Origin: an uncultured Pirellulales bacterium
Lineage (GTDB): Bacteria; Planctomycetota; Phycisphaerae; Sedimentisphaerales; SM23-30
DNA length: 64,000 bases
Assembly (NCBI GenBank): GCA_964537505.1
Contig: CAZICK010000003.1
Span: forward strand, 13,321-77,320
Reading direction: 5' to 3'
The position numbers and the translations under genes are program-made. Of the stretch, positions 1 through 64,000 are shown piece after piece. The notes beneath the pieces are model-generated. The model saw nothing but the letters and a program-made list of their open reading frames with translations. It had not been told where the DNA came from and made no database searches. The number at the start of each line of letters is the position of its first letter. Positions within the stretch are counted from its first letter, which is position 1.

Positions 1-647
1 CAACCATGCTGGCGTTTATAACGACCGACATCAATATCAACTCAACTCTTTTGCAGCGGGCGATCAAACAGGCTGTAAACGTGACCTTCAATAAGGTCTC
101 GATCGACAATCACACGAGCACCAGTGACACTGCTATCGTGTTGGCGTCGGGATTGGCCGGCAACAAAAGTATCACCCGCGGTGGCGCCGAATATGAGCGG
201 TTCGCCGAGGCGCTGTATATGGTCTGTGACGATCTGGCCCGGCAAATAGCCGCCGATGGTGAGGGCGCCACCTGCGGAGTTACCGTTACAGTTACCGGCG
301 CCGCCACGGGCCGTGATGGCGCCAAGGCGCTGCGAGCCATTGTCGATAGCCCACTGGTCCGCACCGCCTTTAACGGAGCCGACCCCAATTGGGGACGCAT
401 CATCAGCGCGGTCGGCTACAGCGGCGCAAAATTCGACCCCAACAAGCTTGCCTGCAGGATCGCCGGGACAACTGTTTACCGTAAAGGGCGACCCAGCCGC
501 TTCGATGCCGGCAAGTTGACGCATAAAATGAAAGCCAAAAATTGGCAGGTAAATGTGGATCTGGGCGTGGGAACGTTCAGTGATTTTTGCTATACCTGCG
601 ATCTGTCACGTGAATACGTCACTATCAACGCTGATTACCACACCTAA
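1..647 (+). CDS. argJ: Bifunctional ornithine acetyltransferase/N-acetylglutamate synthase, 5'-truncated by the window edge
   Basis: Window opens at the (A)TMLAF autocleavage motif (Thr codon at 3-5). GADPNWGRI and the C-terminal TCDLSxEYVxINADY match ArgJ. Confidence 0.95.
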   Translation, partial: TMLAFITTDININSTLLQRAIKQAVNVTFNKVSIDNHTSTSDTAIVLASGLAGNKSITRGGAEYERFAEALYMVCDDLARQIAADGEGATCGVTVTVTGAATGRDGAKALRAIVDSPLVRTAFNGADPNWGRIISAVGYSGAKFDPNKLACRIAGTTVYRKGRPSRFDAGKLTHKMKAKNWQVNVDLGVGTFSDFCYTCDLSREYVTINADYHT

Positions 648-811
648 AGCGATTGTCCCCCGCAAATCGCCTGGATAATAATCAACTACCGGCAGAGCAA
701 CGGGGCGATTTCTACCAAAGCCAAGTCTGATAACGCTGTAAGTGGCAAATAATCCTGCGTTTTTGACCGGTAAGCTCAGCTATTTCCTAACCAATTTATC
801 AGGATTTCCCT

Positions 812-839
812 TAAATTCTAGGGCCAACCAAGCCGATTA
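812..839 (+). promoter_or_regulatory. Possible sigma28/FliA-type promoter
   Basis: TAAA-N16-GCCGATTA versus consensus TAAA-N15-GCCGATAA, upstream of a c-di-GMP gene. Confidence 0.35.
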
Positions 840-941
840 TAGCACTTTAAGAGGGGGGCAGGCTTTTGGATAACAGGTGGTCTTGTAGTAGGGAGATCAC
901 CAAATTTAAATTCCATGGTAGGACAGTGGAGGCTTATTTTA

Positions 942-2522
942 ATGCCAAGTGATGTTTTGATGGGGCAGCAATCGCCGGTAGATGATAAAAAATTAGATCA
1001 ACTCTTGTCCGAGGCTGATGTACCCACTTTACCAATGGTGGCGCAGAAGCTGGTGGAGCTTTGCAGGGACGAAAATGCCAATTTTGCTGATTTTGCCCGT
1101 GTGATAGAGGCTGATCCGGGATTGGCCTCCCGTCTGTTGCGTGTGGCTAACTCGGCCTATTACGGCCTGCGTCACAAGGCTTCGACCCTGGAACGAGCCA
1201 TCACCGCACTGGGATTGAAATACGTCAAGTCGGTTTCACTGGGTTTTCATTTGGCTACCGCCTTGAACAATTTCGGTACGTCGGGCTTTAACATGTCGGA
1301 CTTTTGGCGTCATAGTGTTCTGCGAGCTGTTTTGGCGCGGCAGTTGGCCAATCATTACTGTTCCGCGCGATGCCAGGAGGCGTTTCTGATCGGACTGCTG
1401 CAAGATTGCGGCATACCTTTTTTGGTGCAGGCGCTCGGCCAGGAATATGCCAAGTTGTGGCATAACACAAACAACAATTCTCAGGCTTCCCTGTATCTCC
1501 TCGAACATGAATTATTCCCGTTCGATCATCTCGCCGCTGCCGGAATAATTACCCAACAGTGGGGGCTGCCGAAGTTGCTGGCCCATCCCATCTGCGTCCA
1601 CCATTGTCGTAGTGAGGCCCAGCCCAGTACGGATGAGGAGGTTCAATTGTCCCAGATCGCCTATTTTGTCGGCACACTCTCGCTGAACGGTCCTGAGTCG
1701 CTCAGCGAAGAAGACATAACATTGCTGGACTATGCCCACACTACATTTGGACTTAGCGGTAAAGATCTGAATAAGATATTGGAGAAAACCAGTCATGAAT
1801 TTTCCGGTGTTTCAAAGCTTTTTGGCAACATCCTTCCTGACCAGGTTGATATCGCCAAGTTGCTCAGCCAAACCAATAACCTGCTCAGCGGTCTGGCCAA
1901 CGACGCCAACCGCAAGATTTTTGATTTTGAATCAGAGATGAAGGAGTTCAAAAGCTATTGTGATAGTTTGACTAATTCGGTCGCTCATTATCGTCAACAG
2001 GCTCAGACCGATCCGCTCACCGGTCTGGCTACCCGCGACGTACTGACTGGGAACCTGGAGGAAGCTTGTCAGAGCCTGCGATCGGGGCAGGCTTCGCTGG
2101 CAGTATTATTTATCGATATCGACAACTTCAAAGAAGTTAACGATCTATACGGCCACTCTGCCGGTGATCGGTTACTCAAGGAATTCGCCCGGATGCTGCA
2201 AGAGCGATTTGGCAATACAGGTTGTGTAGCTCGTTATGGCGGCGATGAATTTGTGGTGGGCTTGAGTGGAGTGCAGCTGGATCAGGCCGTTCTCCTGACA
2301 AAGAATTTACTCGAGAAAATTCACAACTTCCCTTTGTCGAACGTTTCGCAGATTCCCCCCGATGGTGCGGTTCTTTCCTGCAGTATCGGTATGGTTTTTT
2401 ACGAAGCCGGGGCTTCTCCCGCCGGGGCGGCGGGAATTCTCGAACTGGCCGATCACCAGATGTATCTGGTCAAAGATAACGGCAAAAACAACCTGAGCTA
2501 TCAGGTCATCAATTCGCTATAA
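942..2522 (+). CDS. HDOD-domain diguanylate cyclase (HDOD + GGDEF)
   Basis: N-terminal LPTLP...DPGLASRLLRVANSAYYG (HDOD). C-terminal DPLTGL, FIDIDNFKEVNDLYGHSAGD and RYGGDEF. GGAGG RBS before ATG 942. Confidence 0.92.
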   Translation: MPSDVLMGQQSPVDDKKLDQLLSEADVPTLPMVAQKLVELCRDENANFADFARVIEADPGLASRLLRVANSAYYGLRHKASTLERAITALGLKYVKSVSLGFHLATALNNFGTSGFNMSDFWRHSVLRAVLARQLANHYCSARCQEAFLIGLLQDCGIPFLVQALGQEYAKLWHNTNNNSQASLYLLEHELFPFDHLAAAGIITQQWGLPKLLAHPICVHHCRSEAQPSTDEEVQLSQIAYFVGTLSLNGPESLSEEDITLLDYAHTTFGLSGKDLNKILEKTSHEFSGVSKLFGNILPDQVDIAKLLSQTNNLLSGLANDANRKIFDFESEMKEFKSYCDSLTNSVAHYRQQAQTDPLTGLATRDVLTGNLEEACQSLRSGQASLAVLFIDIDNFKEVNDLYGHSAGDRLLKEFARMLQERFGNTGCVARYGGDEFVVGLSGVQLDQAVLLTKNLLEKIHNFPLSNVSQIPPDGAVLSCSIGMVFYEAGASPAGAAGILELADHQMYLVKDNGKNNLSYQVINSL

Positions 2523-2707
2523 AGCATTCCAAATATCAGGATTGCCCGGGCCTAATCACGCCTAATCCGGCCCTGTCTCTAATCCTGCCTGTTATCAGCA
2601 GAAGATCGTCTGTTTGGGAAAAGGCGGCATCTCGTCGGATCCTTCCAATTTGATACTTGAAACCCGCGGCCTTAAGCTCTAAAATCAAGAGCAAATTAAA
2701 CCCTGGG

Positions 2708-2730
2708 ACGGATGAACGGATGAACGGATA
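2708..2730. repeat. Short tandem repeat (ACGGATGA) x~3
   Basis: acggatga-acggatga-acggata directly before the xseA start. Confidence 0.8.
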
Positions 2731-2735
2731 AAACA

Positions 2736-4391
2736 ATGATTCAAGGTGAGCTTCCATTTTTCAATTTTGACGACAAACAAAAAGGGTTTTCACGACAACC
2801 GGACTTCTTCGATCCGAAAAAGTCGGACAGCGTTGCCCAACCCTCTGCAGCCAGCCCACAAGAATCTGACAAAAAAGCAACGGCAAACTCACTACCCGAT
2901 GTTTATTCGGTCACACAGCTTACACGCATGATCAGGCTGGCACTTAATGAGCATCTGCCGGCCAAAATTGTTCTGGCCGGTGAAATCTCCAACTGTAAAT
3001 TTCACGGCAGCGGTCATCTCTACCTCAGTCTGAAGGACGAAAACACGTACATCTCAGCGGTTATGTGGAAAAACGCTGCCGGCCGGCTCAAATTTCGCCC
3101 AGCCGACGGCATGGCTGTTGTTGCCACCGGCCGGGTCGATCTCTATGAACCGCAGGGTAAATATCAGTTTTATATCGACAAACTGGAACCGTCCGGGACC
3201 GGCGTTTTGGAGCTGGCATTTCGCCAGTTGGCCGAAAAACTGCGAAAAGAAGGCCTGTTCGATGATAGTCATAAAAAACCGCTGCCGAAATACCCATCCA
3301 CTATTGCTATCGTTACCAGTTCCACCGGCGCCGCCATCGAAGATATTGCCAAGACCCTCAACAGACGTTTCCCCGGCGTGAGAAAATTACTTTATCCGGT
3401 TGCTGTTCAGGGTTCGGGCGCCGCAGCGGAGATCGCCGGGGCCATCGCCGAGTTGAACCGGCGTCGCGGCGAGTTCGGCGGCATCGACCTGATGATCGTA
3501 GGTCGAGGCGGTGGTAGTATCGAAGACCTATGGGCCTTTAATGAAGATATTGTTGCACGCGCCATCTTCGCCTGCGAAATTCCTGTTATCAGCGCCGTCG
3601 GCCACGAAATCGATCTTACCATCGCCGATCTGGTCGCCGACTGTCGGGCCGCCACTCCCACGGCCGCGGCCGAGTTGGCCGTGCCGGACAGAACCGAGAT
3701 ACTGCAAAGTATCCGGCAACTCCAACAGCGGCTTTACCACAGCACCCGAGGTCGCTGGGAATCGGCCCAGGCGACCTGGCAAAACCTCTCAGACCGCCCC
3801 TTGTTTGCCCGACCGCTGGATATCCTGCGTATCAGCCGCCAGTTACTCGACGAAAAAACCGCTATCCTCTCACGGCATCTCAGCGAGTTGTTCCGTCGCA
3901 CAGGGCGCATCATCGAAAGCCACGCCGCCGCCTTACGAGTAATCGAGCCGCATATCACCCTGGCCCGCGGTCAGAAACGCCTGGCCGAACTGGAGCACCG
4001 ACTACAGTCGGCGTCCGGTAGCTATTATAAAGCCCGCAAAAATCAATTAGCCATCACCTGTTCGCACCTGCTCGGGACCAGGCCGTTATATCGCGTCCGT
4101 CAGCAGCGGAGCACCGTTGAGCATTTGACCGGCCGAATAGATACCGCCCGGCAGTCGTTCTGGCGGCAATTACATCAGCAGCTAAACGCTTACACCGGGC
4201 GTCTGGAAAACCTCAATCCCCGCGGTGTTCTGCAGCGCGGCTACAGCATCACCCGCCTGAAAAACACCATGGAAATCGTCGGCGGAAAAACTAAAATAGA
4301 ACCGGGCGATCTGTTAATCACCGAATTAGCCGGCAAAACGAATATTGAAAGTAAAGTGACATTATCTGTCAAAAGGGAGCAAAAAAAATGA
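2736..4391 (+). CDS. xseA: Exodeoxyribonuclease VII large subunit
   Basis: GEISN...SGHLYLSLKD OB fold, RGGGSIEDLWAFN, SAVGHEID, ATPTAAAE and the C-terminal LNPRGVLQRGYSI. Confidence 0.96.
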   Translation: MIQGELPFFNFDDKQKGFSRQPDFFDPKKSDSVAQPSAASPQESDKKATANSLPDVYSVTQLTRMIRLALNEHLPAKIVLAGEISNCKFHGSGHLYLSLKDENTYISAVMWKNAAGRLKFRPADGMAVVATGRVDLYEPQGKYQFYIDKLEPSGTGVLELAFRQLAEKLRKEGLFDDSHKKPLPKYPSTIAIVTSSTGAAIEDIAKTLNRRFPGVRKLLYPVAVQGSGAAAEIAGAIAELNRRRGEFGGIDLMIVGRGGGSIEDLWAFNEDIVARAIFACEIPVISAVGHEIDLTIADLVADCRAATPTAAAELAVPDRTEILQSIRQLQQRLYHSTRGRWESAQATWQNLSDRPLFARPLDILRISRQLLDEKTAILSRHLSELFRRTGRIIESHAAALRVIEPHITLARGQKRLAELEHRLQSASGSYYKARKNQLAITCSHLLGTRPLYRVRQQRSTVEHLTGRIDTARQSFWRQLHQQLNAYTGRLENLNPRGVLQRGYSITRLKNTMEIVGGKTKIEPGDLLITELAGKTNIESKVTLSVKREQKK

Positions 4392-4624
4392 CTCAATCGG
4401 AACCTGAAAAACAAACGTTCGAACAGACTTTAGCCCAATTAGAAAAGATCGTCACCGATGTCGAACAGGGTAAGATCCCCCTGGAAGATTGCATCGACAA
4501 ATACGAGCAGGGCATGAAACTCATCGCCCACTGCCGGGACATCCTCGAACAGGCTGAGAAACGCATCGAAACCATTACCCGAGAGGCACAGAACACATCA
4601 CAAGGCAGTGCCGGCGACTCGTAA
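4388..4624 (+). CDS. xseB: Exodeoxyribonuclease VII small subunit
   Basis: TFEQTLAQLEKIV...LEDCIDKYEQGMKL...LEQAEKRI; overlaps the xseA stop (ATGA). Confidence 0.95.
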   Translation: MTQSEPEKQTFEQTLAQLEKIVTDVEQGKIPLEDCIDKYEQGMKLIAHCRDILEQAEKRIETITREAQNTSQGSAGDS

Positions 4625-4659
4625 ACAATTTGCGACCGGGCAATCGCAAGCGGCGGTGG

Positions 4660-7600
4660 CTATTCGCCCGTGTACTTGCCCTGTTTTTGCCTTTCCTTTT
4701 TCTCGTCGGGTCGGTTTCGCAAAATGCTTTTGATCATTTCCTCGGCCTCCTGGGCCTCTATACTCTCGGGCCATCTTTCCATAATCGTATCACACGAACG
4801 CAATGCCCCGATTGGAGTGAGTCTTTTTTGCACATAGGCCTGCTGCAACATCTGTTTGGCCTGATATACGCTTTCCCTTTCGTGCGTTTTGACCGGATCC
4901 TTTTTTGGAGATTGTGGTAATTCGCCCAGTTGCTGATATCCGGTGGCCGCGGACTTATCGAGGCCGGTATCGCAGGCCAGTTGTACATACTCGAACCAGA
5001 AAAATCTCCGGTTGAGGTATTCATCCGATTCCGACAAACGCGTTACCGTATCTGTGATGTTGCGAATCGGTCGAAGATGATAATCCACTTGCTCCCCGGA
5101 CAACTTCACCGCCATACGCGGCTGAATGAAATCCTTGAGTTCGTTATCCGTTATCTTTACAAAATCCGTACCGAAACGGACCGGGCCATACAAAAAGGAT
5201 TCGCTTCCGGTAGCCAGCCATAACATGGCAATCGCATTGGCCGAACGAACCAGATAATCAAGCGATTCAGGTTTGTTTTGGGCGGCTGCGTTCCGCTGGT
5301 AATACGCCGCTTCAAACAGCGACAGACGAGCCAACCCATATTGTTTGGTCTCAACCTTATACAAAACCTCGTTCCATAATTGACTGAACTCCTCCGACGG
5401 TTTTGCCAATGAATCGAGATGGCCGATTTCCCCCTCCGAAATCTCCAGGGGCTTCCAACTGAATATCATGCTTTCGAACTCATTGTCCGGACTTCGCATC
5501 AGCAGAGTTGGATGCTGCGTCAGGAGCCACTGCTTTGCCTTGAGGTATTCGGTAATCGAGGGTTTGCCCTGGTAAAATTTGGTCAGCCGCTTATCGATCT
5601 GGTCGATCCCGTCAGCACTCTCGAAATCCGTCAGATTGAACTTGATGTTCGTATCGACAGGGTCCGAACTCTTTTGCGACGGTTGTTCCATCGTTTTTAT
5701 GCCTTTGATGAGTCTTGCCATAAAACTTTGAGATTGTTCCTTAGCCGTATCTTCGGTGGGAGGGATATTCGCCAGCAGTTGCGTTACCACCGCCTGCTTC
5801 TGCAGAAACCCATCCGAGACAATATAACCATAACTGACCGCGAATCGCTCAAATTCCTCCAGCAGTGGCTTTACCGCCAGTTTCCATGAGGCCTTGACCC
5901 CCCATTGCATTTCATTGGCCTGGTCCGAACGGCCCATTTTTTCGAGAATCTTCGCAAACTCAATCTTGATCTGGAGTTTGTTAACCGCATTCTGAATGGC
6001 CGATTCCATCTCGCTGATCATCGCCTTGATCTGACTGGAGCTTGGCACCCCGGTAGGAATGCTGGTGAAAACAAAATCCAGAGGCGGCATCTCACGATAT
6101 AACGTTGCCGCCAGGTGCAAATTTCCTTTAGCGTCCGCTTGCTGCGCCTTTTGCCGCATGATTTCCGGTTGCCATTGACTCGAAATACCGATAAAAGGAC
6201 TGGGAACCGTCTGATCACTGGGAACAAGAAAATCACTCTGCTGACCGGCTTTCAAACTGTCCAGTTGGCTGTCGTCATAAAACTGAGAAACAATCTCACC
6301 ATTTTCATCAAGAAAAATCAAAGATGATGGTTCGTTAGCGGTTTCACCGCCAATGACACTTCTGCTCATGGGACCTCCCATAGGCATACCGGGTCTTCCC
6401 ATAGGCATCATTGCATTGCGCATCGCGGACGGCATCGCGCCGGGCAAACCACGGGTCCCCCATGGATTTCCGCCGGAACTGTCAAGATTCTGCCAAATAA
6501 ACAGCCGACCGCGCGGGTCAAATCCGTATGGAGTAGATACAAAAAATTCTTTTGCGTTTTCGATATGAAGTTTATGGTCCCAAAGCGTTTGCTGCCAGTT
6601 CTGACCTTGGCTGCGGTCCATGGTGATCGCGGTCTTTCCCAAAAACACCGCGTCAAAAAGTAGCTCATCAACGGTTTTACCACGGCGGCCGTTCTCCTCA
6701 ATGTCACTAATCAGCTCGCTAATAGCATCCGATTGGGTGTCGCAGGCCCACTTGAGCATTCGCTTGGCGATGTCGAGATCGTCGTCATAGCGAGAAAACG
6801 ACACGGGTCTGATTAGTCGCCCCTTGTACGGTTTGCCCGGTTGGAAACTAGGCGTGTGAAGCTCCAGCATATCGGAATCCGTAAAATAAATCTTCTGCCC
6901 CTTATCGCTGATCAAATATCTTTCACCTTGATCGTCACGGTAAAAATTTATCTCAACTGAACCTTTTTCCTTTTCCAACACACAAAACAAAGGAACCATG
7001 TCAAATTTACTGGCATACTCTCTTGATTGCGATTGCTGCTGGGTCAACTGTCCCTGCAGAGACTTCAGGGTACTCAGTTGCGCGTATGAAAAGACCAGAT
7101 ACTTTCCTTCCTCGTTCGCCCCAAGGGCCATCGTTTTCTGACGCCGCCAGGCAGACTTGAAGGTAGTCACAGGGCTTACATGTATCGGAATCGTCAGCAG
7201 ATGTTCGACAAAAACCGGACTCGAATCATAAATAGTCAGCGTATATTCGCCGATCTGACCCAAATCGCCGTTGGCAATGGGCTGCCTGTCCCTAAGCAGA
7301 TTATAAAGATTGCGAAGCCCGCTAGCCGGTTGCTGATCATCCTGCCCACCGAGGCCGGTTGACGATTGTCTGGAGTTGCTATTATATTGTCGAGGAAAAC
7401 CAGAATTGGCTCTTGCCCCAGTCAAACCACCTTCCTGGGTAAAGTATTTTTCGATTTCTTCTTCTTTACCGCTCCAGCGAAACAGATAAAGATCGGAGGC
7501 CTGCCATGGTCCTTGTTTGTTGGGCTTGTCGAGAAATCTCCATTGCGACCTGCCCGACGCCTGCATTTGCTGCCAAAGATGGCCTTTTATATAGGCATAG

Positions 7601-8808
7601 GTATAGCCGCTACGGTCCGTCATCAGAAAATACTCGCTGTTGAAAAATTCCTTGCAACGGGCCACCTCGTCAAATACAGGATCCCGACTGATCCCCAACG
7701 AATAAGATATAATGCTCAAAAGAAACCGACTTATTGATTCCGGCACACCCGATTTCGACTGAGGCCAGCCAGCCGGAGCCGCCGTCCGACGAGCGTCAGG
7801 ATACATCCCAGGTGGCATCCCTGGATACATTCCAGGTGGCATTCCAGGTATAAAGTTCGGCCTCACCGATCCCGGTTGGACGGCGGCCGTCTGGTCCTCA
7901 CGACCGAGGTCTGCATCGAGACTTTGCTGGATCGGCAGCAGCCGACGGTTGCGCTCGATAATGGACGGTCGTGACTCCAAACGCAAAAACTCCTCGTCCT
8001 GATTGGCATCTATCATCCATGCCCGAACAACATCCGCCTCAATCTGCATCGGATCACTGTCAATGACCATATCGAGTATTTGCTTCATTTGCTCTCGTGG
8101 AAGCACCGACTGATCGTCGATGACCACCGCCGAGAGCGATGCCTGCACCAACGCCATACCAAGATCACCGTTCACCAGTTCGTCCCCGCGTCGCTGCTCC
8201 CAGCGAGGCCCGATAAGGTCCACCGCTTCCTTGTATTTGCCCTGACGAATCAGAATCTGGCAATTGGTCAGGTATTTCTCATCGTCAACCCATTCCTGTG
8301 GAACGTTCGAGTCGCCCACCTTGGTCTTTTTTATTATCCCGCGGCGATGGTGCAGCATACCACCCAGTTTCGCGTAATTGTCTTGTTTTTTCGCCTGCCA
8401 GGCCTCCTGGAAAAGTGTAGCCAAATTCCGCGGAAAATCAGGAACGACAAATTTAGGCACTGCCGGTTTGCTTTCAACATCGCCCGGACGTTGAATTGAA
8501 GGAGGTACCCATGGGGGCCTGTCCATGTTTTGATAGGGCGACCGCGGGCCACCTGGTCCCTGCTGCAGATATGTCGGATCTACCGGCGCCACTCCGCCCA
8601 AGCCTACTCCCGGGCCGATAAGCGGTCCGCGGTCCGGCCTACCACCCGAACGATTGCCGGAGGACGTATTGGGGTCCGACCCAGATTGACCTGCCAATTC
8701 ACCGGAGCCTGCCGACAAAACCGCAAAAATCACGCACCCCAGAAACGCTAAGACCTTACCGCTTGGGCAAAAACCAACACCTCGGCCATTTTCCACAAAG
8801 TAACTCAT
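4660..8808 (-). CDS. Large hypothetical secreted protein with Pro/Gly/Met-rich low-complexity linkers
   Basis: 1382-aa ORF with a hydrophobic N-terminal signal-like segment and PGMPPGMYPGMPPGMYP and GMPMGGPM tracts. No family recognised. Confidence 0.75.
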   Translation of the reverse strand: MSYFVENGRGVGFCPSGKVLAFLGCVIFAVLSAGSGELAGQSGSDPNTSSGNRSGGRPDRGPLIGPGVGLGGVAPVDPTYLQQGPGGPRSPYQNMDRPPWVPPSIQRPGDVESKPAVPKFVVPDFPRNLATLFQEAWQAKKQDNYAKLGGMLHHRRGIIKKTKVGDSNVPQEWVDDEKYLTNCQILIRQGKYKEAVDLIGPRWEQRRGDELVNGDLGMALVQASLSAVVIDDQSVLPREQMKQILDMVIDSDPMQIEADVVRAWMIDANQDEEFLRLESRPSIIERNRRLLPIQQSLDADLGREDQTAAVQPGSVRPNFIPGMPPGMYPGMPPGMYPDARRTAAPAGWPQSKSGVPESISRFLLSIISYSLGISRDPVFDEVARCKEFFNSEYFLMTDRSGYTYAYIKGHLWQQMQASGRSQWRFLDKPNKQGPWQASDLYLFRWSGKEEEIEKYFTQEGGLTGARANSGFPRQYNSNSRQSSTGLGGQDDQQPASGLRNLYNLLRDRQPIANGDLGQIGEYTLTIYDSSPVFVEHLLTIPIHVSPVTTFKSAWRRQKTMALGANEEGKYLVFSYAQLSTLKSLQGQLTQQQSQSREYASKFDMVPLFCVLEKEKGSVEINFYRDDQGERYLISDKGQKIYFTDSDMLELHTPSFQPGKPYKGRLIRPVSFSRYDDDLDIAKRMLKWACDTQSDAISELISDIEENGRRGKTVDELLFDAVFLGKTAITMDRSQGQNWQQTLWDHKLHIENAKEFFVSTPYGFDPRGRLFIWQNLDSSGGNPWGTRGLPGAMPSAMRNAMMPMGRPGMPMGGPMSRSVIGGETANEPSSLIFLDENGEIVSQFYDDSQLDSLKAGQQSDFLVPSDQTVPSPFIGISSQWQPEIMRQKAQQADAKGNLHLAATLYREMPPLDFVFTSIPTGVPSSSQIKAMISEMESAIQNAVNKLQIKIEFAKILEKMGRSDQANEMQWGVKASWKLAVKPLLEEFERFAVSYGYIVSDGFLQKQAVVTQLLANIPPTEDTAKEQSQSFMARLIKGIKTMEQPSQKSSDPVDTNIKFNLTDFESADGIDQIDKRLTKFYQGKPSITEYLKAKQWLLTQHPTLLMRSPDNEFESMIFSWKPLEISEGEIGHLDSLAKPSEEFSQLWNEVLYKVETKQYGLARLSLFEAAYYQRNAAAQNKPESLDYLVRSANAIAMLWLATGSESFLYGPVRFGTDFVKITDNELKDFIQPRMAVKLSGEQVDYHLRPIRNITDTVTRLSESDEYLNRRFFWFEYVQLACDTGLDKSAATGYQQLGELPQSPKKDPVKTHERESVYQAKQMLQQAYVQKRLTPIGALRSCDTIMERWPESIEAQEAEEMIKSILRNRPDEKKERQKQGKYTGE

Positions 8809-9066
8809 GGCTTATTCTCCTGGCATGTAGCTTACGCTTGCATTTTCCCCCTATTTCAATTTAGTTCATCACAATTATTATACCAATACCGACCGTTTTT
8901 GCAATGAATAATATAACCCCCCAAGAGGATTTATCTAATTCCCTGTGGAACCACAAACGAGCATAACCCCATCAAAATCAAGCACTTACAAGATTTTGCT
9001 ACCCCCAAATCCAACGAAATCTCACCGCCCAGATTGCCGGCTCAATTGTTTTATTTACTCAAACTG

Positions 9067-9816
9067 ACTCTCAATAATCTGTTGGATGCTGAGGCTGATC
9101 AGTTGTGTCAGGCTCAGCGTTATGAGCGAACCGGCGTACGCACAGACACTCGTGCCGGTCATTATCAGCGTAAACTGCACACCAGGGCCGGCGAGGTAAA
9201 CTTGAAGATGCCCAAGAGGACAAGGCCCAGTTGGGGTGCTTTTTTGAGTGATTTGAAGAAGCGAGGTCTCAAAGGAGTGCGTTTGTTTGTTTCGGACAAG
9301 TGCCTTGGATTGGTGGAATCTTTGGCTGAATTTTATCCTGACTGTGATTGGCAGCGTTGCACGGGGCATTGGTATCGTAATGTCTTTAGCCATGTTCCTA
9401 AACAAAAAGTCAGAGAGGTCGCAGCGATGCTCAAGGCTATCCATGCCCAGGAAGACAAACAGGCGGCCACAGAGAAGGCTCACACTGTCATCAAGAAGCT
9501 CAAAGAGATGAAATTGTCGAAAGCCGCCCAGATCGTTGCTGAGGGTTTTGAGGAGACTTTCAGTTATTATTCTTATCCTGATAAGCACTGGCGGCAGTTA
9601 CGAACCAACAATCCTCTTGAGCGAATTATGCGTGAGATCAGACGTAGAACGCAGGTGGTTGGCAGTTTCCCGGATGGTCATTCAGCGTTGATGTTAGCTA
9701 CAGCTCGACTGAGGTACATTGCTGGTACCAAGTGGAGTAATCGTCGCTATATGGACATGGATCACCTTTATGCTCTTGAAAGAGATCGGCCCATCAAGGA
9801 AAAAAGCACCGCGTAA
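9067..9816 (+). pseudogene. IS256-family transposase relic, 5'-truncated and internally deleted
   Basis: TLNNLLDAEADQLCQAQRYER...AGEVNLKMPK is joined directly to SWGAFLSDLKKRGL...QRCTGHW...RTNNPLERIMREIRRRT. The central part with the first catalytic Asp is missing. Confidence 0.9.
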
Positions 9817-9830
9817 GCCCGATAACTCGC

Positions 9831-9846
9831 GGCCCCCTAGGGGGCC
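9831..9846. repeat. Perfect 16-bp palindrome in the IS 3' region
   Basis: GGCCCCCTAGGGGGCC. Confidence 0.8.
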
Positions 9847-9888
9847 AAGGTATGGAAGAAAAGACCAGATGAAAGACTACCAGAAAAA

Positions 9889-9915
9889 AATGTGCGAAAG
9901 ATTCTTGACACTACC
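9889..9915. mobile_element. Probable right terminal inverted repeat of the IS256 relic
   Basis: ...AATGTGCGAAAGATTCTTGACACTACC about 75-100 bp after the transposase stop resembles IS256-family ends from memory. No left partner seen. Confidence 0.55.
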
Positions 9916-10194
9916 CCACCACCACGGCCAGCCAAAACCCGCACAGCCACAACCTTTTGTGGTTAATGAAGTTACGCAACACCATGGCGAACATTTTTGT
10001 TGCTGGCAGCGACTATTTCAGGCTAAAAAAAGGAAGACCCTACCGTGGCGAGAGGATCTTCCATACTTGCCCGCAAACACCACTTATTCTTCAAGTGCCA
10101 AAGTGGTTTTGCCGTTTTTGTCGAACTACTCATTCGACCAAGGTTCGTCGGCTTTGATATTGATAAAACTTTCCACCGACAAACCTGTCATAGT

Positions 10195-10314
10195 TTAACT
10201 ATGACACATTTTTTTTTTGGCGGTTTTCTTCTTGGTGGTTTTTTTCTTCGCTACTTTTTTCTTAGCCACTTTTTTCTTCGCTACTTTTTTCTTAGCCGCT
10301 TTTTTCTTCGCCAT
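10195..10314 (-). CDS. 39-aa Lys-rich histone-H1-like microprotein (absent from ORF track)
   Basis: Hand translation MAKKKAAKKKVAKKKVAKKKVAKKKTTKKKTAKKKMCHS*. Strong RBS AAGGAGGTGA immediately upstream of the ATG. 15-bp repeat units vary by synonymous or conservative changes and stay in frame. Confidence 0.85.
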   Translation of the reverse strand: MAKKKAAKKKVAKKKVAKKKVAKKKTTKKKTAKKKMCHS

Positions 10315-10522
10315 GTGTATCACCTCCTTTCCGAAGTGAATATCAATCGCATGTTAAACAATCAAAAACTATTTCTAACTAAACTCTTCATCGATCATTA
10401 TTTCTTATTTACTTTTTAGCAATACAAAAACTTCATTTTTTTTATCGTCATATAAGCTCATGTGACTTCATTATATTTTTATCAGACACACACAAACATC
10501 CAGTTTTGTAATCCGCTAATAT

Positions 10523-10737
10523 AAAAATAAACTAAAATTGCGTAAAAACAAATCAAATTCATGTAAAAACATACTAATTTCATGCAAAAACATACCAAAT
10601 CCACATAAAAACAAACCAAGACTGTTGAAAACAAACTACAATCACACAAAAACAAATCAAATTCATGTAAAAACAAAACCAAATTTATAAAAAAACAGAA
10701 AGATTGCATAAAAACAAACCAAATTTACAAAAAAAAC
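10523..10737. repeat. Imperfect ~21-bp tandem array with phased A-tracts (~10 units)
   Basis: Units such as AAAAACAAATCAAATTCATGT (identical at 10544 and 10648). The A-tract-C anchor recurs every 19-22 bp. Confidence 0.85.
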
Positions 10738-10886
10738 GTTACTGCGGAACAATCTAACAGCTTAACTGATAGTTAATCGCTTTAATTTATAAATTTAAAG
10801 GTGTGTTACGGTGAGGTGTTGAACATTTTACAGTTTATTTGATGCCGAAATTTTGAAAGACCATATATATTTGAACGGTTGTGATG

Positions 10887-10948
10887 TATTCGATGTGATT
10901 ATTCGATGTGATTATTCAATGCGATTATTCGATGCGATTATTCGATGA
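10887..10948. repeat. 13-bp tandem array TATTCGATGYGAT x~4.7
   Basis: tattcgatgtgat x2, tattcaatgcgat, tattcgatgcgat, then partial tattcgatga. Confidence 0.9.
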
Positions 10949-11256
10949 GCACACTGTGCAAGTAACAAATACATCCTAAAATTGCTTATTGAGCGTCAAG
11001 TTTTTGGGGAGTATTATGTCTTATAGTACAAATATTATAATTATCTGTAACAAATTGTGGTAAGAAATCGGGGTATCGGGACCAACTCAGGTATGTTTTG
11101 TGATGGCAAGCAGTCGCCTGGGATGAGATGGATAGGACGTGCAGTGCCCATGAGCAGCCAAAAACAGTTACTTGCCCATGCCGGGCGATTGAGTTATAAT
11201 TAGTCCGATAGTGATATGTTTGAGAAATGCAATCTGAGCGATTTGGACAACGGAAT

Positions 11257-12231
11257 ATGAGGATTATTGCTTTAGCTAACCAGAAGGGGGGAGTCGGTAA
11301 GACTACAACGACGGTCAATCTGGCTGCAGCGTTGGCTGAAATGGGTAAAAAGGTTGTTTTGATAGACCTGGACCCGCAGTCTCATCTGACGGCTTTTATG
11401 GGGATAGCACCGGAGGATATCAGGTATTCGAGTTATTCGGTATTGATGGAGTCGGAGCCGCTGAGAAAGTCGCTAATATCGGTGCGGGATAACATGAAGG
11501 TGGTGGCTTCGGAGTTGAATCTGGCGGCAGCGGAGCAGGAGTTAGTCTCGGTGGTAGGCAGGGAGACCATTTTGCGTAATGCGTTGGCGGGGTACGATCA
11601 GGAGTGCGACTATATTTTCATTGATTGTCCGCCTTCGCTGGGTCTGCTGACGCTGAACGCATTAGGTGCGGCAGGGGAAGTTTTTATACCGATGCAAGGT
11701 CAATTTCTTTCGCTGCAGGGGTTGAGCCAGTTGCTGGAGTCACTTTTGCTTGTGCGAAAGCGGATCAATCCGTGCTTGAAGGTCAGTGGGTTGCTGCTTT
11801 GCATGTTCGATGCACGAACTTCACTTTCAACGGAGATTGTAGGCGACATAAAGGGATTTTTCGCCGGTCAGCGGGATCGGGACTGTCCGTGGAGTGATAT
11901 CAGGATTTTCGAGACCCGAATACGTCGCAATGTAAAACTGGCTGAGTCTCCCAGTCATGGTCAAACGATATTTGAATATGAACCGGATTGCAACGGCGCC
12001 CGGGATTATCGAGCTTTGGCTGAAGAAGTCGAGTCGATGTCCGCTAATGAGTCTGTGCAGGAAGAAGCCGGCAAACCGACAACGGTCGATGGTGATGGGT
12101 TAGTGAGCGGCGTCCGGGGCGATCAGCCGAAAGCTGCGGCTGTTGTTCCTGCCGGTGAGACGGTTGGTTTGGATACCAGGGCTGATTCTCCGGTAAGCGA
12201 AGAGACTGATTGTCAGGATGACCGTGGATAA
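11257..12231 (+). CDS. parA: ParA/Soj-family ATPase with acidic C-terminal tail
   Basis: ANQKGGVGKTTT deviant Walker A, IDLDPQ, IDCPPSLGLLTLNAL, IRRNVKLAESPSHG. Confidence 0.92.
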   Translation: MRIIALANQKGGVGKTTTTVNLAAALAEMGKKVVLIDLDPQSHLTAFMGIAPEDIRYSSYSVLMESEPLRKSLISVRDNMKVVASELNLAAAEQELVSVVGRETILRNALAGYDQECDYIFIDCPPSLGLLTLNALGAAGEVFIPMQGQFLSLQGLSQLLESLLLVRKRINPCLKVSGLLLCMFDARTSLSTEIVGDIKGFFAGQRDRDCPWSDIRIFETRIRRNVKLAESPSHGQTIFEYEPDCNGARDYRALAEEVESMSANESVQEEAGKPTTVDGDGLVSGVRGDQPKAAAVVPAGETVGLDTRADSPVSEETDCQDDRG

Positions 12232-12362
12232 TTGCTTACGCGTGCAAGCGAGTGGCAGGGGGCGGGCAAAGGTGAAGCTTGCTTATGTTTTGCACAAGTT
12301 TGGCGTAAGTATGCCACCGTCGATTCAAACATCATGGCCGTTGGGAAGCCCGATGGAATTTT

Positions 12363-13118
12363 ATGAACCTGAAACGATTACAATCATTGCTGCCCTGGCT
12401 GGTGCTGGGTATTTATTGGCCGATGTTGTTTGTCGGGACGCACCTTCCCCATCCGCCACGTATAGACTTGTACGGCAGGGACAAGACGCTGCATTTTGTC
12501 GCGTACTTTTTTTTGACCGTGTTGTTTTGGGTGGCCAGTTATGGTACGGATCGTCCGAGCCTGCGTAAAGGCAGGCTGTATAAAGTTGTTGTTTTGTTTG
12601 CTCTTTACGGGGCGATGGATGAGATAACGCAGGGATTGGAATTTATAGGTCGGACATGTGATCCTTTTGACTGGGTGTTCGATATATGCGGGAGCCTGAC
12701 AGCATTGCTGTTGTTGTTTTTGATCCGTCGCTGGCTGTATTGGTTGATACTTTACTGGGTGGGTTTGGCGGTGATTACTCATTGGCCGGCTGATAAACCA
12801 TTTGTTAAGTTGCCGGAGTTTTTGCAGCCGTTTAGGGCAGCATATATGATGACGGCGTATCTGGCGCTGACGCTCGCCTGGTGGCGTATGCTTTGTCCTC
12901 AGCGGCGGTTTATAATCAATAAAACCATACTGGTCTTGACGTTATTTGTGTTGGGTTTTTACGCATGTCTGGATGGATTTGTCAATATGTGGATGCGTGG
13001 TAGTTTTGATGTTAGTGATTTTCTCTCAGGGTTGGCGGGTATCGTTATTGGGATAGGATGCTCAGCGGCCCTGGCCCGGCACAATGTCACAGTCGAGGCT
13101 TATGGCAATGGCGAATAA
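12363..13118 (+). CDS. VanZ-like membrane protein (tandem VanZ-like modules)
   Basis: DKTLHFVAY...YGAMDEITQ...DWVFD, then a second degenerate module (YACLDGFV...DVSDFL). Multiple hydrophobic helices. Confidence 0.75.
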   Translation: MNLKRLQSLLPWLVLGIYWPMLFVGTHLPHPPRIDLYGRDKTLHFVAYFFLTVLFWVASYGTDRPSLRKGRLYKVVVLFALYGAMDEITQGLEFIGRTCDPFDWVFDICGSLTALLLLFLIRRWLYWLILYWVGLAVITHWPADKPFVKLPEFLQPFRAAYMMTAYLALTLAWWRMLCPQRRFIINKTILVLTLFVLGFYACLDGFVNMWMRGSFDVSDFLSGLAGIVIGIGCSAALARHNVTVEAYGNGE

Positions 13119-13179
13119 TCGCAACGCATAACAAACTAAGGTTAAGATAGCTGTTGGGACGTTATAGCATATAGCTTGA

Positions 13180-13313
13180 TGTTGCAGAAAAACAACATAA
13201 CAAACCATACAAACTACCTCTGTTACCTACTCCTTAAACTCAACACAATCGGTATAATTCTAATGTTGTGTTTTTACAACACTTTTATAGGTCAATGTTG
13301 CGAAAAAACAACA
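13180..13313. promoter_or_regulatory. Three palindromic TGTTG-N8-CAACA sites
   Basis: Copies at 13180-13197, 13264-13281 and 13296-13313, just upstream of TTGACT at 13321. Confidence 0.75.
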
Positions 13314-13508
13314 AATGCTCTTGACTTTTAGGCGGTAAAATTGTAATTGTATATTAGAGAGAAATATGTTTCTCATTTGTTATTGGGCAGAATCAAGCCA
13401 CATGCAATAATGTTTGAACAGTTCGGCAGGAGAGAGAATTGAGATAGTTTTTCGTATCAACTTTTTTGGGAATTGATCCCCAACATTTAAGGTTTTTGTT
13501 ATCGGATT

Positions 13509-14678
13509 ATGCAAACGGGAAAAGAGAAAAAACAAAACGATCAGGCCGTTGGTTTTTTGAAAGTCGCTTTTGACGGTTCGAAGACCCCGGAGCTTCGCTT
13601 TGGTTACATGGCGGGTCATCTTATCAATGTTATGCCTTTGGGTGTAGTGGCATTTGATACGGAGTTGACTATAACCGACATTAATCCCAGTGCCAGGGGG
13701 ATGTTGATCCCGGCGGAGAACATTGCCGATGCCCTGTCCTTTGGCAGTAACTTCGATCAGGAGCAGACGTGGCATCAGCGTTTACAGTTGGCTCTGGAGA
13801 GTTCGGATCCGTGCGTTTTCGAGAATATTGCTTATGCCAACGATGGTGTGAACCATATTTTGCATATTATCTGTACGCCGTTGACCGAGGAAGTAAGTAA
13901 TCGGCATATCGGCGGTATTCTTTTGATAGAAGACGTAGCGGATAAAGTGATGATGGAAAACGATCTGGCGTCTGCGGAGCGTCTGGCGGCGATGGGGAAG
14001 CTTGCCGCCCGTGTGGCTCACGAATTGAACAATCCGCTGGACGGGATTTTGCGTTATATTAATCTTGCTCTGCGGGTGGCGGACAAAAACAACAGCGATC
14101 AAAGCGTGCGGTATCTTCAGGAGTCGCGTAAAGGTCTGCAGCGGATGGTGCAGATCATAGGTGAGCTGCTGGAATTTTCGCGAAGTACTTATTCGGCTTT
14201 TGAACAGACCGATCTCAACGATATTGTGGAAGACGCCCTCAAGGCGATGGAATCGCCGATTCTGGAGAAGAAGATTCAGGTGGAGCGGCAATACACTTCG
14301 GATTTGCCCCATATTCGCAGCGGTAATTTGTTTCAGGTTTTTTGCAATCTTATCAAGAACGCGGCGGACGCCATGGATCAGCGGGGCAAGCTGACCATCC
14401 GGACCGGTTGTGACGAGCACTATTTGCTGATCGAATTTGCCGATACCGGCTGCGGTTTCAGCGAGGAGACGCGCAAGAAGCTTTTTGAGCCGTTCTTTAC
14501 TACCAAAGACGCCGGTAAAGGTACAGGGCTGGGCCTAGCTATTTGTAAAGATATTGTCGAACGTTATAACGGACATATTTGTGCCCAAGATCGGCCGGGT
14601 GGAGGGGCGGTTTTTACGGTAAGCATACCGCTGGGGTTTGCCACCAAGAATCAAATTAGGCGGTTACGGAGCGGATAG
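13509..14678 (+). CDS. Cytoplasmic PAS-type sensor histidine kinase
   Basis: H-box AHELNNPL, N-box [32 protein letters not shown]-like N-terminus and no TM segment. Confidence 0.92.
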
Positions 14679-14715
14679 CTGTAGGTTTTTCGGACAGGAA
14701 AGGGAGACAGTAGAA

Positions 14716-16113
14716 ATGGCGGGAGAAAAACTATTAGTAGTCGATGACGATCAGATCATTCGTGAATCGTTATGCGAGTTTCTCAAGTTAGAAGGTTACC
14801 AGTGTCGTCAGGCAGGTGATTTCAAACAGGCCCTTGGGGAGCTGGAAAAACAGGACTACAATCTGGTTGTTACCGACGTCAATATGCCGGAGATGGACGG
14901 ATTTGAATTGCTGCGGGTGATCCGCAAGCGTTATCCGGAAGTGGTCACGATTGTTATCACCGGCTACGGTACGATCGAAAGCGCGGTCGAGGCCATTAAG
15001 ATGGGGGCATACGATTATCTGACCAAGCCGATCGTCGATGATGAAATCCGCATGATTGTCTCGCGAGCTTTGGAGCAGCAGGCGTTACTGCAGGAAAATC
15101 GCAATCTGCGCAATCTGCTGCGTGGGCAATACGGGCTGGATAATATTGTCGGTCAGGACTACAAGATGCTCAAGATATTCGAGCTGATCGAGGCCGTGGC
15201 CGACAGTAAAGCGACAGTGTTGATTACCGGTCAGAGCGGTACCGGCAAAAGTCTGATCGCCCGGTCGATCCACCATCGGTCCAACCGCATGGAAAAGCCG
15301 TTTGTTGAGGTGAGCTGCGGGGCATTGCCGGAGACACTGCTGGAAAGTGAGCTTTTCGGTCATGTCAAGGGTTCGTTTACCGGAGCGGTAAGCGATAAAA
15401 ATGGTAAGTTCCAGGCAGCGGACGGCGGGACGTTGTTTTTGGATGAGATCAACTCTGCTCCTGCCAGTCTGCAAGTGAAGCTTTTGCGGGTGCTGCAGGA
15501 GAAGCAGTTCGAGCGGGTGGGCAGTAACGAGACGCAGACAGTCGATGTTCGCGTTCTGCTGGCTACGAACGTAGATCTGCAAGAAGAGGTCAAGTCCGGG
15601 GGATTCCGTGAGGATTTGTTTTATCGGATCAACGTGGTGAATATCGAGATGCCGGCTTTGGCGGAGCGGGTCACCGACATACCATTGCTGGCAGGAAGGT
15701 TTCTGGAGGCGATGAGCCTCAAGCACGGCAAGGAAAAAACCAGCTTCGACAACGAAGCTTTGCGGGCACTGGAACACTATAGTTGGCCGGGCAACGTGCG
15801 TGAACTGGAGAATGTGGTCGAACGTGCAGTGGTACTCTCCAAGCACAGCAATATCGAACTGAACGATCTGCCACAAAATATCATCGACTATGTTAATAGA
15901 GAAGAAAGTGCTGTGGCGTTCAAATCGCTGAGCCTGCGCGAGGCCATGGAAGAACCGGAAAAAAAGATTATCGAGATGGCTTTGCGGCGTAACAACTGGA
16001 ACCGCCAATTGGCCGCCGATATGCTGGAGATCAACCGTACTACACTTTATAAGAAGATGAAGCGTTATGACCTGGAGGTCGATCCGCTTGTTCGGTCAGT
16101 GAGCCATAAATAG
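14716..16113 (+). CDS. Sigma54-dependent response regulator (NtrC/AtoC family)
   Basis: Receiver (VVDDD, TDVNMP), Walker A GQSGTGKS, ESELFGHVKGSFTGA, FLDEI, WPGNVRELEN, and a C-terminal Fis-type HTH. Confidence 0.95.
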   Translation: MAGEKLLVVDDDQIIRESLCEFLKLEGYQCRQAGDFKQALGELEKQDYNLVVTDVNMPEMDGFELLRVIRKRYPEVVTIVITGYGTIESAVEAIKMGAYDYLTKPIVDDEIRMIVSRALEQQALLQENRNLRNLLRGQYGLDNIVGQDYKMLKIFELIEAVADSKATVLITGQSGTGKSLIARSIHHRSNRMEKPFVEVSCGALPETLLESELFGHVKGSFTGAVSDKNGKFQAADGGTLFLDEINSAPASLQVKLLRVLQEKQFERVGSNETQTVDVRVLLATNVDLQEEVKSGGFREDLFYRINVVNIEMPALAERVTDIPLLAGRFLEAMSLKHGKEKTSFDNEALRALEHYSWPGNVRELENVVERAVVLSKHSNIELNDLPQNIIDYVNREESAVAFKSLSLREAMEEPEKKIIEMALRRNNWNRQLAADMLEINRTTLYKKMKRYDLEVDPLVRSVSHK

Positions 16114-17103
16114 CTAACTGGGTATAAGAACGGCGGCCGGACGCTTTTTCGGAGGAGGTGTAAGTTTGTTCCAGATCGCCTGTCCAAGCGATCTGGCCAG
16201 TCCCGCCGGTCCCAGGGCCTGTTCGCATCGCGAGCAAAGAAAGCTGCGTGGTGCAGGCTTACCGCTATAAAGCAACTCTATCGCCTCCTTGCGCGGCGGT
16301 GAGTTCCAGACGGTTGATATACCATCTTTGCCAACGTCGCCCCATATCAGTTCGCGGCCCATATCCTGACAGCACATTACGGCCCGGCCGTCAAACAGGA
16401 TCACCATTTCCACCAGGGGATGATGGCATTGGCAGCCGTAAAGGCGAACAGTATTTCTGGAGTTTTTTTTCGAGTTTTTTGGCCGCAATCTCCCCACGGC
16501 TCCGCAGCGGCTGATCGGAGGGAGATACTCTAGTTGTACGTGTTTGTCCCTCCAGAACTCGAGCCATCGCTGGGGTTCGCCGGTTGGCCAATTGTCGTCC
16601 ACGCCGCGAATGAGGATGTTTTCCGGATTGTAGTGTTCGATCAGGTAAAGCACGTGTTTTAGCGAGGTTTGGTAGTCCAGGCCGAGGATTCGCTGGTAAA
16701 CTTCCGGGGTTATTCCGTGAAAACTGATGTGGATTTTTCCGTTAAAGCCGGTTTTCAGCAGGGCATCGATCTTTTGCGGGGTCATAACCGAGGCGTTGGT
16801 GTTCAGATATATGTCTATTTGGCGATCCAAAGCAAAACTGACATAACGGTCCAGATCGTCAGTCAGGAAAGGTTCGCCCATATAACAGTAGGTTAATATC
16901 GGACGAAAACCATGCTCCCGACCGAGTGCGGTGAACTCTTCCACAATAGACTGGTACAAAGGCCAGGGCATCCGGCCCTGACTGTGCCGCTTTGAATAAC
17001 GAGGATAAGGACATATAGTACAGCGAGCATTGCAGTATGAATGGATGTCGATGATGAGTTTTATGGGGAAGCTGCGGACACGATGTAAAAATGGATTTAT
17101 CAT
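16114..17103 (-). CDS. Radical SAM protein with SPASM/Twitch domain
   Basis: CNARCTIC (CxxxCxxC), MGEPFL, C-terminal CHHP...MCCQD...CSRC. Confidence 0.88.
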   Translation of the reverse strand: MINPFLHRVRSFPIKLIIDIHSYCNARCTICPYPRYSKRHSQGRMPWPLYQSIVEEFTALGREHGFRPILTYCYMGEPFLTDDLDRYVSFALDRQIDIYLNTNASVMTPQKIDALLKTGFNGKIHISFHGITPEVYQRILGLDYQTSLKHVLYLIEHYNPENILIRGVDDNWPTGEPQRWLEFWRDKHVQLEYLPPISRCGAVGRLRPKNSKKNSRNTVRLYGCQCHHPLVEMVILFDGRAVMCCQDMGRELIWGDVGKDGISTVWNSPPRKEAIELLYSGKPAPRSFLCSRCEQALGPAGLARSLGQAIWNKLTPPPKKRPAAVLIPS

Positions 17104-17174
17104 GCTCTTTTCATCGGCAATTGACGGTTGTTAACCTGAGCGATTATGGTTATTGGTTTGTGTGGGCGGGTGGT

Positions 17175-17822
17175 TTATTCTGGTTCGCCCGGTCCGTTCG
17201 GCGGCCGCAGTTCTTTTTTGAGCCAGGGCCAGTAGTAAGTGGTATATACCCATATAGATACCAGATTGATTATCATACTGGCAATTTCCACGGTATAGAT
17301 GATGATCGGATGGAGTTGCAGCCACCAGTGTTGGGGCGCCTGGAGATAATAATAGATTGTGCAGATTGCCGGGAATGAGATGACGGTGCGTGCCTTGCCG
17401 GACCAGTTGGCCTTGGCATCGACGTTGTACAAGGCTCCGATCGACCGCAAAAAAGATACCCATTGGTCGCGCATAAGGAAAAGGATCGCCAGGCCAAGTA
17501 GCAGTCCGGCATGCTTATACTGTCCGGCAAGGCCCGCCAGGTAAACCAAAGTGGGGAAAGTGGTCAGGTAAAAAACCTTGTCGGTCAGAGGGTCCATGTA
17601 GGCTCCCATGCGGGTGACCACCTGAAACCGGCGGGCAAAATAACCATCGAACAGATCGGTCACGGCTGAGAGGATCATCGCTGTGAAAGCGATCGTAAAC
17701 CATAACTGACTCAACGGTTTGTCGGCAAACAAATTCACCGCCAGAAACACGAGGATCAGCGGTATCCGTCCACAGGTAAGCAGTTGCACAAAATAGAACT
17801 TGTTTTTGTATGAGTTGCTCAT
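17175..17822 (-). CDS. CDP-alcohol phosphatidyltransferase
   Basis: TDLFDGYFARRFQVVTRMGAYMDPLTDK matches DxxDGxxAR...GxxxDxxxD. Hydrophobic. Confidence 0.92.
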   Translation of the reverse strand: MSNSYKNKFYFVQLLTCGRIPLILVFLAVNLFADKPLSQLWFTIAFTAMILSAVTDLFDGYFARRFQVVTRMGAYMDPLTDKVFYLTTFPTLVYLAGLAGQYKHAGLLLGLAILFLMRDQWVSFLRSIGALYNVDAKANWSGKARTVISFPAICTIYYYLQAPQHWWLQLHPIIIYTVEIASMIINLVSIWVYTTYYWPWLKKELRPPNGPGEPE

Positions 17823-18643
17823 CAGAGCTGTTCTCCGAGCGCCCGGGCCTGCAGAATCAGATCGGCAACCTGTCGAAAACCCGCTCCGCAGGATTTGGTA
17901 GTGATAAATCTCGGGTGATGCTGCATCATCGCCAGGAAAGGTTCGACATTAGCCATTCCGAACGATAACCGAAAGAACTCGAACATCGGTTCATCATTGG
18001 GTGAATCGCCGCAGTAAACAAACTGCTGACTTTCTCTGTCCAGTTCGAGGCCTAAAAGCTCGCGTACACATAATTTTGTGGTGGAGAGTTTGTCGAAATC
18101 GCCATACCAGCCGTTGACATGGATCGAGGAAATCCGGGCGTGAGCACCGGCTTGTTCGAACAGTTCTTTGATGCGCAAAACGTGTTCTCGCGGCAGTGGT
18201 TTGACGTCTTCGCAGAAGTCTATAGCCAGATCATATTCCCGATAAGGCTGGTCTGAGGCAATGTCGCTGCCGGGTACCTGCTGCAAAATTGTTTTGCGTA
18301 GTGACTGCAGTTTTTTGCGGAAAGCGGTCCTTTCGGCCTGACTGTAGAGAAAACGGCGTTGCAGTTTTCCCCCGTCATGGTGGAAATAAAACCCTCCGTT
18401 TTCGCCGACCACGGCATCCACCGGCCAGAAACGCCCGATATGGTCGCACCATCCAGCCGGCCGACCGGTGACGACTATAATACGTATGCCGGCATCATGA
18501 AGTCGCCACAGGGCGTCAAATGCCTCGGCAGTGATCCTGCCGGAGGTCGAGAAGGTATCGTCAATGTCTGTCAAAAGGATTTTGACGTTTGCCAGGCATT
18601 TAGGATCCAACTGATCGATTGTTTTCAATTTCACCGTAGTCAT
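17822..18643 (-). CDS. HAD-superfamily (IIB) hydrolase/phosphatase
   Basis: TDIDDT motif I, VTGRPAGW motif II, GDSPNDEPM motif IV. Confidence 0.88.
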   Translation of the reverse strand: MTTVKLKTIDQLDPKCLANVKILLTDIDDTFSTSGRITAEAFDALWRLHDAGIRIIVVTGRPAGWCDHIGRFWPVDAVVGENGGFYFHHDGGKLQRRFLYSQAERTAFRKKLQSLRKTILQQVPGSDIASDQPYREYDLAIDFCEDVKPLPREHVLRIKELFEQAGAHARISSIHVNGWYGDFDKLSTTKLCVRELLGLELDRESQQFVYCGDSPNDEPMFEFFRLSFGMANVEPFLAMMQHHPRFITTKSCGAGFRQVADLILQARALGEQL

Positions 18644-18647
18644 AGTT

Positions 18648-19604
18648 TTATCTTTTGTCGTCGATAATCAGTTTTAGTGTCTGCTGCAGGTTGGTTTTAG
18701 GCTCGAATCCGGTCAGTTTTTTTATCCGGTCCAGCGAGGGTATCCGCCGCATCATGTCGTCGAAAGGTCGGCCGTAAGCCTGTTGATAGGGGATGTATCG
18801 TTTTTCGCTGGCACTGCCGGTCAGTTCGATTATTTTGTCTGCCAGGGCCTCGATAGTGGTTTCTTCGGTCGAGCCGATGTTGTACACACTGCCAGGCGAT
18901 TCGGGACAATCAATCAGGCCCATCAGCCCGTCGATCACGTCCTGTACGTAACAAAAACATCGCGATTGTTTACCCGTACCGTAGATTACGACAGGGTCAT
19001 TTTTCAGTGCTTGGTCCACAAATCGCGGTATCACCATTCCGTACTGTCCGGTCTGACGCGGCCCTACTGTATTGAAAAGACGAACCACTATGACCGGCAG
19101 TTCATATTGCTGATGGTAAGCTAACGCCAGGAACTCATCGATCGCCTTACTGCACGCGTAAGACCAGCGGCTGAACCTGGTACTGCCCAGGACCGTATCA
19201 TCGTCTTCCCGAAACGGCACATTTTCACTTTTGCCGTACACCTCACTGGTCGAGGCCAGCAGTACTTTTTTGTGGAACTTGTTAGCCATCTCCAGCACGA
19301 CTTCGGTGCCGTGGATGTTGGTCTCGATCGTTCTGACCGGCTGATCGACGATAAGCTGGACGCCGACCGCCGCGGCCAGATGAAATATGACATCACACTG
19401 CCGGGTCAGGCGGTACATCGTTTCGGGGTTCCGCACATTGTCCTGAACGAATTGGAACTGCCGATGGTCATATACTGTTTCGATATTCTTGAGACTGCCT
19501 GTACTCAGATCGTCGATTACGACCACTTCATGACCGGTCTGCAAAAGCCGTTGGGTCAGATGCGATCCGATGAACCCGGCGCCTCCTGTAACTAATGCCT
19601 TCAC
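18648..19604 (-). CDS. NAD-dependent nucleotide-sugar epimerase/dehydratase
   Basis: VTGGAGFIGSHL, ASTSEVYG, YACSK (YxxxK), RLFNTVGPRQ. Confidence 0.92.
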   Translation of the reverse strand: MKALVTGGAGFIGSHLTQRLLQTGHEVVVIDDLSTGSLKNIETVYDHRQFQFVQDNVRNPETMYRLTRQCDVIFHLAAAVGVQLIVDQPVRTIETNIHGTEVVLEMANKFHKKVLLASTSEVYGKSENVPFREDDDTVLGSTRFSRWSYACSKAIDEFLALAYHQQYELPVIVVRLFNTVGPRQTGQYGMVIPRFVDQALKNDPVVIYGTGKQSRCFCYVQDVIDGLMGLIDCPESPGSVYNIGSTEETTIEALADKIIELTGSASEKRYIPYQQAYGRPFDDMMRRIPSLDRIKKLTGFEPKTNLQQTLKLIIDDKR

Positions 19605-19786
19605 TTGCTTTTTCCGTTCTTATACCCATTGGGTATAACTTACACTTTCTCATCTCAATGAGTTAACATAATACCATCGGTCGATCGGAAGCTGGTAACT
19701 TGTCGAGTCACATTATAGCGTTTCGCCGGATGGGGGCAAGGGAAAGAATTTTCACCTCTGCAATCCCGCTCAACTGTGTATATCAG

Positions 19787-20935
19787 TCATAAAGGCGAAA
19801 GCTCCAATAATCGCTCAACAACATGTGGAATGTGCTTTAGCGTATAATCAATGTCATCGTCGGTGTTATACCTGCTGAGACTAAAGCGGATAGAGCCATG
19901 GACCGAGGTAAACGGAATCCCCATTGCGCGTAACACGTGAGACGGTTCCAATGAGCCGGATGTACAGGCTGAGCCGGACGAAGCGGCTATTCCGAGGTCG
20001 TCGAGCATCAGAAGAATGGATTCGCCTTCGATCTTCCCAAAACCGACATTAACCGTATTCGGCAGCCGAGGCTGTCCACCCCCGGCAATGGCTGCCTCCG
20101 GGCATGTTTTTAGGATGCCGGCCTCCAGCCGATCGCGCAGTGCCTTGACTCGCACCATTTCTTTTTTCATGTGGATTTTCGACAGTTCGCAGGCTTTTCC
20201 CAATCCGACGATATACGGTACATTTTCAGTCCCGGCCCGTTTGCCGTTTTCCTGATGACCGCCCAGTATTAGTGGATTCACCCTCGTGCCTTTTCGGATA
20301 TACAGTGCCCCAATTCCCTTTGTGGCATGAATTTTGTGGCCCGACAGCGAAAGGATGTCTATCGGCGTTTTCCTGACGTCTATCGGCAGCTTGCCGACAA
20401 TTTGCACTGCATCGGTGTGTATGATACAGCCTGTCTGCTTCACGAGTTTCGTTATTTCATCAATTGGGAAGATTACCCCGGTCTCGTTGTTCGCCCACAT
20501 AATCGAGACGATCGCGGTATCTGCAGTGAGACTGTCTTTTAGCTGGTCGATGTCGAGCCGTCCCTGAGAATCAACCTGCAATTCAGTGAGTGTGCAGCTA
20601 TGGTTTCGCAAATGCCGACACACGGCAAGCACCGCAGGATGTTCGACCCGAGTCGTAATGATATGTGGATGTCCGCCGTGTGCTTCGACCGCACCTCTAA
20701 TGGCCATATTGTCGCTTTCCGTACCGCAACTGGTGAAAATGATTTCCGATGGATCAGCGCCTATCAATGATGCCACCTGTTCGCGTGCTCGTTCAACGTG
20801 TTTCTTAACCTGACCTCCGAACGTGTGCATACTAGAAGGATTACCCCAAAGATTCTCAAAAAAGGGAACCATTGTCTCAATAACCTCAGGAGCTACCTGT
20901 GTGGTGGCGTTATTGTCGAGATACACATTCCTCAC
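19787..20935 (-). CDS. nifS: Cysteine desulfurase NifS/IscS
   Basis: YLDNNATT, MWANNETG, HTDAVQ, SGHKIH, SSGSACTS. Confidence 0.95.
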   Translation of the reverse strand: MRNVYLDNNATTQVAPEVIETMVPFFENLWGNPSSMHTFGGQVKKHVERAREQVASLIGADPSEIIFTSCGTESDNMAIRGAVEAHGGHPHIITTRVEHPAVLAVCRHLRNHSCTLTELQVDSQGRLDIDQLKDSLTADTAIVSIMWANNETGVIFPIDEITKLVKQTGCIIHTDAVQIVGKLPIDVRKTPIDILSLSGHKIHATKGIGALYIRKGTRVNPLILGGHQENGKRAGTENVPYIVGLGKACELSKIHMKKEMVRVKALRDRLEAGILKTCPEAAIAGGGQPRLPNTVNVGFGKIEGESILLMLDDLGIAASSGSACTSGSLEPSHVLRAMGIPFTSVHGSIRFSLSRYNTDDDIDYTLKHIPHVVERLLELSPL

Positions 20936-21780
20936 AGCTCAACCTCCTCAACAAACAGATCATCGCAGACAAATTCACGAAGCTTTGGCTGAACAACATT
21001 TATTATCGTAACTTTTGCGATTCTGCACTTTGCACACGCTCCCCGAAACGATACCAGAACACGATCTCCCACCACGTCGATCAATTCTATATCACCACCA
21101 TCCTGCCGCAATGCGGGCCGAATCTCTCGTTCGATTGTTTCCTCGATAAGTTTTATCTTTTGGATATTAGTCATCTTCTTACGTGGAGGCTCGGCCTCAG
21201 CAACTTCGACGGGTTTGCCCAGTATCCTGGAAATAATTTGTGCTATGTCTGCCCTGCAACCGCCGCAACCACCGCCGGCCTTGCAGTAATTGGTCACATC
21301 CTCTACCGTTGAAAGATTATTTTCGCGAACTACCTGTTCTATTTCAAGCTCTGTTACCCCGAAACAAGTGCATACAATTCGGCCTTCAAGCTCCCTTAAT
21401 CCCTTTTCGCCGGTCCGGTAGTTATTTATCGCTGCCTGAAGTGCTTCCCTGCCCATAACCGAACAGTGCATTTTTTGTTCCGGCAACCCGCCGAGATAAT
21501 CAGCTATATCGCGGTTGGTCACCTTTTCCGCCTCTTCCAGCGTCATGCCTTTAATGATTTCCGTCAATGCCGACGAAGAGGCTATAGCACTGGCACAGCC
21601 GAACGTCTGAAACCTGGCATCTGCTATCCGGCCGTCTGCATCCAGCGAAAATGTCAGCTTGAGCATGTCCCCGCAGGCAAGCGAACCTGTCTCTCCGATG
21701 CCATCGGGATTCTCAACAACCCCCACGTTTCGAGGATTGCGGAAATGATCCTTAACTTTTTCTGTATAGTCCCACATCAT
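20932..21780 (-). CDS. nifU: Fe-S scaffold NifU (IscU + BFD-like [2Fe-2S] + Nfu domains)
   Basis: ACGDML, TFGCASAIAS, KMHCS; CTCFGV...GGGCGGC; DGGDIELIDV...GACAKC. Confidence 0.93.
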   Translation of the reverse strand: MMWDYTEKVKDHFRNPRNVGVVENPDGIGETGSLACGDMLKLTFSLDADGRIADARFQTFGCASAIASSSALTEIIKGMTLEEAEKVTNRDIADYLGGLPEQKMHCSVMGREALQAAINNYRTGEKGLRELEGRIVCTCFGVTELEIEQVVRENNLSTVEDVTNYCKAGGGCGGCRADIAQIISRILGKPVEVAEAEPPRKKMTNIQKIKLIEETIEREIRPALRQDGGDIELIDVVGDRVLVSFRGACAKCRIAKVTIINVVQPKLREFVCDDLFVEEVEL

Positions 21781-22688
21781 ACTGTTATACCTATCATGTT
21801 TTCTACAGCCTTTAGTGCTCGGCTACGAACCTCAGCCGACACCTCGACTTTATGCTCCATTTTCTCAAGAGACCAGAGTACTTTTTCTATGGTCGTCAGT
21901 TTCATATTCGGACACACGCCAGCTTCTGAAGCTGCATAAAACCGTTTACCTGGGTTTTCCTTTTTGAGCCGATGAATTATGCCTGGTTCCGTTGCGATAA
22001 TGAACTTCTGTGCGTCGCTGTTTTTCGCATACCTGCACATCCCGCTTGTCGAAAGGACAACATCAGCCATATCGCGTATCGGTCTGGGACACTCCGGATG
22101 GGCCATGGTAATCGCGTCAGGGTGCTGAGCCTTTGCACGCGCAATATCACCTTCACGAATATGAACATGCGTTGGGCAGTAACCATTCCATAACACCATC
22201 CTCCGCCCCGTTTTCTGGGCAACATAATCCCCAAGGTACTTGTCGGGCACGAAAATGACCTCTTCATCGTCCTTCAGGGATTCTACAACGTTTACGCTGT
22301 TCGACGACGTGCAGCAATAGTCGCTTTCCGCTTTCACTTCCGCACTGCTGTTGACATAACAGATGACCGTAGCGTTTGGATGCTCCCGCTTTAATTGTCG
22401 CAACTGTTCAGCGTCGATCATATCAGCCATGGGACAACCGGCGTTTACGTCCGGCAATAAAACCGTCTTCCCCGGACTCAATATCGCTGCCGTCTCAGCC
22501 ATGAAATGAACACCGCAAAACACAATAACTTCAGCGTCAGTCTCAGCAGCACGTTGGCTTAACTCCAGTGAATCGCCGAGAAAATCCGCAATATCCTGCA
22601 CCTCAGGCAGTTGATAATTATGCACCAAAATTACTGCTTTACGCTCTTTTTTAAGAGTTTCTATCTTGTTTTTTATTGGCTCAATCAT
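21777..22688 (-). CDS. nadA: Quinolinate synthase
   Basis: LVHNYQ, GDSLELS, FCGVHFMAE, AGCPMAD, CYVNSSA, HPEC, CPNMK. Confidence 0.96.
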   Translation of the reverse strand: MIEPIKNKIETLKKERKAVILVHNYQLPEVQDIADFLGDSLELSQRAAETDAEVIVFCGVHFMAETAAILSPGKTVLLPDVNAGCPMADMIDAEQLRQLKREHPNATVICYVNSSAEVKAESDYCCTSSNSVNVVESLKDDEEVIFVPDKYLGDYVAQKTGRRMVLWNGYCPTHVHIREGDIARAKAQHPDAITMAHPECPRPIRDMADVVLSTSGMCRYAKNSDAQKFIIATEPGIIHRLKKENPGKRFYAASEAGVCPNMKLTTIEKVLWSLEKMEHKVEVSAEVRSRALKAVENMIGITV

Positions 22689-22719
22689 TAACGCCACCCA
22701 TCTACTAATCTTCTCGGAA

Positions 22720-23169
22720 TCAGATACAGTAATCCGCGGCACATTCTCCCCTTGCCGTATGGTCATTATCCACGAGTTCCTGGAAGGTGACAGAATCGTA
22801 CACCTCGGCTACGGCATCGCGTGCTCGCGTCCACATATCTGTGAACGAGCATTTTTCCTTCAGCGGACATGGTTCGCCATTCGTTTCCGCCAGACATTTC
22901 ACCGGCGCCAGTGACCCGTCGATATACTTGATGATCTGCCCGGTGGCCAAATCTTTTGGGGAAGCGACCAGCAAGTACCCGCCCTGCATACCCCGGCGTG
23001 ACTCGACAAAACCCCCGTGCTTGAGTTCGGCCAGGATAACCTCCAAAAACCGAACGGGGATCGCCTGAGCTTGAGCGATCTCGGCGATTTTTATTGGGGT
23101 GCGTCCGCCTCGCCTTGCCAACTCGAAAACCGCTCTCAAGGCATACTGACATTTCTGCGAAACATTCAT
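22720..23169 (-). CDS. Rrf2-family transcriptional regulator (IscR/CymR-like, three Cys)
   Basis: YALRAVFELA, FLEVILAELKHGGFVESRRGMQGGY, CLAETNGEPCPLKEKC. Confidence 0.92.
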   Translation of the reverse strand: MNVSQKCQYALRAVFELARRGGRTPIKIAEIAQAQAIPVRFLEVILAELKHGGFVESRRGMQGGYLLVASPKDLATGQIIKYIDGSLAPVKCLAETNGEPCPLKEKCSFTDMWTRARDAVAEVYDSVTFQELVDNDHTARGECAADYCI

Positions 23170-23194
23170 GTTTTCACCAAAAAATCCACAAATA

Positions 23195-23217
23195 ATCTTG
23201 ACTTATTCTATCAAGAT
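23195..23217. promoter_or_regulatory. Palindromic operator ATCTTGA-N9-TCAAGAT (putative Rrf2 site)
   Basis: Perfect 7-bp inverted repeat overlapping both divergent promoters. Confidence 0.7.
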
Positions 23218-23244
23218 GATAAACTATCAATGATCAGATGTCAA
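23216..23244 (-). promoter_or_regulatory. Sigma70-type promoter of the Rrf2-nadA-nifUS operon
   Basis: TTGACA-N17-TATCAT on the minus strand. Confidence 0.7.
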
Positions 23245-23381
23245 GTATTTTTGGTGGTTTTGTCAAAGATTCTTGGCAGTAGCGGACCGATACAAGCGTA
23301 TGTCCTTGAATAACAATGGGTTATGTTTAGTGTCGTTTTTTTTGCAAGGACTTTTTTGAGTAGTTGAAAGGGGCAGAAACA

Positions 23382-24692
23382 ATGAGTAGTAAGGATCATT
23401 ACGGTCTTGGCACGAAAGTTCTGCACGCCGGACAGGATGTCGACCCGGCCACGAATGCACGGGCGGTGCCGATTTATCAGACCACATCGTACATTTTCAA
23501 TTCGGCCGAACATGCCGCCAACCTGTTCGGCCTGAAGGAATTCGGCAACATTTACACCCGCATCATGAATCCGACGACGGATGTGCTGGAGAAGCGGCTG
23601 GCGGCCCTGCATGGGGGCGTTGGTGCATTGGCGCTTTCCTCGGGTGCGGCAGCGGTGGCAATGGGGGTATTGAATATTACCAAGGCCGGTCAGAACATCG
23701 TCTCAAGCGATGCTTTGTATGGCGGGACATACAACGCGTTTCATTATACGCTGCCTAAGCTGGGCGTGGAGGCACGGTTTGTGGATTCGTCCGATCCGGA
23801 CAATTACTCGCAGGCAATCGATGAAAACACGCGATTGCTGTATGTTGAGTCGATTGGCAATCCCAAGAATAATGTCGATGATTTCAGGGCTATAGCGGAT
23901 ATCGCTCATGCTCATAATATTCCGTTGATGATGGACAATACAGTTTCACCACTGATATTTAATCCTTTTGAGCATGGCGCAGATATTGTGGTATATTCGC
24001 TGACAAAGTTCATTGGCGGTCATGGTACGAGTATCGGCGGCGCGATTGTGGATTCGGGAAAGTTCGACTGGTCAAAAGGAGATTTTCCGGAGATAACCGA
24101 ACCGGACCCATCATACCATGGTTTGGTGTTGTGGGATGCATTCGGATTGCATGATGAGGCGTTGATACGCGGGGCAGCGTATATAATGAAGGCTCGTTTG
24201 CAGTTATTGCGAGATATAGGGGCGTGCCTTTCGCCTTTTAATGCTTTTTTGATATTACAAGGGCTGGAAACGCTGCATTTGCGAATGCCGCGGCATTGTG
24301 AAAATGCCCTGGCGTTGGCGCAGTGGCTGGAAAAGAACCCCGCGGTGGCCTGGGTGAACTACCCCGGTCTGCCGAGCCATCGGGACTATAAGAATGCCAG
24401 GAAGTATCTGCCGAACGGTGCCGGAGCGATTATGGGGTTTGGCATTAAGGGAGGTAAAGAAGCAGGCGTCAAAGTGATCGAATCGGTCAAACTGTTCAGT
24501 CACCTGGCTAATGTTGGCGATGCCAAAAGTTTGATTATTCACCCAGCCTCGACGACACACCAGCAGCTTTCTTCGGAGGAGCAACTGGCGGCCGGGGTGA
24601 CGGAAGATTTCATCCGTCTTTCAATTGGTATCGAAGATATTGAAGATATAATTGCCGATCTTGATCAGGCGATCACGGCATCACAGAGGTAA
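23382..24692 (+). CDS. metY: O-acetylhomoserine aminocarboxypropyltransferase (sulfhydrylase)
   Basis: [52 protein letters not shown]. Confidence 0.95.
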
Positions 24693-24713
24693 TTGTGCCC
24701 AATGGGTGTGAGT

Positions 24714-25889
24714 ATGGATTCGAATAGTCAACAGAAAGAATATCCCGGACTGGGTCTGGTAGAGACTCAACACGTGGAGTTGTGCAAAGACGGTTTGAAG
24801 CTCGACAGTGGCGTTACGATCGGTCCGGTGAACGTAGCTTACGAGACCTACGGAACCCTTAGCGAGCAAAAGGACAATGTCATTATGGTTTGTCATTCGC
24901 TTTCGGGTGGCGCCCATGCGGCGGGATGGCACCGCGGTGATCGTAAGCCTGGTTGGTGGGATATCATGGTTGGGCCTGGCAAGGCCTACGATACCGATCG
25001 ATATTATGTGATTTGTCCCAATTTGCTTGGCGGATGTTATGGTACGACAGGTCCGTCGTCGATCGATCCTAAAACAGGAAGACCTTATGGCATGAGGTTT
25101 CCAGTGGTGACGGTTCGCGACATGGTAAACCTGCAGATACGGCTGCTCGATCACCTGGGTATCGATCAGGTTCTGTCCGTGACGGGCGGCTCGATAGGCG
25201 GGATGATGGTTTTGCAGTGGGCGGTCTCATACCCCAAGCGTGTGCGGTCAGTGATTGCCATTGCCACCACGCATCGCCATTCTCCGCAGCAGATCGCATT
25301 CAACGAGGTGTCGCGGCAGTCGATCATGGCCGACCCGGCGTGGAAGAACGGCGACTATTACGACGGCGATGGACCTAAGATGGGTCTGGCGGTGGCACGG
25401 ATGATCGGCCATATTACCTATCTGTCGGAGCCGGGCATGGAGCAGAAGTTCGGCCGCCGACTGCGCGATCGCGAACGGTACGGATACGATTTTTCCAAAG
25501 AATTTGAAGTTGAAACATATTTGGAACATCAGGGGCAAAGTTTTGTGGAGCGGTTTGACGCCAACTCGCTACTATATATAACGAAAGCGTTGGACTACTT
25601 CGATTTGTCTAACGGTTTTGATTCGTTGACCGAGGCGTTTCGTGGCTGCCCGACAGTTTTTTTGTTGATTGCCTTCTCGTCGGACTGGCTCTATCCACCG
25701 CATCAAATGAAGGGCGTGGCCAAGGCGATTCGCCGTTCCGGCGGCGACGCTACATATTATGAGATCAGCAGCGACTACGGGCACGATGCCTTTTTGTTGG
25801 AGTATAAAAAGCAAACACCATTGATTCAGTCTTTCCTGGAACGGGCATACCGAACGCATAGCATAATGGATGAGAAATATAATGCCTGA
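24714..25889 (+). CDS. metX: Homoserine O-acetyltransferase
   Basis: YETYG, CHSLSG, GGSIGGM nucleophile elbow, FDANS, YGHDAFL. Confidence 0.95.
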   Translation: MDSNSQQKEYPGLGLVETQHVELCKDGLKLDSGVTIGPVNVAYETYGTLSEQKDNVIMVCHSLSGGAHAAGWHRGDRKPGWWDIMVGPGKAYDTDRYYVICPNLLGGCYGTTGPSSIDPKTGRPYGMRFPVVTVRDMVNLQIRLLDHLGIDQVLSVTGGSIGGMMVLQWAVSYPKRVRSVIAIATTHRHSPQQIAFNEVSRQSIMADPAWKNGDYYDGDGPKMGLAVARMIGHITYLSEPGMEQKFGRRLRDRERYGYDFSKEFEVETYLEHQGQSFVERFDANSLLYITKALDYFDLSNGFDSLTEAFRGCPTVFLLIAFSSDWLYPPHQMKGVAKAIRRSGGDATYYEISSDYGHDAFLLEYKKQTPLIQSFLERAYRTHSIMDEKYNA

Positions 25890-26499
25890 GCATATTGTCA
25901 ATCAAGAGAAAATATATCGCTGGATTATCGAACATACGCCTGAAAAGGGGCGTGTACTGGATATTGGTTGTGGCGACGGTGAACTGCTGGCCAACCTTGT
26001 AGAAAAACGCGGCGTACGTGGCACCGGCATCGAGATATCCGAAGAATGTGTAATGCACGCGGTACAGCGTGGGTTGTCGGTACATCACGGCAATGTCGAG
26101 GAAGGTCTTGACCATTATGACGACGGTACGTTTGATCTGGTGATTATGTCACTGACCATCCAGGAAATAGGTGATCTGCGGCGAGTGATAAACGAAGCTT
26201 TCCGAGTAGGCAAACAAATTATTGTGGTTTTTCCAAATTTTGGTTACTGGCGTGGACGCTGGCAACTGGCGATAAGCGGCCGGGCGCCACAAACGTGCAA
26301 TTTGCCGTACAGTTGGCATGACTCACCCAACCGGCATTTCTTTACCGTTGCCGATTGGGATGACTTTTGTCGGCAGGAAGCATGGCGGTGCCTGGAAAAA
26401 CATTTTCTGGCGGCAGGCAAATCTGTAGGTTTTTTGACCAATTTACGGGCGGAGGTGGCGATGTATTTGATGGAAAAAGGAGATCACGGTAATGAATAG
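25882..26499 (+). CDS. metW: Methionine biosynthesis protein MetW
   Basis: VLDIGCGDG, FPNFGYW, P(Y)SWHDSPN, downstream of metX. Confidence 0.9.
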   Translation: MPEHIVNQEKIYRWIIEHTPEKGRVLDIGCGDGELLANLVEKRGVRGTGIEISEECVMHAVQRGLSVHHGNVEEGLDHYDDGTFDLVIMSLTIQEIGDLRRVINEAFRVGKQIIVVFPNFGYWRGRWQLAISGRAPQTCNLPYSWHDSPNRHFFTVADWDDFCRQEAWRCLEKHFLAAGKSVGFLTNLRAEVAMYLMEKGDHGNE

Positions 26500-27418
26500 T
26501 CCTGTTGATAAAGATTTGGCCAAGCTGACTGACAAGGTTCTGGCCAGCTACCGACGTGAAAAGCAAACCAAACGAATCGGTGAGATGTGCCTGCCGTCAC
26601 GGGCAAAAATTATCGAAATCCTCGAACGAATTCGACAATTACTTTTCCCCGGATATTTCGGCCACAAGGAACTGACGCAGCAGAACGTGCAGTTTCACGC
26701 AGGCAATCTCCTGGTGCAAGTTGGCAAAAATTTGGCTGAGCAGATATACAATTGCCTGTGCACCTGTCATAGTGATGAGAAAGTCAGGGTGTGCCAAAAA
26801 AAGGCCGGGGAAATCGCACGTGATTTCCTGGCCAGGATTCCTCAGATTCGCACGTTCTTGGCGATGGATGCCCAGGCGTTTTACGACGGCGACCCAGCCG
26901 CTAAAAGCCTCGACGAAATCATTTACTGCTATCCCGGCTTTTACGCAATAACCGTTTATCGCATTGCTCATGAACTGCTGGAACTGGGCGTTATGTTAAT
27001 GCCTCGGATAATGACCGAATACGCTCACAGCATTACCGGCACGGACATCCACCCCGGCGCGAAAATAGGCAAACGGTTCTTTATCGATCACGCAACCGGC
27101 GTAGTCATCGGTGAAACAACACAAATAGGCGATAACGTGAAGATATATCAGGGTGTAACACTTGGTGCGAAGAGCTTTCCCAAGGACGAACGTGGCAGGG
27201 TCATCAAGGGCTTCAAGCGGCATCCAACTATCGAGGACAATGTTACGATATACCCCAATGCGACCATCCTCGGCGGCCAAACCGTCATCGGCAAAGGAGC
27301 AACAGTCAGCGGCAATGTTTACATCACCGAATCTGTTCAGCGCAACAGCCTGGTCAAGCAGGAAACTCCAAAACTCCAAGTAATCCGCAAGCTAACAAAA
27401 AAATCAAAAAAGACATAG
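26492..27418 (+). CDS. cysE: Serine O-acetyltransferase (long form)
   Basis: GDPAAKS..EII.CYPG, DIHPGA.IG..FFIDH.TGVVIGET, KRHPTIED. Confidence 0.92.
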   Translation: MNSPVDKDLAKLTDKVLASYRREKQTKRIGEMCLPSRAKIIEILERIRQLLFPGYFGHKELTQQNVQFHAGNLLVQVGKNLAEQIYNCLCTCHSDEKVRVCQKKAGEIARDFLARIPQIRTFLAMDAQAFYDGDPAAKSLDEIIYCYPGFYAITVYRIAHELLELGVMLMPRIMTEYAHSITGTDIHPGAKIGKRFFIDHATGVVIGETTQIGDNVKIYQGVTLGAKSFPKDERGRVIKGFKRHPTIEDNVTIYPNATILGGQTVIGKGATVSGNVYITESVQRNSLVKQETPKLQVIRKLTKKSKKT

Positions 27419-27486
27419 GATACCACAAACCGCGTAAGAGCATGTGCTATATATGGCAGATTTTAGCGTCTTCCATAACCCATCTT

Positions 27487-27747
27487 CTACACCTTGATTT
27501 TGCAACTCTTTTCTACCGTGATCTCTTCGAGAATTTTGTCTTCATCGATCTGAAAATGGTTCCGCGGTTTGGGGGCGGCAAGATACTTGCGATACCCTGT
27601 ATTGCCAACCAATGCCTTCTCGCCCTGCTTGAGGTGTTCACGCAGACTCTCAACAATAGCGTTGCGGTCGGCAACAATGCAAATACGGTCGATACAAAAT
27701 TTGCTTTTGAGGCGGTCAACAATCGGAACCAGCGTCTTTACATCCGC
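27487..27747 (-). pseudogene. IS1634-like transposase fragment, internally deleted (absent from ORF track)
   Basis: Hand translation ADVKTLVPIVDRLKSKFCIDRICIVADR|NAIVESLREHLKQGEKALVGNTGYRKYL...HFQIDEDKI resembles two non-adjacent segments of IS1634-family transposases. Confidence 0.65.
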
Positions 27748-27894
27748 TTTGAGGTAAAAAACACAAAATCATCATTTTTAGTCTAAAAACGCTATTTTCC
27801 GCCTCCCAAAAAGACGCAACTGTAGAAGATGGGTCAAACGTGACTGGTATTTGGTCTGGCATTTTCACTTGGCATTGGTATAATGCCGGGCGGC

Positions 27895-27960
27895 TGTGCA
27901 GACTGGAGAGAGCGGATTCCAACAGCACCGAAGACTTGACAAACGCCCGGCAATATGAAG
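27895..27960 (+). promoter_or_regulatory. Glycine-riboswitch-like (degenerate) leader
   Basis: CTGGAGAG (27903) ... CACCGAAG (27926) signature directly upstream of gcvPA. The expected CTCTCAGG is degraded to CGCCCGG. Confidence 0.4.
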
Positions 27961-27997
27961 AATATCCACGGGAATCGCAATCGAATGGAGAATCGCA

Positions 27998-29329
27998 ATG
28001 CCTTTTATAAGCAATACCGACCAGCAGCGTAAAGAAATGCTCGATGAGCTTGGGTTGACGATGGATGGTTTGTTCGCCGATGTGCCGGCAGAGTTGAGGT
28101 GTCAATCTTTCGATCTGCCTGAGGGGATCGGTGAGCAGAAGGTGCGCAGGTGCCTTGAGGATTTGAGCCGCAAGAACTCGACAAACCTTATCGGTTTTCT
28201 CGGCGGCGGGTTTTACGATCATTTTATCCCGGCGGCGGTAGATGCGCTGGTCTCACGCAGCGAATTCTATACGGCCTATACCCCCTACCAGCCGGAGATT
28301 TCGCAGGGTACGCTCCAGGCGATATACGAGTACCAGTCGATGATCTGCCGATTGACCGATATGGAGGTGTCTAACGCTTCGCTGTATGATGGAGGAACGG
28401 CACTTTATGAGGCGATGACGATGTCACTGCGGGTCACGGGGCGGAATAAGATTATTATCGACGACAGCGTCAATCCGATATATCGGGTTATGATCCACTC
28501 ATACACGCGGAATCTGAGAATTGAACTGCATGAGACGCTTAACACAGGAGGGTTAGCCAATCGTCAGGAGATATTCGATCTTATCGACGACCAGACGGCA
28601 GCGGTTATATTGCAGAACCCGAATTTTTTCGGTTGTATCGAGGACTATAGCGATGTTGCCGAGGCGGCTCACAAAAAAGGGGCATTGCTGATTTGTTCGT
28701 GTTATCCGATTTCGCTGGGGATACTAAAGACGCCTGGTGCAATGGATGCGGATATAGTGACCGGCGAAGGTCAAAGTCTGGGACTGCCGCTGTCGTTTGG
28801 CGGGCCTTACCTGGGTTTTATGGCAACCCGGCAGAAATACATTCGCAAGATGCCCGGCCGTATCGTGGGCCAAACAACCGATACCATGGGCCGGTGCGGT
28901 TACGTCCTGACCCTCCAGACCCGTGAACAGCACATCCGGCGGGATAAGGCAACCTCCAATATCTGCACCAATGAAAGCTTATGTGCGCTGCGGGCCTTGA
29001 TATATCTATCCTTGTTAGGCAGTGAGGGTCTGCGAGACCTGGCCCATCGATGCGCCGATAAGGCCAGTTACGCTTATCGTCGTCTCACCGCATTGCCAGC
29101 GGTCCATCCGCGTTTTCACGCCAAATGGTTTTTCAATGAATTCGTACTGGACCTGCCCTGCCCCGCCGTCGATGTCATCGGCAGACTGATCGAGAAGGGA
29201 TTCGCGGCTGGATTTCCGCTGAGCCGTTACTATAAGGACATGGAAAATTCCATGCTGATCGCCGTGACGGAGAAAAGGACCAAACAGGAAATAGGCATGC
29301 TGGCCGAGGCACTGGAGGGGGTATTATGA
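27998..29329 (+). CDS. gcvPA: Glycine decarboxylase subunit 1
   Basis: FLGGGFYDHFIP, EFYTAYTPYQPEISQG, NASLYDG, REQHIRRDKATSNICTN. Confidence 0.96.
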   Translation: MPFISNTDQQRKEMLDELGLTMDGLFADVPAELRCQSFDLPEGIGEQKVRRCLEDLSRKNSTNLIGFLGGGFYDHFIPAAVDALVSRSEFYTAYTPYQPEISQGTLQAIYEYQSMICRLTDMEVSNASLYDGGTALYEAMTMSLRVTGRNKIIIDDSVNPIYRVMIHSYTRNLRIELHETLNTGGLANRQEIFDLIDDQTAAVILQNPNFFGCIEDYSDVAEAAHKKGALLICSCYPISLGILKTPGAMDADIVTGEGQSLGLPLSFGGPYLGFMATRQKYIRKMPGRIVGQTTDTMGRCGYVLTLQTREQHIRRDKATSNICTNESLCALRALIYLSLLGSEGLRDLAHRCADKASYAYRRLTALPAVHPRFHAKWFFNEFVLDLPCPAVDVIGRLIEKGFAAGFPLSRYYKDMENSMLIAVTEKRTKQEIGMLAEALEGVL

Positions 29330-30774
29330 AACTGATATTTGAGAAAAGCGTACCCGGTCGCCGTGGCGTGCATTTGGGCCGCAGCGATGTGCCCACAAGC
29401 ATCAATCTCGACAAGAAATTGTTGCGGGAAAAGGATGTTCGATTGGCGGAGTTGAGTGAATTGGATGTGGTCAGGCACTTTACGGAATTGTCACGACGAA
29501 ACTATGGAGTGGATACGAACTTTTATCCGTTGGGTTCGTGTACAATGAAGTATAATCCCAAAGTTACCGAGCTTATCGGGTCGTACCCGGGTTTTGCCAA
29601 TCTGCATCCGTTACTGCCGCAACTGCGGATGGGCGGGATACTTACCCAAGGGGCACTGCAAGTGCTCTACGAGACAGATTTACTGCTGCGTAAGATCACC
29701 GGGATGGCGAGTTTTACCATGCAGCCGTTGGCCGGTGCTCATGGGGAACTGACCGGCATTATGATTATATCCGCATATCATCGCGACCGAGGCAATCGCA
29801 AAACTACACTGCTGATTCCTGACAGCGCGCACGGCACTAATCCAGCCAGCGGCACCATTGCCGGTTACGAAGTCCTGTCGGTACCCAGTGGCAAGAATGG
29901 GGTTATGGATGTCGAAGCCCTCAAAGCGATGCTCAGCGACGAGGTGGCCGGGCTGATGCTGACCTGTCCCAATACGCTGGGACTATTTAACCCGCACATT
30001 AAAGAAATCTGTGATCTTATCCACAGTATCGATGGTCTGGTTTATTATGACGGAGCCAATCTAAACGCCATCACCGGCAAGGTACGGCCTGGCGATATCG
30101 GTTTTGATATAGTGCACCTGAACCTGCATAAGACATTTGCCACGCCGCATGGCGGCGGCGGACCGGGGGCAGGTCCGGTGGGCGTGGTGGAAAAACTCGC
30201 GGACTTCCTGCCGGTTTCCATAGTCGTAAAACGAGACGACGGCACGTACGCTCTGGAATATGACCGCCCCAAGAGCATCGGTTTTGTGGCTCCATTTTAT
30301 GGTAACTTCGCGATTATTCTGCGGGCCTATGTTTATATCCTGATGCTAGGGAAGGAAGGGCTGATCCGCATGGCGGAAAACGCTGTGCTCAACGCAAATT
30401 ATATAAAGGAAAAGCTCAAGGATTATTATGATTTGCCTTTTCCGCAGGTGTGCAAACACGAATGCGTTTTCAGCGCCAGCCGGCAAACGGCATTTGGTGT
30501 TCACGCTATCGACATTGCCAAAGGCCTGATAGACGCCGGTTTCCATCCGCCTACGATATATTTCCCCACTATTGTCAGGGAAGCGATGATGATCGAACCG
30601 ACCGAAACCGAAAGCAAAGAGACGCTCGATACATTTATCGCCGCGATGATAGAAATCGCTCAAACCGCTTCAACTGACCCGGACAAACTAAAATCAGCCC
30701 CTCGAACCACCGCCGTCGGCCGACTGGACGAAACCGCCGCAGCCCGTAATATTAACGTCGCCTGCGTAAAGTAG
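29326..30774 (+). CDS. gcvPB: Glycine decarboxylase subunit 2
   Basis: YPLGSCTMKYNP, AHGTNPAS, HLNLHKTFATPHGGGGPG, MIEPTETES. Confidence 0.96.
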   Translation: MKLIFEKSVPGRRGVHLGRSDVPTSINLDKKLLREKDVRLAELSELDVVRHFTELSRRNYGVDTNFYPLGSCTMKYNPKVTELIGSYPGFANLHPLLPQLRMGGILTQGALQVLYETDLLLRKITGMASFTMQPLAGAHGELTGIMIISAYHRDRGNRKTTLLIPDSAHGTNPASGTIAGYEVLSVPSGKNGVMDVEALKAMLSDEVAGLMLTCPNTLGLFNPHIKEICDLIHSIDGLVYYDGANLNAITGKVRPGDIGFDIVHLNLHKTFATPHGGGGPGAGPVGVVEKLADFLPVSIVVKRDDGTYALEYDRPKSIGFVAPFYGNFAIILRAYVYILMLGKEGLIRMAENAVLNANYIKEKLKDYYDLPFPQVCKHECVFSASRQTAFGVHAIDIAKGLIDAGFHPPTIYFPTIVREAMMIEPTETESKETLDTFIAAMIEIAQTASTDPDKLKSAPRTTAVGRLDETAAARNINVACVK

Positions 30775-30787
30775 CGCAGCCTTTTTT

Positions 30788-33700
30788 TCAGAGGCCACCT
30801 GTTACTACAGGAAAGGAAATGCCTGGGGTCAGAAAATACAGGTACATTTCGGTAACGTTTTTCTTGAGGATTGTTTCGACCGCCCGGCGGTAAAGGCCCA
30901 TCTGAACATCATAAAAGGCTGCGCGGTCAGCGCATTGTGATTCGGTGATCTGATCGGTTTTATAATCGATAATTGTCAGGCCGGTGTCGGTTTCGATCAG
31001 GCAGTCAATTACGCCGCGAACCAGGACATTTTCATTTCGGTCCTGGTCGCTTAGTTCTTCCTCGCGATAAACTTCTCCTGCCGGGACGGCTATGGTAAAG
31101 GGCCATTCTCGCTGTAGGTGATGGCCGTGGGTGATTATTTTTTGGCCCAGCGACGAAGTAAAGAGTTTAGCGATGGAAGATAAATCAATATGTAAAGCCT
31201 GCCGATCGTTGAAGAAGCCACGGTCGATTATTCTGAGCAGTTGCCTGGCGAGGTCGTCCCGATCCAGCGAACCGGCCAAATCGAGCCTTTGCAGAAACAG
31301 ATGGGTCCATGAGCCTTTTTCAGCAGCAGTCGGCATGGGCGGTTGATCGGCCATGAATTGAGGACGTCTGTTGAAAGGCTCGGCCGGGGTTTTCGCAAAC
31401 GAGACGAAAGGGGGCCGTTCAGTCTGGCCGGAACCGCAAGATGCGGGAGTTTCTTTTTCCGCGGGACCAACAGCCGGATCGGGAGCGAAATCAGGGTCTT
31501 GCCGCAGATCGATCTGATGCTTAATATCCGAAACGCTGCGTCTGGCCCAAAGTCGCTGCAATGGTTTGTGCGGATATCGCCAATTGATCCGATCGATAAT
31601 CTCCCGCACCTGTGGGGTTGGCAAACCTGGAGCCAAACCGGCAAGCTCGTCCAGTGAGTCGGCTCTTTTGGGACGGGCCGGTTGCCCAGCGGTATCTTTG
31701 AGCAACTCTGTCACCTGTTCGGCGGAATAAGAGGTTACGTCAAAACGCGAATCAAATTGTCCCGGTGAAGATCGAGCGTCCGGGTCTGGTTTGGAATGAC
31801 AATCATCCAAAAAATCCCGCATGTCCGGGTGTCCGGCCAGAGCGGGACCAAGCCAATCAATAGGCGCAGCGGCACCACTCAAAAGAAACTCCGGCAGCGC
31901 CAGTTGACAATCGAAACGCCAATTTTTCCACTGACTGCGTGCACGATCGATATTTATGCCGGCCGTGAGAATCAATCGTTCACAGGCACGGGTAAACGCT
32001 ACATAAAGTATTCGCATCTCTTCAGCGAGTGCACGGTGTTCGATGTCCTCAGCGATGACGCTGCGGGCAAGGGTGGACCAATTGTCCTGACTGATCGTAT
32101 CGACTATGCGCAGCCCAACGGGACAGGATTCACCGGTCGAGGGAGATTGGGAGCTGTTGAACAAAATAGACTGATGAGCGTCCTGCATATTGAACTTACG
32201 GGCCAACTCGGCAGCAATCACTACCGGGAATTCCAATCCCTTGCTCTTGTGCACACTCATAATTCTTACGACATTGTCCGCTTCGGTAAGGATTGGCGCG
32301 GGTCCGAAATCGCCTTGTTCCTCGCGCAATTTTTCGACAAAACGCAGGAATCGCGCCAACCCCTGCTGAGTGAAACTATCGAACCGCCGGGCCACATCGT
32401 GCAAATGCAGCAGATTACTGTAGCGCTGCCGTCCGTCCGGCAAACCGGATACGTACGCCAACAAATCAGTATCGCGATAAATCCGCCAAATGAGCCTTGC
32501 CAAATTGCCCTGCCGGGCCAGGCTCCGCCATATCTCAAGCCGGGCCAGGAACTCACCGATCTTCTCTTTCAATTCAACATCGGGACCGTTTTGGCCATAG
32601 TCGCACAGGGCCTGATAAAAACCGCCCTTCGGCGTGTGAAGACGAATATCCGCCAACTGCGATTCGTTGAGTCCGGCTATTGAACTGCGCAGCACCGAAG
32701 CTAACGGAATATCCTGTTGGGGATTGTCCAGCAGTTTCAGCAGACAAACCATGTCCTGAATTTCGGTAGCGACGAAATAGCCGCTGGTCAGCTCGGCATG
32801 AACGGGAATACCCATTTGTCCGAAAACCTCACTCCACAGTTCGGCCCGCATCTTCATGGACCGCAGCAAAATGACTATATCGCGGTATTCTACCGACCGA
32901 GCCAATCCTGTACGCGAGTCGATAACATTAAACTCAGCTTTACCGTCCGATCGGTCAGCGACCATTTGGCGGATACGCCGACCTACAACCATCGCTTCCC
33001 GTCGAGTAGTGTCAAGCTCGTTCGGGCCGTCAGTTGTGCGGCTGTCGGGATCTTCGGTGGAAACGTTACTAACGTTACTCAAGTCGCGTTCGATAAGATG
33101 CAACTCGATACGGCCGGCCTGATCGTTGTCATTAGCGATAGTGTCATAACGGGTGGCGCCGTAAACCAGTTGTGCGTCGCGATGATAATCGATACCGGCA
33201 AAATCACCGGTCATACAGCGGGAGAAAATATAGTTGATACCGGCTATGATTTCGCGCCGGGAGCGGAAGTTTTTGTTAAGGTCGATCTTTTTTTGCCTAG
33301 CCGAATCAGCATCGGCAGCGTCGGCAGGTGTAAATTTCCGATATTTTTCCAGGAAGATATCGGGCTCCGCCTGGCGGAAACCGTAAATGCTCTGCTTGAG
33401 ATCGCCTACCATAAACAGGTTGCCGAGTGGTTCGGATTTATCGTGCCGGTCAAAGTCACAGACGAAACCGCCGCGGCTGAGGCAGCGAATAATCGCCTCC
33501 TGCACCGGCGAGATGTCCTGATATTCATCGATCAGCACATACTTGAACCGCTCCTGCAATTGCCTGGCCAGGTCGGTTGGACCGTTTTGGCCGTATAAAA
33601 GAGACAGACATTGACGTTCCAGATCGGCAAAATCGAGTACGTTCTGCCGCTGCTTGCTCCTTTGGTAACGAGCGGCGAACTCATTGTGCAATCTGGCAAG

Positions 33701-34729
33701 CAACTCGGCAAACGGTTCGGTAACACTCAACTGTTTGATAACATCGGCGGAGGCGACGGCAAAGGTCTGCTGTATTTTTTGATATTCAGCCTTGGCCCTG
33801 TCGATCAGGTCCTTGACCGGAGCGATATCATCTTCGCCCAGTTCTTTCGGCCGGTTGGGAACGCGGGGGAACGACAACCCGCCTATCTGTTCCAACGCTC
33901 CGGGGAAATCGCCGCTAACCAAGGCATCTTTCACCTGACCAAGCATCGGCAGCAGTTTATCCTGAAGATGGATGGTGTAAAACTGCAGTTGTGGATAGTA
34001 ATCGATCATTGTGCGGGCATATTCCAGCCGGGAAATAACACGATCGATCTGCAGGGCAAGTATCTGCTTTTGCCGCTTGACCACTGCAAGATTCTCGACG
34101 TCTGTCTGCTCGATACGCAGCATTCTGGACCAACCGGCAAGCCAGCTTTCGTGATCCTGCATGGTATCCAGAAAATTATGCAGCCTGATAAGCAGGTTTA
34201 TCAGGGGCCGATCACCGGTGTCGGCTCCGTATGACTGCACAAAGCGATCAAACAGCTCCGGTTCGCTGTTTTGAGTTCTGTCACTTTGTGCATAACGATC
34301 TTCAAAAAGCTCGGTGGCAATCTGCAGCTTGAGCAGCTCCGATTCGTCGGCATCGAGAATCTCAAAGGTTCCGTCCAGCGGCAAACGATAAAAAAACTCC
34401 CGCAATACGGAATGACAAAAAGAATGAACGGTAGAAATATTGGCTTTGTCCAACAGAATGAGCTGACGGTGTAAACGGGGATCGTTTCGGGCAAACTGGC
34501 GTAATCGGTGGGCGATACGGCTGCGCATCTCCGCGGCTGCGGCTTCGGTAAATGTCAGTACCAGCAATTCGTCAACATTACAGGGATGAGGCGCCTCGGT
34601 AAGCAGATAAATACAACGACCCGCCAATACCGCGGTCTTGCCCGCCCCGGCTGAGGCGGTCAACAGCACATCACCATTAACAGTGTTGATGGCCAGCTTT
34701 TGCTGAGGTGTCCAGTCGATACTGCCCAT
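30788..34729 (-). CDS. addA: ATP-dependent helicase/nuclease AddA (UvrD + RecB-like nuclease)
   Basis: ASAGAGKT, IDEYQD, VGDLKQSIYGFRQA, SVHKSKGLEF, LYVAFTRA, RGVIDC...IIDYKTD. Confidence 0.92.
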   Translation of the reverse strand: MGSIDWTPQQKLAINTVNGDVLLTASAGAGKTAVLAGRCIYLLTEAPHPCNVDELLVLTFTEAAAAEMRSRIAHRLRQFARNDPRLHRQLILLDKANISTVHSFCHSVLREFFYRLPLDGTFEILDADESELLKLQIATELFEDRYAQSDRTQNSEPELFDRFVQSYGADTGDRPLINLLIRLHNFLDTMQDHESWLAGWSRMLRIEQTDVENLAVVKRQKQILALQIDRVISRLEYARTMIDYYPQLQFYTIHLQDKLLPMLGQVKDALVSGDFPGALEQIGGLSFPRVPNRPKELGEDDIAPVKDLIDRAKAEYQKIQQTFAVASADVIKQLSVTEPFAELLARLHNEFAARYQRSKQRQNVLDFADLERQCLSLLYGQNGPTDLARQLQERFKYVLIDEYQDISPVQEAIIRCLSRGGFVCDFDRHDKSEPLGNLFMVGDLKQSIYGFRQAEPDIFLEKYRKFTPADAADADSARQKKIDLNKNFRSRREIIAGINYIFSRCMTGDFAGIDYHRDAQLVYGATRYDTIANDNDQAGRIELHLIERDLSNVSNVSTEDPDSRTTDGPNELDTTRREAMVVGRRIRQMVADRSDGKAEFNVIDSRTGLARSVEYRDIVILLRSMKMRAELWSEVFGQMGIPVHAELTSGYFVATEIQDMVCLLKLLDNPQQDIPLASVLRSSIAGLNESQLADIRLHTPKGGFYQALCDYGQNGPDVELKEKIGEFLARLEIWRSLARQGNLARLIWRIYRDTDLLAYVSGLPDGRQRYSNLLHLHDVARRFDSFTQQGLARFLRFVEKLREEQGDFGPAPILTEADNVVRIMSVHKSKGLEFPVVIAAELARKFNMQDAHQSILFNSSQSPSTGESCPVGLRIVDTISQDNWSTLARSVIAEDIEHRALAEEMRILYVAFTRACERLILTAGINIDRARSQWKNWRFDCQLALPEFLLSGAAAPIDWLGPALAGHPDMRDFLDDCHSKPDPDARSSPGQFDSRFDVTSYSAEQVTELLKDTAGQPARPKRADSLDELAGLAPGLPTPQVREIIDRINWRYPHKPLQRLWARRSVSDIKHQIDLRQDPDFAPDPAVGPAEKETPASCGSGQTERPPFVSFAKTPAEPFNRRPQFMADQPPMPTAAEKGSWTHLFLQRLDLAGSLDRDDLARQLLRIIDRGFFNDRQALHIDLSSIAKLFTSSLGQKIITHGHHLQREWPFTIAVPAGEVYREEELSDQDRNENVLVRGVIDCLIETDTGLTIIDYKTDQITESQCADRAAFYDVQMGLYRRAVETILKKNVTEMYLYFLTPGISFPVVTGGL

Positions 34730-34860
34730 AATCCGCACTCACAACTCTGCCAAAAAACCTGCGTCCACTAAAAAACTCGTCTATACTGTATCCTATTGAC
34801 CGATCATTGGCTAAACTTTTATAGATGTTTTTTCCAAGTGGGGTAAATTGTCAACAACAT

Positions 34861-34889
34861 TTGACCAGCCTGACGAATTCAGATACAAT
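34861..34889 (+). promoter_or_regulatory. Sigma70-type promoter of thiC
   Basis: TTGACC-N17-TACAAT, implying a leader of about 220 nt. Confidence 0.7.
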
Positions 34890-34977
34890 GAGAGTGAAAT
34901 GATAAGAGTTTGGTGTGTTATGAGAGTGCAAATAATCCGACAGAGACAAAACACTGCGATATTTTTACATCGAACGC

Positions 34978-35007
34978 ATGGGAGTTTGTCCTTAACTTCC
35001 GTTTTTT
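34978..35007 (+). terminator. Terminator-like hairpin inside the thiC leader
   Basis: ATGGGAGTT-7 nt loop-AACTTCCGT (9 bp, two G-U pairs) followed by a T run. Confidence 0.5.
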
Positions 35008-35117
35008 CATAGAGTTAACGTGATACCATCAACTCGACGCAAGCCGATCCGGCGGAAACCGGCAAGTTGCGTCGGACAAATATGTTACACGGTTTTTGGG
35101 CCGAGTCAGGAACTATT

Positions 35118-36395
35118 ATGACCCAGTTGGAACAAGCTAGAGCCGAAATCATAACCGATCAAATGCGACAGGTCGCCCAAAAAGAGGCGGTGGATGCGGA
35201 GGCTATTCGCCGGGAAGTGGCTGCCGGCAGAATGGTCATCCCTGCCAACGTCGTCCATCTCAAAGACAGTCTCGACCCCATCGGTATCGGCCGAGCGATC
35301 ACTACCAAGATCAATGCCAACATAGGTGCTTCCCCACTTGATTCGGACGATGCTTACGAGCTACGCAAACTCAATACGGCGCTCAAATATGGGGCCGATA
35401 CCGTCATGGACCTTTCGACCGGCGGTGATGTCGATCGGTGCCGCTGTAATCTTATCGCCCATAGCCCGGCTCCGCTGGGTACGGTTCCGCTGTACGAAAT
35501 GATTATCAATAAAACCATTAAAGAGCTTACATATAACGACATTCTGGCCACGTGCCGGAAACAGGCCGAGCAGGGCGTCGATTTTTTCACTGTTCATGCC
35601 GGTCTGCTCAAGGAACATCTGCCGCTGACGAAAACCCGTATCGCTGGTATTATCAGCCGGGGTGGTTCGCTGCTGGCTCAATGGATGCTGTACCACAATA
35701 AACAGAATCCGTTTTATGAGATTTTCGACGACCTTTGTGATATTGTACACGATTATGATGTTGCCTTCTCGCTCGGCGACGGTCTGAGGCCGGGCTGCCT
35801 GGCGGACGCCACCGACAAGGCCCAGATCGCTGAGCTGCATACCCTGGGCGAATTGACCCAGCGAGCGTGGGATAAGGGCTGTCAGGTTATCGTCGAAGGG
35901 CCGGGCCATGTACCTTTCGATCAAATCGAATACAACATGAAATTGCAAAAGGATATTTGCCAGGGCGCCCCGTTTTATGTGCTCGGCCCGCTGGTAACTG
36001 ACATTGCCCCCGGCTACGACCATATTACCAGTTCTATCGGCGCCACCGCGGCGGCTTATCATGGCGCAGCGTTTTTGTGCTACGTTACGCCGCGCGAACA
36101 CCTGGGCTTACCCTCGGAAGACGACGTTCGTCAGGGCGTGATTGCTTATAAGATCGCCGCTCATGCTGCGGATGTGGCCCTGGGCCTGCCAGGCGCACGC
36201 AAATGGGACGACGAACTGAGCAAGGCCCGAGCGGAACTCGACTGGCAAAAACATCTGGGGTTGGCCATCGATCCCGAGACCGCTCGAAAAATGCACGATG
36301 AAAAAAAACTATCCCCCACAGACCACTGTACCATGTGTGGCAAAGACTGGTGTAGCGTACGTATCAACAAGGAAATCCGCGAAACGTTGATCTGA
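35118..36395 (+). CDS. thiC: Phosphomethylpyrimidine synthase
   Basis: KINANIG, GADTVMDLSTG, SRGGS, SLGDGLRPG, EGPGHVP, YVTPREHLGLP, CTMCGKDWC. Confidence 0.93.
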   Translation: MTQLEQARAEIITDQMRQVAQKEAVDAEAIRREVAAGRMVIPANVVHLKDSLDPIGIGRAITTKINANIGASPLDSDDAYELRKLNTALKYGADTVMDLSTGGDVDRCRCNLIAHSPAPLGTVPLYEMIINKTIKELTYNDILATCRKQAEQGVDFFTVHAGLLKEHLPLTKTRIAGIISRGGSLLAQWMLYHNKQNPFYEIFDDLCDIVHDYDVAFSLGDGLRPGCLADATDKAQIAELHTLGELTQRAWDKGCQVIVEGPGHVPFDQIEYNMKLQKDICQGAPFYVLGPLVTDIAPGYDHITSSIGATAAAYHGAAFLCYVTPREHLGLPSEDDVRQGVIAYKIAAHAADVALGLPGARKWDDELSKARAELDWQKHLGLAIDPETARKMHDEKKLSPTDHCTMCGKDWCSVRINKEIRETLI

Positions 36396-36429
36396 CTTGA
36401 CACGCATCACCTGGAAACATTTCGGCCAG

Positions 36430-37434
36430 CTAAAATTGTTGCAGGAATCGCAGGTCGTTTTCGGTGAAAAGGCGAATATCGGTTATGCCGAACTTGCGCA
36501 TGGCCAAGCGTTCGATGCCAAATCCGAACGCCCAGCCGGTATATTTTTCCGGGTCGTAACCAACCGCTTCGAAAACGTTCGGATCGACCATTCCACAGCC
36601 TCCCATTTCGATCCAGTTTTCCCGGCCCTGCTTGTCCTGCAGCAACAGGTCCACCTCACCCGACGGTTCAGTAAACGGAAAGTAGCTCGGTCGAAACCGC
36701 CACTGCGTATCCGGGCCATAAAAGGCGTGAATAAACTGGTCGATGGTCGTTTTCAGATCGACCATGCTCACCCCCTCATCCACCACCAGGGCCTCGATCT
36801 GGTGGAACATATACATGTGCGTGGCATCGACGCTGTCCGGTCGATAAACGCGGCCCGGCGCTACAATACGGATGGGTGGTTTTCTTTTTTCCATAACCCG
36901 TATCTGGACCGTCGAGGTCTGCGACCGCAAGAGGGTACTATCGTCAATATAAAAATTGTCCAGCGGATCGCGTGCCGGATGCGCTTCGTCAATATTCAAC
37001 GCCACAAAATTATGATACTCATCTTCAATTTCAGGGCCATAACCCACTTCAAAACCCATCCGGCCAAAAATTTCCAGTAGTTCATTGATAGTTTGGGTAA
37101 TAAGATGACTACTGCCCAACCGAGCCGGCTCGCCCGGCAGCGTTACATCGAACAACACTTCGCTTGCCGTACTGCTCTGCTGCTCCAGGCGGTATTTCAA
37201 CTCATCAAAAGCAGATTTGACCTGATTCTTGATCTGGTTGGCCAGTTGCCCGGCCTGAGGTTTGAGCTCTTTGGGCAGTTTGCCCAGTTCGCCAAGCAGA
37301 CCGGTAATCTCACCCTTGCGAGAAAGGTACTTAACGCGGAACTGTTCCATCTGATCGAGACTGGCCACCCTTTTCAGATCGTCCAGCGCCTTTTCGCCGA
37401 CTGCCCTGAATTGCCCTAAAATGTCAGTCATCAT
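36430..37434 (-). CDS. pheS: Phenylalanine-tRNA ligase alpha subunit
   Basis: HPARD, LRSQTS, FHQIE, FRPSYFPFTEPS, GFGIERLAM. Confidence 0.97.
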   Translation of the reverse strand: MMTDILGQFRAVGEKALDDLKRVASLDQMEQFRVKYLSRKGEITGLLGELGKLPKELKPQAGQLANQIKNQVKSAFDELKYRLEQQSSTASEVLFDVTLPGEPARLGSSHLITQTINELLEIFGRMGFEVGYGPEIEDEYHNFVALNIDEAHPARDPLDNFYIDDSTLLRSQTSTVQIRVMEKRKPPIRIVAPGRVYRPDSVDATHMYMFHQIEALVVDEGVSMVDLKTTIDQFIHAFYGPDTQWRFRPSYFPFTEPSGEVDLLLQDKQGRENWIEMGGCGMVDPNVFEAVGYDPEKYTGWAFGFGIERLAMRKFGITDIRLFTENDLRFLQQF

Positions 37435-37482
37435 TTGTCCCTGATGCTTTGAATAACAGTTTCTGAAATGAGTGGTTCTCAC

Positions 37483-37848
37483 TTAGGCGGCGGAGCCCAA
37501 TGCCTCGCGTGCCATTTCCACAACTTTGTCAAAACCCTCCGGATCGTGAATCGCCATTTCAGAAAGCATTTTCCGGTTGATACTGACCTGCGCCAGCTTC
37601 AATCCATTAATGAACTGACTGTAACGGATATTCCGCTGATGGCAGGCCGCACTGATACGAACAATCCAAAGCGCACGAAAATCCCGTTTTTTACGGCGTC
37701 TGTCTTTTGTCGCCGTGGCCTGGGCGCGGACCAGCGATTCCTGTGCTAATCGCCAATTTTTACTGCGTGGACCGCGAAAACCCCGGACAGCCTTAAAAAC
37801 GCGTTTCTTGGCTTGGCGCCTGGCGGCGCCTTTACATACTCTTGGCAT
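37483..37848 (-). CDS. rplT: 50S ribosomal protein L20
   Basis: MPRV...RRKKRDFRALWIVRISAA...INRKMLSEMA. Confidence 0.97.
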   Translation of the reverse strand: MPRVCKGAARRQAKKRVFKAVRGFRGPRSKNWRLAQESLVRAQATATKDRRRKKRDFRALWIVRISAACHQRNIRYSQFINGLKLAQVSINRKMLSEMAIHDPEGFDKVVEMAREALGSAA

Positions 37849-37991
37849 GGCAGCTTTCCTTTCATCCAATAAATATATGCCCGCTGGCGGCAGCCGTAAG
37901 CCGAGAAGCAAGCATTAAAAACCACCGGCATTAATTCATGTTTCCTGCCGGACGATACTAATCTGACGTGGTTTTTGTTTGTAACTGTCCG

Positions 37992-38186
37992 CTAAACCCC
38001 TAATAAAACCTTTGTTTTTCGGGCCATCGCAATCGACATTCCCTTCGTGTTACGGAGCGAACGGCACCGGTTGCCGCTTTTGCTACTCATCAGGTGGCCG
38101 GAGAAAGATCGCTTCCGCATGACTTTACCGGTAGCGGATATCTTCACTCTCTTCTTTAATCCTTTATGTGTTTTTTGTTTTGGCAT
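37992..38186 (-). CDS. rpmI: 50S ribosomal protein L35
   Basis: MPKQKTHKGLKKRVKISATGK. Confidence 0.97.
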   Translation of the reverse strand: MPKQKTHKGLKKRVKISATGKVMRKRSFSGHLMSSKSGNRCRSLRNTKGMSIAMARKTKVLLGV

Positions 38187-38251
38187 TATCTGTTGTTACC
38201 TTTTTATTGCAGTCAAAACCGCAATTAATTCCTTATTTCCTGCGTTTGTTG

Positions 38252-38779
38252 TCACTGAAGCTTGGCCATTCCAGCCGGCGCCACTACCATCGTCATCCGA
38301 CGTCCCTGACGTCTAGCCGGAACTTCTACTTTGCCCAGCCCATCCAATTGCTGGCTTATCCCCTGGAACATCTCTATCGCTCGATCCAGATGTATCATCT
38401 CGCGACCGCGGAAAAGCATTGTAAACTGCACTTTACTGCCCTTTTCCAGAAACGTTCGTGCCTTCTCGAGTTTGAAATCCATATCATGTGTATCGATCTT
38501 GGGACGTATGCGTACTTCCTTCAGAACGACATTATGCTGCTTGACTTTGGCTTTATGCTCCTTCTTCTTTTGGTCGTACTTCCATTTGCCGTAGTCCATC
38601 AAACGGCAAACCGGCGGATTGCTGGTCGGCGCCACTTCCACCAGATCCACGCCTGCTTCGCGAGCTATATTTATAGCATCGACAGTACCGACAATCCCAA
38701 CCTGCTGGTTATTCTGGTCGATAAGACGAACCTCAGGCACACGAATTCGCTCATTCACCCTCAAATTCTTTGTTGCTAT
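38252..38779 (-). CDS. infC: Translation initiation factor IF-3, probably with a non-AUG (ATA) start
   Basis: RVNERIR, PPVCRLMDYGK, KVQFTMLFRGRE. In-frame ATA at 38779-38777 follows a GGTGA RBS. Confidence 0.95.
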   Translation of the reverse strand: MATKNLRVNERIRVPEVRLIDQNNQQVGIVGTVDAINIAREAGVDLVEVAPTSNPPVCRLMDYGKWKYDQKKKEHKAKVKQHNVVLKEVRIRPKIDTHDMDFKLEKARTFLEKGSKVQFTMLFRGREMIHLDRAIEMFQGISQQLDGLGKVEVPARRQGRRMTMVVAPAGMAKLQ

Positions 38780-38833
38780 AAGCTCTCACCAATCCTTTCT
38801 GTCTGGAACCAAATGACAAAAGCGACCGGCCTC

Positions 38834-40783
38834 TCACAAAATCAACGTAAGTTCCAGGGCTTTCTCATTTATTTTTCGCCGAGCGTGGCAAATGAATTCA
38901 TCAACTTTAACCACGCACTTCTGTTTTTGTCCTCTGATGCGGACTGCCACCGTATTGGTTTCCTGCTCCGCTGGGCCTACCACTAGCATGTACGGCAGCT
39001 TCTGGTCATGTGCCCGCTTAATTTTGGCGTTTATTTTATCGTCCGCCGCATCTATAGTACAGCGTAAATTTTCCCGTTGCAAGCAATTAAATACGTTCTT
39101 CGCATATTCATTGCTCTTTTCGCTGATCGGCATGACACGGGCCTGCTCAGGTGCCAGCCAAAGCGGAAAAGCGCCGCCGTAGTGTTCGATCAACCCGCCG
39201 ATAAACCGTTCCATGCTCCCCAGAACGGTACGATGGATTATAATCGGTTCGTGCGGAACGTTATCGGACCCAATATAGCTGATATCGAAGCGCCTGGCGG
39301 CCTGCAGATCGACCTGATGGGTCGGTCCTTGCCACTCACGGCCCAGGGAATCGATCAGCTTAATATCGATTTTGGGGGCGTAAAATACCCCTCCTCCCTC
39401 GTCAATTTCGTATTCCAGGCCTCGTCGTTCAATCGCCATCCGTAACTCGCTCGTAGCCCGGTCCCATTCTTCAATGGTCCCAAGGTATTTTTCCGGCCTG
39501 GTTGCCAGATACACCTTATAGCTGTATCCGAACGCCTTCATCATAAAATCCATCAGTTCCAGGATCAGATCCAACTCCCGGCCCAGTTGATCAGGCGTAC
39601 ACAGGGTGTGGGCGTCGTCCTGGGTAAAACCGCGAACCCGCAACATTCCATGCAGTGTGCCGCTCGGCTCGTAGCGATAGACCGTGCCCAATTCACAGTA
39701 GCGAATCGGCAGATCGCGATAACTGCGCGTCTTTGAGTTGTAAATCATATAGTGACACGGACAGTTCATCGGTTTGAGGTAGTAATTCAGACCGTCTATG
39801 TCCATGGGTGCGTACATCATCTCGGCATACTTTTCAAGGTGTCCGCTTCGTCGAAAAACCTGCTCGCTGGCAATATGGGGCGTATAGACAATATCGTAGC
39901 CGCGTTTGAGATGCTCATCGTACCAAAAGGTCTCGATCAGGTGACGAATCAGAGCGCCTTTGGGATGCCAGTGGATCAGGCCCGGACCAATCTCATCGTG
40001 TACACTGTATAAATCCAACTGTTTGCCCAGAACCCGGTGATCGCGTTTTTTCGCTTCTTCCAACCGCTGCAGGTATTCATCAAGTTGTTTTTTGTCTGGA
40101 AATGCTGTTCCATATATTCGCTGGAGCATCTTTTCGCTGGCATCCCCATGAAAATACGCCCCTGCTACGCTCATAATCTTGTATGCCCCCACCCGGCTTG
40201 TACTGGGCACATGCGGTCCCAAACACAAATCCTCAAAATTGTTATTTCCCCTCGCCCCGGTCACATAGAAGCTCAACGTATCTCCCTGGGCACGCTGAGC
40301 ATTTTCGATTTTGTACCTGTTGCCTTCCGCCTGCAGCTTGGCCATCCCCTCGTCTCGGGTCATCTCGTAACGCAAAAAAGGCTTATCGGCCGCGACAATC
40401 TTTTTCATTTCCTCCTCTATGGCGGCAAAATCGTCCGGCGTGATCGGCCGATCCAGATCGATATCGTAGTAAAATCCATTTTCCACCGTCGGTCCGTACA
40501 CCAGTTTGGTTTGGGGAAATAGACGGCAGATCGCCTCGGCCATTACGTGGGCACAACTGTGCCGCATCAGGTTAATAATCGTTTCCTGATCGTTTTTGTC
40601 GGTAACAATTTCCAGCCTTACATCGCGGTCAATCACCGTGGTCGCATCGCAAAGCTCACCGTCAATCCTCAACGCCAGAGCGGCTCTAGCCAGGCGCGGA
40701 CCGATCCGCTCAGCCACCGCCAGGCCCGTTACAGGCCCGTCAAACTCAAGCACACTTTCATCAGGAAGAATTATTCGTACCAT
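38834..40783 (-). CDS. thrS: Threonine-tRNA ligase
   Basis: TGS domain, RHSCAHVMA, DLCLGPHV, KPMNCP, RVRGFTQDDAH, HRTVLGSMERF. Confidence 0.97.
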   Translation of the reverse strand: MVRIILPDESVLEFDGPVTGLAVAERIGPRLARAALALRIDGELCDATTVIDRDVRLEIVTDKNDQETIINLMRHSCAHVMAEAICRLFPQTKLVYGPTVENGFYYDIDLDRPITPDDFAAIEEEMKKIVAADKPFLRYEMTRDEGMAKLQAEGNRYKIENAQRAQGDTLSFYVTGARGNNNFEDLCLGPHVPSTSRVGAYKIMSVAGAYFHGDASEKMLQRIYGTAFPDKKQLDEYLQRLEEAKKRDHRVLGKQLDLYSVHDEIGPGLIHWHPKGALIRHLIETFWYDEHLKRGYDIVYTPHIASEQVFRRSGHLEKYAEMMYAPMDIDGLNYYLKPMNCPCHYMIYNSKTRSYRDLPIRYCELGTVYRYEPSGTLHGMLRVRGFTQDDAHTLCTPDQLGRELDLILELMDFMMKAFGYSYKVYLATRPEKYLGTIEEWDRATSELRMAIERRGLEYEIDEGGGVFYAPKIDIKLIDSLGREWQGPTHQVDLQAARRFDISYIGSDNVPHEPIIIHRTVLGSMERFIGGLIEHYGGAFPLWLAPEQARVMPISEKSNEYAKNVFNCLQRENLRCTIDAADDKINAKIKRAHDQKLPYMLVVGPAEQETNTVAVRIRGQKQKCVVKVDEFICHARRKINEKALELTLIL

Positions 40784-41117
40784 CGACAAATCCTGAATAA
40801 ACCATTGTTATTTCTGTTACTTAACAAACATCTGGATTTTATCAATATATCGGCAAAATCAGATATGTCAAGCAGTTATTTCAGGCGTTGTGCCATGAAA
40901 GCAAATATGCTGTTAATCCCACTGCCAATGGAAGCATTTTAAGTTTCAACTACTTACTGTACAGGCTTTGTCCCAGTCTTTCACATAGAAATTTGTATCT
41001 GGCAAATAAAATGTTCGCAAAATAATGGAATTTCCAGACCAATTCCGATACCATAATGATCGGAAATCACAACAACTCTGATGAACAGAAAGCGATCAGA
41101 AATCTTGGATGTAATAT

Positions 41118-42641
41118 ATGCCTTCATCTGAACATACTAAATTCCATACAGGAGCTTTGCTCTGCCTTATTCTCATTGTGGCTTTCTTCGTTCGGATAAT
41201 CTCATTTACCGGGTACCAAGGCTCTGATGACGGTGTATACGCAAAATTTGCTCATCAAATGGCTAACGGTAACTTCAAAATTAACACAGGTCATAACGTT
41301 CCGGTTTTTTCTCTGCGGGTGGGGCTCTTTGCCCCTGCCGCCTTGTGTTTGCGAGTTTTCGGCACCAGTGAATGGGCCGCAATTATATATCCGTTTGCCC
41401 TGTCAATGCTAGGTGTTGTTCTGGCTTTTTTTGCCGGTGGACTGTTTTGGGATCTCAACGCCGGGCTTGTTGCCGCAGCTCTGCAAGCCATTCTCCCTCT
41501 TGATGCACAACTAGCCTCCCTATTGCTGCCGGACCTTCCTGCTGGATTTTGGGCCAATTTGGCTCTTGTACTTATTTTTTATGCTTCGAGATCTTCTTCC
41601 ATCTGTTCCAAGATCATCTGCGCTGGCATTTCCGGCTTGGCTCTAGCTGCTTCATGGTTGTGTAAGGAGAGCGTCTGCTATTTGTTGCCCTTTCTTGTGG
41701 TTTATCTGATTTGGATTGCCTGTCATAATAAGCAAAATATCATTATTATGTTTGCCACAGGGCTGACCTTTTTAGCAGTAGTTTTTATTGAATCGTTTGT
41801 TTACTATCAAAACAGCGGTGACTGGTTGCATCGTTTCCACGAAACCGAAAGGAATTACCATGTATGCAAAGGATGGTTTTTCACAGAAGGAAGCAAATAT
41901 GGTTGGACGGGGGATGGTTACTATATCGCAGTAATCAAGAGACTATTCGTTAGCGGACCAAGAAAAATCTTCCTTACCGAGTTCTTTGGCCCGTTTATGA
42001 TCCTGGGTATTGTTGCCATTGGATATGCGGTGATGAAACGTGTACGTACCTTTATTTTTCCTGGGGTATGGTTTCTGTTTATAGTTGCCATGTTCAATTT
42101 CGGATCCTCCAGTATAGTGTCATACCGACCGTTGGTTCTGAATAACAGATACCTGTATCCAATACTTTTCCCAGGTCTTATTCTATCTGCCGGGTTCATT
42201 TGCGATCTCTTTCACTCACAAAAAACTGGAATTGCCGCTTTTTATCGCAGGCGTCAACTCTGGGTTGTGCTCTTGTTTTTGGGCTCCTGCGCCGCCTGCA
42301 CTTTGGGTATCTATAAGAACATTAAAGCGGCCCAACCGTACAAAGCAATGCGATCGATAGCACAACAACTCACCCCTGATGATGTGGTCTTCACGGACAG
42401 TAGTACTACTAAACTGTTGGATTTCTATTGGAAATATCCACCTCAAAGCAAAACTATGGATTTTGCCGGTATGGATGCCGCTGATATTCCAAAAGGCGCT
42501 TATGTGTTCATTAATCGGATAAAAGCGGACTTCTTGAACAAGACTTATGGATATGTATTACCCAAGTTCTATGACAATCTTCCTGCTCGTTGGCAGTTGA
42601 AACTACTGCAAGGTAAAGGGGAATTGTACTGGGTTCCTTGA
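41118..42641 (+). CDS. GT-C fold membrane glycosyltransferase (ArnT/PMT-like)
   Basis: Multi-TM protein with GSDDGVY in the first loop, LRVGLFAP, LLPDLP, KES motifs. Confidence 0.72.
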   Translation: MPSSEHTKFHTGALLCLILIVAFFVRIISFTGYQGSDDGVYAKFAHQMANGNFKINTGHNVPVFSLRVGLFAPAALCLRVFGTSEWAAIIYPFALSMLGVVLAFFAGGLFWDLNAGLVAAALQAILPLDAQLASLLLPDLPAGFWANLALVLIFYASRSSSICSKIICAGISGLALAASWLCKESVCYLLPFLVVYLIWIACHNKQNIIIMFATGLTFLAVVFIESFVYYQNSGDWLHRFHETERNYHVCKGWFFTEGSKYGWTGDGYYIAVIKRLFVSGPRKIFLTEFFGPFMILGIVAIGYAVMKRVRTFIFPGVWFLFIVAMFNFGSSSIVSYRPLVLNNRYLYPILFPGLILSAGFICDLFHSQKTGIAAFYRRRQLWVVLLFLGSCAACTLGIYKNIKAAQPYKAMRSIAQQLTPDDVVFTDSSTTKLLDFYWKYPPQSKTMDFAGMDAADIPKGAYVFINRIKADFLNKTYGYVLPKFYDNLPARWQLKLLQGKGELYWVP

Positions 42642-42677
42642 CTTCTCTTGAAATCAAAAGTGACCAAAAACATCCCG

Positions 42678-43319
42678 TTAGCTTAACTTATACAATCCAT
42701 GGCTGGCAATGTAGGCACAGACCTCCGGCGGGACCAGATCGTCTATCGACAATCCCGCATTTACGCGTCGGCGTATCTCAGTCGCCGAGATATCCACTTC
42801 CGGTGTGTCCATCGCATTATCTTTCAGCCGTGCGATCTGCTCGTCGTTAAGCACCGTTTGTAAGACCGACAGGTCCCCCCAATCGCATCCCGGCCGCCGG
42901 GCCGTCACGACCGTACATTCATCCACTAATTGGCCCACCTTATACCAACCGACCAGATCGCTGATACTGTCCGCTCCGATCAGCCAATACAACACCGCCT
43001 CTGGTCCACAAAGTTCACGAAAGAAACGAACCGTATCGAGCGTGTAACTGAGCCCTGGTCGTAGCAACTCGCAATCGGAAACCTCAAATAGTTCGTCATT
43101 TCTGACCGCCAGGTGCACCATCACCAATCGATGTTCCACCGCGGTGATTGACTTTTTCCCTTTGTGCGGCGGATTGGCCGAGGGAATCACAATCACTTCC
43201 TGTACCTGCAGTTTCTCAGCCACCGCCCGCGCAATAATCAAATGCCCGTTGTGAATCGGATCGAACGTGCCGCCGAAAAGCAATATGCCATTTTCTTTTT
43301 TTTGCTTACGTTTATTCAT
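42678..43319 (-). CDS. nadD: Nicotinate-nucleotide adenylyltransferase
   Basis: GGTFDPIHNGH, PPHK, SYTLDTV, IGADS, ISATEIR. Confidence 0.96.
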   Translation of the reverse strand: MNKRKQKKENGILLFGGTFDPIHNGHLIIARAVAEKLQVQEVIVIPSANPPHKGKKSITAVEHRLVMVHLAVRNDELFEVSDCELLRPGLSYTLDTVRFFRELCGPEAVLYWLIGADSISDLVGWYKVGQLVDECTVVTARRPGCDWGDLSVLQTVLNDEQIARLKDNAMDTPEVDISATEIRRRVNAGLSIDDLVPPEVCAYIASHGLYKLS

Positions 43320-43932
43320 AATAATCGGCGATATTCTTGAAAAGCAATTTCATCTTGTCCGGGTCCTTGACACCCGGTTCTTTTTCTACGCCACTACACA
43401 GATCAATACCATACGTCTCCACCGCCAATGCCTGCCGGATATTGTCTGGCCCAATACCACCGGCCAGAAATATCTTTTTCCCGCTCACTGTTTTTATCCA
43501 GCTCCAGTCAAACGTATGCCCCGTTCCGCCGTACAGTTCCTCCCGAAACGCATCCAGCAATATCAACTCGGCATCATATTTTTCAGCCCGTTTGATATCT
43601 TCAGGTGTTTTCATACGAAATGCCTTCATTACACTGACCCCAAGCCCCCCTACCGCCCGGCAATAGGCATTACTCTCATCCCCATGCAATTGTGCCATAT
43701 CCAATGGGCACTGACCAAGCACATCTTTAATATATTCGTTCGGCGCATTAACAAACAGCCCCACCATCACAGCTTTTTTTGGCAGTTGGGCGATGATTTC
43801 CGCCGCCACCGGCGGTTCTATGTATCGCGGACTGTCCCTGTAGAAATTAAATCCCAGCAGCTCCGCACCCAACTCCACCGCCAACTGCCCATCTGCCAGG
43901 TTCGTTATCCCGCAAATCTTAATTTTTGCCAA
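43312..43932 (-). CDS. trpF: Phosphoribosylanthranilate isomerase
   Basis: KIKICGIT, QLHGDE, GGTGHTFDW, LAGGI, SGVE..PG.KD. Confidence 0.96.
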   Translation of the reverse strand: MAKIKICGITNLADGQLAVELGAELLGFNFYRDSPRYIEPPVAAEIIAQLPKKAVMVGLFVNAPNEYIKDVLGQCPLDMAQLHGDESNAYCRAVGGLGVSVMKAFRMKTPEDIKRAEKYDAELILLDAFREELYGGTGHTFDWSWIKTVSGKKIFLAGGIGPDNIRQALAVETYGIDLCSGVEKEPGVKDPDKMKLLFKNIADYYE

Positions 43933-44039
43933 GGTTTCAGTGTCCTATGAATGATGATACCGTCAAAAATCGATATTCACGCCTAAAAACACCCTCTAGG
44001 TGCCGGAATCAACGTATCAAAATAGTTTTGACGCCGGCG

Positions 44040-45050
44040 TCATGAATTGGAAATCTCGACCAGTTTTTTTAACGTCTTTATTGCCTGACCACTGTCGATA
44101 CTCATATTTGCCATGGCAATTCCCTCTACCAGAGTGGGCGCCTTTCCGCCGGCCATAATCGCCGCTGCCGCGTTAAGCAACACAATATCCCGTCTGGGCC
44201 CGGCTATTTTGTTCTCTAAGATTGCCAGCGTGATCGCTGCATTGTCCTCCAGTGTCCCGCCGGTCAGATCACAAATCTCAGCCCGGGCCAATCCATATTC
44301 CATACAATCAACGGTATAGTTATTGAGTTGCCCATCGGCCAGTTCGACAATATCGGTTGGTCCGCATATACTAATCTCATCCATACCATCCCCGTGCACC
44401 ACCATGGCCCGTTTGACCCCCAGGAGTTTCAGCGATTCGGCCATTACCATCATCAGTTCCGGCTTGGCTACTCCGATTATCTGGGCATCGGCGCCGGCGG
44501 GGTTGGCCAGCGGTCCTAATACGTTAAAAACCGTCCGAAACCCCAATGCCTTGCGGATCGGCTGAACGTATTTCATCGCCGGATGATGACACGGCGCAAA
44601 CATAAAACCGATATTCGCTTCGTCAATGCAACGCTCGATCACTTCCGGGACCGCGTCGATCTTGACTCCAAACTGGGCCAGAATATCCGCCGAGCCGCAT
44701 TGACTGGTGATTGCTCTATTGCCATGCTTGGCTATCGCTACTCCCGCCCCGGCCGCTACCAGCGCCGCTGTAGTACTGATATTAAACGTCGCCTGTCCGT
44801 CACCCCCGGTCCCACACGTATCCACCAGCGGCCCAGCCTTGGGCCGAACCGGCACCGCATGGTCGCGCAAGGCACGGGCCATCCCCGCCACTTCCTGGGC
44901 CTGCTCGCCCTTGGCCGCCAGCGCCGTTAGAAACCCGGCAATCACAACCTCTGTGCACTGACCGTCCAGAATTGCATTCAGCGACTCATGCGCCTGCTCA
45001 AACGAGAGGTCTTCTTTCCGTAATATCTTTTCCACCAGTTCCCGCAACAT
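44040..45050 (-). CDS. trpD: Anthranilate phosphoribosyltransferase
   Basis: DTCGTGGDG, TFNIST, KHGNRAITSQCGSAD, RTVFNVLGPLANP. Confidence 0.97.
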   Translation of the reverse strand: MLRELVEKILRKEDLSFEQAHESLNAILDGQCTEVVIAGFLTALAAKGEQAQEVAGMARALRDHAVPVRPKAGPLVDTCGTGGDGQATFNISTTAALVAAGAGVAIAKHGNRAITSQCGSADILAQFGVKIDAVPEVIERCIDEANIGFMFAPCHHPAMKYVQPIRKALGFRTVFNVLGPLANPAGADAQIIGVAKPELMMVMAESLKLLGVKRAMVVHGDGMDEISICGPTDIVELADGQLNNYTVDCMEYGLARAEICDLTGGTLEDNAAITLAILENKIAGPRRDIVLLNAAAAIMAGGKAPTLVEGIAMANMSIDSGQAIKTLKKLVEISNS

Positions 45051-45070
45051 AATTTACTTCCTTAAAAATA

Positions 45071-45100
45071 TTAGCCACAGAGGCCACAGAGTTCACAGAG
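45071..45100 (+). repeat. Left inverted repeat TTAGCCACAGAGGCCACAGAGTTCACAGAG
   Basis: Three 9-bp-spaced CACAGAG units; contains the GxxExxY stop codon (45093-45095). Confidence 0.92.
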
Positions 45101-45458
45101 ATATTCTTTTGACACCATCAACAAGCCTTGCTTCACCAAAATTGATTAGCAAAGCTCGCCTTAATCCAGTTGCTTTCAGATAAGAAAGCACCTGGGCGGT
45201 GGCCACTTCCGGTAGTTTTTGCACAGATTTTATCTCCACCACAACTTTTCCTTCCACCAACAAATCTAGTTTCTGTCCCTGAATGATACAGTCTTTGTAT
45301 CTCACGTCAACAGCAACCTGTCGCTGGTATGCTATTTCTTCAAGCGAAAATTCGTGACAAAGTGCTCCCTCATACACCGATTCCAGAAGACCCGGTCCCA
45401 AAACGCGATGCACTTCTATCGCAGCGCCAATTATTTTTTTAGTTAAATCATCACTCAT
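45093..45458 (-). CDS. GxxExxY protein (PD-(D/E)XK nuclease superfamily)
   Basis: GPGLLESVY (GxxExxY), LDLLVEGKVVVEIK, AQVLSYLK...LLINF. Confidence 0.93.
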   Translation of the reverse strand: MSDDLTKKIIGAAIEVHRVLGPGLLESVYEGALCHEFSLEEIAYQRQVAVDVRYKDCIIQGQKLDLLVEGKVVVEIKSVQKLPEVATAQVLSYLKATGLRRALLINFGEARLVDGVKRISL

Positions 45459-46278
45459 TAAAAATCATACTGTTGTTCAAAGCTTCCATATCTCTTGGAA
45501 ACAATTTAATCAATTCATATAAATGTTTGCGGAACTCATTATCCGTAAAGTATTCTTTGAACATAAGATAGAATATAAACAAGCTACATACACCAACTTC
45601 GACTATTGTCTGCACACACAACTTAAAAGGAACAGAATCAGGCGGTAAAAAATACTGATCTTCACCGTCATCCAAATTGAAATTACAAGTTGAGGCCATT
45701 CCATAAAAATTAGGATGCGCGCCATTATCGATTGTACGGTTGTATAATGTTGATACCACCTCACCCAGCTTTTTATTCTTCCTGTTTAAACTCTTGATTG
45801 CTTTACTATGGGAAAACACCTTTCTACATTGATCATTTGCGTCTGCGTTTTCTCCTCTACCCGACCATACAAGAAGCCTCTTTTTTGCTTTCCCAGACTT
45901 ATCATTATTGCCTGCCTTTGAATGATTATCCTCAATCGTAACATATTCTGTGTCCTCATAAATATGCAAAGCATATAGAGCGTTTTCCAAACATCCACGC
46001 ATAACCATATATGCCTCAACAACCTGTCCACTAGTAGCCAAACGAACTGCCCCTAAGTAAGCAGCACGACATCTGGTGACAAAATTTGGGAGCATATAAT
46101 CCTTAATATTGAAATGAATTTCCGCAAAACATAAAAAAAGCTTGTCAACCTCCCTAATAGCTTTAACAGGAAGCGTTTCTGAAAAATATTTAAAAAATGA
46201 AACATTGTTTGAATATGCGGATTTGAGAAATCCTGATACTGGTTCCTTTCCCCAATTGCTCGGATACTCGATATTCAT
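45451..46278 (-). CDS. Hypothetical protein, possibly HEPN-like/DUF5677-like
   Basis: 275-aa AT-rich ORF with MRGCLE and LYNRTIDNGAHPN (Rx6H). Its stop overlaps the GxxExxY start (ATGAGTGA). Confidence 0.65.
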   Translation of the reverse strand: MNIEYPSNWGKEPVSGFLKSAYSNNVSFFKYFSETLPVKAIREVDKLFLCFAEIHFNIKDYMLPNFVTRCRAAYLGAVRLATSGQVVEAYMVMRGCLENALYALHIYEDTEYVTIEDNHSKAGNNDKSGKAKKRLLVWSGRGENADANDQCRKVFSHSKAIKSLNRKNKKLGEVVSTLYNRTIDNGAHPNFYGMASTCNFNLDDGEDQYFLPPDSVPFKLCVQTIVEVGVCSLFIFYLMFKEYFTDNEFRKHLYELIKLFPRDMEALNNSMIFNE

Positions 46279-46406
46279 ACAACAACACCTTTTCGTATAG
46301 TTTAATTGTTCTGGTTCTTTTGTTTTCTTGAAAAAGCCGAAGGTAAAGCCAAACCCAAGCGTCTAATTATTTCCTTCTATGTTGCCATTGGTTATTTTTT
46401 AATTCC

Positions 46407-46436
46407 CTCTGAGTTCTCTGTGACCTCTGTGGCTAA
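46407..46436 (-). repeat. Right inverted repeat (rc TTAGCCACAGAGGTCACAGAGAACTCAGAG)
   Basis: The outer end contains the trpE TAG stop (46433-46435). Confidence 0.92.
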
Positions 46437-48568
46437 GTTAACAATTCAATGACATTGGCGATTATCTTCAGGCCAACGTTGTCCTGCAAGGTCAAAATCG
46501 ATTCGGGATGAAACTGGATCGAGGCGATCGGCAATTCCTTATGTGCCAGGGCCATTATTATTTTGTCCTCAGTCTCGGCGATAATATCCAGGCAATCCGG
46601 CAAGGCATCCTTTTTGACGTACAGGCTGTGATATCGCCCGCTGGAAAATGGATTAGCCACATTTTCGAATATCCCTTTCTGATTGTGATAAACCATCGAT
46701 TCCTTACCGTGCATTGGCGTGAGCATTACGCCGAGTTGGGCACCGAAATACTGGGCGATTCCCTGATGGCCCAGGCACACACCGAAAATCGGAATATTAC
46801 GCTTTACGGCTTGTCCGACCAATGTAGGTACTCCCAACTTTTCGGGCGTTTCCGGTCCCGGCGAGATAAACAGCAGGTCGGGCTTGATCTGGTCGAGCTT
46901 TTCCGGGTCGAACCCTTTGCGCAAGGTGATCACTTCCACCCCCGTTTGCCTGACGTAATTGGCAAGCGTATGCACAAAACTATCCAGATTATCCACAAAC
47001 AAAACGCGTTTGCCTTTGTTGATCTTTAAGTGACCCCCTACCGCTGAAATATCTTCATAGTCTTTTATGGTTGCCGCCTGCAGGAATGCCGACGCTTTTA
47101 TGCGTGTTTCTTCATCTTCCTCATTCGGGATCGAATCATACAGCAGCGTAGCGCCGGCCCGCACTTCGGCGACTTTATCATGCAGATGGATTGTTCGGAT
47201 AGTAATACCGGTATTTAATTGTCCGTCGAAAGTGAATAAACCTACGCATCCGCCGTACCATCCCCTGGCACTGTTTTCCAGGTTCTCGATGGTCTGCATA
47301 GCGATGGGTTTCGGCGCTCCGGTCAGCGTACAGGCCCACGTATGCGATAAGAACGCATCGAATATGTCACAATCATCCAGCAGAACGCCTTTCACGTGAT
47401 CGACGGTGTGAAACAATCGCGAATAACTTTCCACCAATCGCCGTCCAACCAGTTGTACCGTGCCCGGCACACACACCCGCGATTTATCATTGCGATCCAC
47501 ATCGGTGCACATCGTAAGTTCCGATTCATCCTTTTTGCTCGACAACAGTTCTCTGATCCGCTCGGAATCCTCCATGGGACTGCCGCCGCGCCTGATAGTA
47601 CCGCTGATCGGACATGTCTCCACTTCCCTGCCTTTCACACGCACAAACATTTCCGGTGACGCTCCGATGAGTTGTTCATCGCCCAGATTAATCAGAAAAT
47701 CATACGGACTGGGATTATTCTTGCGCAGACGGGCAAATATCTCCGACGGAAAATAACCGCACTTAACGCTGAACATCTGTGAAAGCACAACCTCAAAGAA
47801 ATCACCGCACCGGCAGCCCTCTCTTATCTGTTCGACTTTCCCGGCATACTCGCCTTCCTGATGATCACACATTATCTCCGTCGAAGAGATACCCCTGCTC
47901 ATTTCCTGTCGTTGGCCTGTTACGGGAACGCCCTCGGTACTGCCGCCGTGCAGACCGGTGAATTCATAAGAAAGCTTAAAGGCATTTTGTTTTTGACGAT
48001 CTATCGCCACCACGCGGTCCGGCAGAAACAGATGACAATCGGCACCCACTTTACTGCGGTCGTGTTTGAATTCGATCGGCTCAAACTGGAACACCAGGTC
48101 ATACCCAAACGCTCCGAACATGCTCAGATATTCATCGTCACAAGCCATCAAACTGCATATCGCCCGCAAAACCGAAAAAATACTCGGCTGTTTGCTGCGT
48201 TGTTCTTCCGGAAAATCGCTCGGCATGGGAATCACTTCCCCGGTAATCTCTTTGTCTGTGACTTCATAACTTTCCACATGCGGATTTCCCGCCACCGCCC
48301 CCAGCAGCATAGGCAGCATGATTTCCCCTCGCTCATTCAGAGCTCGCAAGGTAAAGCTCCTGCCCCGGCTGATCATCTCGATCGGCGGATCGATAAAACC
48401 GATATCCCATCGTGAATAGCGACCCGGGTAGTCATAGTCACTGGCTAAAACGCAACCTTTAGCCTGATCTATGTTCTTGTAAACATCTGTCAAGGCATCA
48501 GTTACGGCTACCTCCTCCTTGGTCCTGACAACTTTGATTCCGCCTTGAGTTGTAAATGTCTTCTGCAT
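46433..48568 (-). CDS. trpE: Fused anthranilate synthase TrpE(G)
   Basis: YPGRYSRWDIG, NPSPY, GASPEMFVRV, CPISGTIRRG, DVDRNDKSR, then the GATase domain (DSFVHTLANY, GVCLGHQ, QFHPESILT). Confidence 0.95.
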   Translation of the reverse strand: MQKTFTTQGGIKVVRTKEEVAVTDALTDVYKNIDQAKGCVLASDYDYPGRYSRWDIGFIDPPIEMISRGRSFTLRALNERGEIMLPMLLGAVAGNPHVESYEVTDKEITGEVIPMPSDFPEEQRSKQPSIFSVLRAICSLMACDDEYLSMFGAFGYDLVFQFEPIEFKHDRSKVGADCHLFLPDRVVAIDRQKQNAFKLSYEFTGLHGGSTEGVPVTGQRQEMSRGISSTEIMCDHQEGEYAGKVEQIREGCRCGDFFEVVLSQMFSVKCGYFPSEIFARLRKNNPSPYDFLINLGDEQLIGASPEMFVRVKGREVETCPISGTIRRGGSPMEDSERIRELLSSKKDESELTMCTDVDRNDKSRVCVPGTVQLVGRRLVESYSRLFHTVDHVKGVLLDDCDIFDAFLSHTWACTLTGAPKPIAMQTIENLENSARGWYGGCVGLFTFDGQLNTGITIRTIHLHDKVAEVRAGATLLYDSIPNEEDEETRIKASAFLQAATIKDYEDISAVGGHLKINKGKRVLFVDNLDSFVHTLANYVRQTGVEVITLRKGFDPEKLDQIKPDLLFISPGPETPEKLGVPTLVGQAVKRNIPIFGVCLGHQGIAQYFGAQLGVMLTPMHGKESMVYHNQKGIFENVANPFSSGRYHSLYVKKDALPDCLDIIAETEDKIIMALAHKELPIASIQFHPESILTLQDNVGLKIIANVIELLT

Positions 48569-48593
48569 TGTGTTTACTCCTGTTTTGCCAGAC

Positions 48594-48627
48594 AAAAAAA
48601 ACGCGGCCAACCTGATTTTCAGCCGCG
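48594..48627 (-). terminator. trp attenuator terminator
   Basis: CGCGGC...GCCGCG followed by T8 on the minus strand, between the leader peptide and trpE. Confidence 0.85.
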
Positions 48628-48657
48628 ATTTGGTTTATGAAAATACATGCCAGACCT

Positions 48658-48732
48658 CTAGTCGGCAGGCTCACGGCTGCGGCAACTGTGCCACCACCAA
48701 AAATACTGTACTTTTACGGTCGTTTGCGGCAT
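48658..48732 (-). CDS. trpL: Trp operon leader peptide, 24 aa (absent from ORF track)
   Basis: MPQTTVKVQYFWWWHSCRSREPAD* with three tandem TGG codons and an AGGAG RBS. Confidence 0.88.
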   Translation of the reverse strand: MPQTTVKVQYFWWWHSCRSREPAD

Positions 48733-48758
48733 TTCCGAACTCCTGTAAACCAGCATTC

Positions 48759-48787
48759 ATTAAACCACATCCGCCGCCCAAAGTCAA
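48759..48787 (-). promoter_or_regulatory. Sigma70-type trp promoter
   Basis: TTGACT-N17-TTTAAT with TG just upstream of the -10. Confidence 0.6.
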
Positions 48788-48842
48788 TAATAAAATCTCC
48801 ATTCTTCCGGCCGCCCTGCCATCGTGTTTTTATCGCTTATTG

Positions 48843-50630
48843 TCAGGATAGCTTAATGTCTTTCGCGATCATTTCCACCGTCGTATTGCCGTTGTAGCGA
48901 TTAATTGTCGGCTCGAAGACCAGATCAAAACTCTCCGCATCGATCAGCTTTTTCTCCCAACTAGCTTTTCCAAATGCCGCCACACGCATTATCCCACCGG
49001 GACGCAAATGTGCCTGACTATCTCCCGCCGCGGCCACGGTAAATTGCAAGTGTGCTCCTTTTTTACCCATCCGGCGGGGCTGCTCGACCAACTGCAAATT
49101 GCGTATTACCAACTGCACTCTGGGATTGCCCATTCCAAATGGTTCCAATCTTTTGATCATCTCCACTGCCGCCACGTCAAGTTCATCCAGCCCCACTTCC
49201 GCGTCAATATCAATTCTATCGACCAAATCTTCCTCGCTTAGATGTTTGTTGACACAATCATTAAATGCCTGGCGAAATGCCTCGGTCTTGTTCGGTGCAA
49301 TGGTCAATCCCGCCGCCATGGCGTGTCCCCCGAAACTAAGCAAATACTGCGAACAATTCTGCAACCCCCGGCACATATCGAACCCTTTCACGCTGCGACA
49401 CGAACCTCTGTGCGTACCGTTTGCATGCGAGATTACGATAGCAGGTCGATGGTACTTATCTACAATTCGACTGGCAACAATACCAATCACTCCGGCGTGC
49501 CAGTCTTCTCCCGCCACCACAATTCCCTTCAACTCTTTATCTTGCAATTTCAACTGTTCCACCTGCGCCATCGCTTCAGTGGTGATCTCTTTTTCCACCT
49601 TTTGCCGAAGTCGATTTTGCCCCTCCAGGTAATTAGCAATCTCCAGGGCTTGCTGGAAACTGCTTTTTGTGAACAACTCCACCGCCAGACGGGCATGACC
49701 CATCCGCCCGGCCGCGTTCAATTTTGGCGCCAACCGAAATCCGATATGACTACTGTCGAGTTTTTGTCCTTCCAGTCCTGCTGCTTTTATTATCGCCTTG
49801 ATCCCGGCATCCTCACTGTTGGCTAACCCTTCCAGTCCAAACCGTGCCAGCAATCTGTTCTCACCCAAAAGCGGCACCACATCCGCTATTGTCCCCAACG
49901 CCACCAGCGACGTGGCCGAAAGCAAAAACTCCCGAAATTCATCCGACACCTTCTTCGTACCAGAAAATTCCTGCCCTAACGCCCAGGCCAGCTTGAACGC
50001 CACCCCCGCACCGCACAGGAATTTGTTGGCATAATCCTGTCCTTCCATATCCGGATGTACTATCACCTGAGCCGGCGCCGGTTGGCCTTCAATTTGATGA
50101 TGATCGGTAATAATCAGTTCCATTCCCAACTCCACCGCCCTTTGAACCGACTTGTGCGCCGTTATTCCGCAATCCACGGTTACAATCAGCTTGGCCCCAC
50201 GCTCGGCCAGTTGCTCCATCGCTTCCACGTTGAGCCCATAGCCCTCCTCGATCCGGTGCGGCACATAATATTCCACTTCCACCCCCGCCAGTTTCAGGCA
50301 CCGCCACAAAATCACCACCCCCGCAATCCCGTCAACATCATAATCACCATAGATAACGATTTTTTCGTTATTACTGATCGCACGACGGATCCGTTTTACC
50401 GCCGCGGCCATTCCCAGCAGTCTTTCGGGTTCGATCAAATCGTTAAGACTCGGCTGCAAAAACTTCTGCGCCTCTTCAAAACTGCTCACACCTCGATTAC
50501 GCAGCAGTTGCACCACAAGCTCCGATACGCGCAGCTTACCTGCCAACTCCTTGCGATCTTCCCAAACCGGAGCAATACACCACCTACTCGTTTTATTCCC
50601 TTGCTTAACTTTTACTTTACTCACCAACAT
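48843..50630 (-). CDS. recJ: Single-stranded DNA exonuclease RecJ (start approximate)
   Basis: YGDYDVDG, PHRIEEGYGL, TVDCG, ITDHH, LGTIADVVPL, LNAAGR, GGHAMAAG. Confidence 0.96.
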   Translation of the reverse strand: MLVSKVKVKQGNKTSRWCIAPVWEDRKELAGKLRVSELVVQLLRNRGVSSFEEAQKFLQPSLNDLIEPERLLGMAAAVKRIRRAISNNEKIVIYGDYDVDGIAGVVILWRCLKLAGVEVEYYVPHRIEEGYGLNVEAMEQLAERGAKLIVTVDCGITAHKSVQRAVELGMELIITDHHQIEGQPAPAQVIVHPDMEGQDYANKFLCGAGVAFKLAWALGQEFSGTKKVSDEFREFLLSATSLVALGTIADVVPLLGENRLLARFGLEGLANSEDAGIKAIIKAAGLEGQKLDSSHIGFRLAPKLNAAGRMGHARLAVELFTKSSFQQALEIANYLEGQNRLRQKVEKEITTEAMAQVEQLKLQDKELKGIVVAGEDWHAGVIGIVASRIVDKYHRPAIVISHANGTHRGSCRSVKGFDMCRGLQNCSQYLLSFGGHAMAAGLTIAPNKTEAFRQAFNDCVNKHLSEEDLVDRIDIDAEVGLDELDVAAVEMIKRLEPFGMGNPRVQLVIRNLQLVEQPRRMGKKGAHLQFTVAAAGDSQAHLRPGGIMRVAAFGKASWEKKLIDAESFDLVFEPTINRYNGNTTVEMIAKDIKLS

Positions 50631-50690
50631 CTCCACTATAGCGATGTATGCCCACATTCCCTGCCTGAGCATATCTTCTTTAGCGAATCT

Positions 50691-51464
50691 CTACTCAAAA
50701 TATCGCACCGCATTCGTAAAAATATTCAGCCCGTCAGCTTGCTGTACATCCTCTCGTGTCCAGCGTGGATGATGTGTCCGATGCACAAACCGTTCCGGGT
50801 GCGGCATCAACCCCAACACCCGACCGGTCGGATCGCACAAGCCTGCTATGTGATCAGTCGAACCGTTCGGGTTAACCGGATAGTCGCCGAATTTGCCGTC
50901 TTTATCGACATATCGAAACGCTATCTGCCCATCTTCTTTCACCTGCTCCAGAAGTTCTTCCCGTGCAAAGCAGACTTTTCCCTCCCCGTGCGCCACCGGC
51001 AGATAAATACGCTGACATGGATCGACAAACACGCATTTATCCGTCCCCGGCTCCAGATACACCCAGCGATCCTCAAATTTACCCGAATCATTATAGGTAA
51101 TCGTTGTGTGAAGTTTTGTCCCGTTATGGTTTACACCCGGCAGTATTCCTGCCTTCACCAGCACCTGAAAACCATTACAAACCCCCAGCACCAGTTTATC
51201 AGCATCTATGAACTGCCGCACCTGATCGTTGAAATGATGGATCAGTTGGTTAGCCAGTATCTTACCTGCCGCGATATCATCACCGTAGCTGAACCCGCCC
51301 GGAAGCGCCAATATCTGATAATCCGCCAGCACCTCCGGTTCGCCAATCAACCGATTGACATGAACCGTCTCCGCTTTGGCACCTGCCATATCGAACGCCC
51401 AGCACATCTCCTGATCGCAATTCGTCCCCGCCGTCCGCAATACTAATACTCTTATTTCTGCCAT
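50691..51464 (-). CDS. purQ: FGAM synthase glutaminase subunit
   Basis: GTNCD, GGFSYGD, GVCNGFQ, AHGEG, MPHPER. Confidence 0.96.
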   Translation of the reverse strand: MAEIRVLVLRTAGTNCDQEMCWAFDMAGAKAETVHVNRLIGEPEVLADYQILALPGGFSYGDDIAAGKILANQLIHHFNDQVRQFIDADKLVLGVCNGFQVLVKAGILPGVNHNGTKLHTTITYNDSGKFEDRWVYLEPGTDKCVFVDPCQRIYLPVAHGEGKVCFAREELLEQVKEDGQIAFRYVDKDGKFGDYPVNPNGSTDHIAGLCDPTGRVLGLMPHPERFVHRTHHPRWTREDVQQADGLNIFTNAVRYFE

Positions 51465-51539
51465 AAACTTCGTTTTTACCTATAATGCGTAGCACGCCTG
51501 CACACAACTCAGCTATGCTTTATTGCCAACTTTCCGTTT

Positions 51540-54434
51540 TCACCAGCGTAACGGTTTCTGCCACGCCTCCTTCAAATCCGCTATTCCCGCATCGACAACT
51601 TTTTTGTTGCCTGCGTCTTTAATAATCAGCCTCGTCTGGTCTGTTACCTTACCAATCTCGCCGAACCGTATATTTTTGCAAATCTCCGCCAGCCTGCCAA
51701 GGCCCTCCGGAGCAATCTCGACTATAAATCGTGATGTGCTTTCACTGAACAGCACCTGATCATTGCGCAAAACATTCCGACTACACGGCACATTACCGAG
51801 GTTAGCTTCAATTCCGAGTCCACCCGCGAAGGCCATCTCCGCCAATGCCACCGCCAACCCTCCTTCACTGCAGTCGTGACACGCGGCTATCAATCCTTCT
51901 CTAATCGCCTCAGCCACCGCCGCTATCACTTTCGGTCCCGCCTGCAAATCCACCCGCGGTACATTCGCACCGAGTTGCCCATGTCCTTTGTAATAACAAG
52001 ACGCCCCCAGTTCGTCTTTCGTCTCTCCTATAATCAAAATCAAATCCCCCGCCTTTTTGGCATCCATCGTAACACAGCGATTAACATCTTCCACCATCGC
52101 CATTGCACTGATCAGCAGGGTTCCCGGAATATTGATCGTTTCGCCGTTTTCGGTAACAAACTCGTTATTGAGCGAATCCTTACCGGAAATAAATGGTGTC
52201 CCGTACGCCATCGCCGCGTCATAACAGCCCTGACCAGCCCGCACCAGTCCACCCAGCCGGTCCGGCTTATCGCAATTACCCCAGCAGAAGTTATCCAGGA
52301 GCGCTATCCGCCCAGGCACCCCCCCCACCGCCACGACGTTGCGCACCGCTTCGTCAATCGCCGCCATCGCCATCCAATAGGGATCGATATCACTGTATTG
52401 CGGACAGATACCGCATCCGATCGCAACACCCATATCCTTACTCAGAATTGGCCTGATCACCGACGCGTCGCCAGGTCCATCATTTTCCACCCCGACCATC
52501 GGCTTAATCGCTGAGCCGCCCTGCACCTCGTGATCATACTGCCGGACGACCCATTCCTTACTGGCAACGTTGTAGTCAGCCAGTATCTTCTTGAGGTCAT
52601 CGGTATAATCCGTTTTTTCAGGGAGTTCCGGTTCGATCAGGTCCGGCATCCGCCAAACAGCCTTTCGCGTATATTTTGGCAGCCCGTTATGCAGAAACTC
52701 CATATCCAACTCGCCAACCGTCTGGCCGTTATAACGCAGTTCCAGTTTCCCATCATTTCCGAACCTGCCGATGACCGTCGCTTCCACATTTTCACTGGCG
52801 AATATCTCCTTTATTCTTTCCAGGTTTTCCGGCGGCACTGCGATAACCATTCGTTCCTGCGCTTCGCTGATCCATATTTCGGTATAGTTGAGCCCATCAT
52901 ACTTCAACGGCACCTTTTCCAGATCGACTACTGCCCCCAGTTTTTCTCCCATTTCGCCCACTGCGCTGCTAAGCCCACCAGCTCCGCAATCGGTTATAGC
53001 CACATACAATCCCTCGTCACGGGCCTTGATCAGCGTATCGAGCATCTTTTTTTCGGTGATCGCGTTACCAATCTGCACCGCATGGGAAAACAATGATTCA
53101 TGTTCATGCGTCATCTCACCGCTGCTAAACGTAGCGCCATGGATGCCGTCCCGTCCGGTTCGCCCGCCCACCACCATTATCAGACTACCCTCCGGGACGC
53201 AGCCGAAACACTTCTCACGCGGTATCAAACCGATATTCCCACAAAATACCAGCGGATTGCCTATATAACGGTCATCGAACAGCACCGCCCCATTGACCGT
53301 CGGTATTCCCATCCGATTACCATAATCACGCACCCCGCTGACAACTCCTTTCATCACACGCCGCGGATGCAAAACTCCAGCCGGCAACTGATCGACACCC
53401 TTGTCCGGCTCGGCAAAGCAAAAAATATCCGTATTGGCAATAGGCTTGGCCCCCAATCCGGTCCCCATCGGATCACGAATACATCCTCCTATCCCGGTTG
53501 CCGCGCCGCCGTAAGGCTCGATTGCCGATGGATGGTTATGCGTTTCAACCTTGAAGCAGACCGCAAAGTCCTCATCAAAGGCAACCACACCGGAATTATC
53601 CTTGAATACCGATATGCACCATGGTTTGTCCAATTCACGGGTCGCTCGGGCCACGGTTGATTTCAATAAATTATCAATAGTATTCTTTCGCTCATCGCCG
53701 TTTTTATCGATTTCGGTTAGTTCGATCACACCGCGAAATGTCTTGTGCACACAGTGCTCACTCCATGTCTGCGCCAGCGTTTCCAGCTCGACGTCGCTCG
53801 GTTCCCGCCCCAGTCGGCGGTAATAATCCCGAATTGCCCGCATCTCCGCCGAATTCAAAAAAAGATCCATCCGTTTGCTCAGACCTTCCAGCTCCCGATC
53901 TTCCATCTGCCTTATCGGCAGATGCGTTATTTCGAGTTGATAAGCTTTGACATGCCAACTGGGCGGCTGGTCATCGGCTCCGAAAATTACTTCTTCTATG
54001 CAATCATTGCTCAGAACCTTTTGAGCGATCGTCTGCTTTTGCTTATTGCTCAGACTACCCAGAATGATGTATTTTCGTGCCGTACGCACACTTCGGGCCT
54101 TAAGCCCCATATCGGTAATAGCCATCACCGCCGAATCCGCTACGGGATCGGTTACCCCCGGCTTGAGATGCACTTCCAGCAACGTCGCCTGCGCCAATCC
54201 GGCCGGCGCCCCTGTCCGGCCAAGTTGATATCCTTCGCTTACCGGATCAACCAAAAGCTCCACAGCAATCTGATGCAGTTGTTTGTCGTCAAACTCTCCT
54301 TCAATCAGGAAAACCCGCATTGACTGAACTACTTCTACTGTCTCTATTCCCAGTTGTCTGATATCGGCTGATACTTCTTCGCCATGGACATCCAGATACT
54401 CAGGTTTGTTAAATACCTCGATACGGTGCGTCAT
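51540..54434 (-). CDS. purL: FGAM synthase PurL with two N-terminal PurS-like modules
   Basis: WSEHCVHK, KVETHNHPSAIEPYGGAATG, GRTGRDGIHGA, SESQ-like SEAQER, HDCSEGG. N-terminal LVDPVSE and LSNDCIE modules. Confidence 0.95.
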   Translation of the reverse strand: MTHRIEVFNKPEYLDVHGEEVSADIRQLGIETVEVVQSMRVFLIEGEFDDKQLHQIAVELLVDPVSEGYQLGRTGAPAGLAQATLLEVHLKPGVTDPVADSAVMAITDMGLKARSVRTARKYIILGSLSNKQKQTIAQKVLSNDCIEEVIFGADDQPPSWHVKAYQLEITHLPIRQMEDRELEGLSKRMDLFLNSAEMRAIRDYYRRLGREPSDVELETLAQTWSEHCVHKTFRGVIELTEIDKNGDERKNTIDNLLKSTVARATRELDKPWCISVFKDNSGVVAFDEDFAVCFKVETHNHPSAIEPYGGAATGIGGCIRDPMGTGLGAKPIANTDIFCFAEPDKGVDQLPAGVLHPRRVMKGVVSGVRDYGNRMGIPTVNGAVLFDDRYIGNPLVFCGNIGLIPREKCFGCVPEGSLIMVVGGRTGRDGIHGATFSSGEMTHEHESLFSHAVQIGNAITEKKMLDTLIKARDEGLYVAITDCGAGGLSSAVGEMGEKLGAVVDLEKVPLKYDGLNYTEIWISEAQERMVIAVPPENLERIKEIFASENVEATVIGRFGNDGKLELRYNGQTVGELDMEFLHNGLPKYTRKAVWRMPDLIEPELPEKTDYTDDLKKILADYNVASKEWVVRQYDHEVQGGSAIKPMVGVENDGPGDASVIRPILSKDMGVAIGCGICPQYSDIDPYWMAMAAIDEAVRNVVAVGGVPGRIALLDNFCWGNCDKPDRLGGLVRAGQGCYDAAMAYGTPFISGKDSLNNEFVTENGETINIPGTLLISAMAMVEDVNRCVTMDAKKAGDLILIIGETKDELGASCYYKGHGQLGANVPRVDLQAGPKVIAAVAEAIREGLIAACHDCSEGGLAVALAEMAFAGGLGIEANLGNVPCSRNVLRNDQVLFSESTSRFIVEIAPEGLGRLAEICKNIRFGEIGKVTDQTRLIIKDAGNKKVVDAGIADLKEAWQKPLRW

Positions 54435-55315
54435 TATATCGGCAGTTCCTTCCGTCTTAGTTTCCTTTCGACCAGACCATTCCGTTTGGCCTGGGCTTTA
54501 CTCAGCATTTTCATAATCGCTTTATCGTTACCGTCCTGCAGAGCTTTTTCTATTTGCTCCAGTTCTTTTATCACTCGTTCGATTGCCGCTTTGGTATTAG
54601 CCGCATTGCTCATCAGGATATCACGCCACACTCCCGGCGGCCCTGACGATATTCGCGTTGTATCCAGAAATCCTTTGCCGCACATCAGCATCTGTTGAGG
54701 ATCGGAGCTGTTCACCAACGCCACCGCCAGCACATGCGGCAGATGACTGATCCGCGCCAGCACACGGTCATGCTCTGCCGGTTTCATTTGAGAAACCTGC
54801 ATTTCCAGTCCTTGCCAGAATTCAGACAAGAATCTGATGGTTTTCTGAGTCGTTTTGGCTGTTGGCGTAATAATGCAGTGCGACCCGTCAAAAAGATCGG
54901 CCCGCGCAAATTCCACGCCTCGCTGTTCCGAACCGGCTATCGGATGCGAACCCAAAAACTCGACCCTCGTGGGTAAATACCTGCCGGCCCAGCGTATCGG
55001 AAATACTTTGGTACTGCCAACATCCGTCACCACACAGCCTTTGGGTAAAAAGTCAGCCATCTCCTTCATCAGACCTTCAAATGTCCCGATCGGACTGGTC
55101 AATACAACCAATTGTGCCTGGCTTACCGCCTCGCCCACCGTCGCGCAACTGACATCGATCACACCGGCGGCAAGTGCTTTATCACGCGTAACCGCCCGAT
55201 GACTGTACCCAAAACGCCTTACTTGCGGAAATACACGATTGACCGCCAGGCCCAAAGACCCGCCCAGCAGCCCCAATCCTATTATAGATATACTCTCTAA
55301 TTCCTTTGTTTTCAC
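54434..55315 (-). CDS. tyrA: Prephenate/arogenate dehydrogenase
   Basis: IIGLGLLGGS, TDVGSTK, HPIAGSE, HDRVLARISHLPH, DTTRI. Confidence 0.92.
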   Translation of the reverse strand: MKTKELESISIIGLGLLGGSLGLAVNRVFPQVRRFGYSHRAVTRDKALAAGVIDVSCATVGEAVSQAQLVVLTSPIGTFEGLMKEMADFLPKGCVVTDVGSTKVFPIRWAGRYLPTRVEFLGSHPIAGSEQRGVEFARADLFDGSHCIITPTAKTTQKTIRFLSEFWQGLEMQVSQMKPAEHDRVLARISHLPHVLAVALVNSSDPQQMLMCGKGFLDTTRISSGPPGVWRDILMSNAANTKAAIERVIKELEQIEKALQDGNDKAIMKMLSKAQAKRNGLVERKLRRKELPI

Positions 55316-55571
55316 AACTTTACAACCTCCATGTTTCCGGTGGTCAACAACCTAAGAGTATCCGCAGTCCCCAAAGATGTCAAATTTTTTCTTGCTATCG
55401 GCTTTTACATCAAGTATCATTGTTCGTTTAGTATCTTATTGCCAGTTAACTTGAGAATCTGTTTTTAACTTACGTTGCCCCGTTAAGTTGGCATAAGAGC
55501 CATTATCCCGGGTTGTTTGTTGCAATTAGCCAGGCTCGGGAGTGTCACTAATAGCCAGGATGAGCATACTG

Positions 55572-56678
55572 ATGAGGCAGACCAACAATTTAGGCGATTT
55601 AAACATCGCGGTATCGAATAATCCCAACGGCAACGGTTGCCTGGATTTCGAAAAGCCCTTGGCCGACCTGGAAACGCAGATTGCCGAGCTACAGTCCCTA
55701 CAGAGCGTCAAGGGAATCGATTATTCCCCGGAAATCCGTCAGTTGCGATCTAATCTCGTCGGTCTGACAAATAAAATATACAACAATCTTTCCGCCTGGG
55801 AGACGGTTCAGGTCTCCCGCCATCCTCGTCGGCCCTTGGTGCCAGACTATCTTGACATGATGGTCAAAAACTTTCGAGAATTACACGGCGACCGCTGTTT
55901 TGGCGACGATCGTGCCATAATTACCGGTTTTGGTCACATCGGCCGCGAAAAAGTTATGATCGTCGGTCATAACAAAGGCCGATCCACCAAAGAAAAAATC
56001 GATTGTAATTTTGGTTGCGCCCACCCGGAGGGATACCGCAAGGCACTGCTCAAAATGAAACTGGCTGAGAAATTCCAGCTACCCATCGTTTGTCTGATCG
56101 ATACGCCAGGCGCTTATCCAGGCATCGGCGCCGAGGAACGCGGCCAGGCTCAGGCCATTGCCGTCAGTCTCATGGAAATGGCAGCCCTGACGGTCCCCAT
56201 TGTGTGTGTTGTCATTGGCGAAGGAGGTTCCGGCGGCGCCCTGGGTATTGGCGTAGGAGACCGCCTGGACATTATGCAGTTTGCCTACTACTCGGTCATT
56301 TCTCCAGAGGGATGTGCCGCCATCCTATGGAAGGACGGCGCCGAGGCCCCAAGGGCCGCCGAGGCCCTTAAACTCACCGCCGGAGACCTGGCAAAAATGG
56401 GAGTCGTCGATCATATCATCCCCGAACCACTCGGCGGCGCTCACCGCAACCCACACGAAGCGGTCCACAACCTTGAAACACACCTGATCAAAACCATCCG
56501 AGACCTGCGCCGCTATAAAATCGAAAATCTCATAGAAAACCGCTACCGCAGACTACGTAATGTCGGCAAGTTCGACCTCAGCGAAAAAACTCCCGTCGTT
56601 TCCGATACCATCCGTACTGCCCCCACTCGTGAAATCGTCGCCAAATCTCCCAGCCGCCGCAAAATCGCCAAAACCTGA
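55572..56678 (+). CDS. accA: Acetyl-CoA carboxylase carboxyltransferase alpha subunit (start uncertain)
   Basis: ELHGDR.FGDD, GYRKALL, IDTPGAYPG, GEGGSGGALG, YSVISPEGCAAILWK. Confidence 0.95.
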   Translation: MRQTNNLGDLNIAVSNNPNGNGCLDFEKPLADLETQIAELQSLQSVKGIDYSPEIRQLRSNLVGLTNKIYNNLSAWETVQVSRHPRRPLVPDYLDMMVKNFRELHGDRCFGDDRAIITGFGHIGREKVMIVGHNKGRSTKEKIDCNFGCAHPEGYRKALLKMKLAEKFQLPIVCLIDTPGAYPGIGAEERGQAQAIAVSLMEMAALTVPIVCVVIGEGGSGGALGIGVGDRLDIMQFAYYSVISPEGCAAILWKDGAEAPRAAEALKLTAGDLAKMGVVDHIIPEPLGGAHRNPHEAVHNLETHLIKTIRDLRRYKIENLIENRYRRLRNVGKFDLSEKTPVVSDTIRTAPTREIVAKSPSRRKIAKT

Positions 56679-56736
56679 CCTCACCTTCCGCCGGGCTATA
56701 AAAAGTGCGAAAGTTAAGTGAGCCATTAAAAAGATT

Positions 56737-57660
56737 TCAAATAAGGCTTTTCAGGTGCTTGATACTCCGCTGAGCCTGTTCTATGGTGCCGCACTCTACG
56801 CTGAATACTATTTCGTTGGGGATAGTTTTGCAGATTTCGATAACACGTTTCCAGTCGATAACGCCATCACCGCAGGCACAGCCGACCGGTGTGCCGGTAA
56901 CCTTGCCGCGTTCATCCTGTGACTGGGCCACAGAGATGTCCTTTGCGTGTAGATGGATCAGGTCTCCTTTGACGCTCTCAAGCCATTGATGCGGATCCTG
57001 TCCGCCAAGATAGCTGTTACCGGTGTCGAAGTTGATCCCGATTGCAGGTGAATCGACCAGCTTGAATATACGGGCAAGGCCTTTTGGAGTCTTGCTGTAT
57101 TGCTGATGCGGTTCCAGACCGATCTTTATGCCTCTGGGCTCTGCAACCATTGACACTTCTTTCAGCACATATCTCATCAGGACATGATCTTCTTCTTCCG
57201 TCGTCCAGCCCGGTTTTGGCCCCTCGTCCGTATTAACCACTGGCGCACCGCACTCAGCAGCGAAACGAACAGCCTGCTTGAGATATTCAGTGCTGATCTC
57301 CGGCTTACACAGGGGGGCATGGGAGGAAAGTCCTGATATCTTCACACCTGCCTTTTCGCAGGCGCGCTTTATGCGGTAAGGGTCGTCGAGCATTGATACG
57401 CTGTGAAAATATCCCGCTTCGCTTAGAAGTTCGCGTCCCCAATGCACCATCGGCTCAACATACTCATAGCCGATCTGTGCGGCTTTTTCGACTCCCCACT
57501 CAAAGGACTTGTCTGCGTGGCGGACGAATTCCATGTTTACACCCAATTTTATGTTGCTCATAGAACTTCCCTTTCCAAAGACGGATGACGATACGACATT
57601 TGACATTGCGATAGCGCCTGCGCCTTGAGCGGTTATCCTGCAGAAATCACGACGTGACAT
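56737..57660 (-). CDS. Tat-exported sugar-phosphate isomerase/epimerase-family TIM barrel
   Basis: SRRDF twin-arginine signal, LEPH, INFDTGN, HLHAKD, SVE metal motifs. Confidence 0.85.
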   Translation of the reverse strand: MSRRDFCRITAQGAGAIAMSNVVSSSVFGKGSSMSNIKLGVNMEFVRHADKSFEWGVEKAAQIGYEYVEPMVHWGRELLSEAGYFHSVSMLDDPYRIKRACEKAGVKISGLSSHAPLCKPEISTEYLKQAVRFAAECGAPVVNTDEGPKPGWTTEEEDHVLMRYVLKEVSMVAEPRGIKIGLEPHQQYSKTPKGLARIFKLVDSPAIGINFDTGNSYLGGQDPHQWLESVKGDLIHLHAKDISVAQSQDERGKVTGTPVGCACGDGVIDWKRVIEICKTIPNEIVFSVECGTIEQAQRSIKHLKSLI

Positions 57661-57745
57661 TTCGTTATTTAGCACAGCATTACCTTTTACTTTAATCTGA
57701 CATCTCTCATCACTTTATCCTTCCTGACTACTCCTGCTTTCCAGC

Positions 57746-59059
57746 TTAAAGAATAATTTCCTTGGCTTTTGAGTCAAACCGGGCTGTTTTGACGTTCTTA
57801 TGTGCCAGCATGGCCATCTGCAGCACCGTCTGGGTCTTAAAAGCCAGGTCCATCGGGCTCCATGTCTGCTTGTTCCGCCCTCGAGAGCACTCGATCAGGT
57901 TCCGCCAATGCTCTACGTTGTTTTCCGCCCGTTCAATGGGAATACGCTGGGGAGCTTTTGCTTCCCGAACCTGTAACGGAGTAAAAACGACTTCCTTGTT
58001 GTTTTGGATTGTCAACGTGCCATCCCAGCCACGAATAACAGGGCAACGGTTTCCGGCCCCTCGCTGATCAGTGGTATTATAATCATTAGCCTGGGTACCC
58101 ATAACGGTAATAGTCACTTTTTCGGGATATTGGGCGATCAGATTAAACGTGTCAGGCACATCGCGGAGTTCATAGTCATAGCGATGGATACCTCCAAGAG
58201 CCACAACACTTTCGGGAAAGCCCACTGAGAGTATATCAACTACCTGGGTTAAGCAATGAGGATACAAATCTGTCACGGGTCCGCCGGCATAGTCTTCGAA
58301 CAGACGCCAGCGAAAATAGCGGTCCACACTAAACGTCCGTTTAGGTGCATCACCCAGAAAGGCTTCCCAATTAAGGTCCTTCCCGGGCTTGGCATTGGGG
58401 TCGTCAACAGCCATGCCGCGTTCACCCCAGTCGCCAATGCGGAAAAAACCCGTCTCGCCATAGAGAGGCTTACCGATAAGACCTTCCTGAACAAGTTTCT
58501 TCATCTGATGCCAGGCCGAATCACTCATCGCCTGGGTGCCGAGTTGGAAAACGCAGTCTGATTGGGCCGCAACTTCAGCCAGCTTCTTGGTCAGTTCAAA
58601 CTGTCGCCAGTGGGTTACGGGCTTTTCACAATAAATATCCTTGCCGGCCCGGATGGCATCGATGGCCTGGTAACCGTGGTGATGGTCAGGCGTGGCGATA
58701 CAGACAACATCCACATTCTTATCCGCCAGCAATTCCCGGTGATCGGAATAGGCCTTGGCATTATATGTCTTGGCAGCCTTTTCCAGCCGAGGCAGATAGA
58801 TATCACACACTGCCACGATCTCAATATTATCTCCCTGATCCTTCATCCATTTAAGCATTTCAAGATGGCTGTTTCCCCGGCCGCCGGTTCCGATTACACC
58901 GATTCCGAGTTTTTCATTGGGGGATTTATTCTGGGAGAAGGCATCGGAGGCAATCCCCGTGGAAGCTATCGCCGCCATCGCCGAAGCTTTTTGCAGAAAT
59001 TTCCGCCGTGTCAGCCCCGATTCCTCACTGCTTTTGCCTGTATTAACACGCTCAGTCAT
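57746..59059 (-). CDS. Tat-exported Gfo/Idh/MocA oxidoreductase
   Basis: TRRKFL signal, IGTGGRG, IATPDHHH, YCEKP. Confidence 0.92.
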   Translation of the reverse strand: MTERVNTGKSSEESGLTRRKFLQKASAMAAIASTGIASDAFSQNKSPNEKLGIGVIGTGGRGNSHLEMLKWMKDQGDNIEIVAVCDIYLPRLEKAAKTYNAKAYSDHRELLADKNVDVVCIATPDHHHGYQAIDAIRAGKDIYCEKPVTHWRQFELTKKLAEVAAQSDCVFQLGTQAMSDSAWHQMKKLVQEGLIGKPLYGETGFFRIGDWGERGMAVDDPNAKPGKDLNWEAFLGDAPKRTFSVDRYFRWRLFEDYAGGPVTDLYPHCLTQVVDILSVGFPESVVALGGIHRYDYELRDVPDTFNLIAQYPEKVTITVMGTQANDYNTTDQRGAGNRCPVIRGWDGTLTIQNNKEVVFTPLQVREAKAPQRIPIERAENNVEHWRNLIECSRGRNKQTWSPMDLAFKTQTVLQMAMLAHKNVKTARFDSKAKEIIL

Positions 59060-60083
59060 TACTATTCTCCTTGTTTTGAGGGTCCTTTTTCTGATCTGTT
59101 TTCAATGTCTCAAGCCACCTCTGGTATAGCGATTCAATTTGTTTAGAGTCAATCTTTCCATCCCACAAAGCAATACCATATCGCAGGGTAATCGGCTTTT
59201 CGCAGCTTAACTCCTGTGCCTGGGTGTGCAGACTCATCGTTGCCGAAAGGTACGCAAAAGGTTTGGCCATGGTAAACCATGTTGCCGGATACCGCACATT
59301 AGCCGGGTCATCAAACATGGCCACCGTTATCTCTTTTTCCCCGGCCCTGGCGGTGTAAGCACACCACGAAGAGCGAACCAGCCGCTCTTCGCCACGGAAT
59401 ATTTCGCCCTGGTTTTCGTCCGCATTTAAAAAAATCCCGTTACCATCCATTGAGCGAATAAAACGCATTCCAAGGCCGTCATAATGACTGCCGAACAGGG
59501 TCACTTTCTTCTTTGCTGTGGGAACTGCCAGTTTTGACTCCCACGTAAGCAGTGTCGCCCTCACACCCTTAATCCGTTGGACGCTAACACATCTTTTCTC
59601 ATTCAATAACAACTCATCTGTCTTGGGATCGACCCAGTTAAGAGTATCCGAGAATGTTCCCCGCAGCTCGTTCTCATCCGAAACGGTTGAAACGCTGAAG
59701 TTTTCTTCGTGAACCTGTTTGCCGGAAGTGTCTGTTTCTTCCCAAAAACCAATGTTGTCAACTACGACCGCAAACATCACACCGCGATGGTGAACATGAT
59801 CCGATGGCGAATCAAGTAAAATATTCAGACCCAAAGGTGTATATAATTCCTTGATGTAGGGTTTGAACGGAACCTGTTTATATTTATATCGAAGGGCCAT
59901 TTGCCCATTGATATAGGCGGAAAAATAATCTTCTTCGGTTCTTATCTCCAGGGAATTTCCCGTCGGCTCCTGCCCGCAAACAAGCCGATCTGGGGACATA
60001 ACGGCGATTATCCCCATCCAAAGCAGAAAAAGGCACTGTCGCAAAGGCATGGCTGACCGGGAATGGATTGTTGTTTTCATCAT
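59052..60083 (-). CDS. Secreted DUF6807/'PmoA'-like beta-sandwich protein
   Basis: KPYIKELYTP.G, SPSDHVHHRG, YDGLGMR, W..R-type YPATWF motifs. N-terminal signal-like segment. Confidence 0.7.
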   Translation of the reverse strand: MMKTTIHSRSAMPLRQCLFLLWMGIIAVMSPDRLVCGQEPTGNSLEIRTEEDYFSAYINGQMALRYKYKQVPFKPYIKELYTPLGLNILLDSPSDHVHHRGVMFAVVVDNIGFWEETDTSGKQVHEENFSVSTVSDENELRGTFSDTLNWVDPKTDELLLNEKRCVSVQRIKGVRATLLTWESKLAVPTAKKKVTLFGSHYDGLGMRFIRSMDGNGIFLNADENQGEIFRGEERLVRSSWCAYTARAGEKEITVAMFDDPANVRYPATWFTMAKPFAYLSATMSLHTQAQELSCEKPITLRYGIALWDGKIDSKQIESLYQRWLETLKTDQKKDPQNKENSND

Positions 60084-60315
60084 TATCTTCCTTTAACATA
60101 GTTATACTGATTATTGTCTCTTTTTTCAACGATTTCAAGAAGTTTTTTTGACCAGGCAGGACTGGCAACTGTTGACTGCCACTCAGGGTAAAATCGCCAG
60201 ATCACCAGCGGACGTGCCCAGGCCCTCTTGGCCGTGCCTGTGGTAATGAAAGTCGAACTATCGGTCTTTCCAGGCGGGAATCTGCCAATGTGTTTGTTGG
60301 GCCAACCTTCAGCAG

Positions 60316-60348
60316 AAAAAAGGGCCGCAAGCGCAAGCCCGCGGCCCT
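60316..60348 (-). terminator. Intrinsic terminator
   Basis: AGGGCCGC...GCGGCCCT stem, with a T6 tail on the minus strand. Confidence 0.75.
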
Positions 60349-60376
60349 ACCGATTCATCCAACTAAAATGTTATCT

Positions 60377-61882
60377 TCAATCATTTATGTAATATTGAAC
60401 CACAAGTTTTGGTTCTTTACTACCTGGAAAATCTCCGGAATAGAAGCTCACATAGTCGGCATTGCCATCCATATTAGAGGATACCTTGTTGAAGTAAACC
60501 TTCAACTGGGTCTTACCGGTTTTGTTGATGTAAGCAAGACTGCCAGCGTCAAAATCACTCGATACTATTTTTGTTCCCTCACCGGCCGGGGCCGTATCGA
60601 ACGTCGCGGCAACATAATCTTCGCCAGACTCAAAATCGACATTCTCCAACCCCGCCACGGTACCGAAGAAACCGCTTTTAACGTCAACAACGCAGCTTCC
60701 CCAGGTGTCAGGATCACCAAATGGGCTGTCACCTTGGTTGTATCCATAGTCAGTCAATTCCAGCCAGGCCGCAGTCACCTCATACCCATCCGGCAGCGAT
60801 GATGTGTCGAACGACAGTACATTTCGGTATCCATAATTATGGACATCATAGGTATCACCCACTCGGAAAGTTTTGAAACCATCGCCAGCGCCAGTAGCAA
60901 GATAACCCACACCTGTACCACCATTATCTATGTCCCAGACACGTCCGTCCTCAGCGCCTATACTGGTAAACGTCACCGTAGTCGTACGCGTGGTGAGGTA
61001 GGTGATCTTAAGTTTGGGTCGGTACTGCTCCGGTGCATAACTATCTCCCGACCAGAAGCCTAAATAGTCAGTGTTCTCATCTCCATTAGTCGAGTTCTCA
61101 AAGTAAACTCTAAACTGCGTCTTGCCGTTTGTATTGATCAGACCCAACGAACTGCCGCTGAACGGGGTCGATTCCATCGGCAGATCGTCGGCGTCCGGGT
61201 ATGACTCTGCCGGGAACTCCGCGATATATTCAGCATCTGCGGCGGCTTGCCAATCCATAGCCGCAAGAGCGGTACTGCCGCCAAACTGAGAATCTAGATC
61301 AATTTTACAGGTTCCACCCCAACCGTCAAACGGATTTGATACGCAGTAGTCCTCACTGCCACGGGTCAATTCAAGCGTAGCGGCCGTTATGTTACAAACT
61401 TCCGGCAATGCTAATGACGTGTCAAACGACAGTATAGTCCGATATGTCAGGTGCCACTCCGACGTCTGCACTGAATCGCCCAAACGTAAGGATATAGGAT
61501 AGTCCACGGCTAGCGTATCAACAGCCTTGAAGCCGACGCCAATACCATCGTTAGTGTCCCACACACGCCCGTCTTCAGCGCCTATGCTATAGAAGACCGC
61601 CTGGCATTCCAGAAGGTCTGACCCATTAAGCCAATTGCCTTGTACGCCATCCCATAGTAAAGCCTCCAGATCATCTATATCCACGTCGCCATCCGGCTCA
61701 AAATCCGCCCCTCCGCAATCGCTGCGGGACGCGCAATCTGTCGCCATCCAGTAATAGGCAAGAACAGCGAAATCCTCCAGATTAACGCCGTTACCGGGGT
61801 TCATCACCGGCTCCTGAGCCATACTACTGCCGGCAAATGAGAACACTACTGCCAAACCAAACAAAACCAATCGAACACTCAT
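60377..61882 (-). CDS. Secreted modular protein: dockerin/EF-hand-like segment plus two DNRLRE/CBM96-like domains
   Basis: Signal peptide, DFEPDGDVDIDDL, and two copies of the (EDGRVWD...RLGD...SFDTS.LP...TQ.RVY...PKL) domain. Confidence 0.7.
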   Translation of the reverse strand: MSVRLVLFGLAVVFSFAGSSMAQEPVMNPGNGVNLEDFAVLAYYWMATDCASRSDCGGADFEPDGDVDIDDLEALLWDGVQGNWLNGSDLLECQAVFYSIGAEDGRVWDTNDGIGVGFKAVDTLAVDYPISLRLGDSVQTSEWHLTYRTILSFDTSLALPEVCNITAATLELTRGSEDYCVSNPFDGWGGTCKIDLDSQFGGSTALAAMDWQAAADAEYIAEFPAESYPDADDLPMESTPFSGSSLGLINTNGKTQFRVYFENSTNGDENTDYLGFWSGDSYAPEQYRPKLKITYLTTRTTTVTFTSIGAEDGRVWDIDNGGTGVGYLATGAGDGFKTFRVGDTYDVHNYGYRNVLSFDTSSLPDGYEVTAAWLELTDYGYNQGDSPFGDPDTWGSCVVDVKSGFFGTVAGLENVDFESGEDYVAATFDTAPAGEGTKIVSSDFDAGSLAYINKTGKTQLKVYFNKVSSNMDGNADYVSFYSGDFPGSKEPKLVVQYYIND

Positions 61883-62028
61883 CTTTGACCTTCTCTCATC
61901 CGAACACAGACCATATTTAGCTGTTCTAAACATCCTTTTCTTCTCCTAAATGTTCTTGTTTCCAAGATAGCCACGAACCGAAAAACAAACACAACACGAT
62001 TGATAACGCTGCTGTCCGGTTTATTCAT

Positions 62029-62074
62029 ACCATGGCTCTCCAATAACCCTCACCATGGCTCTCCAATAACCCTC
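62029..62074. repeat. Perfect 23-bp tandem duplication
   Basis: ACCATGGCTCTCCAATAACCCTC x2 in the intergenic region. Confidence 0.9.
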
Positions 62075-62161
62075 CAACACCAACAAAACCCTCCAATGAA
62101 CAGTTATCGGCCCTTAAGAAGGGCCAATAACTGTAATCTCTTCGCAAAAAGTCTGCCCTTT

Positions 62162-64000
62162 TTATTGCTCCACATACCGAATTATTAGCTTGGGCACCTT
62201 CAATTCCTGTTGTGACGCGTATTCTCCTGAATAGAAACCCAAATAATCGGATTTACTGTCGTTATTCGTCGGCAACGTGAGATACACTCTTAACTGGGTT
62301 ATGCCCGTTTTACTAATATAATTTTTGCCGACAGCGCTGAATTCACTTGAAACCATCGGCTGTTCACGTCCCGGATCTTCCGAGAAGGTGGCAATACCCG
62401 TAGCATCGGCTACGGCCTCGTAATCACAATTCTCAAGAGCAACATCGGTGCCTAAATGGCCCATGGCAATATCAATCTTACAGCTTCCACCCCAATCGAA
62501 TGGATTGTCCATTTCGATGGGGGTAGGCAGCTTTTCCGGACCATAAAAGCCGCGGGTCAACTGGAGTCTGGCCGATGCTATTTCACAATCGTCCGGCAAC
62601 CATGAAGTATCAAACGAAACTACCGTCCGATATGAGTGGTTTTGGCCATCACTATAATAATCGCCTAAGCGCAAGGCGTAGTTAGTGGCTTCGACGGAAT
62701 TGTTGCCCGCGCCTACTCCGCTTCCGTTCGTATCGTACACCCGTCCGTCATGTCCGGCTATACCGTTGAATGTGACCATCGGAGAACGGGTTTTGTACGT
62801 GACCTCGAGCTTGGGACGATAACCGGCGATTTCATATTCTCCGGAATAGAAGCATACATAATCAGCATTAACATCATCCGGGTCATTTATCCTTTGGGTC
62901 AGGTAAACTCTCAACTGGGTGGTGCCACTTACGTTGATTCTCGACAAACCATCCGCGTTAAATGAAGTTGACTCCATAACACCATTCTCACCGGGATCTG
63001 ATGCCGCTCCCAATGAAATATCGAAGCTCGCCACAGCGGCGGTGTCGCCGCCTGACGTACGCCAGTCGTCATTGGTCTGCACATTGTTTTCTAAGGCAAC
63101 ACTGGTGCCGAAGTAGGGATTGCGAATATCAACAAGGCAACTTCCGCCCCAGGCAAACGGATGATTATTAAGAGGATCAGCCTGACCGGCGCGGGTCAAT
63201 ATGAGTTTGACTGTATCCACGACGCTATCCTCGGGCAGCGATGAGGTGTCAAAGGAAACTACACTACGATATCCGTACTTGCCGTAATCGCCAAGACGCA
63301 AAGCAAAATTAGTCGCATCCACGGGCTCGCAACCACGATACCACGAAAGAGGATGTTCGACAAAATCCCAAACTCCGGATCCGTCGTCCCATATACGTCC
63401 GTCGTCCGACGCCACGCTGTAGAAGGTTTCTGTCACGACTGTCTGCGGAGTCGTAGTATCGGAAGCTTCATCTGAACATGCAGTTTCATTATAGTACCAC
63501 TCTTCTCCCAAATCGGAGTAATGTACATCACGGGCCTTAACCTGATACGTATATAAGTTGGTATCAAGATCCGTGTCCGTGTACTCGCGACTTGACTGCC
63601 ATCCGCTGTCATGAGTGGGAGCGGTAAGATTATAGAAGTAATATTCTACCGGTCCTCCTTCATCGTCCACTGCTGTCGTGGCCGTCATGGTTATAGTATT
63701 CTCACCGGGAACCACCGACGGAACCAACTCCCATGACATCGGATCGGGTGTAGGAGCTGTCGTATCGCGATCCGTCGTGCCGGTAACCTCATCTGACCAT
63801 TCGGTCTCATTGTAATTGTGAGACTTGTCACGGGACTTGACCCTGTAAGTGTACTGCGATTCCAGACCAAGACCGGTGTCCACATAAACAGGACTGGCCT
63901 GCCAATCGCTGCTGTTACCGCCGCCGACCGTGCACTCGAAGTAATACTCGACACCGCCGCCGTCAGAGGCGGTCGCAGCGGTCATGGTTATCGAGTGAGG
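62162..64000 (-). CDS. Secreted modular protein, 5' part outside the window: FN3-like PTPDPM(S)W repeats plus two DNRLRE/CBM96-like domains
   Basis: ITMTATxAxD..GGxVEYYF...SxWQxSxxYxDTxL...Y.Y.VK.RD repeats, followed by two copies of the same domain found in the adjacent gene. Confidence 0.72.
   Translation of the reverse strand, partial: PHSITMTAATASDGGGVEYYFECTVGGGNSSDWQASPVYVDTGLGLESQYTYRVKSRDKSHNYNETEWSDEVTGTTDRDTTAPTPDPMSWELVPSVVPGENTITMTATTAVDDEGGPVEYYFYNLTAPTHDSGWQSSREYTDTDLDTNLYTYQVKARDVHYSDLGEEWYYNETACSDEASDTTTPQTVVTETFYSVASDDGRIWDDGSGVWDFVEHPLSWYRGCEPVDATNFALRLGDYGKYGYRSVVSFDTSSLPEDSVVDTVKLILTRAGQADPLNNHPFAWGGSCLVDIRNPYFGTSVALENNVQTNDDWRTSGGDTAAVASFDISLGAASDPGENGVMESTSFNADGLSRINVSGTTQLRVYLTQRINDPDDVNADYVCFYSGEYEIAGYRPKLEVTYKTRSPMVTFNGIAGHDGRVYDTNGSGVGAGNNSVEATNYALRLGDYYSDGQNHSYRTVVSFDTSWLPDDCEIASARLQLTRGFYGPEKLPTPIEMDNPFDWGGSCKIDIAMGHLGTDVALENCDYEAVADATGIATFSEDPGREQPMVSSEFSAVGKNYISKTGITQLRVYLTLPTNNDSKSDYLGFYSGEYASQQELKVPKLIIRYVEQ

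Follow-up and report, generated by a model that had tools for sequence, protein, structure and literature searches.

A conserved transcription unit with a Lys-rich microprotein ORF and a folded 3' RNA domain near an orphan parA of Planctomycetota

The question raised by this locus is whether a short, repetitive ORF near an orphan parA is a gene at all and, if so, what its very Lys-rich product may do. The ORF lies on the minus strand of the window (the whole 64-kb stretch of DNA that was analysed), within a 1.1-kb AT-rich intergenic gap (GC 0.33 versus about 0.50). The analyses below show that it belongs to a conserved unit, here termed the K-unit, which comprises a promoter, a consensus Shine-Dalgarno (SD) sequence, an ATG, a Lys-rich ORF of variable repeat number (K-ORF), a folded 3' domain of about 170 nt and a terminator. 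By analogy with known proteins, it is reasonably likely that the K-ORF product is an abundant disordered polycation, which would bind polyanions like the tail of histone H1, Hc2, BpH1 and AlgP. The coordinates of the features are listed in Table 1.

Table 1. Positions of the K-unit features in the window and of K-ORFs of a second type in other loci
Feature	Position	Strand	Details
Lys-rich microprotein CDS	10195..10314	minus	ATG 10314-10312, TAA 10197-10195, 39 codons
Shine-Dalgarno AAGGAGGTGA	10320..10329	minus	inside conserved 5'UTR; the 10-mer occurs once with both strands of the 64-kb window counted
Conserved 5'UTR TCGGAAAGGAGGTGATA	10318-10334	minus	encloses SD
Putative promoter region and transcript 5' end	10335..10405	minus	degenerate TTGATT..TGATAT; RNA contigs reach 10351 (X22) and 10405 (X24)
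Helix H1	10187..10205	minus	hairpin directly after ancestral stop; 5 of 6 pairs with double changes
Helix H2	10142..10185	minus	long hairpin, large A/U-rich loop; helices 2-3: 5 of 8 pairs with double changes
Helix H3	10120..10138	minus	GUCGAAC..GUUCGAC, sequence conserved
Helix H4	10071..10114	minus	4 of 6 pairs with double changes in aligned core
Intrinsic terminator H5	10024..10062 (hairpin 10062-10032)	minus	GGAAGATCCTCTCGCCACGGTAGGGTCTTCC and T-run; RNA contigs stop at 10047/10048
Pirellulaceae-type K-ORFs	L041 4070-4189 (P0014); L057/L058 5211-5423 (Stieleria)		

The Lys-rich ORF and its transcript

As described in an earlier sequence-only reading of this DNA, in which the strand was unstated, the translated product of the window ORF (MAKKKAAKKKVAKKKVAKKKVAKKKTTKKKTAKKKMCHS) has 39 aa with 21 Lys and seven xxKKK pentads. 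The near-perfect ribosome-binding site (RBS) claimed there was confirmed, with the GGAGG of the SD spaced by 8 nt from the ATG. An SD of at least 5 nt was found for just 7 of the 40 long ORFs of the window, a strong SD being rarely used by this genome, and no second ORF of comparable Lys richness was detected among the ORFs of the 64-kb window. Because the DNA of the Lys-rich ORF is built as a 15/30-bp tandem repeat, its probability of arising by chance cannot be calculated simply; a purine-rich repeat is open in several frames almost automatically, and ORF integrity alone is weak evidence. That the ORF is more than chance is established by conservation, codon pattern and RNA evidence taken together. 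A 7-bp 5' hairpin (UCACUUC/GAGGUGA, 10320-10339, minus strand) was also predicted, which pairs the SD and could tune translation initiation; it is weaker (4-5 bp) in the relatives L004 and L047.

An exact look-up of the window peptide gave no match, and a protein database search with the 42-aa form was empty at E<=1e-3, with only two weak matches at E<=10; for a low-complexity query of 39 aa against 5.8 billion sequences, significance is out of reach. The JGI gene calls nevertheless include the peptide. The locus is identical in five other assemblies, and in the JGI metagenome contigs among them the 39-aa ORF was called as a gene.

Transcription was assessed with assembled metatranscriptome contigs, which are unstranded. 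In the metatranscriptome X22 (237 Mb), a 292-nt contig with a depth of 35.8 and an allele of the type found in the relative L038 spans 10047-10351, ending inside the terminator and 37 nt upstream of the ATG, respectively, with zero flanking coverage. No other X22 contig covers more than about 50 nt of window positions 1-20000, the remaining three being partial matches of 32-51 nt. A contig of X24 extends over 10246-10405. In X23 a contig starts at 10048, and the whole region is covered evenly at about 5x, so this data set adds little evidence for a discrete transcript. The K-unit is thus transcribed as a discrete RNA of ~300 nt, which is far more abundant than its neighbours, and a lack of transcription, which the sequence-only reading had listed as refuting, is not what was observed. 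The promoters of the relatives are near consensus (a T-run and TTGACA-17-TAATAT or TTGACA-18-TATGAT, with 10-11 of 12 matches), and a strict promoter scan upstream of the window ORF gave no match.

Conservation of the ORF in relatives

L038 (ParA 92% identical) encodes MAKKKVAKKKVAKKKVAKKKTTKKKTAKK, which is one pentad shorter by a 15-bp in-frame deletion, and L004 (a MAG labelled Pirellulales, ParA 65% identical) encodes MAKKKKAAKKKVAKKAPKKKATKKAKKAKK. The SD, the ATG and the K-frame are retained in both, and every indel is a multiple of 3. The whole region is 92-98% identical between the window and L038, so this pair is uninformative on purifying selection. The metagenome collection was scanned with the 3' terminator element alone (AAGNTCCTNNCGCCACGGNAGGNTCTT), which is nearly identical in the window and L004; the phylogenetic range was sampled by this exact-pattern search, and taxonomy was taken from the MAG labels. 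Fourteen loci were obtained; in 2 of them the DNA breaks off right upstream of the match, and an ATG-initiated Lys-rich ORF was found behind AGAARGGAGGTGAT in 12 of the 12 with enough upstream DNA. The element AGAARGGAGGTGAT is conserved across all alleles, with the consensus SD at a fixed distance from the ATG in every one of them. The sequence-only reading had made the ORF depend on the conservation of frame and RBS in relatives, and both were found to be kept in L004, in L038 and in all 12 of these loci. Together with the window, L038 and L004, the loci from the terminator scan give 11 distinct proteins of 26, 26, 29, 30, 31, 39, 54, 58, 75, 84 and 97 aa, with the SD-proximal ATG taken as the start, and their Lys content is 46-68%; across the relatives, K-ORF length is about 26-99 aa.

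The frame set by the ATG is the richest in Lys codons in every allele, with AAG and AAA at a ratio of 173:165. The non-Lys codons are GCN, GTN and ACN with the third base free (Ala 107, Val 35 and Thr 34), and they have an entropy of 0.99 bits at the first, 1.19 bits at the second and 1.97 bits at the third position; these counts are inflated because the repeat units within one gene are non-independent, and the pattern is consistent across alleles. At the aligned positions of L045 and L053, the non-Lys codons that differ change in the third base only, all synonymously, and the length difference between the two is nine codons, in frame. From this third-position-only freedom of the non-Lys codons, we conclude that the K-ORF appears to be under selection as a protein. 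The ORF, with conserved frame and RBS and with a transcript, is therefore a real small gene lying under the usual annotation cut-offs, as had been supposed.

The last five codons of the window ORF (K-M-C-H-S) proved to be a read-on extension into the first 3' hairpin. L038, L043, L004 and the transcribed allele all terminate with ...AA(A/G) AAG TAA. The window lacks a 'GT' in the coding A-run, by which two A5 runs are fused into A10 (10209-10218, the position of the ancestral stop) and the ancestral AAG-TAA stop is gone; the relatives carry an extra 'AC' behind 10213 on the plus strand, that is, GT on the coding strand, and GT is also present in the transcribed alleles of X22 and X23. Owing to this 2-bp loss, the frame runs five codons past the ancestral stop, and the new stop codon of the window allele falls in the loop of H1. 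Judged by these alleles, the 'MCHS' tail arose through a recent loss of the stop, is fixed in one population and has no family-wide role. Dimerisation or metal binding through the Cys-His tail, which had been suggested before, is not a family property, since the tail is confined to the window allele; a 2-bp slip in a coding A-run can yield a misleading, 'functional-looking' Cys-His tail. Two other K-ORFs, P0015 (L042 1299-1496) and P0035, likewise have no stop codon where the Lys repeat ends, and their frames continue into the 3'UTR and terminator or run past them, so stop loss at the A-rich end of K-ORFs appears to recur and to be tolerated.

Outside the clade, a protein database search with the 84-aa allele gave 34 weak matches (best E=0.07), which were judged by eye and by context and serve as leads only. 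P0016 is 'hypothetical protein LOC67_10170' of the cultured Stieleria sp. JC731, with a false N-terminal extension; the real start of this K-ORF is GGAGGAATACT-GTG, its length is about 70 aa and it ends with AAKKRR. A second conserved K-ORF locus, of the Pirellulaceae type, consists of an M50 peptidase gene, the K-ORF and a convergent gene for an Mrp/ApbC Fe-S ATPase, and the P0014 and Stieleria loci share the 5'UTR CGGAGGAAT(A/G)ACT-GTG. P0014 ends with ...KKGMCCCK, a Cys-rich tail seen in this single sequence. Further examples are P0037, P0020, P0026, P0027 and P0015, and many other starts of the form SD plus MAKKK... were found in DNA and RNA metagenome contigs. The K-ORFs outside the clade have an SD, a short 3'UTR and a simple terminator, with no 170-nt domain, and their annotated versions usually carry a spurious N-terminal extension. 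Since they occur without the 3' domain, what all K-ORFs have in common is the polycationic protein, and the RNA domain was added in this clade only.

The 3' RNA domain, genomic context and alternative explanations

A conserved structured RNA domain at the 3' side of the ORF had been overlooked in the sequence-only reading. The segment from the stop to the end of the terminator hairpin measures 161-184 nt across alleles, with a fold z-score of -4.76, and its consensus fold consists of five independent hairpins (H1 to H5) with no competing antiterminator pairing. In the consensus built on nine distinct sequences, 41 pairs were obtained, of which 93.7% are formed, versus 33-43% when the partners were slid. 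Double changes were found in 17 pairs, versus 2-5 for the slid controls, and none of 500 shuffles did as well; covariation therefore supports a folded 3' RNA domain of the K-unit. The sequence of H5, its loop CGCCACGG included, is near-invariant in relatives with ParA only 55-72% identical, an invariance which is partly by construction because the terminator was the search pattern. The domain has one copy in the window, and none was found near the more distant parA loci L005-L034. Rfam gave no match at the gathering score for the window and L004, and nothing for five other K-units; the best match of a permissive search was sub-threshold RT-17 (E=0.22, 20 versus 40 bits). The extreme conservation of the terminator and H3 suggests a specific role for the RNA itself, which the polycation model leaves unexplained.

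Two features were noted on the opposite strand. An ORF of 109-159 aa (9869-10198 and 9719-10198, plus strand) runs antisense to the 3' domain and is a JGI-called gene with no Pfam match; a similar antisense ORF is present in L004, and the ORF is most likely spurious. The H1 palindrome with a T-run complementary to the Lys codons (10186-10206, plus strand) scores as an intrinsic terminator and could be a bidirectional stop for transcription from the insertion sequence (IS) fragment described below.

On the strength of the 3' domain, the K-unit could be taken for a dual-function or mainly regulatory RNA, in which the 3' domain would be the chief effector (a protein-binding RNA or a base-pairing sRNA of the 3'UTR type) and the K-ORF would play a minor part, its translation serving, for instance, just to stabilise or tune the RNA. 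This explanation, which we consider unlikely but not negligibly so, draws on the five helices with strong covariation, on the fold z-score and on the discrete, abundant transcript; it also draws on H3, the terminator and its loop, whose near-invariance at the above ParA identities is unusual for mere terminators. Dual-function sRNAs with ORFs of <50 aa are a known class (PMC12310071). The K-ORF, however, shows protein-level constraint, and the Pirellulaceae-type and other K-ORFs keep the SD and the ORF without the 3' domain, which means that the protein persists alone, whereas the invariance of the terminator is, as stated, partly a product of the search.

The neighbours of the K-unit in the window are a truncated IS256-family transposase gene (9034-9816) and the orphan parA (11227-12231, plus strand), which is divergent from the Lys-rich ORF and 912 bp from it. 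In the ancestral block, the genes for an S41 peptidase, the K-unit, parA and a vanZ-like gene lie on one strand (L004, L047/L051 and L054). In 9 loci (L004, L044, L047, L049-L052, L054 and L055) the K-unit lies directly ahead of a co-oriented parA, which bears out the synteny with parA that the sequence-only reading had proposed to check. In L045, L053 and L056, the order is S41 peptidase gene, K-unit and nitrilase-type gene, with parA absent, and in the lineage of the window, L038 and L043 the K-unit is inverted beside the IS256 fragment. In L004, parA has a promoter-like site of its own after the K-unit terminator. The linkage with parA is thus real synteny, yet the K-unit is autonomous, as shown by its separate promoter and terminator, its inversion here and its occurrence without parA elsewhere.

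Several other observations were made in this region. The IS256/Mutator-family transposase fragment has 260 aa, matches the C-terminal part of the profile only and is conserved in L038 and L043 (89-96% identity); it probably marks a rearrangement which uncoupled the K-unit from the S41 peptidase gene and flipped it with respect to parA. With 9 nt between the end of the parA promoter-like site of L004 (TTGGCG-17-TATAAT, L004 1301-1338) and the parA ATG, the parA mRNA of L004 seems to be leaderless or near-leaderless. Between the K-unit and parA of the window lie about 10 tandem 21-bp units (GTAAAAACAAACCAAATTCAT, 10521-10735), which are retained in L038 and absent from L047 and L054, and across which a spurious 75-aa JGI gene was called; a ParA partner might bind the array as iteron- or centromere-like sites, or the array might have arisen along with the IS-linked rearrangement. 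Five tandem 13-bp units (TGTGATTATTCGA, 10880-10947) lie about 280 bp upstream of parA, with about 2 copies in L038. Both arrays were considered as part of the K-unit and rejected, being lineage-specific. Farther away, a 1382-aa ORF (4660-8808, minus strand) with low-complexity Pro/Gly/Met-rich stretches is conserved in L038 and has no Pfam match on record in the JGI tables.

The ParA subfamily has no adjacent parB, and a VanZ-like membrane protein follows. The C-terminus of the window ParA (11980-12231) is an acidic disordered tail with 17 D+E versus 6 K+R, and across orthologues such tails have 60-95 aa and a net charge of -5 to -23. The tail was found in all Planctomycetota orthologues fetched, with the K-unit nearby or not, and L010 (labelled Spirochaetota) is without it. 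As a specific sign of a partner role for the K-ORF, the acidic tail was rejected, since ParA orthologues without a K-unit have it too.

Partners of ParA and MinD stimulate the ATPase through basic N-terminal peptides, and the K-ORF product might by the same token be a dedicated partner of the orphan ParA, either as an ATPase-activating polycation or as a bridge between the nucleoid and the acidic tail. The position of the K-unit directly upstream of parA in the 9 loci and the charge of the ParA tails speak for such a role, which we nevertheless hold to be very unlikely. The K-unit and parA have separate promoters, with the K-unit terminator in addition, and K-unit RNA is far more abundant than parA RNA; L045, L053 and L056 keep the S41 peptidase gene and the K-unit without parA downstream. 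The whole block from the S41 peptidase gene to vanZ is syntenic, so the adjacency is not specific to parA. Moreover, the ParA orthologues of L005-L009 are acidic-tailed with no K-unit within 4 kb, the Pirellulaceae K-ORFs adjoin a different ATPase (Mrp/ApbC), and the K-ORF has no cargo- or DNA-specific domain beyond the repeat.

That the RNA is untranslated and the ORF incidental, the (AAG AAA AAA) blocks being (ARN)n Hfq-type sites or a repeat at the DNA level, is a highly improbable alternative. It would suit the occurrence of the 15/30-bp tandem repeat in a 1.1-kb AT-rich stretch with other repeat arrays, and A-R-N triplets together with a U-tailed terminator are reminiscent of Hfq class II sRNAs. 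It does not suit the fixed spacing of the consensus SD and the ATG in every allele, nor the spacers, which are whole codons for Ala, Val and Thr only with free third positions; the other frames (RKK or EKx) are never the ATG-set frame, and the neighbouring repeat arrays are lineage-specific while the K-ORF is not.

A cis-acting leader-peptide attenuator, in which translation of a Lys-rich leader would control terminator read-through into parA, would fit the ancestral order of promoter, short ORF, hairpins, terminator and parA on the same strand (gap 46-700 nt) and the abutment of H1 on the stop codon, where a terminating ribosome would melt H1, but is barely credible in general and largely refuted by strand and context for the window, where the inverted K-unit faces the IS256 fragment with no downstream gene and is conserved and highly expressed all the same, and it also conflicts with the different downstream gene of L056, the promoter-like site of parA after the terminator in L004, the consensus fold without an alternative antiterminator pairing and the ORF length of 26-99 codons, unlike any known leader.

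Proposed function and comparison with known systems

In the polycation model favoured here, the K-unit would be a gene which stands alone, is strongly expressed and encodes an intrinsically disordered microprotein of very high Lys content (54-65% of residues). The peptide would bind polyanions by non-specific electrostatics, with chromosomal DNA, RNA or ribosomes, or polyphosphate as the candidate targets. Charge density alone would matter, and the repeat number could then drift freely. The 3' RNA domain probably controls the mRNA stability or translation of a potentially toxic product, or binds the peptide itself. A bolder version, which we put forward tentatively and consider improbable as a whole, is a bipartite RNA-peptide module that is a major determinant of nucleoid or RNP compaction in planctomycetes, with the 3' domain as sensor, chaperone or antidote through autoregulation or co-condensation. 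In this version the cell would produce a polylysine-like peptide in large amounts, and K-ORFs across Planctomycetota, cultured Stieleria included, would belong to one phylum-wide family which size cut-offs and wrongly extended N-termini have concealed.

Which factors condense the nucleoids of PVC bacteria was still explicitly an unsolved question in a review of 2011 (PMC3177640), and no later identification of DNA-condensing factors of PVC bacteria or planctomycetes was found in the literature searched. Being highly expressed, conserved and similar to the H1 tail, the K-ORF family may be proposed by analogy as a concrete candidate for DNA condensation in Planctomycetes/PVC, and it is testable in the cultured Stieleria sp. 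JC731. Standard pipelines miss K-ORFs or add false N-terminal extensions to them, and trypsin-based proteomics would destroy the peptide. A low-complexity microprotein linked to a covariation-supported structured RNA outside Rfam is unusual, and no description of the K-unit was found in the literature searched.

The likeness to the H1 tail and Hc2 proposed in the sequence-only reading held for composition and failed at the profile thresholds. Hc2 has basic pentamers with A/V/T spacers, varies in repeat number in frame and binds DNA and RNA (PMC2848022). The K-ORF shares with the Hc2/BpH1-type proteins (PF07382, NF038053) the consecutive basic pentamers, the Ala/Val/Thr spacers and the evenly spaced positive charge, as well as a repeat number which differs among close relatives without loss of frame, a place in the PVC superphylum and, probably, a non-specific affinity for nucleic acids. 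It differs from them in having three Lys per pentad instead of two K/R, almost no Arg or Pro and a conserved structured 3' RNA domain; the Hc2/BpH1-type proteins have 165-237 aa with conserved non-repeat flanks, whereas the K-ORF has 26-99 aa, with the repeat running from residue 2 to the stop. The window peptide scored 13.9 bits with the PF07382 profile (cut-off 40 bits) and 11.7 bits with NF038053 (Burkholderia H1-like; 80 bits), and the longer alleles of 54-97 aa gave no Pfam or NCBIfam match at E<=1. By profile, the K-ORF is not a member of the Hc2 or H1-like families, and its likeness to Hc2/BpH1 may be convergent low complexity rather than homology.

With the C-terminal domain of linker histone H1 and the tail-only H1 of kinetoplastids, the K-ORF has in common a disordered polycation rich in K/A/T/V and a presumed neutralisation of DNA charge; it is much shorter, denser in Lys, bacterial and probably unrelated by descent. 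A Pfam search of the window peptide gave no Linker_histone winged helix (PF00538) and only the weak HC2 match, and 39 aa of pure repeat leave no room for a winged-helix domain. Pseudomonas AlgP, an H1-like protein with KPAA repeats, is likewise a repetitive Lys/Ala polycation of a bacterium, and it shows that polyphosphate granules, in place of DNA, can be the target of such tails (PMC9239181). AlgP is much larger, with a KPAA unit and an N-terminal domain.

The dual-function sRNAs of the SgrS/SgrT, RNAIII/Hld and SR1/SR1P type resemble the K-unit in being short RNAs which are transcribed independently from a promoter of their own and ended by an intrinsic terminator, and which combine a small ORF with a conserved structured part. 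The K-unit differs from them in that its product is a low-complexity polycation and its non-coding part lies 3' of the ORF. Compared with all these systems, the K-ORF is a micro-sized, higher-charge polycation of pentad repeats, coupled to an undescribed structured RNA.

Follow-up and report, generated by a model that had tools for sequence, protein, structure and literature searches.

Neisseria Correia elements (NEMIS) are MITEs with terminal inverted repeats and TA ends that encode no transposase; they are intergenic and co-transcribed, form hairpins prone to RNase III, and combine a uniform body of 100-155 bp with a defined TA duplication. 23S rRNA intervening sequences enclose a small ORF (S23p / four-helix-bundle, TIGR02436, PF05635) between inverted repeats whose pairing gives a long stem in the host transcript, while free-standing homing endonuclease genes include PD-(D/E)XK types such as I-Ssp6803I and I-Bth0305I.

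In enterobacteria and pseudomonads, REPIN/RAYT systems consist of REP doublets and REP-associated tyrosine transposases (PMC3116915, PMC3337134, bioRxiv 10.1101/2021.07.10.451892). RAYTs have been characterised as non-jumping, identical proteins occurring in one genomic context only (bioRxiv 10.1101/2021.07.10.451892), which is also what we find for the GxxExxY proteins treated here. On balance, we consider it probable that the segment described below belongs to a widespread, apparently undescribed class of palindromic repeats, and that GxxExxY is the nuclease associated with these repeats, following a REPIN/RAYT-like logic.

The cassette between trpE(G) and trpD

In the window, as we call the whole 64-kb stretch of DNA analysed, the gap between trpE(G) and trpD is a 1,366-bp segment (45071-46436) with inverted 30-nt arms at both ends, which are complementary at 26/30 positions and identical over the first 13 nt. 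On the minus strand, the upstream arm (46407..46436; 5' in gene orientation) reads TTAGC followed by CACAGAG, GT, CACAGAG, AA and CTCAGAG, and the downstream arm (45071..45100) reads CTCTGTG, AA, CTCTGTG, GC, CTCTGTG and GCTAA. Each arm is built of three CACAGAG units in a 9-nt register, with the single exception of CTCAGAG, the innermost unit of the 46407 arm. Matches to CACAGAGNNCACAGAG with at most one mismatch are confined to the two arms (4 overlapping matches in the 64-kb window versus 0.02 expected), and the window holds neither three-unit, 9-nt-periodic heptamer arrays outside the two arms nor hairpins besides the cassette's own arms.

All genes of the locus lie on the minus strand. 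The trpE(G) gene (46433..48610) encodes a fused anthranilate synthase with chorismate-binding and GATase parts; gene callers start it at 48568 (711 aa), a length equal to that in relatives without the cassette, and its stop TAG (46433-46435) lies inside the upstream arm. An AT-rich leader of 128 nt (46279..46406) leads from this arm to the cargo gene ORF275 (45451..46278; 275 aa), which makes up 60% of the segment and overlaps by 8 nt the start of the GxxExxY gene (45093..45458; PF13366 / TIGR04256, minimal PD-(D/E)XK nuclease fold). The last codons and stop TGA (45093-45095) of the latter are formed by the first unit of the downstream arm, which is separated from the ATG of trpD (44040..45050; anthranilate phosphoribosyltransferase) by a 20-nt spacer (45051..45070) holding the trpD ribosome-binding site AAGGAAG. 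By bringing the stop of trpE next to the ribosome site of trpD, the arms leave both flanking genes unharmed. GC content is 0.34-0.39 in the cassette versus ~0.50-0.56 in the flanks. There is no transposase or integrase gene in the cassette and no integrase in the locus. A preliminary description of this DNA had already recognised the inverted arms, their three periodic units, the two stop codons within them, the ribosome-binding site just beyond and the absence of transposase and integrase from the segment, all of which the coordinates and gene content bear out; ORF275 is not named in it. A 43-aa ORF upstream of trpE was considered as a trp leader peptide and rejected, having zero Trp codons.

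The cassette sits at the same junction and in the same arrangement in three further lineages (L102, L103 and L108) whose trpD is ~72% identical, and all 17 of the 17 same-species contigs are filled. The exact trpD protein occurs on filled contigs only, with no empty-site contig among them. In a 97% relative (L014), the junction retains only a 148-nt relic, including the first ~40 nt of the leader, after an internal deletion of 1,221 nt. A search of close relatives for a clean empty trpE-trpD site, proposed as a check of the insertion, yielded none: the cassette is lacking only at ~72-74% identity, where the spacers are unrelated. Nor is a target-site duplication visible, the flanks outside the inverted repeat being unrelated in 28 units. 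The outer TA, for which the preliminary description had left open a target duplication or a part of the repeat, is the latter: it belongs to the inverted terminus TTTAGC...GCTAAA, many right ends read GGCAAAA, and the duplication is rejected. Identical GxxExxY proteins always occur in a single genomic context, and recent jumping of gene-bearing copies is not seen for two such proteins, present on 18 and 8 contigs. The cassette is old and vertically inherited in the lineage of the window. The gene-bearing unit looks more like a resident, non-jumping copy than like the homing-like cassette proposed earlier, because there is no clean empty allele and no duplication, retention is old and vertical, and each protein has one context.

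ORF275 belongs to a rare family and is confidently modelled as an all-alpha protein, with R94, E98, Y179 and G186-A-H-P189 as invariant residues. It has no family in Pfam, NCBIfam or PADLOC, where the sole match is a sub-threshold one to DUF5677, and its model has no match among PDB and viral structures. A HEPN-like R-x6-H stretch is not supported. An obligate pairing of ORF275 with GxxExxY was likewise rejected, since ORF275 homologues exist without GxxExxY and, in L102, the homologue is bounded by its own pair of arms, separate from the GxxExxY unit. The arms thus bracket other genes too, in keeping with the earlier suggestion that the element can carry cargo.

The GxxExxY protein, its repeats and the gene-less hairpins

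GxxExxY matches PF13366 over its full length and above the curated cut-off (134.6 bits, cut-off 22, E 2.6e-39, residues 4-119), as well as TIGR04256 (135.5 bits, cut-off 35, E 1e-39). The predicted acidic/lysine catalytic set consists of the invariant E26 and K77 together with D65 and E75, each at least 90% conserved. An AF2 model (pLDDT 93) has the topology alpha-alpha-beta-beta-beta-alpha-beta; the folds closest to it are those of Cas4, MGME1 and lambda-exonuclease-type nucleases, with TM-scores of only ~0.5, and the catalytic domain of I-Bth0305I is among its weak structural neighbours. As modelled, GxxExxY has the PD-(D/E)XK core fold with the predicted catalytic residues. A sequence search of solved structures gave no match, and a defence library gave weak Cas4 matches. 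The family comprises ~17,800 clusters at 50% identity, and there can be several of its genes per locus or genome (L060, L064 and L073); no GxxExxY gene was found in cultured phages. The literature searched holds nothing on GxxExxY biology, PF13366 appearing only in a catalogue line ("unknown; multiple transfers"), and nothing on the repeat strings.

The repeats accompany the gene far beyond the trp operon. Among 49 complete genes that share at least 62% identity with GxxExxY of the window, drawn from at least 14 phyla and including two archaeal MAGs, with loci of up to 20 kb each, 44 have a CACAGAG array on at least one side; in 42/49 arrays face inward on both sides within 200 nt, and in 29/49 within 60 nt. 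Shuffled sequence gave 2 arrays in 415 kb. GxxExxY genes less than 56% identical have other heptamers (CGCAGAT, CGCGGAT, CACGGAT, CGCAGAG, CACAAAG, GTAAATC and others), and in these divergent subfamilies the heptamer of the upstream array is, gene by gene, that of the downstream array. At distances above 500 nt from the gene, CACAGAG arrays number 17 in 346 kb of CACAGAG-type loci versus 0 in 195 kb of other-type loci. The nuclease gene and its periodic repeats, joined into one cassette in the preliminary description, are a real unit: their association is seen across 80 genome loci, with covariation between heptamer and protein subfamily. The likeness of the two arms could also be kept by gene conversion or common descent and not by protein recognition. 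A resemblance of the termini to DnaA boxes (TTAGCCACA versus TTATCCACA) was dropped, CACA being absent from the other heptamer classes.

The canonical unit measures ~420 bp and holds the nuclease gene alone, without transposase. Its arms consist of 2-4 heptamer copies in a strict 9-nt register with an outer TTTAGC-like cap; the GxxExxY start lies 2-10 nt past the inner heptamer (ACAGAGA/G), and the first heptamer of the opposite arm provides the stop codon of the gene. At the left end, the stop of the upstream gene falls within +/-4 nt in ~21/32 units, while at the right end the start of the next gene usually follows 6-30 nt beyond, so the placement at gene junctions proposed earlier extends to units sitting precisely between genes of operons. 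Complementarity is not maintained in the spacers that separate the heptamers (56% and 29% versus 37% expected), a pattern that fits a protein recognising the heptamers as words better than a signal made of base pairing alone.

Gene-less hairpins with arms of the same kind far outnumber gene-bearing units, hundreds of them existing, and single arrays also occur. In metagenome contigs, 72 of the 140 arrays among the matches listed are hairpins with loops of 6-290 nt, and only 3-4 adjoin a GxxExxY gene, in class counts biased by pattern scans that demanded three exact units on one arm. Viral-contig loci hold 153 arrays, again among the matches listed, in 1.02 Mb, with zero GxxExxY genes. Across elements, loop length spans 6 to over 1,300 nt. 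Copies are abundant in L149, L026 and L034, and the L149 contig has one in nearly every intergenic gap, with a common ~21-nt loop, which indicates within-genome amplification. At one orthologous junction, a hairpin is present in L041 and none in L040. No Rfam family matches the window, the cassette or any of 13 loci rich in hairpins.

Possible origins of the hairpins

Beyond the observed association, covariation, anatomy, junction placement, vertical retention and decay, we infer an action of the protein on the arrays, by binding or cutting, as the driver of hairpin spread. The nuclease would recognise arrays made of the heptamer of its class and cleave within or close to them, and with such cuts the replication or repair machinery of the host could copy, delete or reshuffle the hairpins; a PD-(D/E)XK nuclease cannot join DNA, so that spread would need host functions. 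The gene-bearing copy itself would be nearly immobile and vertically inherited, the gene-less hairpins being the numerous copies. The copy in the window would be a composite, with a second repeat-bounded gene (ORF275) fused ahead of the nuclease gene, and its occupancy of the trpE/trpD junction predates the split of lineages with ~72% identical trp proteins. In RNA, the arms may pair to form a long stem, which would hide the nuclease gene's own ribosome site as well. Counting against this explanation are the inability of such an enzyme to join DNA, the failure to find a target-site duplication or a clean empty site for any gene-bearing unit, the other ways in which the arms could be kept alike, the viral-contig loci rich in arrays with no gene, and the window without further hairpins.

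More broadly, and more tentatively, GxxExxY proteins may be the dedicated nucleases of unrecognised, pan-prokaryotic, mobile or semi-domesticated repeats that insert at stop/start junctions, capture cargo and enter phage genomes, a nuclease-only counterpart of REPIN/RAYT with a new mechanism. If true, a very large orphan family, to which no function has been assigned since it was defined, would gain a role and a substrate that can be tested. It would also become clear where many junk ORFs and odd intergenic repeats come from in Planctomycetota, Verrucomicrobiota, Acidobacteriota, Proteobacteria and others, and bacterial chromosomes would offer a second, mechanistically different, long-lived partnership of repeat and enzyme. 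The covariation of heptamer and protein would amount to a natural specificity code, readable by experiment, and the exact placement at operon junctions suggests how insertions become harmless to essential operons.

It is a minor but genuine possibility that the hairpins came first and the gene is their parasite: a homing-type GxxExxY endonuclease would cut same-class hairpins in the loop, and repair would copy the gene in through arm homology; with the same modest chance, the arrays themselves would be host or otherwise mobilised intergenic palindromes (terminator-, REP- or mRNA-stabiliser-like). Such a parasite fits with a gene that always lies exactly between two arms with hardly any spare sequence, with the excess of gene-less hairpins, also where no gene is near, and with the existence of PD-(D/E)XK homing endonucleases, one of which contributes the weak structural neighbour named above, while the covariation of heptamer and protein fits target specificity equally well. 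However, the homology that arms of 25-30 nt offer to repair-mediated copying is short, and no identical protein is found in more than one hairpin or context. The L014 relic, moreover, shows that some gene-less hairpins at least are deletion products of gene-bearing units, and a stop codon built into the arm implies long co-evolution, not repeated invasion.

Minimum-energy and centroid RNA folds both close the 1.3-kb cassette through the arm stem, and the element could in principle act on RNA in the manner of an intervening sequence, the arms pairing in the transcript, RNase III or the nuclease processing the stem, the flanking genes being uncoupled or regulated, and the DNA being spread by something else. 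We judge this improbable. The stop and start positions around the units would suit it, as would the last heptamer, which occupies the Shine-Dalgarno position 2-10 nt before the GxxExxY start and would be sequestered in the stem. Against it, spacers are not kept complementary and deviations in the heptamers are uncompensated, Rfam offers no match, arrays are also found singly, and the covariation of protein and heptamer is unexplained unless the protein binds RNA.

Finally, a resident, immobile accessory operon of ORF275 and the nuclease, such as a defence or toxin-type pair with the repeats as autoregulatory operators, is very improbable, for although long vertical retention with intact reading frames, the 8-nt gene overlap and the weak Cas4 matches would suit it, L102 has the two genes as separate repeat-bounded units and ORF275 homologues occur without GxxExxY, canonical units hold the nuclease gene alone, the gene-plus-repeat unit recurs in unrelated contexts of at least 14 phyla, gene-less hairpins exist by the hundreds, and ORF275 matches no defence-system model.

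Comparison with described elements

The cassette differs from integron cassettes in that the locus has no integrase and its arms are heptamer arrays, not attC. With 23S rRNA intervening sequences it shares a small ORF within inverted repeats, a patchy distribution across phyla and tolerance in essential transcription units; unlike them, it lies outside rRNA, between trpE and trpD in a 64-kb window that contains no rRNA, and encodes another protein fold. Like homing endonuclease genes, it presents a lone nuclease gene between conserved genes with no recombinase, but homing genes neither need nor carry periodic inverted arrays and have cognate empty alleles, and close relatives of this locus contain no intact empty allele. 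By sequence profile and structure, Cas4 / RecB-type nucleases are closest to GxxExxY, which, unlike them, lacks Fe-S cysteines, reaches only half their size and stands outside any CRISPR context.

Terminal inverted repeats, TA at the ends and the lack of an encoded transposase are common to this family and Correia/NEMIS MITEs; in contrast to Correia elements, the family has no visible duplication, has loops from very short to cassette-sized, and includes a dedicated nuclease gene. As for TIR transposons and MITEs in general, the inverted repeats are there and the target-site duplication is not, and neither the cassette nor the canonical units contain a DDE, serine or tyrosine transposase.

The closest resemblance is to REPIN/RAYT, and it is one of logic only: the cassette is not a member, because its enzyme is a ~120-aa PD-(D/E)XK nuclease instead of an IS200/IS605-type HUH tyrosine transposase. 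Also unlike REPIN/RAYT, its arms are heptamer arrays in a 9-nt register, not a single imperfect palindrome, and GxxExxY genes can be multi-copy per locus or genome. Short intergenic palindromes in many copies, as in REPIN/RAYT, are seen in contigs such as L149, L026 and L034, and the 64-kb window has only the cassette's own arms. What the two have in common is one associated gene flanked by inverted repeats, a repeat class that co-varies with the protein clade, a conserved short tag on the outside (GTAG for REPs, TTAGC for CACAGAG elements), and a gene-bearing copy that is non-jumping and vertically inherited.

The cassette between trpE(G) and trpD

The preliminary description had a repeat-bracketed segment between trpE(G) and trpD, which we confirm, with arms, heptamers and stop codons all as described. 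The two 30-nt arms (45071-45100 and 46407-46436) are complementary at 26 of 30 positions and identical over their outer 13 nt, each built of TTAGC and then three heptamers spaced in 9-nt register: one arm has CACAGAG in all three places, the other CACAGAG, CACAGAG and CTCAGAG. On the minus strand lie the fused trpE(G) (46433-48610), whose stop TAG falls inside one arm; ORF275, an unannotated ORF of 275 aa (45451-46278); the GxxExxY gene (45093-45458; PF13366 and TIGR04256, E about 1e-39), whose stop TGA is made by the first heptamer of the opposite arm; and trpD (44040-45050), with its ribosome site no more than 20 nt beyond the latter arm, then trpF and nadD. GC content is 0.34-0.39 within the cassette versus about 0.50-0.56 in the trp genes. 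Outside the arms, the 64-kb window holds no further match to the two-unit pattern (0.02 expected) and no three-unit 9-nt-periodic array of any heptamer.

ORF275, a member of a rare family (112 matches), is confidently modeled as an all-alpha fold with no structural or profile matches and has a 37% identical homologue located outside any cassette. Just upstream of trpE (48590-48640, minus strand), about 40 nt before its start, a run of eight T comes after the GC-rich stem CGCGGC...GCCGCG; the arrangement resembles a terminator and could serve as an attenuator. An ORF of 43 aa lying farther upstream (48671-48802) contains no Trp codons, and the trpE upstream region has no Rfam match.

By its trpD homologues, the host falls among Phycisphaerae/Sedimentisphaerales. 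The cassette is present on all 17 contigs encoding the identical GxxExxY protein and on every contig with an identical trpD. The preliminary description envisaged an empty site among close relatives. A relative whose TrpD and TrpE are 97% identical (locus L014) has instead a deletion relic: its 148-nt spacer retains the two arms together with some 40 nt of leader and the final ~55 nt of the GxxExxY gene. TAAT microhomology flanks the 1,221 nt that were lost, and decay of the arms has begun. L015 and L016, relatives at about 72%, are without the cassette, the L016 spacer being a plain 79 nt. In L102, L103 and L108, which are more distant than L014, the junction is likewise occupied by an ORF275 homologue (TrpD/TrpE about 72-74%, ORF275 homologue about 50% and GxxExxY 75% identical). 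The GxxExxY gene is present in L102 and L103; the L108 contig stops within the ORF275 homologue. That the unit can hold cargo, as proposed, is seen in L102, where the ORF275 homologue has its own arm pair and is followed by the GxxExxY gene and a further right arm, making two tandem units; in the window, by comparison, the middle arm is gone and the ORF275 and GxxExxY ORFs overlap by 8 nt. Since TrpE is 711 aa in all relatives compared, the arm's TAG stands exactly at the native stop position. The cassette is thus foreign by composition and patchily distributed among relatives; it is also old, vertically inherited and under purifying selection at this junction.

Two further spacers deserve mention. 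The 245-nt trpE-trpD spacer of L015, a 74% relative (3756-4000), contains other 9-nt-register units (CACGGATTACACAGATT; GACAGGATTGACAAGATTCACGGG), perhaps left behind by an element of another class and, if so, a hint that the junction is a recurrent landing site. In L108 (2505-2575), trpE ends in ...ACG TAG CCACAGAG, where a single heptamer matches the window's junction exactly; 18 nt farther on comes a complete new left arm, as would be expected if arms had been replaced at this one site.

Association of the GxxExxY gene with its repeats

Proteins 62-77% identical to the window's GxxExxY, among 80 loci returned at one genome per species, occur in at least 14 phyla (Proteobacteria, Planctomycetota, Acidobacteriota, Verrucomicrobiota, Nitrospirota, Chloroflexota, Bacteroidota, Calditrichota, Desulfobacterota and others) and in two archaeal MAGs. 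The proposal that nuclease and periodic repeats form one unit was supported and generalized: among 49 complete genes in this identity range, arrays facing inward flank 42 on both sides at distances of up to 200 nt. With the limit set at 60 nt, 29 genes combine an upstream CACAGAG array with a downstream CTCTGTG array, and 44 show one or both of these. Shuffled loci yield 2 arrays in 415 kb. The canonical unit is about 420 bp, which makes the window's 1,366-bp two-gene version atypical; the canonical unit opens with a consensus TTTAGC end, two or three heptamers and 2-10 nt before the start codon, and closes with ...ATT TCT CTG TGA n CTCTGTG nn CTCTGTG GCTAAA. GxxExxY genes less than 56% identical to the window's have arrays that share the 9-nt register but are made of different heptamers (CGCAGAT, CGCGGAT, CACGGAT, CGCAGAG, CACAAAG, CACGGAG, GTAAATC and others), the upstream array being at each locus the reverse complement of the downstream one. 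CACAGAG arrays at a distance of over 500 nt from the gene number 17 in the 346 kb surrounding CACAGAG-type genes and none in the 195 kb surrounding other-type genes. The lack of statistical association that the preliminary description would have counted against its idea is thus not seen, and the association of nuclease and repeat is strong.

Location at operon junctions was also supported: in about 21 of 32 canonical units, an upstream ORF running in the same direction and 90 aa or longer ends within 4 nt either side of the unit's left end, as judged with a crude ORF caller some of whose calls are uncertain, and the downstream co-directional ORF, where called, usually starts 6-30 nt past the right end. 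The last heptamer occupies the expected Shine-Dalgarno position of the nuclease gene, and in a plausible model the arm stem would bring the upstream stop beside the downstream start and mask the nuclease ribosome site. Because the CACAGAG strand is stop-free in all frames, gene callers often over-extend GxxExxY ORFs upstream; many of the 130-180-aa predictions among the retrieved proteins are probably N-terminal over-extensions through the array.

In the protein, residues E26 and K77 show no variation, and conservation is at least 90% at D65 and E75. The AF2 model (pLDDT 93) has Cas4 SSO0001, MGME1 and lambda-exonuclease-like enzymes as its nearest solved folds (TM about 0.5), and sequence search detects no solved homologue. 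The family comprises 17,755 clusters at 50% identity (E ≤1e-3); some members of about 275-295 aa (P0353, P0354, P0357-P0359 and others) have two tandem GxxExxY domains.

Two local features were noted. In L026 (1230-1700), a ~170-nt unit of hairpin and flank stands in three tandem copies directly upstream of a GxxExxY gene. In L353 and L354 (at about 3368-3405), versus L349-L352 of the same species, the right arm's second heptamer carries a 36-nt insertion with ATCT at both borders and a small ACGTGC-TAC-GCACGT hairpin inside; it is a population polymorphism and may be a different tiny insertion element using the arm as target.

Hairpins and arrays without the gene

The exact three-unit pattern occurs in more than 120 stretches of a viral collection and more than 120 of a metagenome collection. 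Among the matches listed from the latter, 140 arrays comprise 72 hairpins that enclose no gene (loops 6-290 nt), 41 single or degenerate-partner arrays, 19 unclassifiable near a contig end, 5 with a partner arm 300-3,000 nt off and no GxxExxY gene, and 3 directly adjoining such a gene, an HMM scan finding 4 anywhere in these loci. The viral-contig loci listed have no GxxExxY gene in 1.02 Mb with 153 arrays, and the annotated collection of cultured phages has no GxxExxY protein. Three contigs classed viral (L149, a 14-kb IMG/VR contig, L110 and L132) have arrays or hairpins in most intergenic gaps, without the gene; in L149, hairpins with the same ~21-nt AT-rich loop stand in nearly every gap, which indicates within-genome amplification. 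One hairpin occupies a junction of L041 and is missing from the orthologous junction of L040.

In L051 (5358-5446) and L070, both Sideroxydans-type, the GxxExxY gene is separated from its right arm by an 89-nt block in comparison with L054, L058 and L059, all of these loci being immediately upstream of serS. The block is made up of a substitute 'TCA CTT TGA' stop, spacer, left arm and loop, and makes a separate hairpin of the arm next to the gene. Several Betaproteobacteria have the unit at this serS position, and others (L030, L031, L072) have it upstream of an lpdA-like gene.

Arms are always oriented 5'-CACAGAG...CTCTGTG-3'. The two inter-heptamer spacer positions are purine-rich without maintained complementarity (56% and 29% identity versus 37% expected), and heptamer deviations lack compensating changes in the partner arm, so that word-wise recognition fits better than selection for a perfect stem. 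The repeats match no Rfam family.

A proposed repeat/enzyme partnership

The part of the preliminary view that would make the cassette actively homing and TA-duplicating was not supported. Two sets of identical proteins, on 18 and 8 contigs, each occur always in a single genomic context, from which gene-bearing copies appear not to be jumping within populations. It is possible that the gene is a homing parasite of hairpins already in place. An RNA-level, intervening-sequence-like role is also possible, and in the predicted fold of the cassette RNA the arm stem closes the entire cassette. A plain accessory operon with the repeats as operator sites is a further possibility.

We found no papers that deal with the biology of GxxExxY proteins or with these repeat strings, although curated database entries may carry remarks on them. 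The best-supported model is a REPIN/RAYT-type partnership of repeat and enzyme (PMC3116915; bioRxiv 10.1101/2021.07.10.451892). As in that system, there are many palindromes without the gene, a resident, vertically inherited gene between inverted copies of the same repeat, and class-specific covariation. The GxxExxY unit is nevertheless not a member of that system, since its enzyme is a PD-(D/E)XK nuclease and its arms consist of heptamer arrays.
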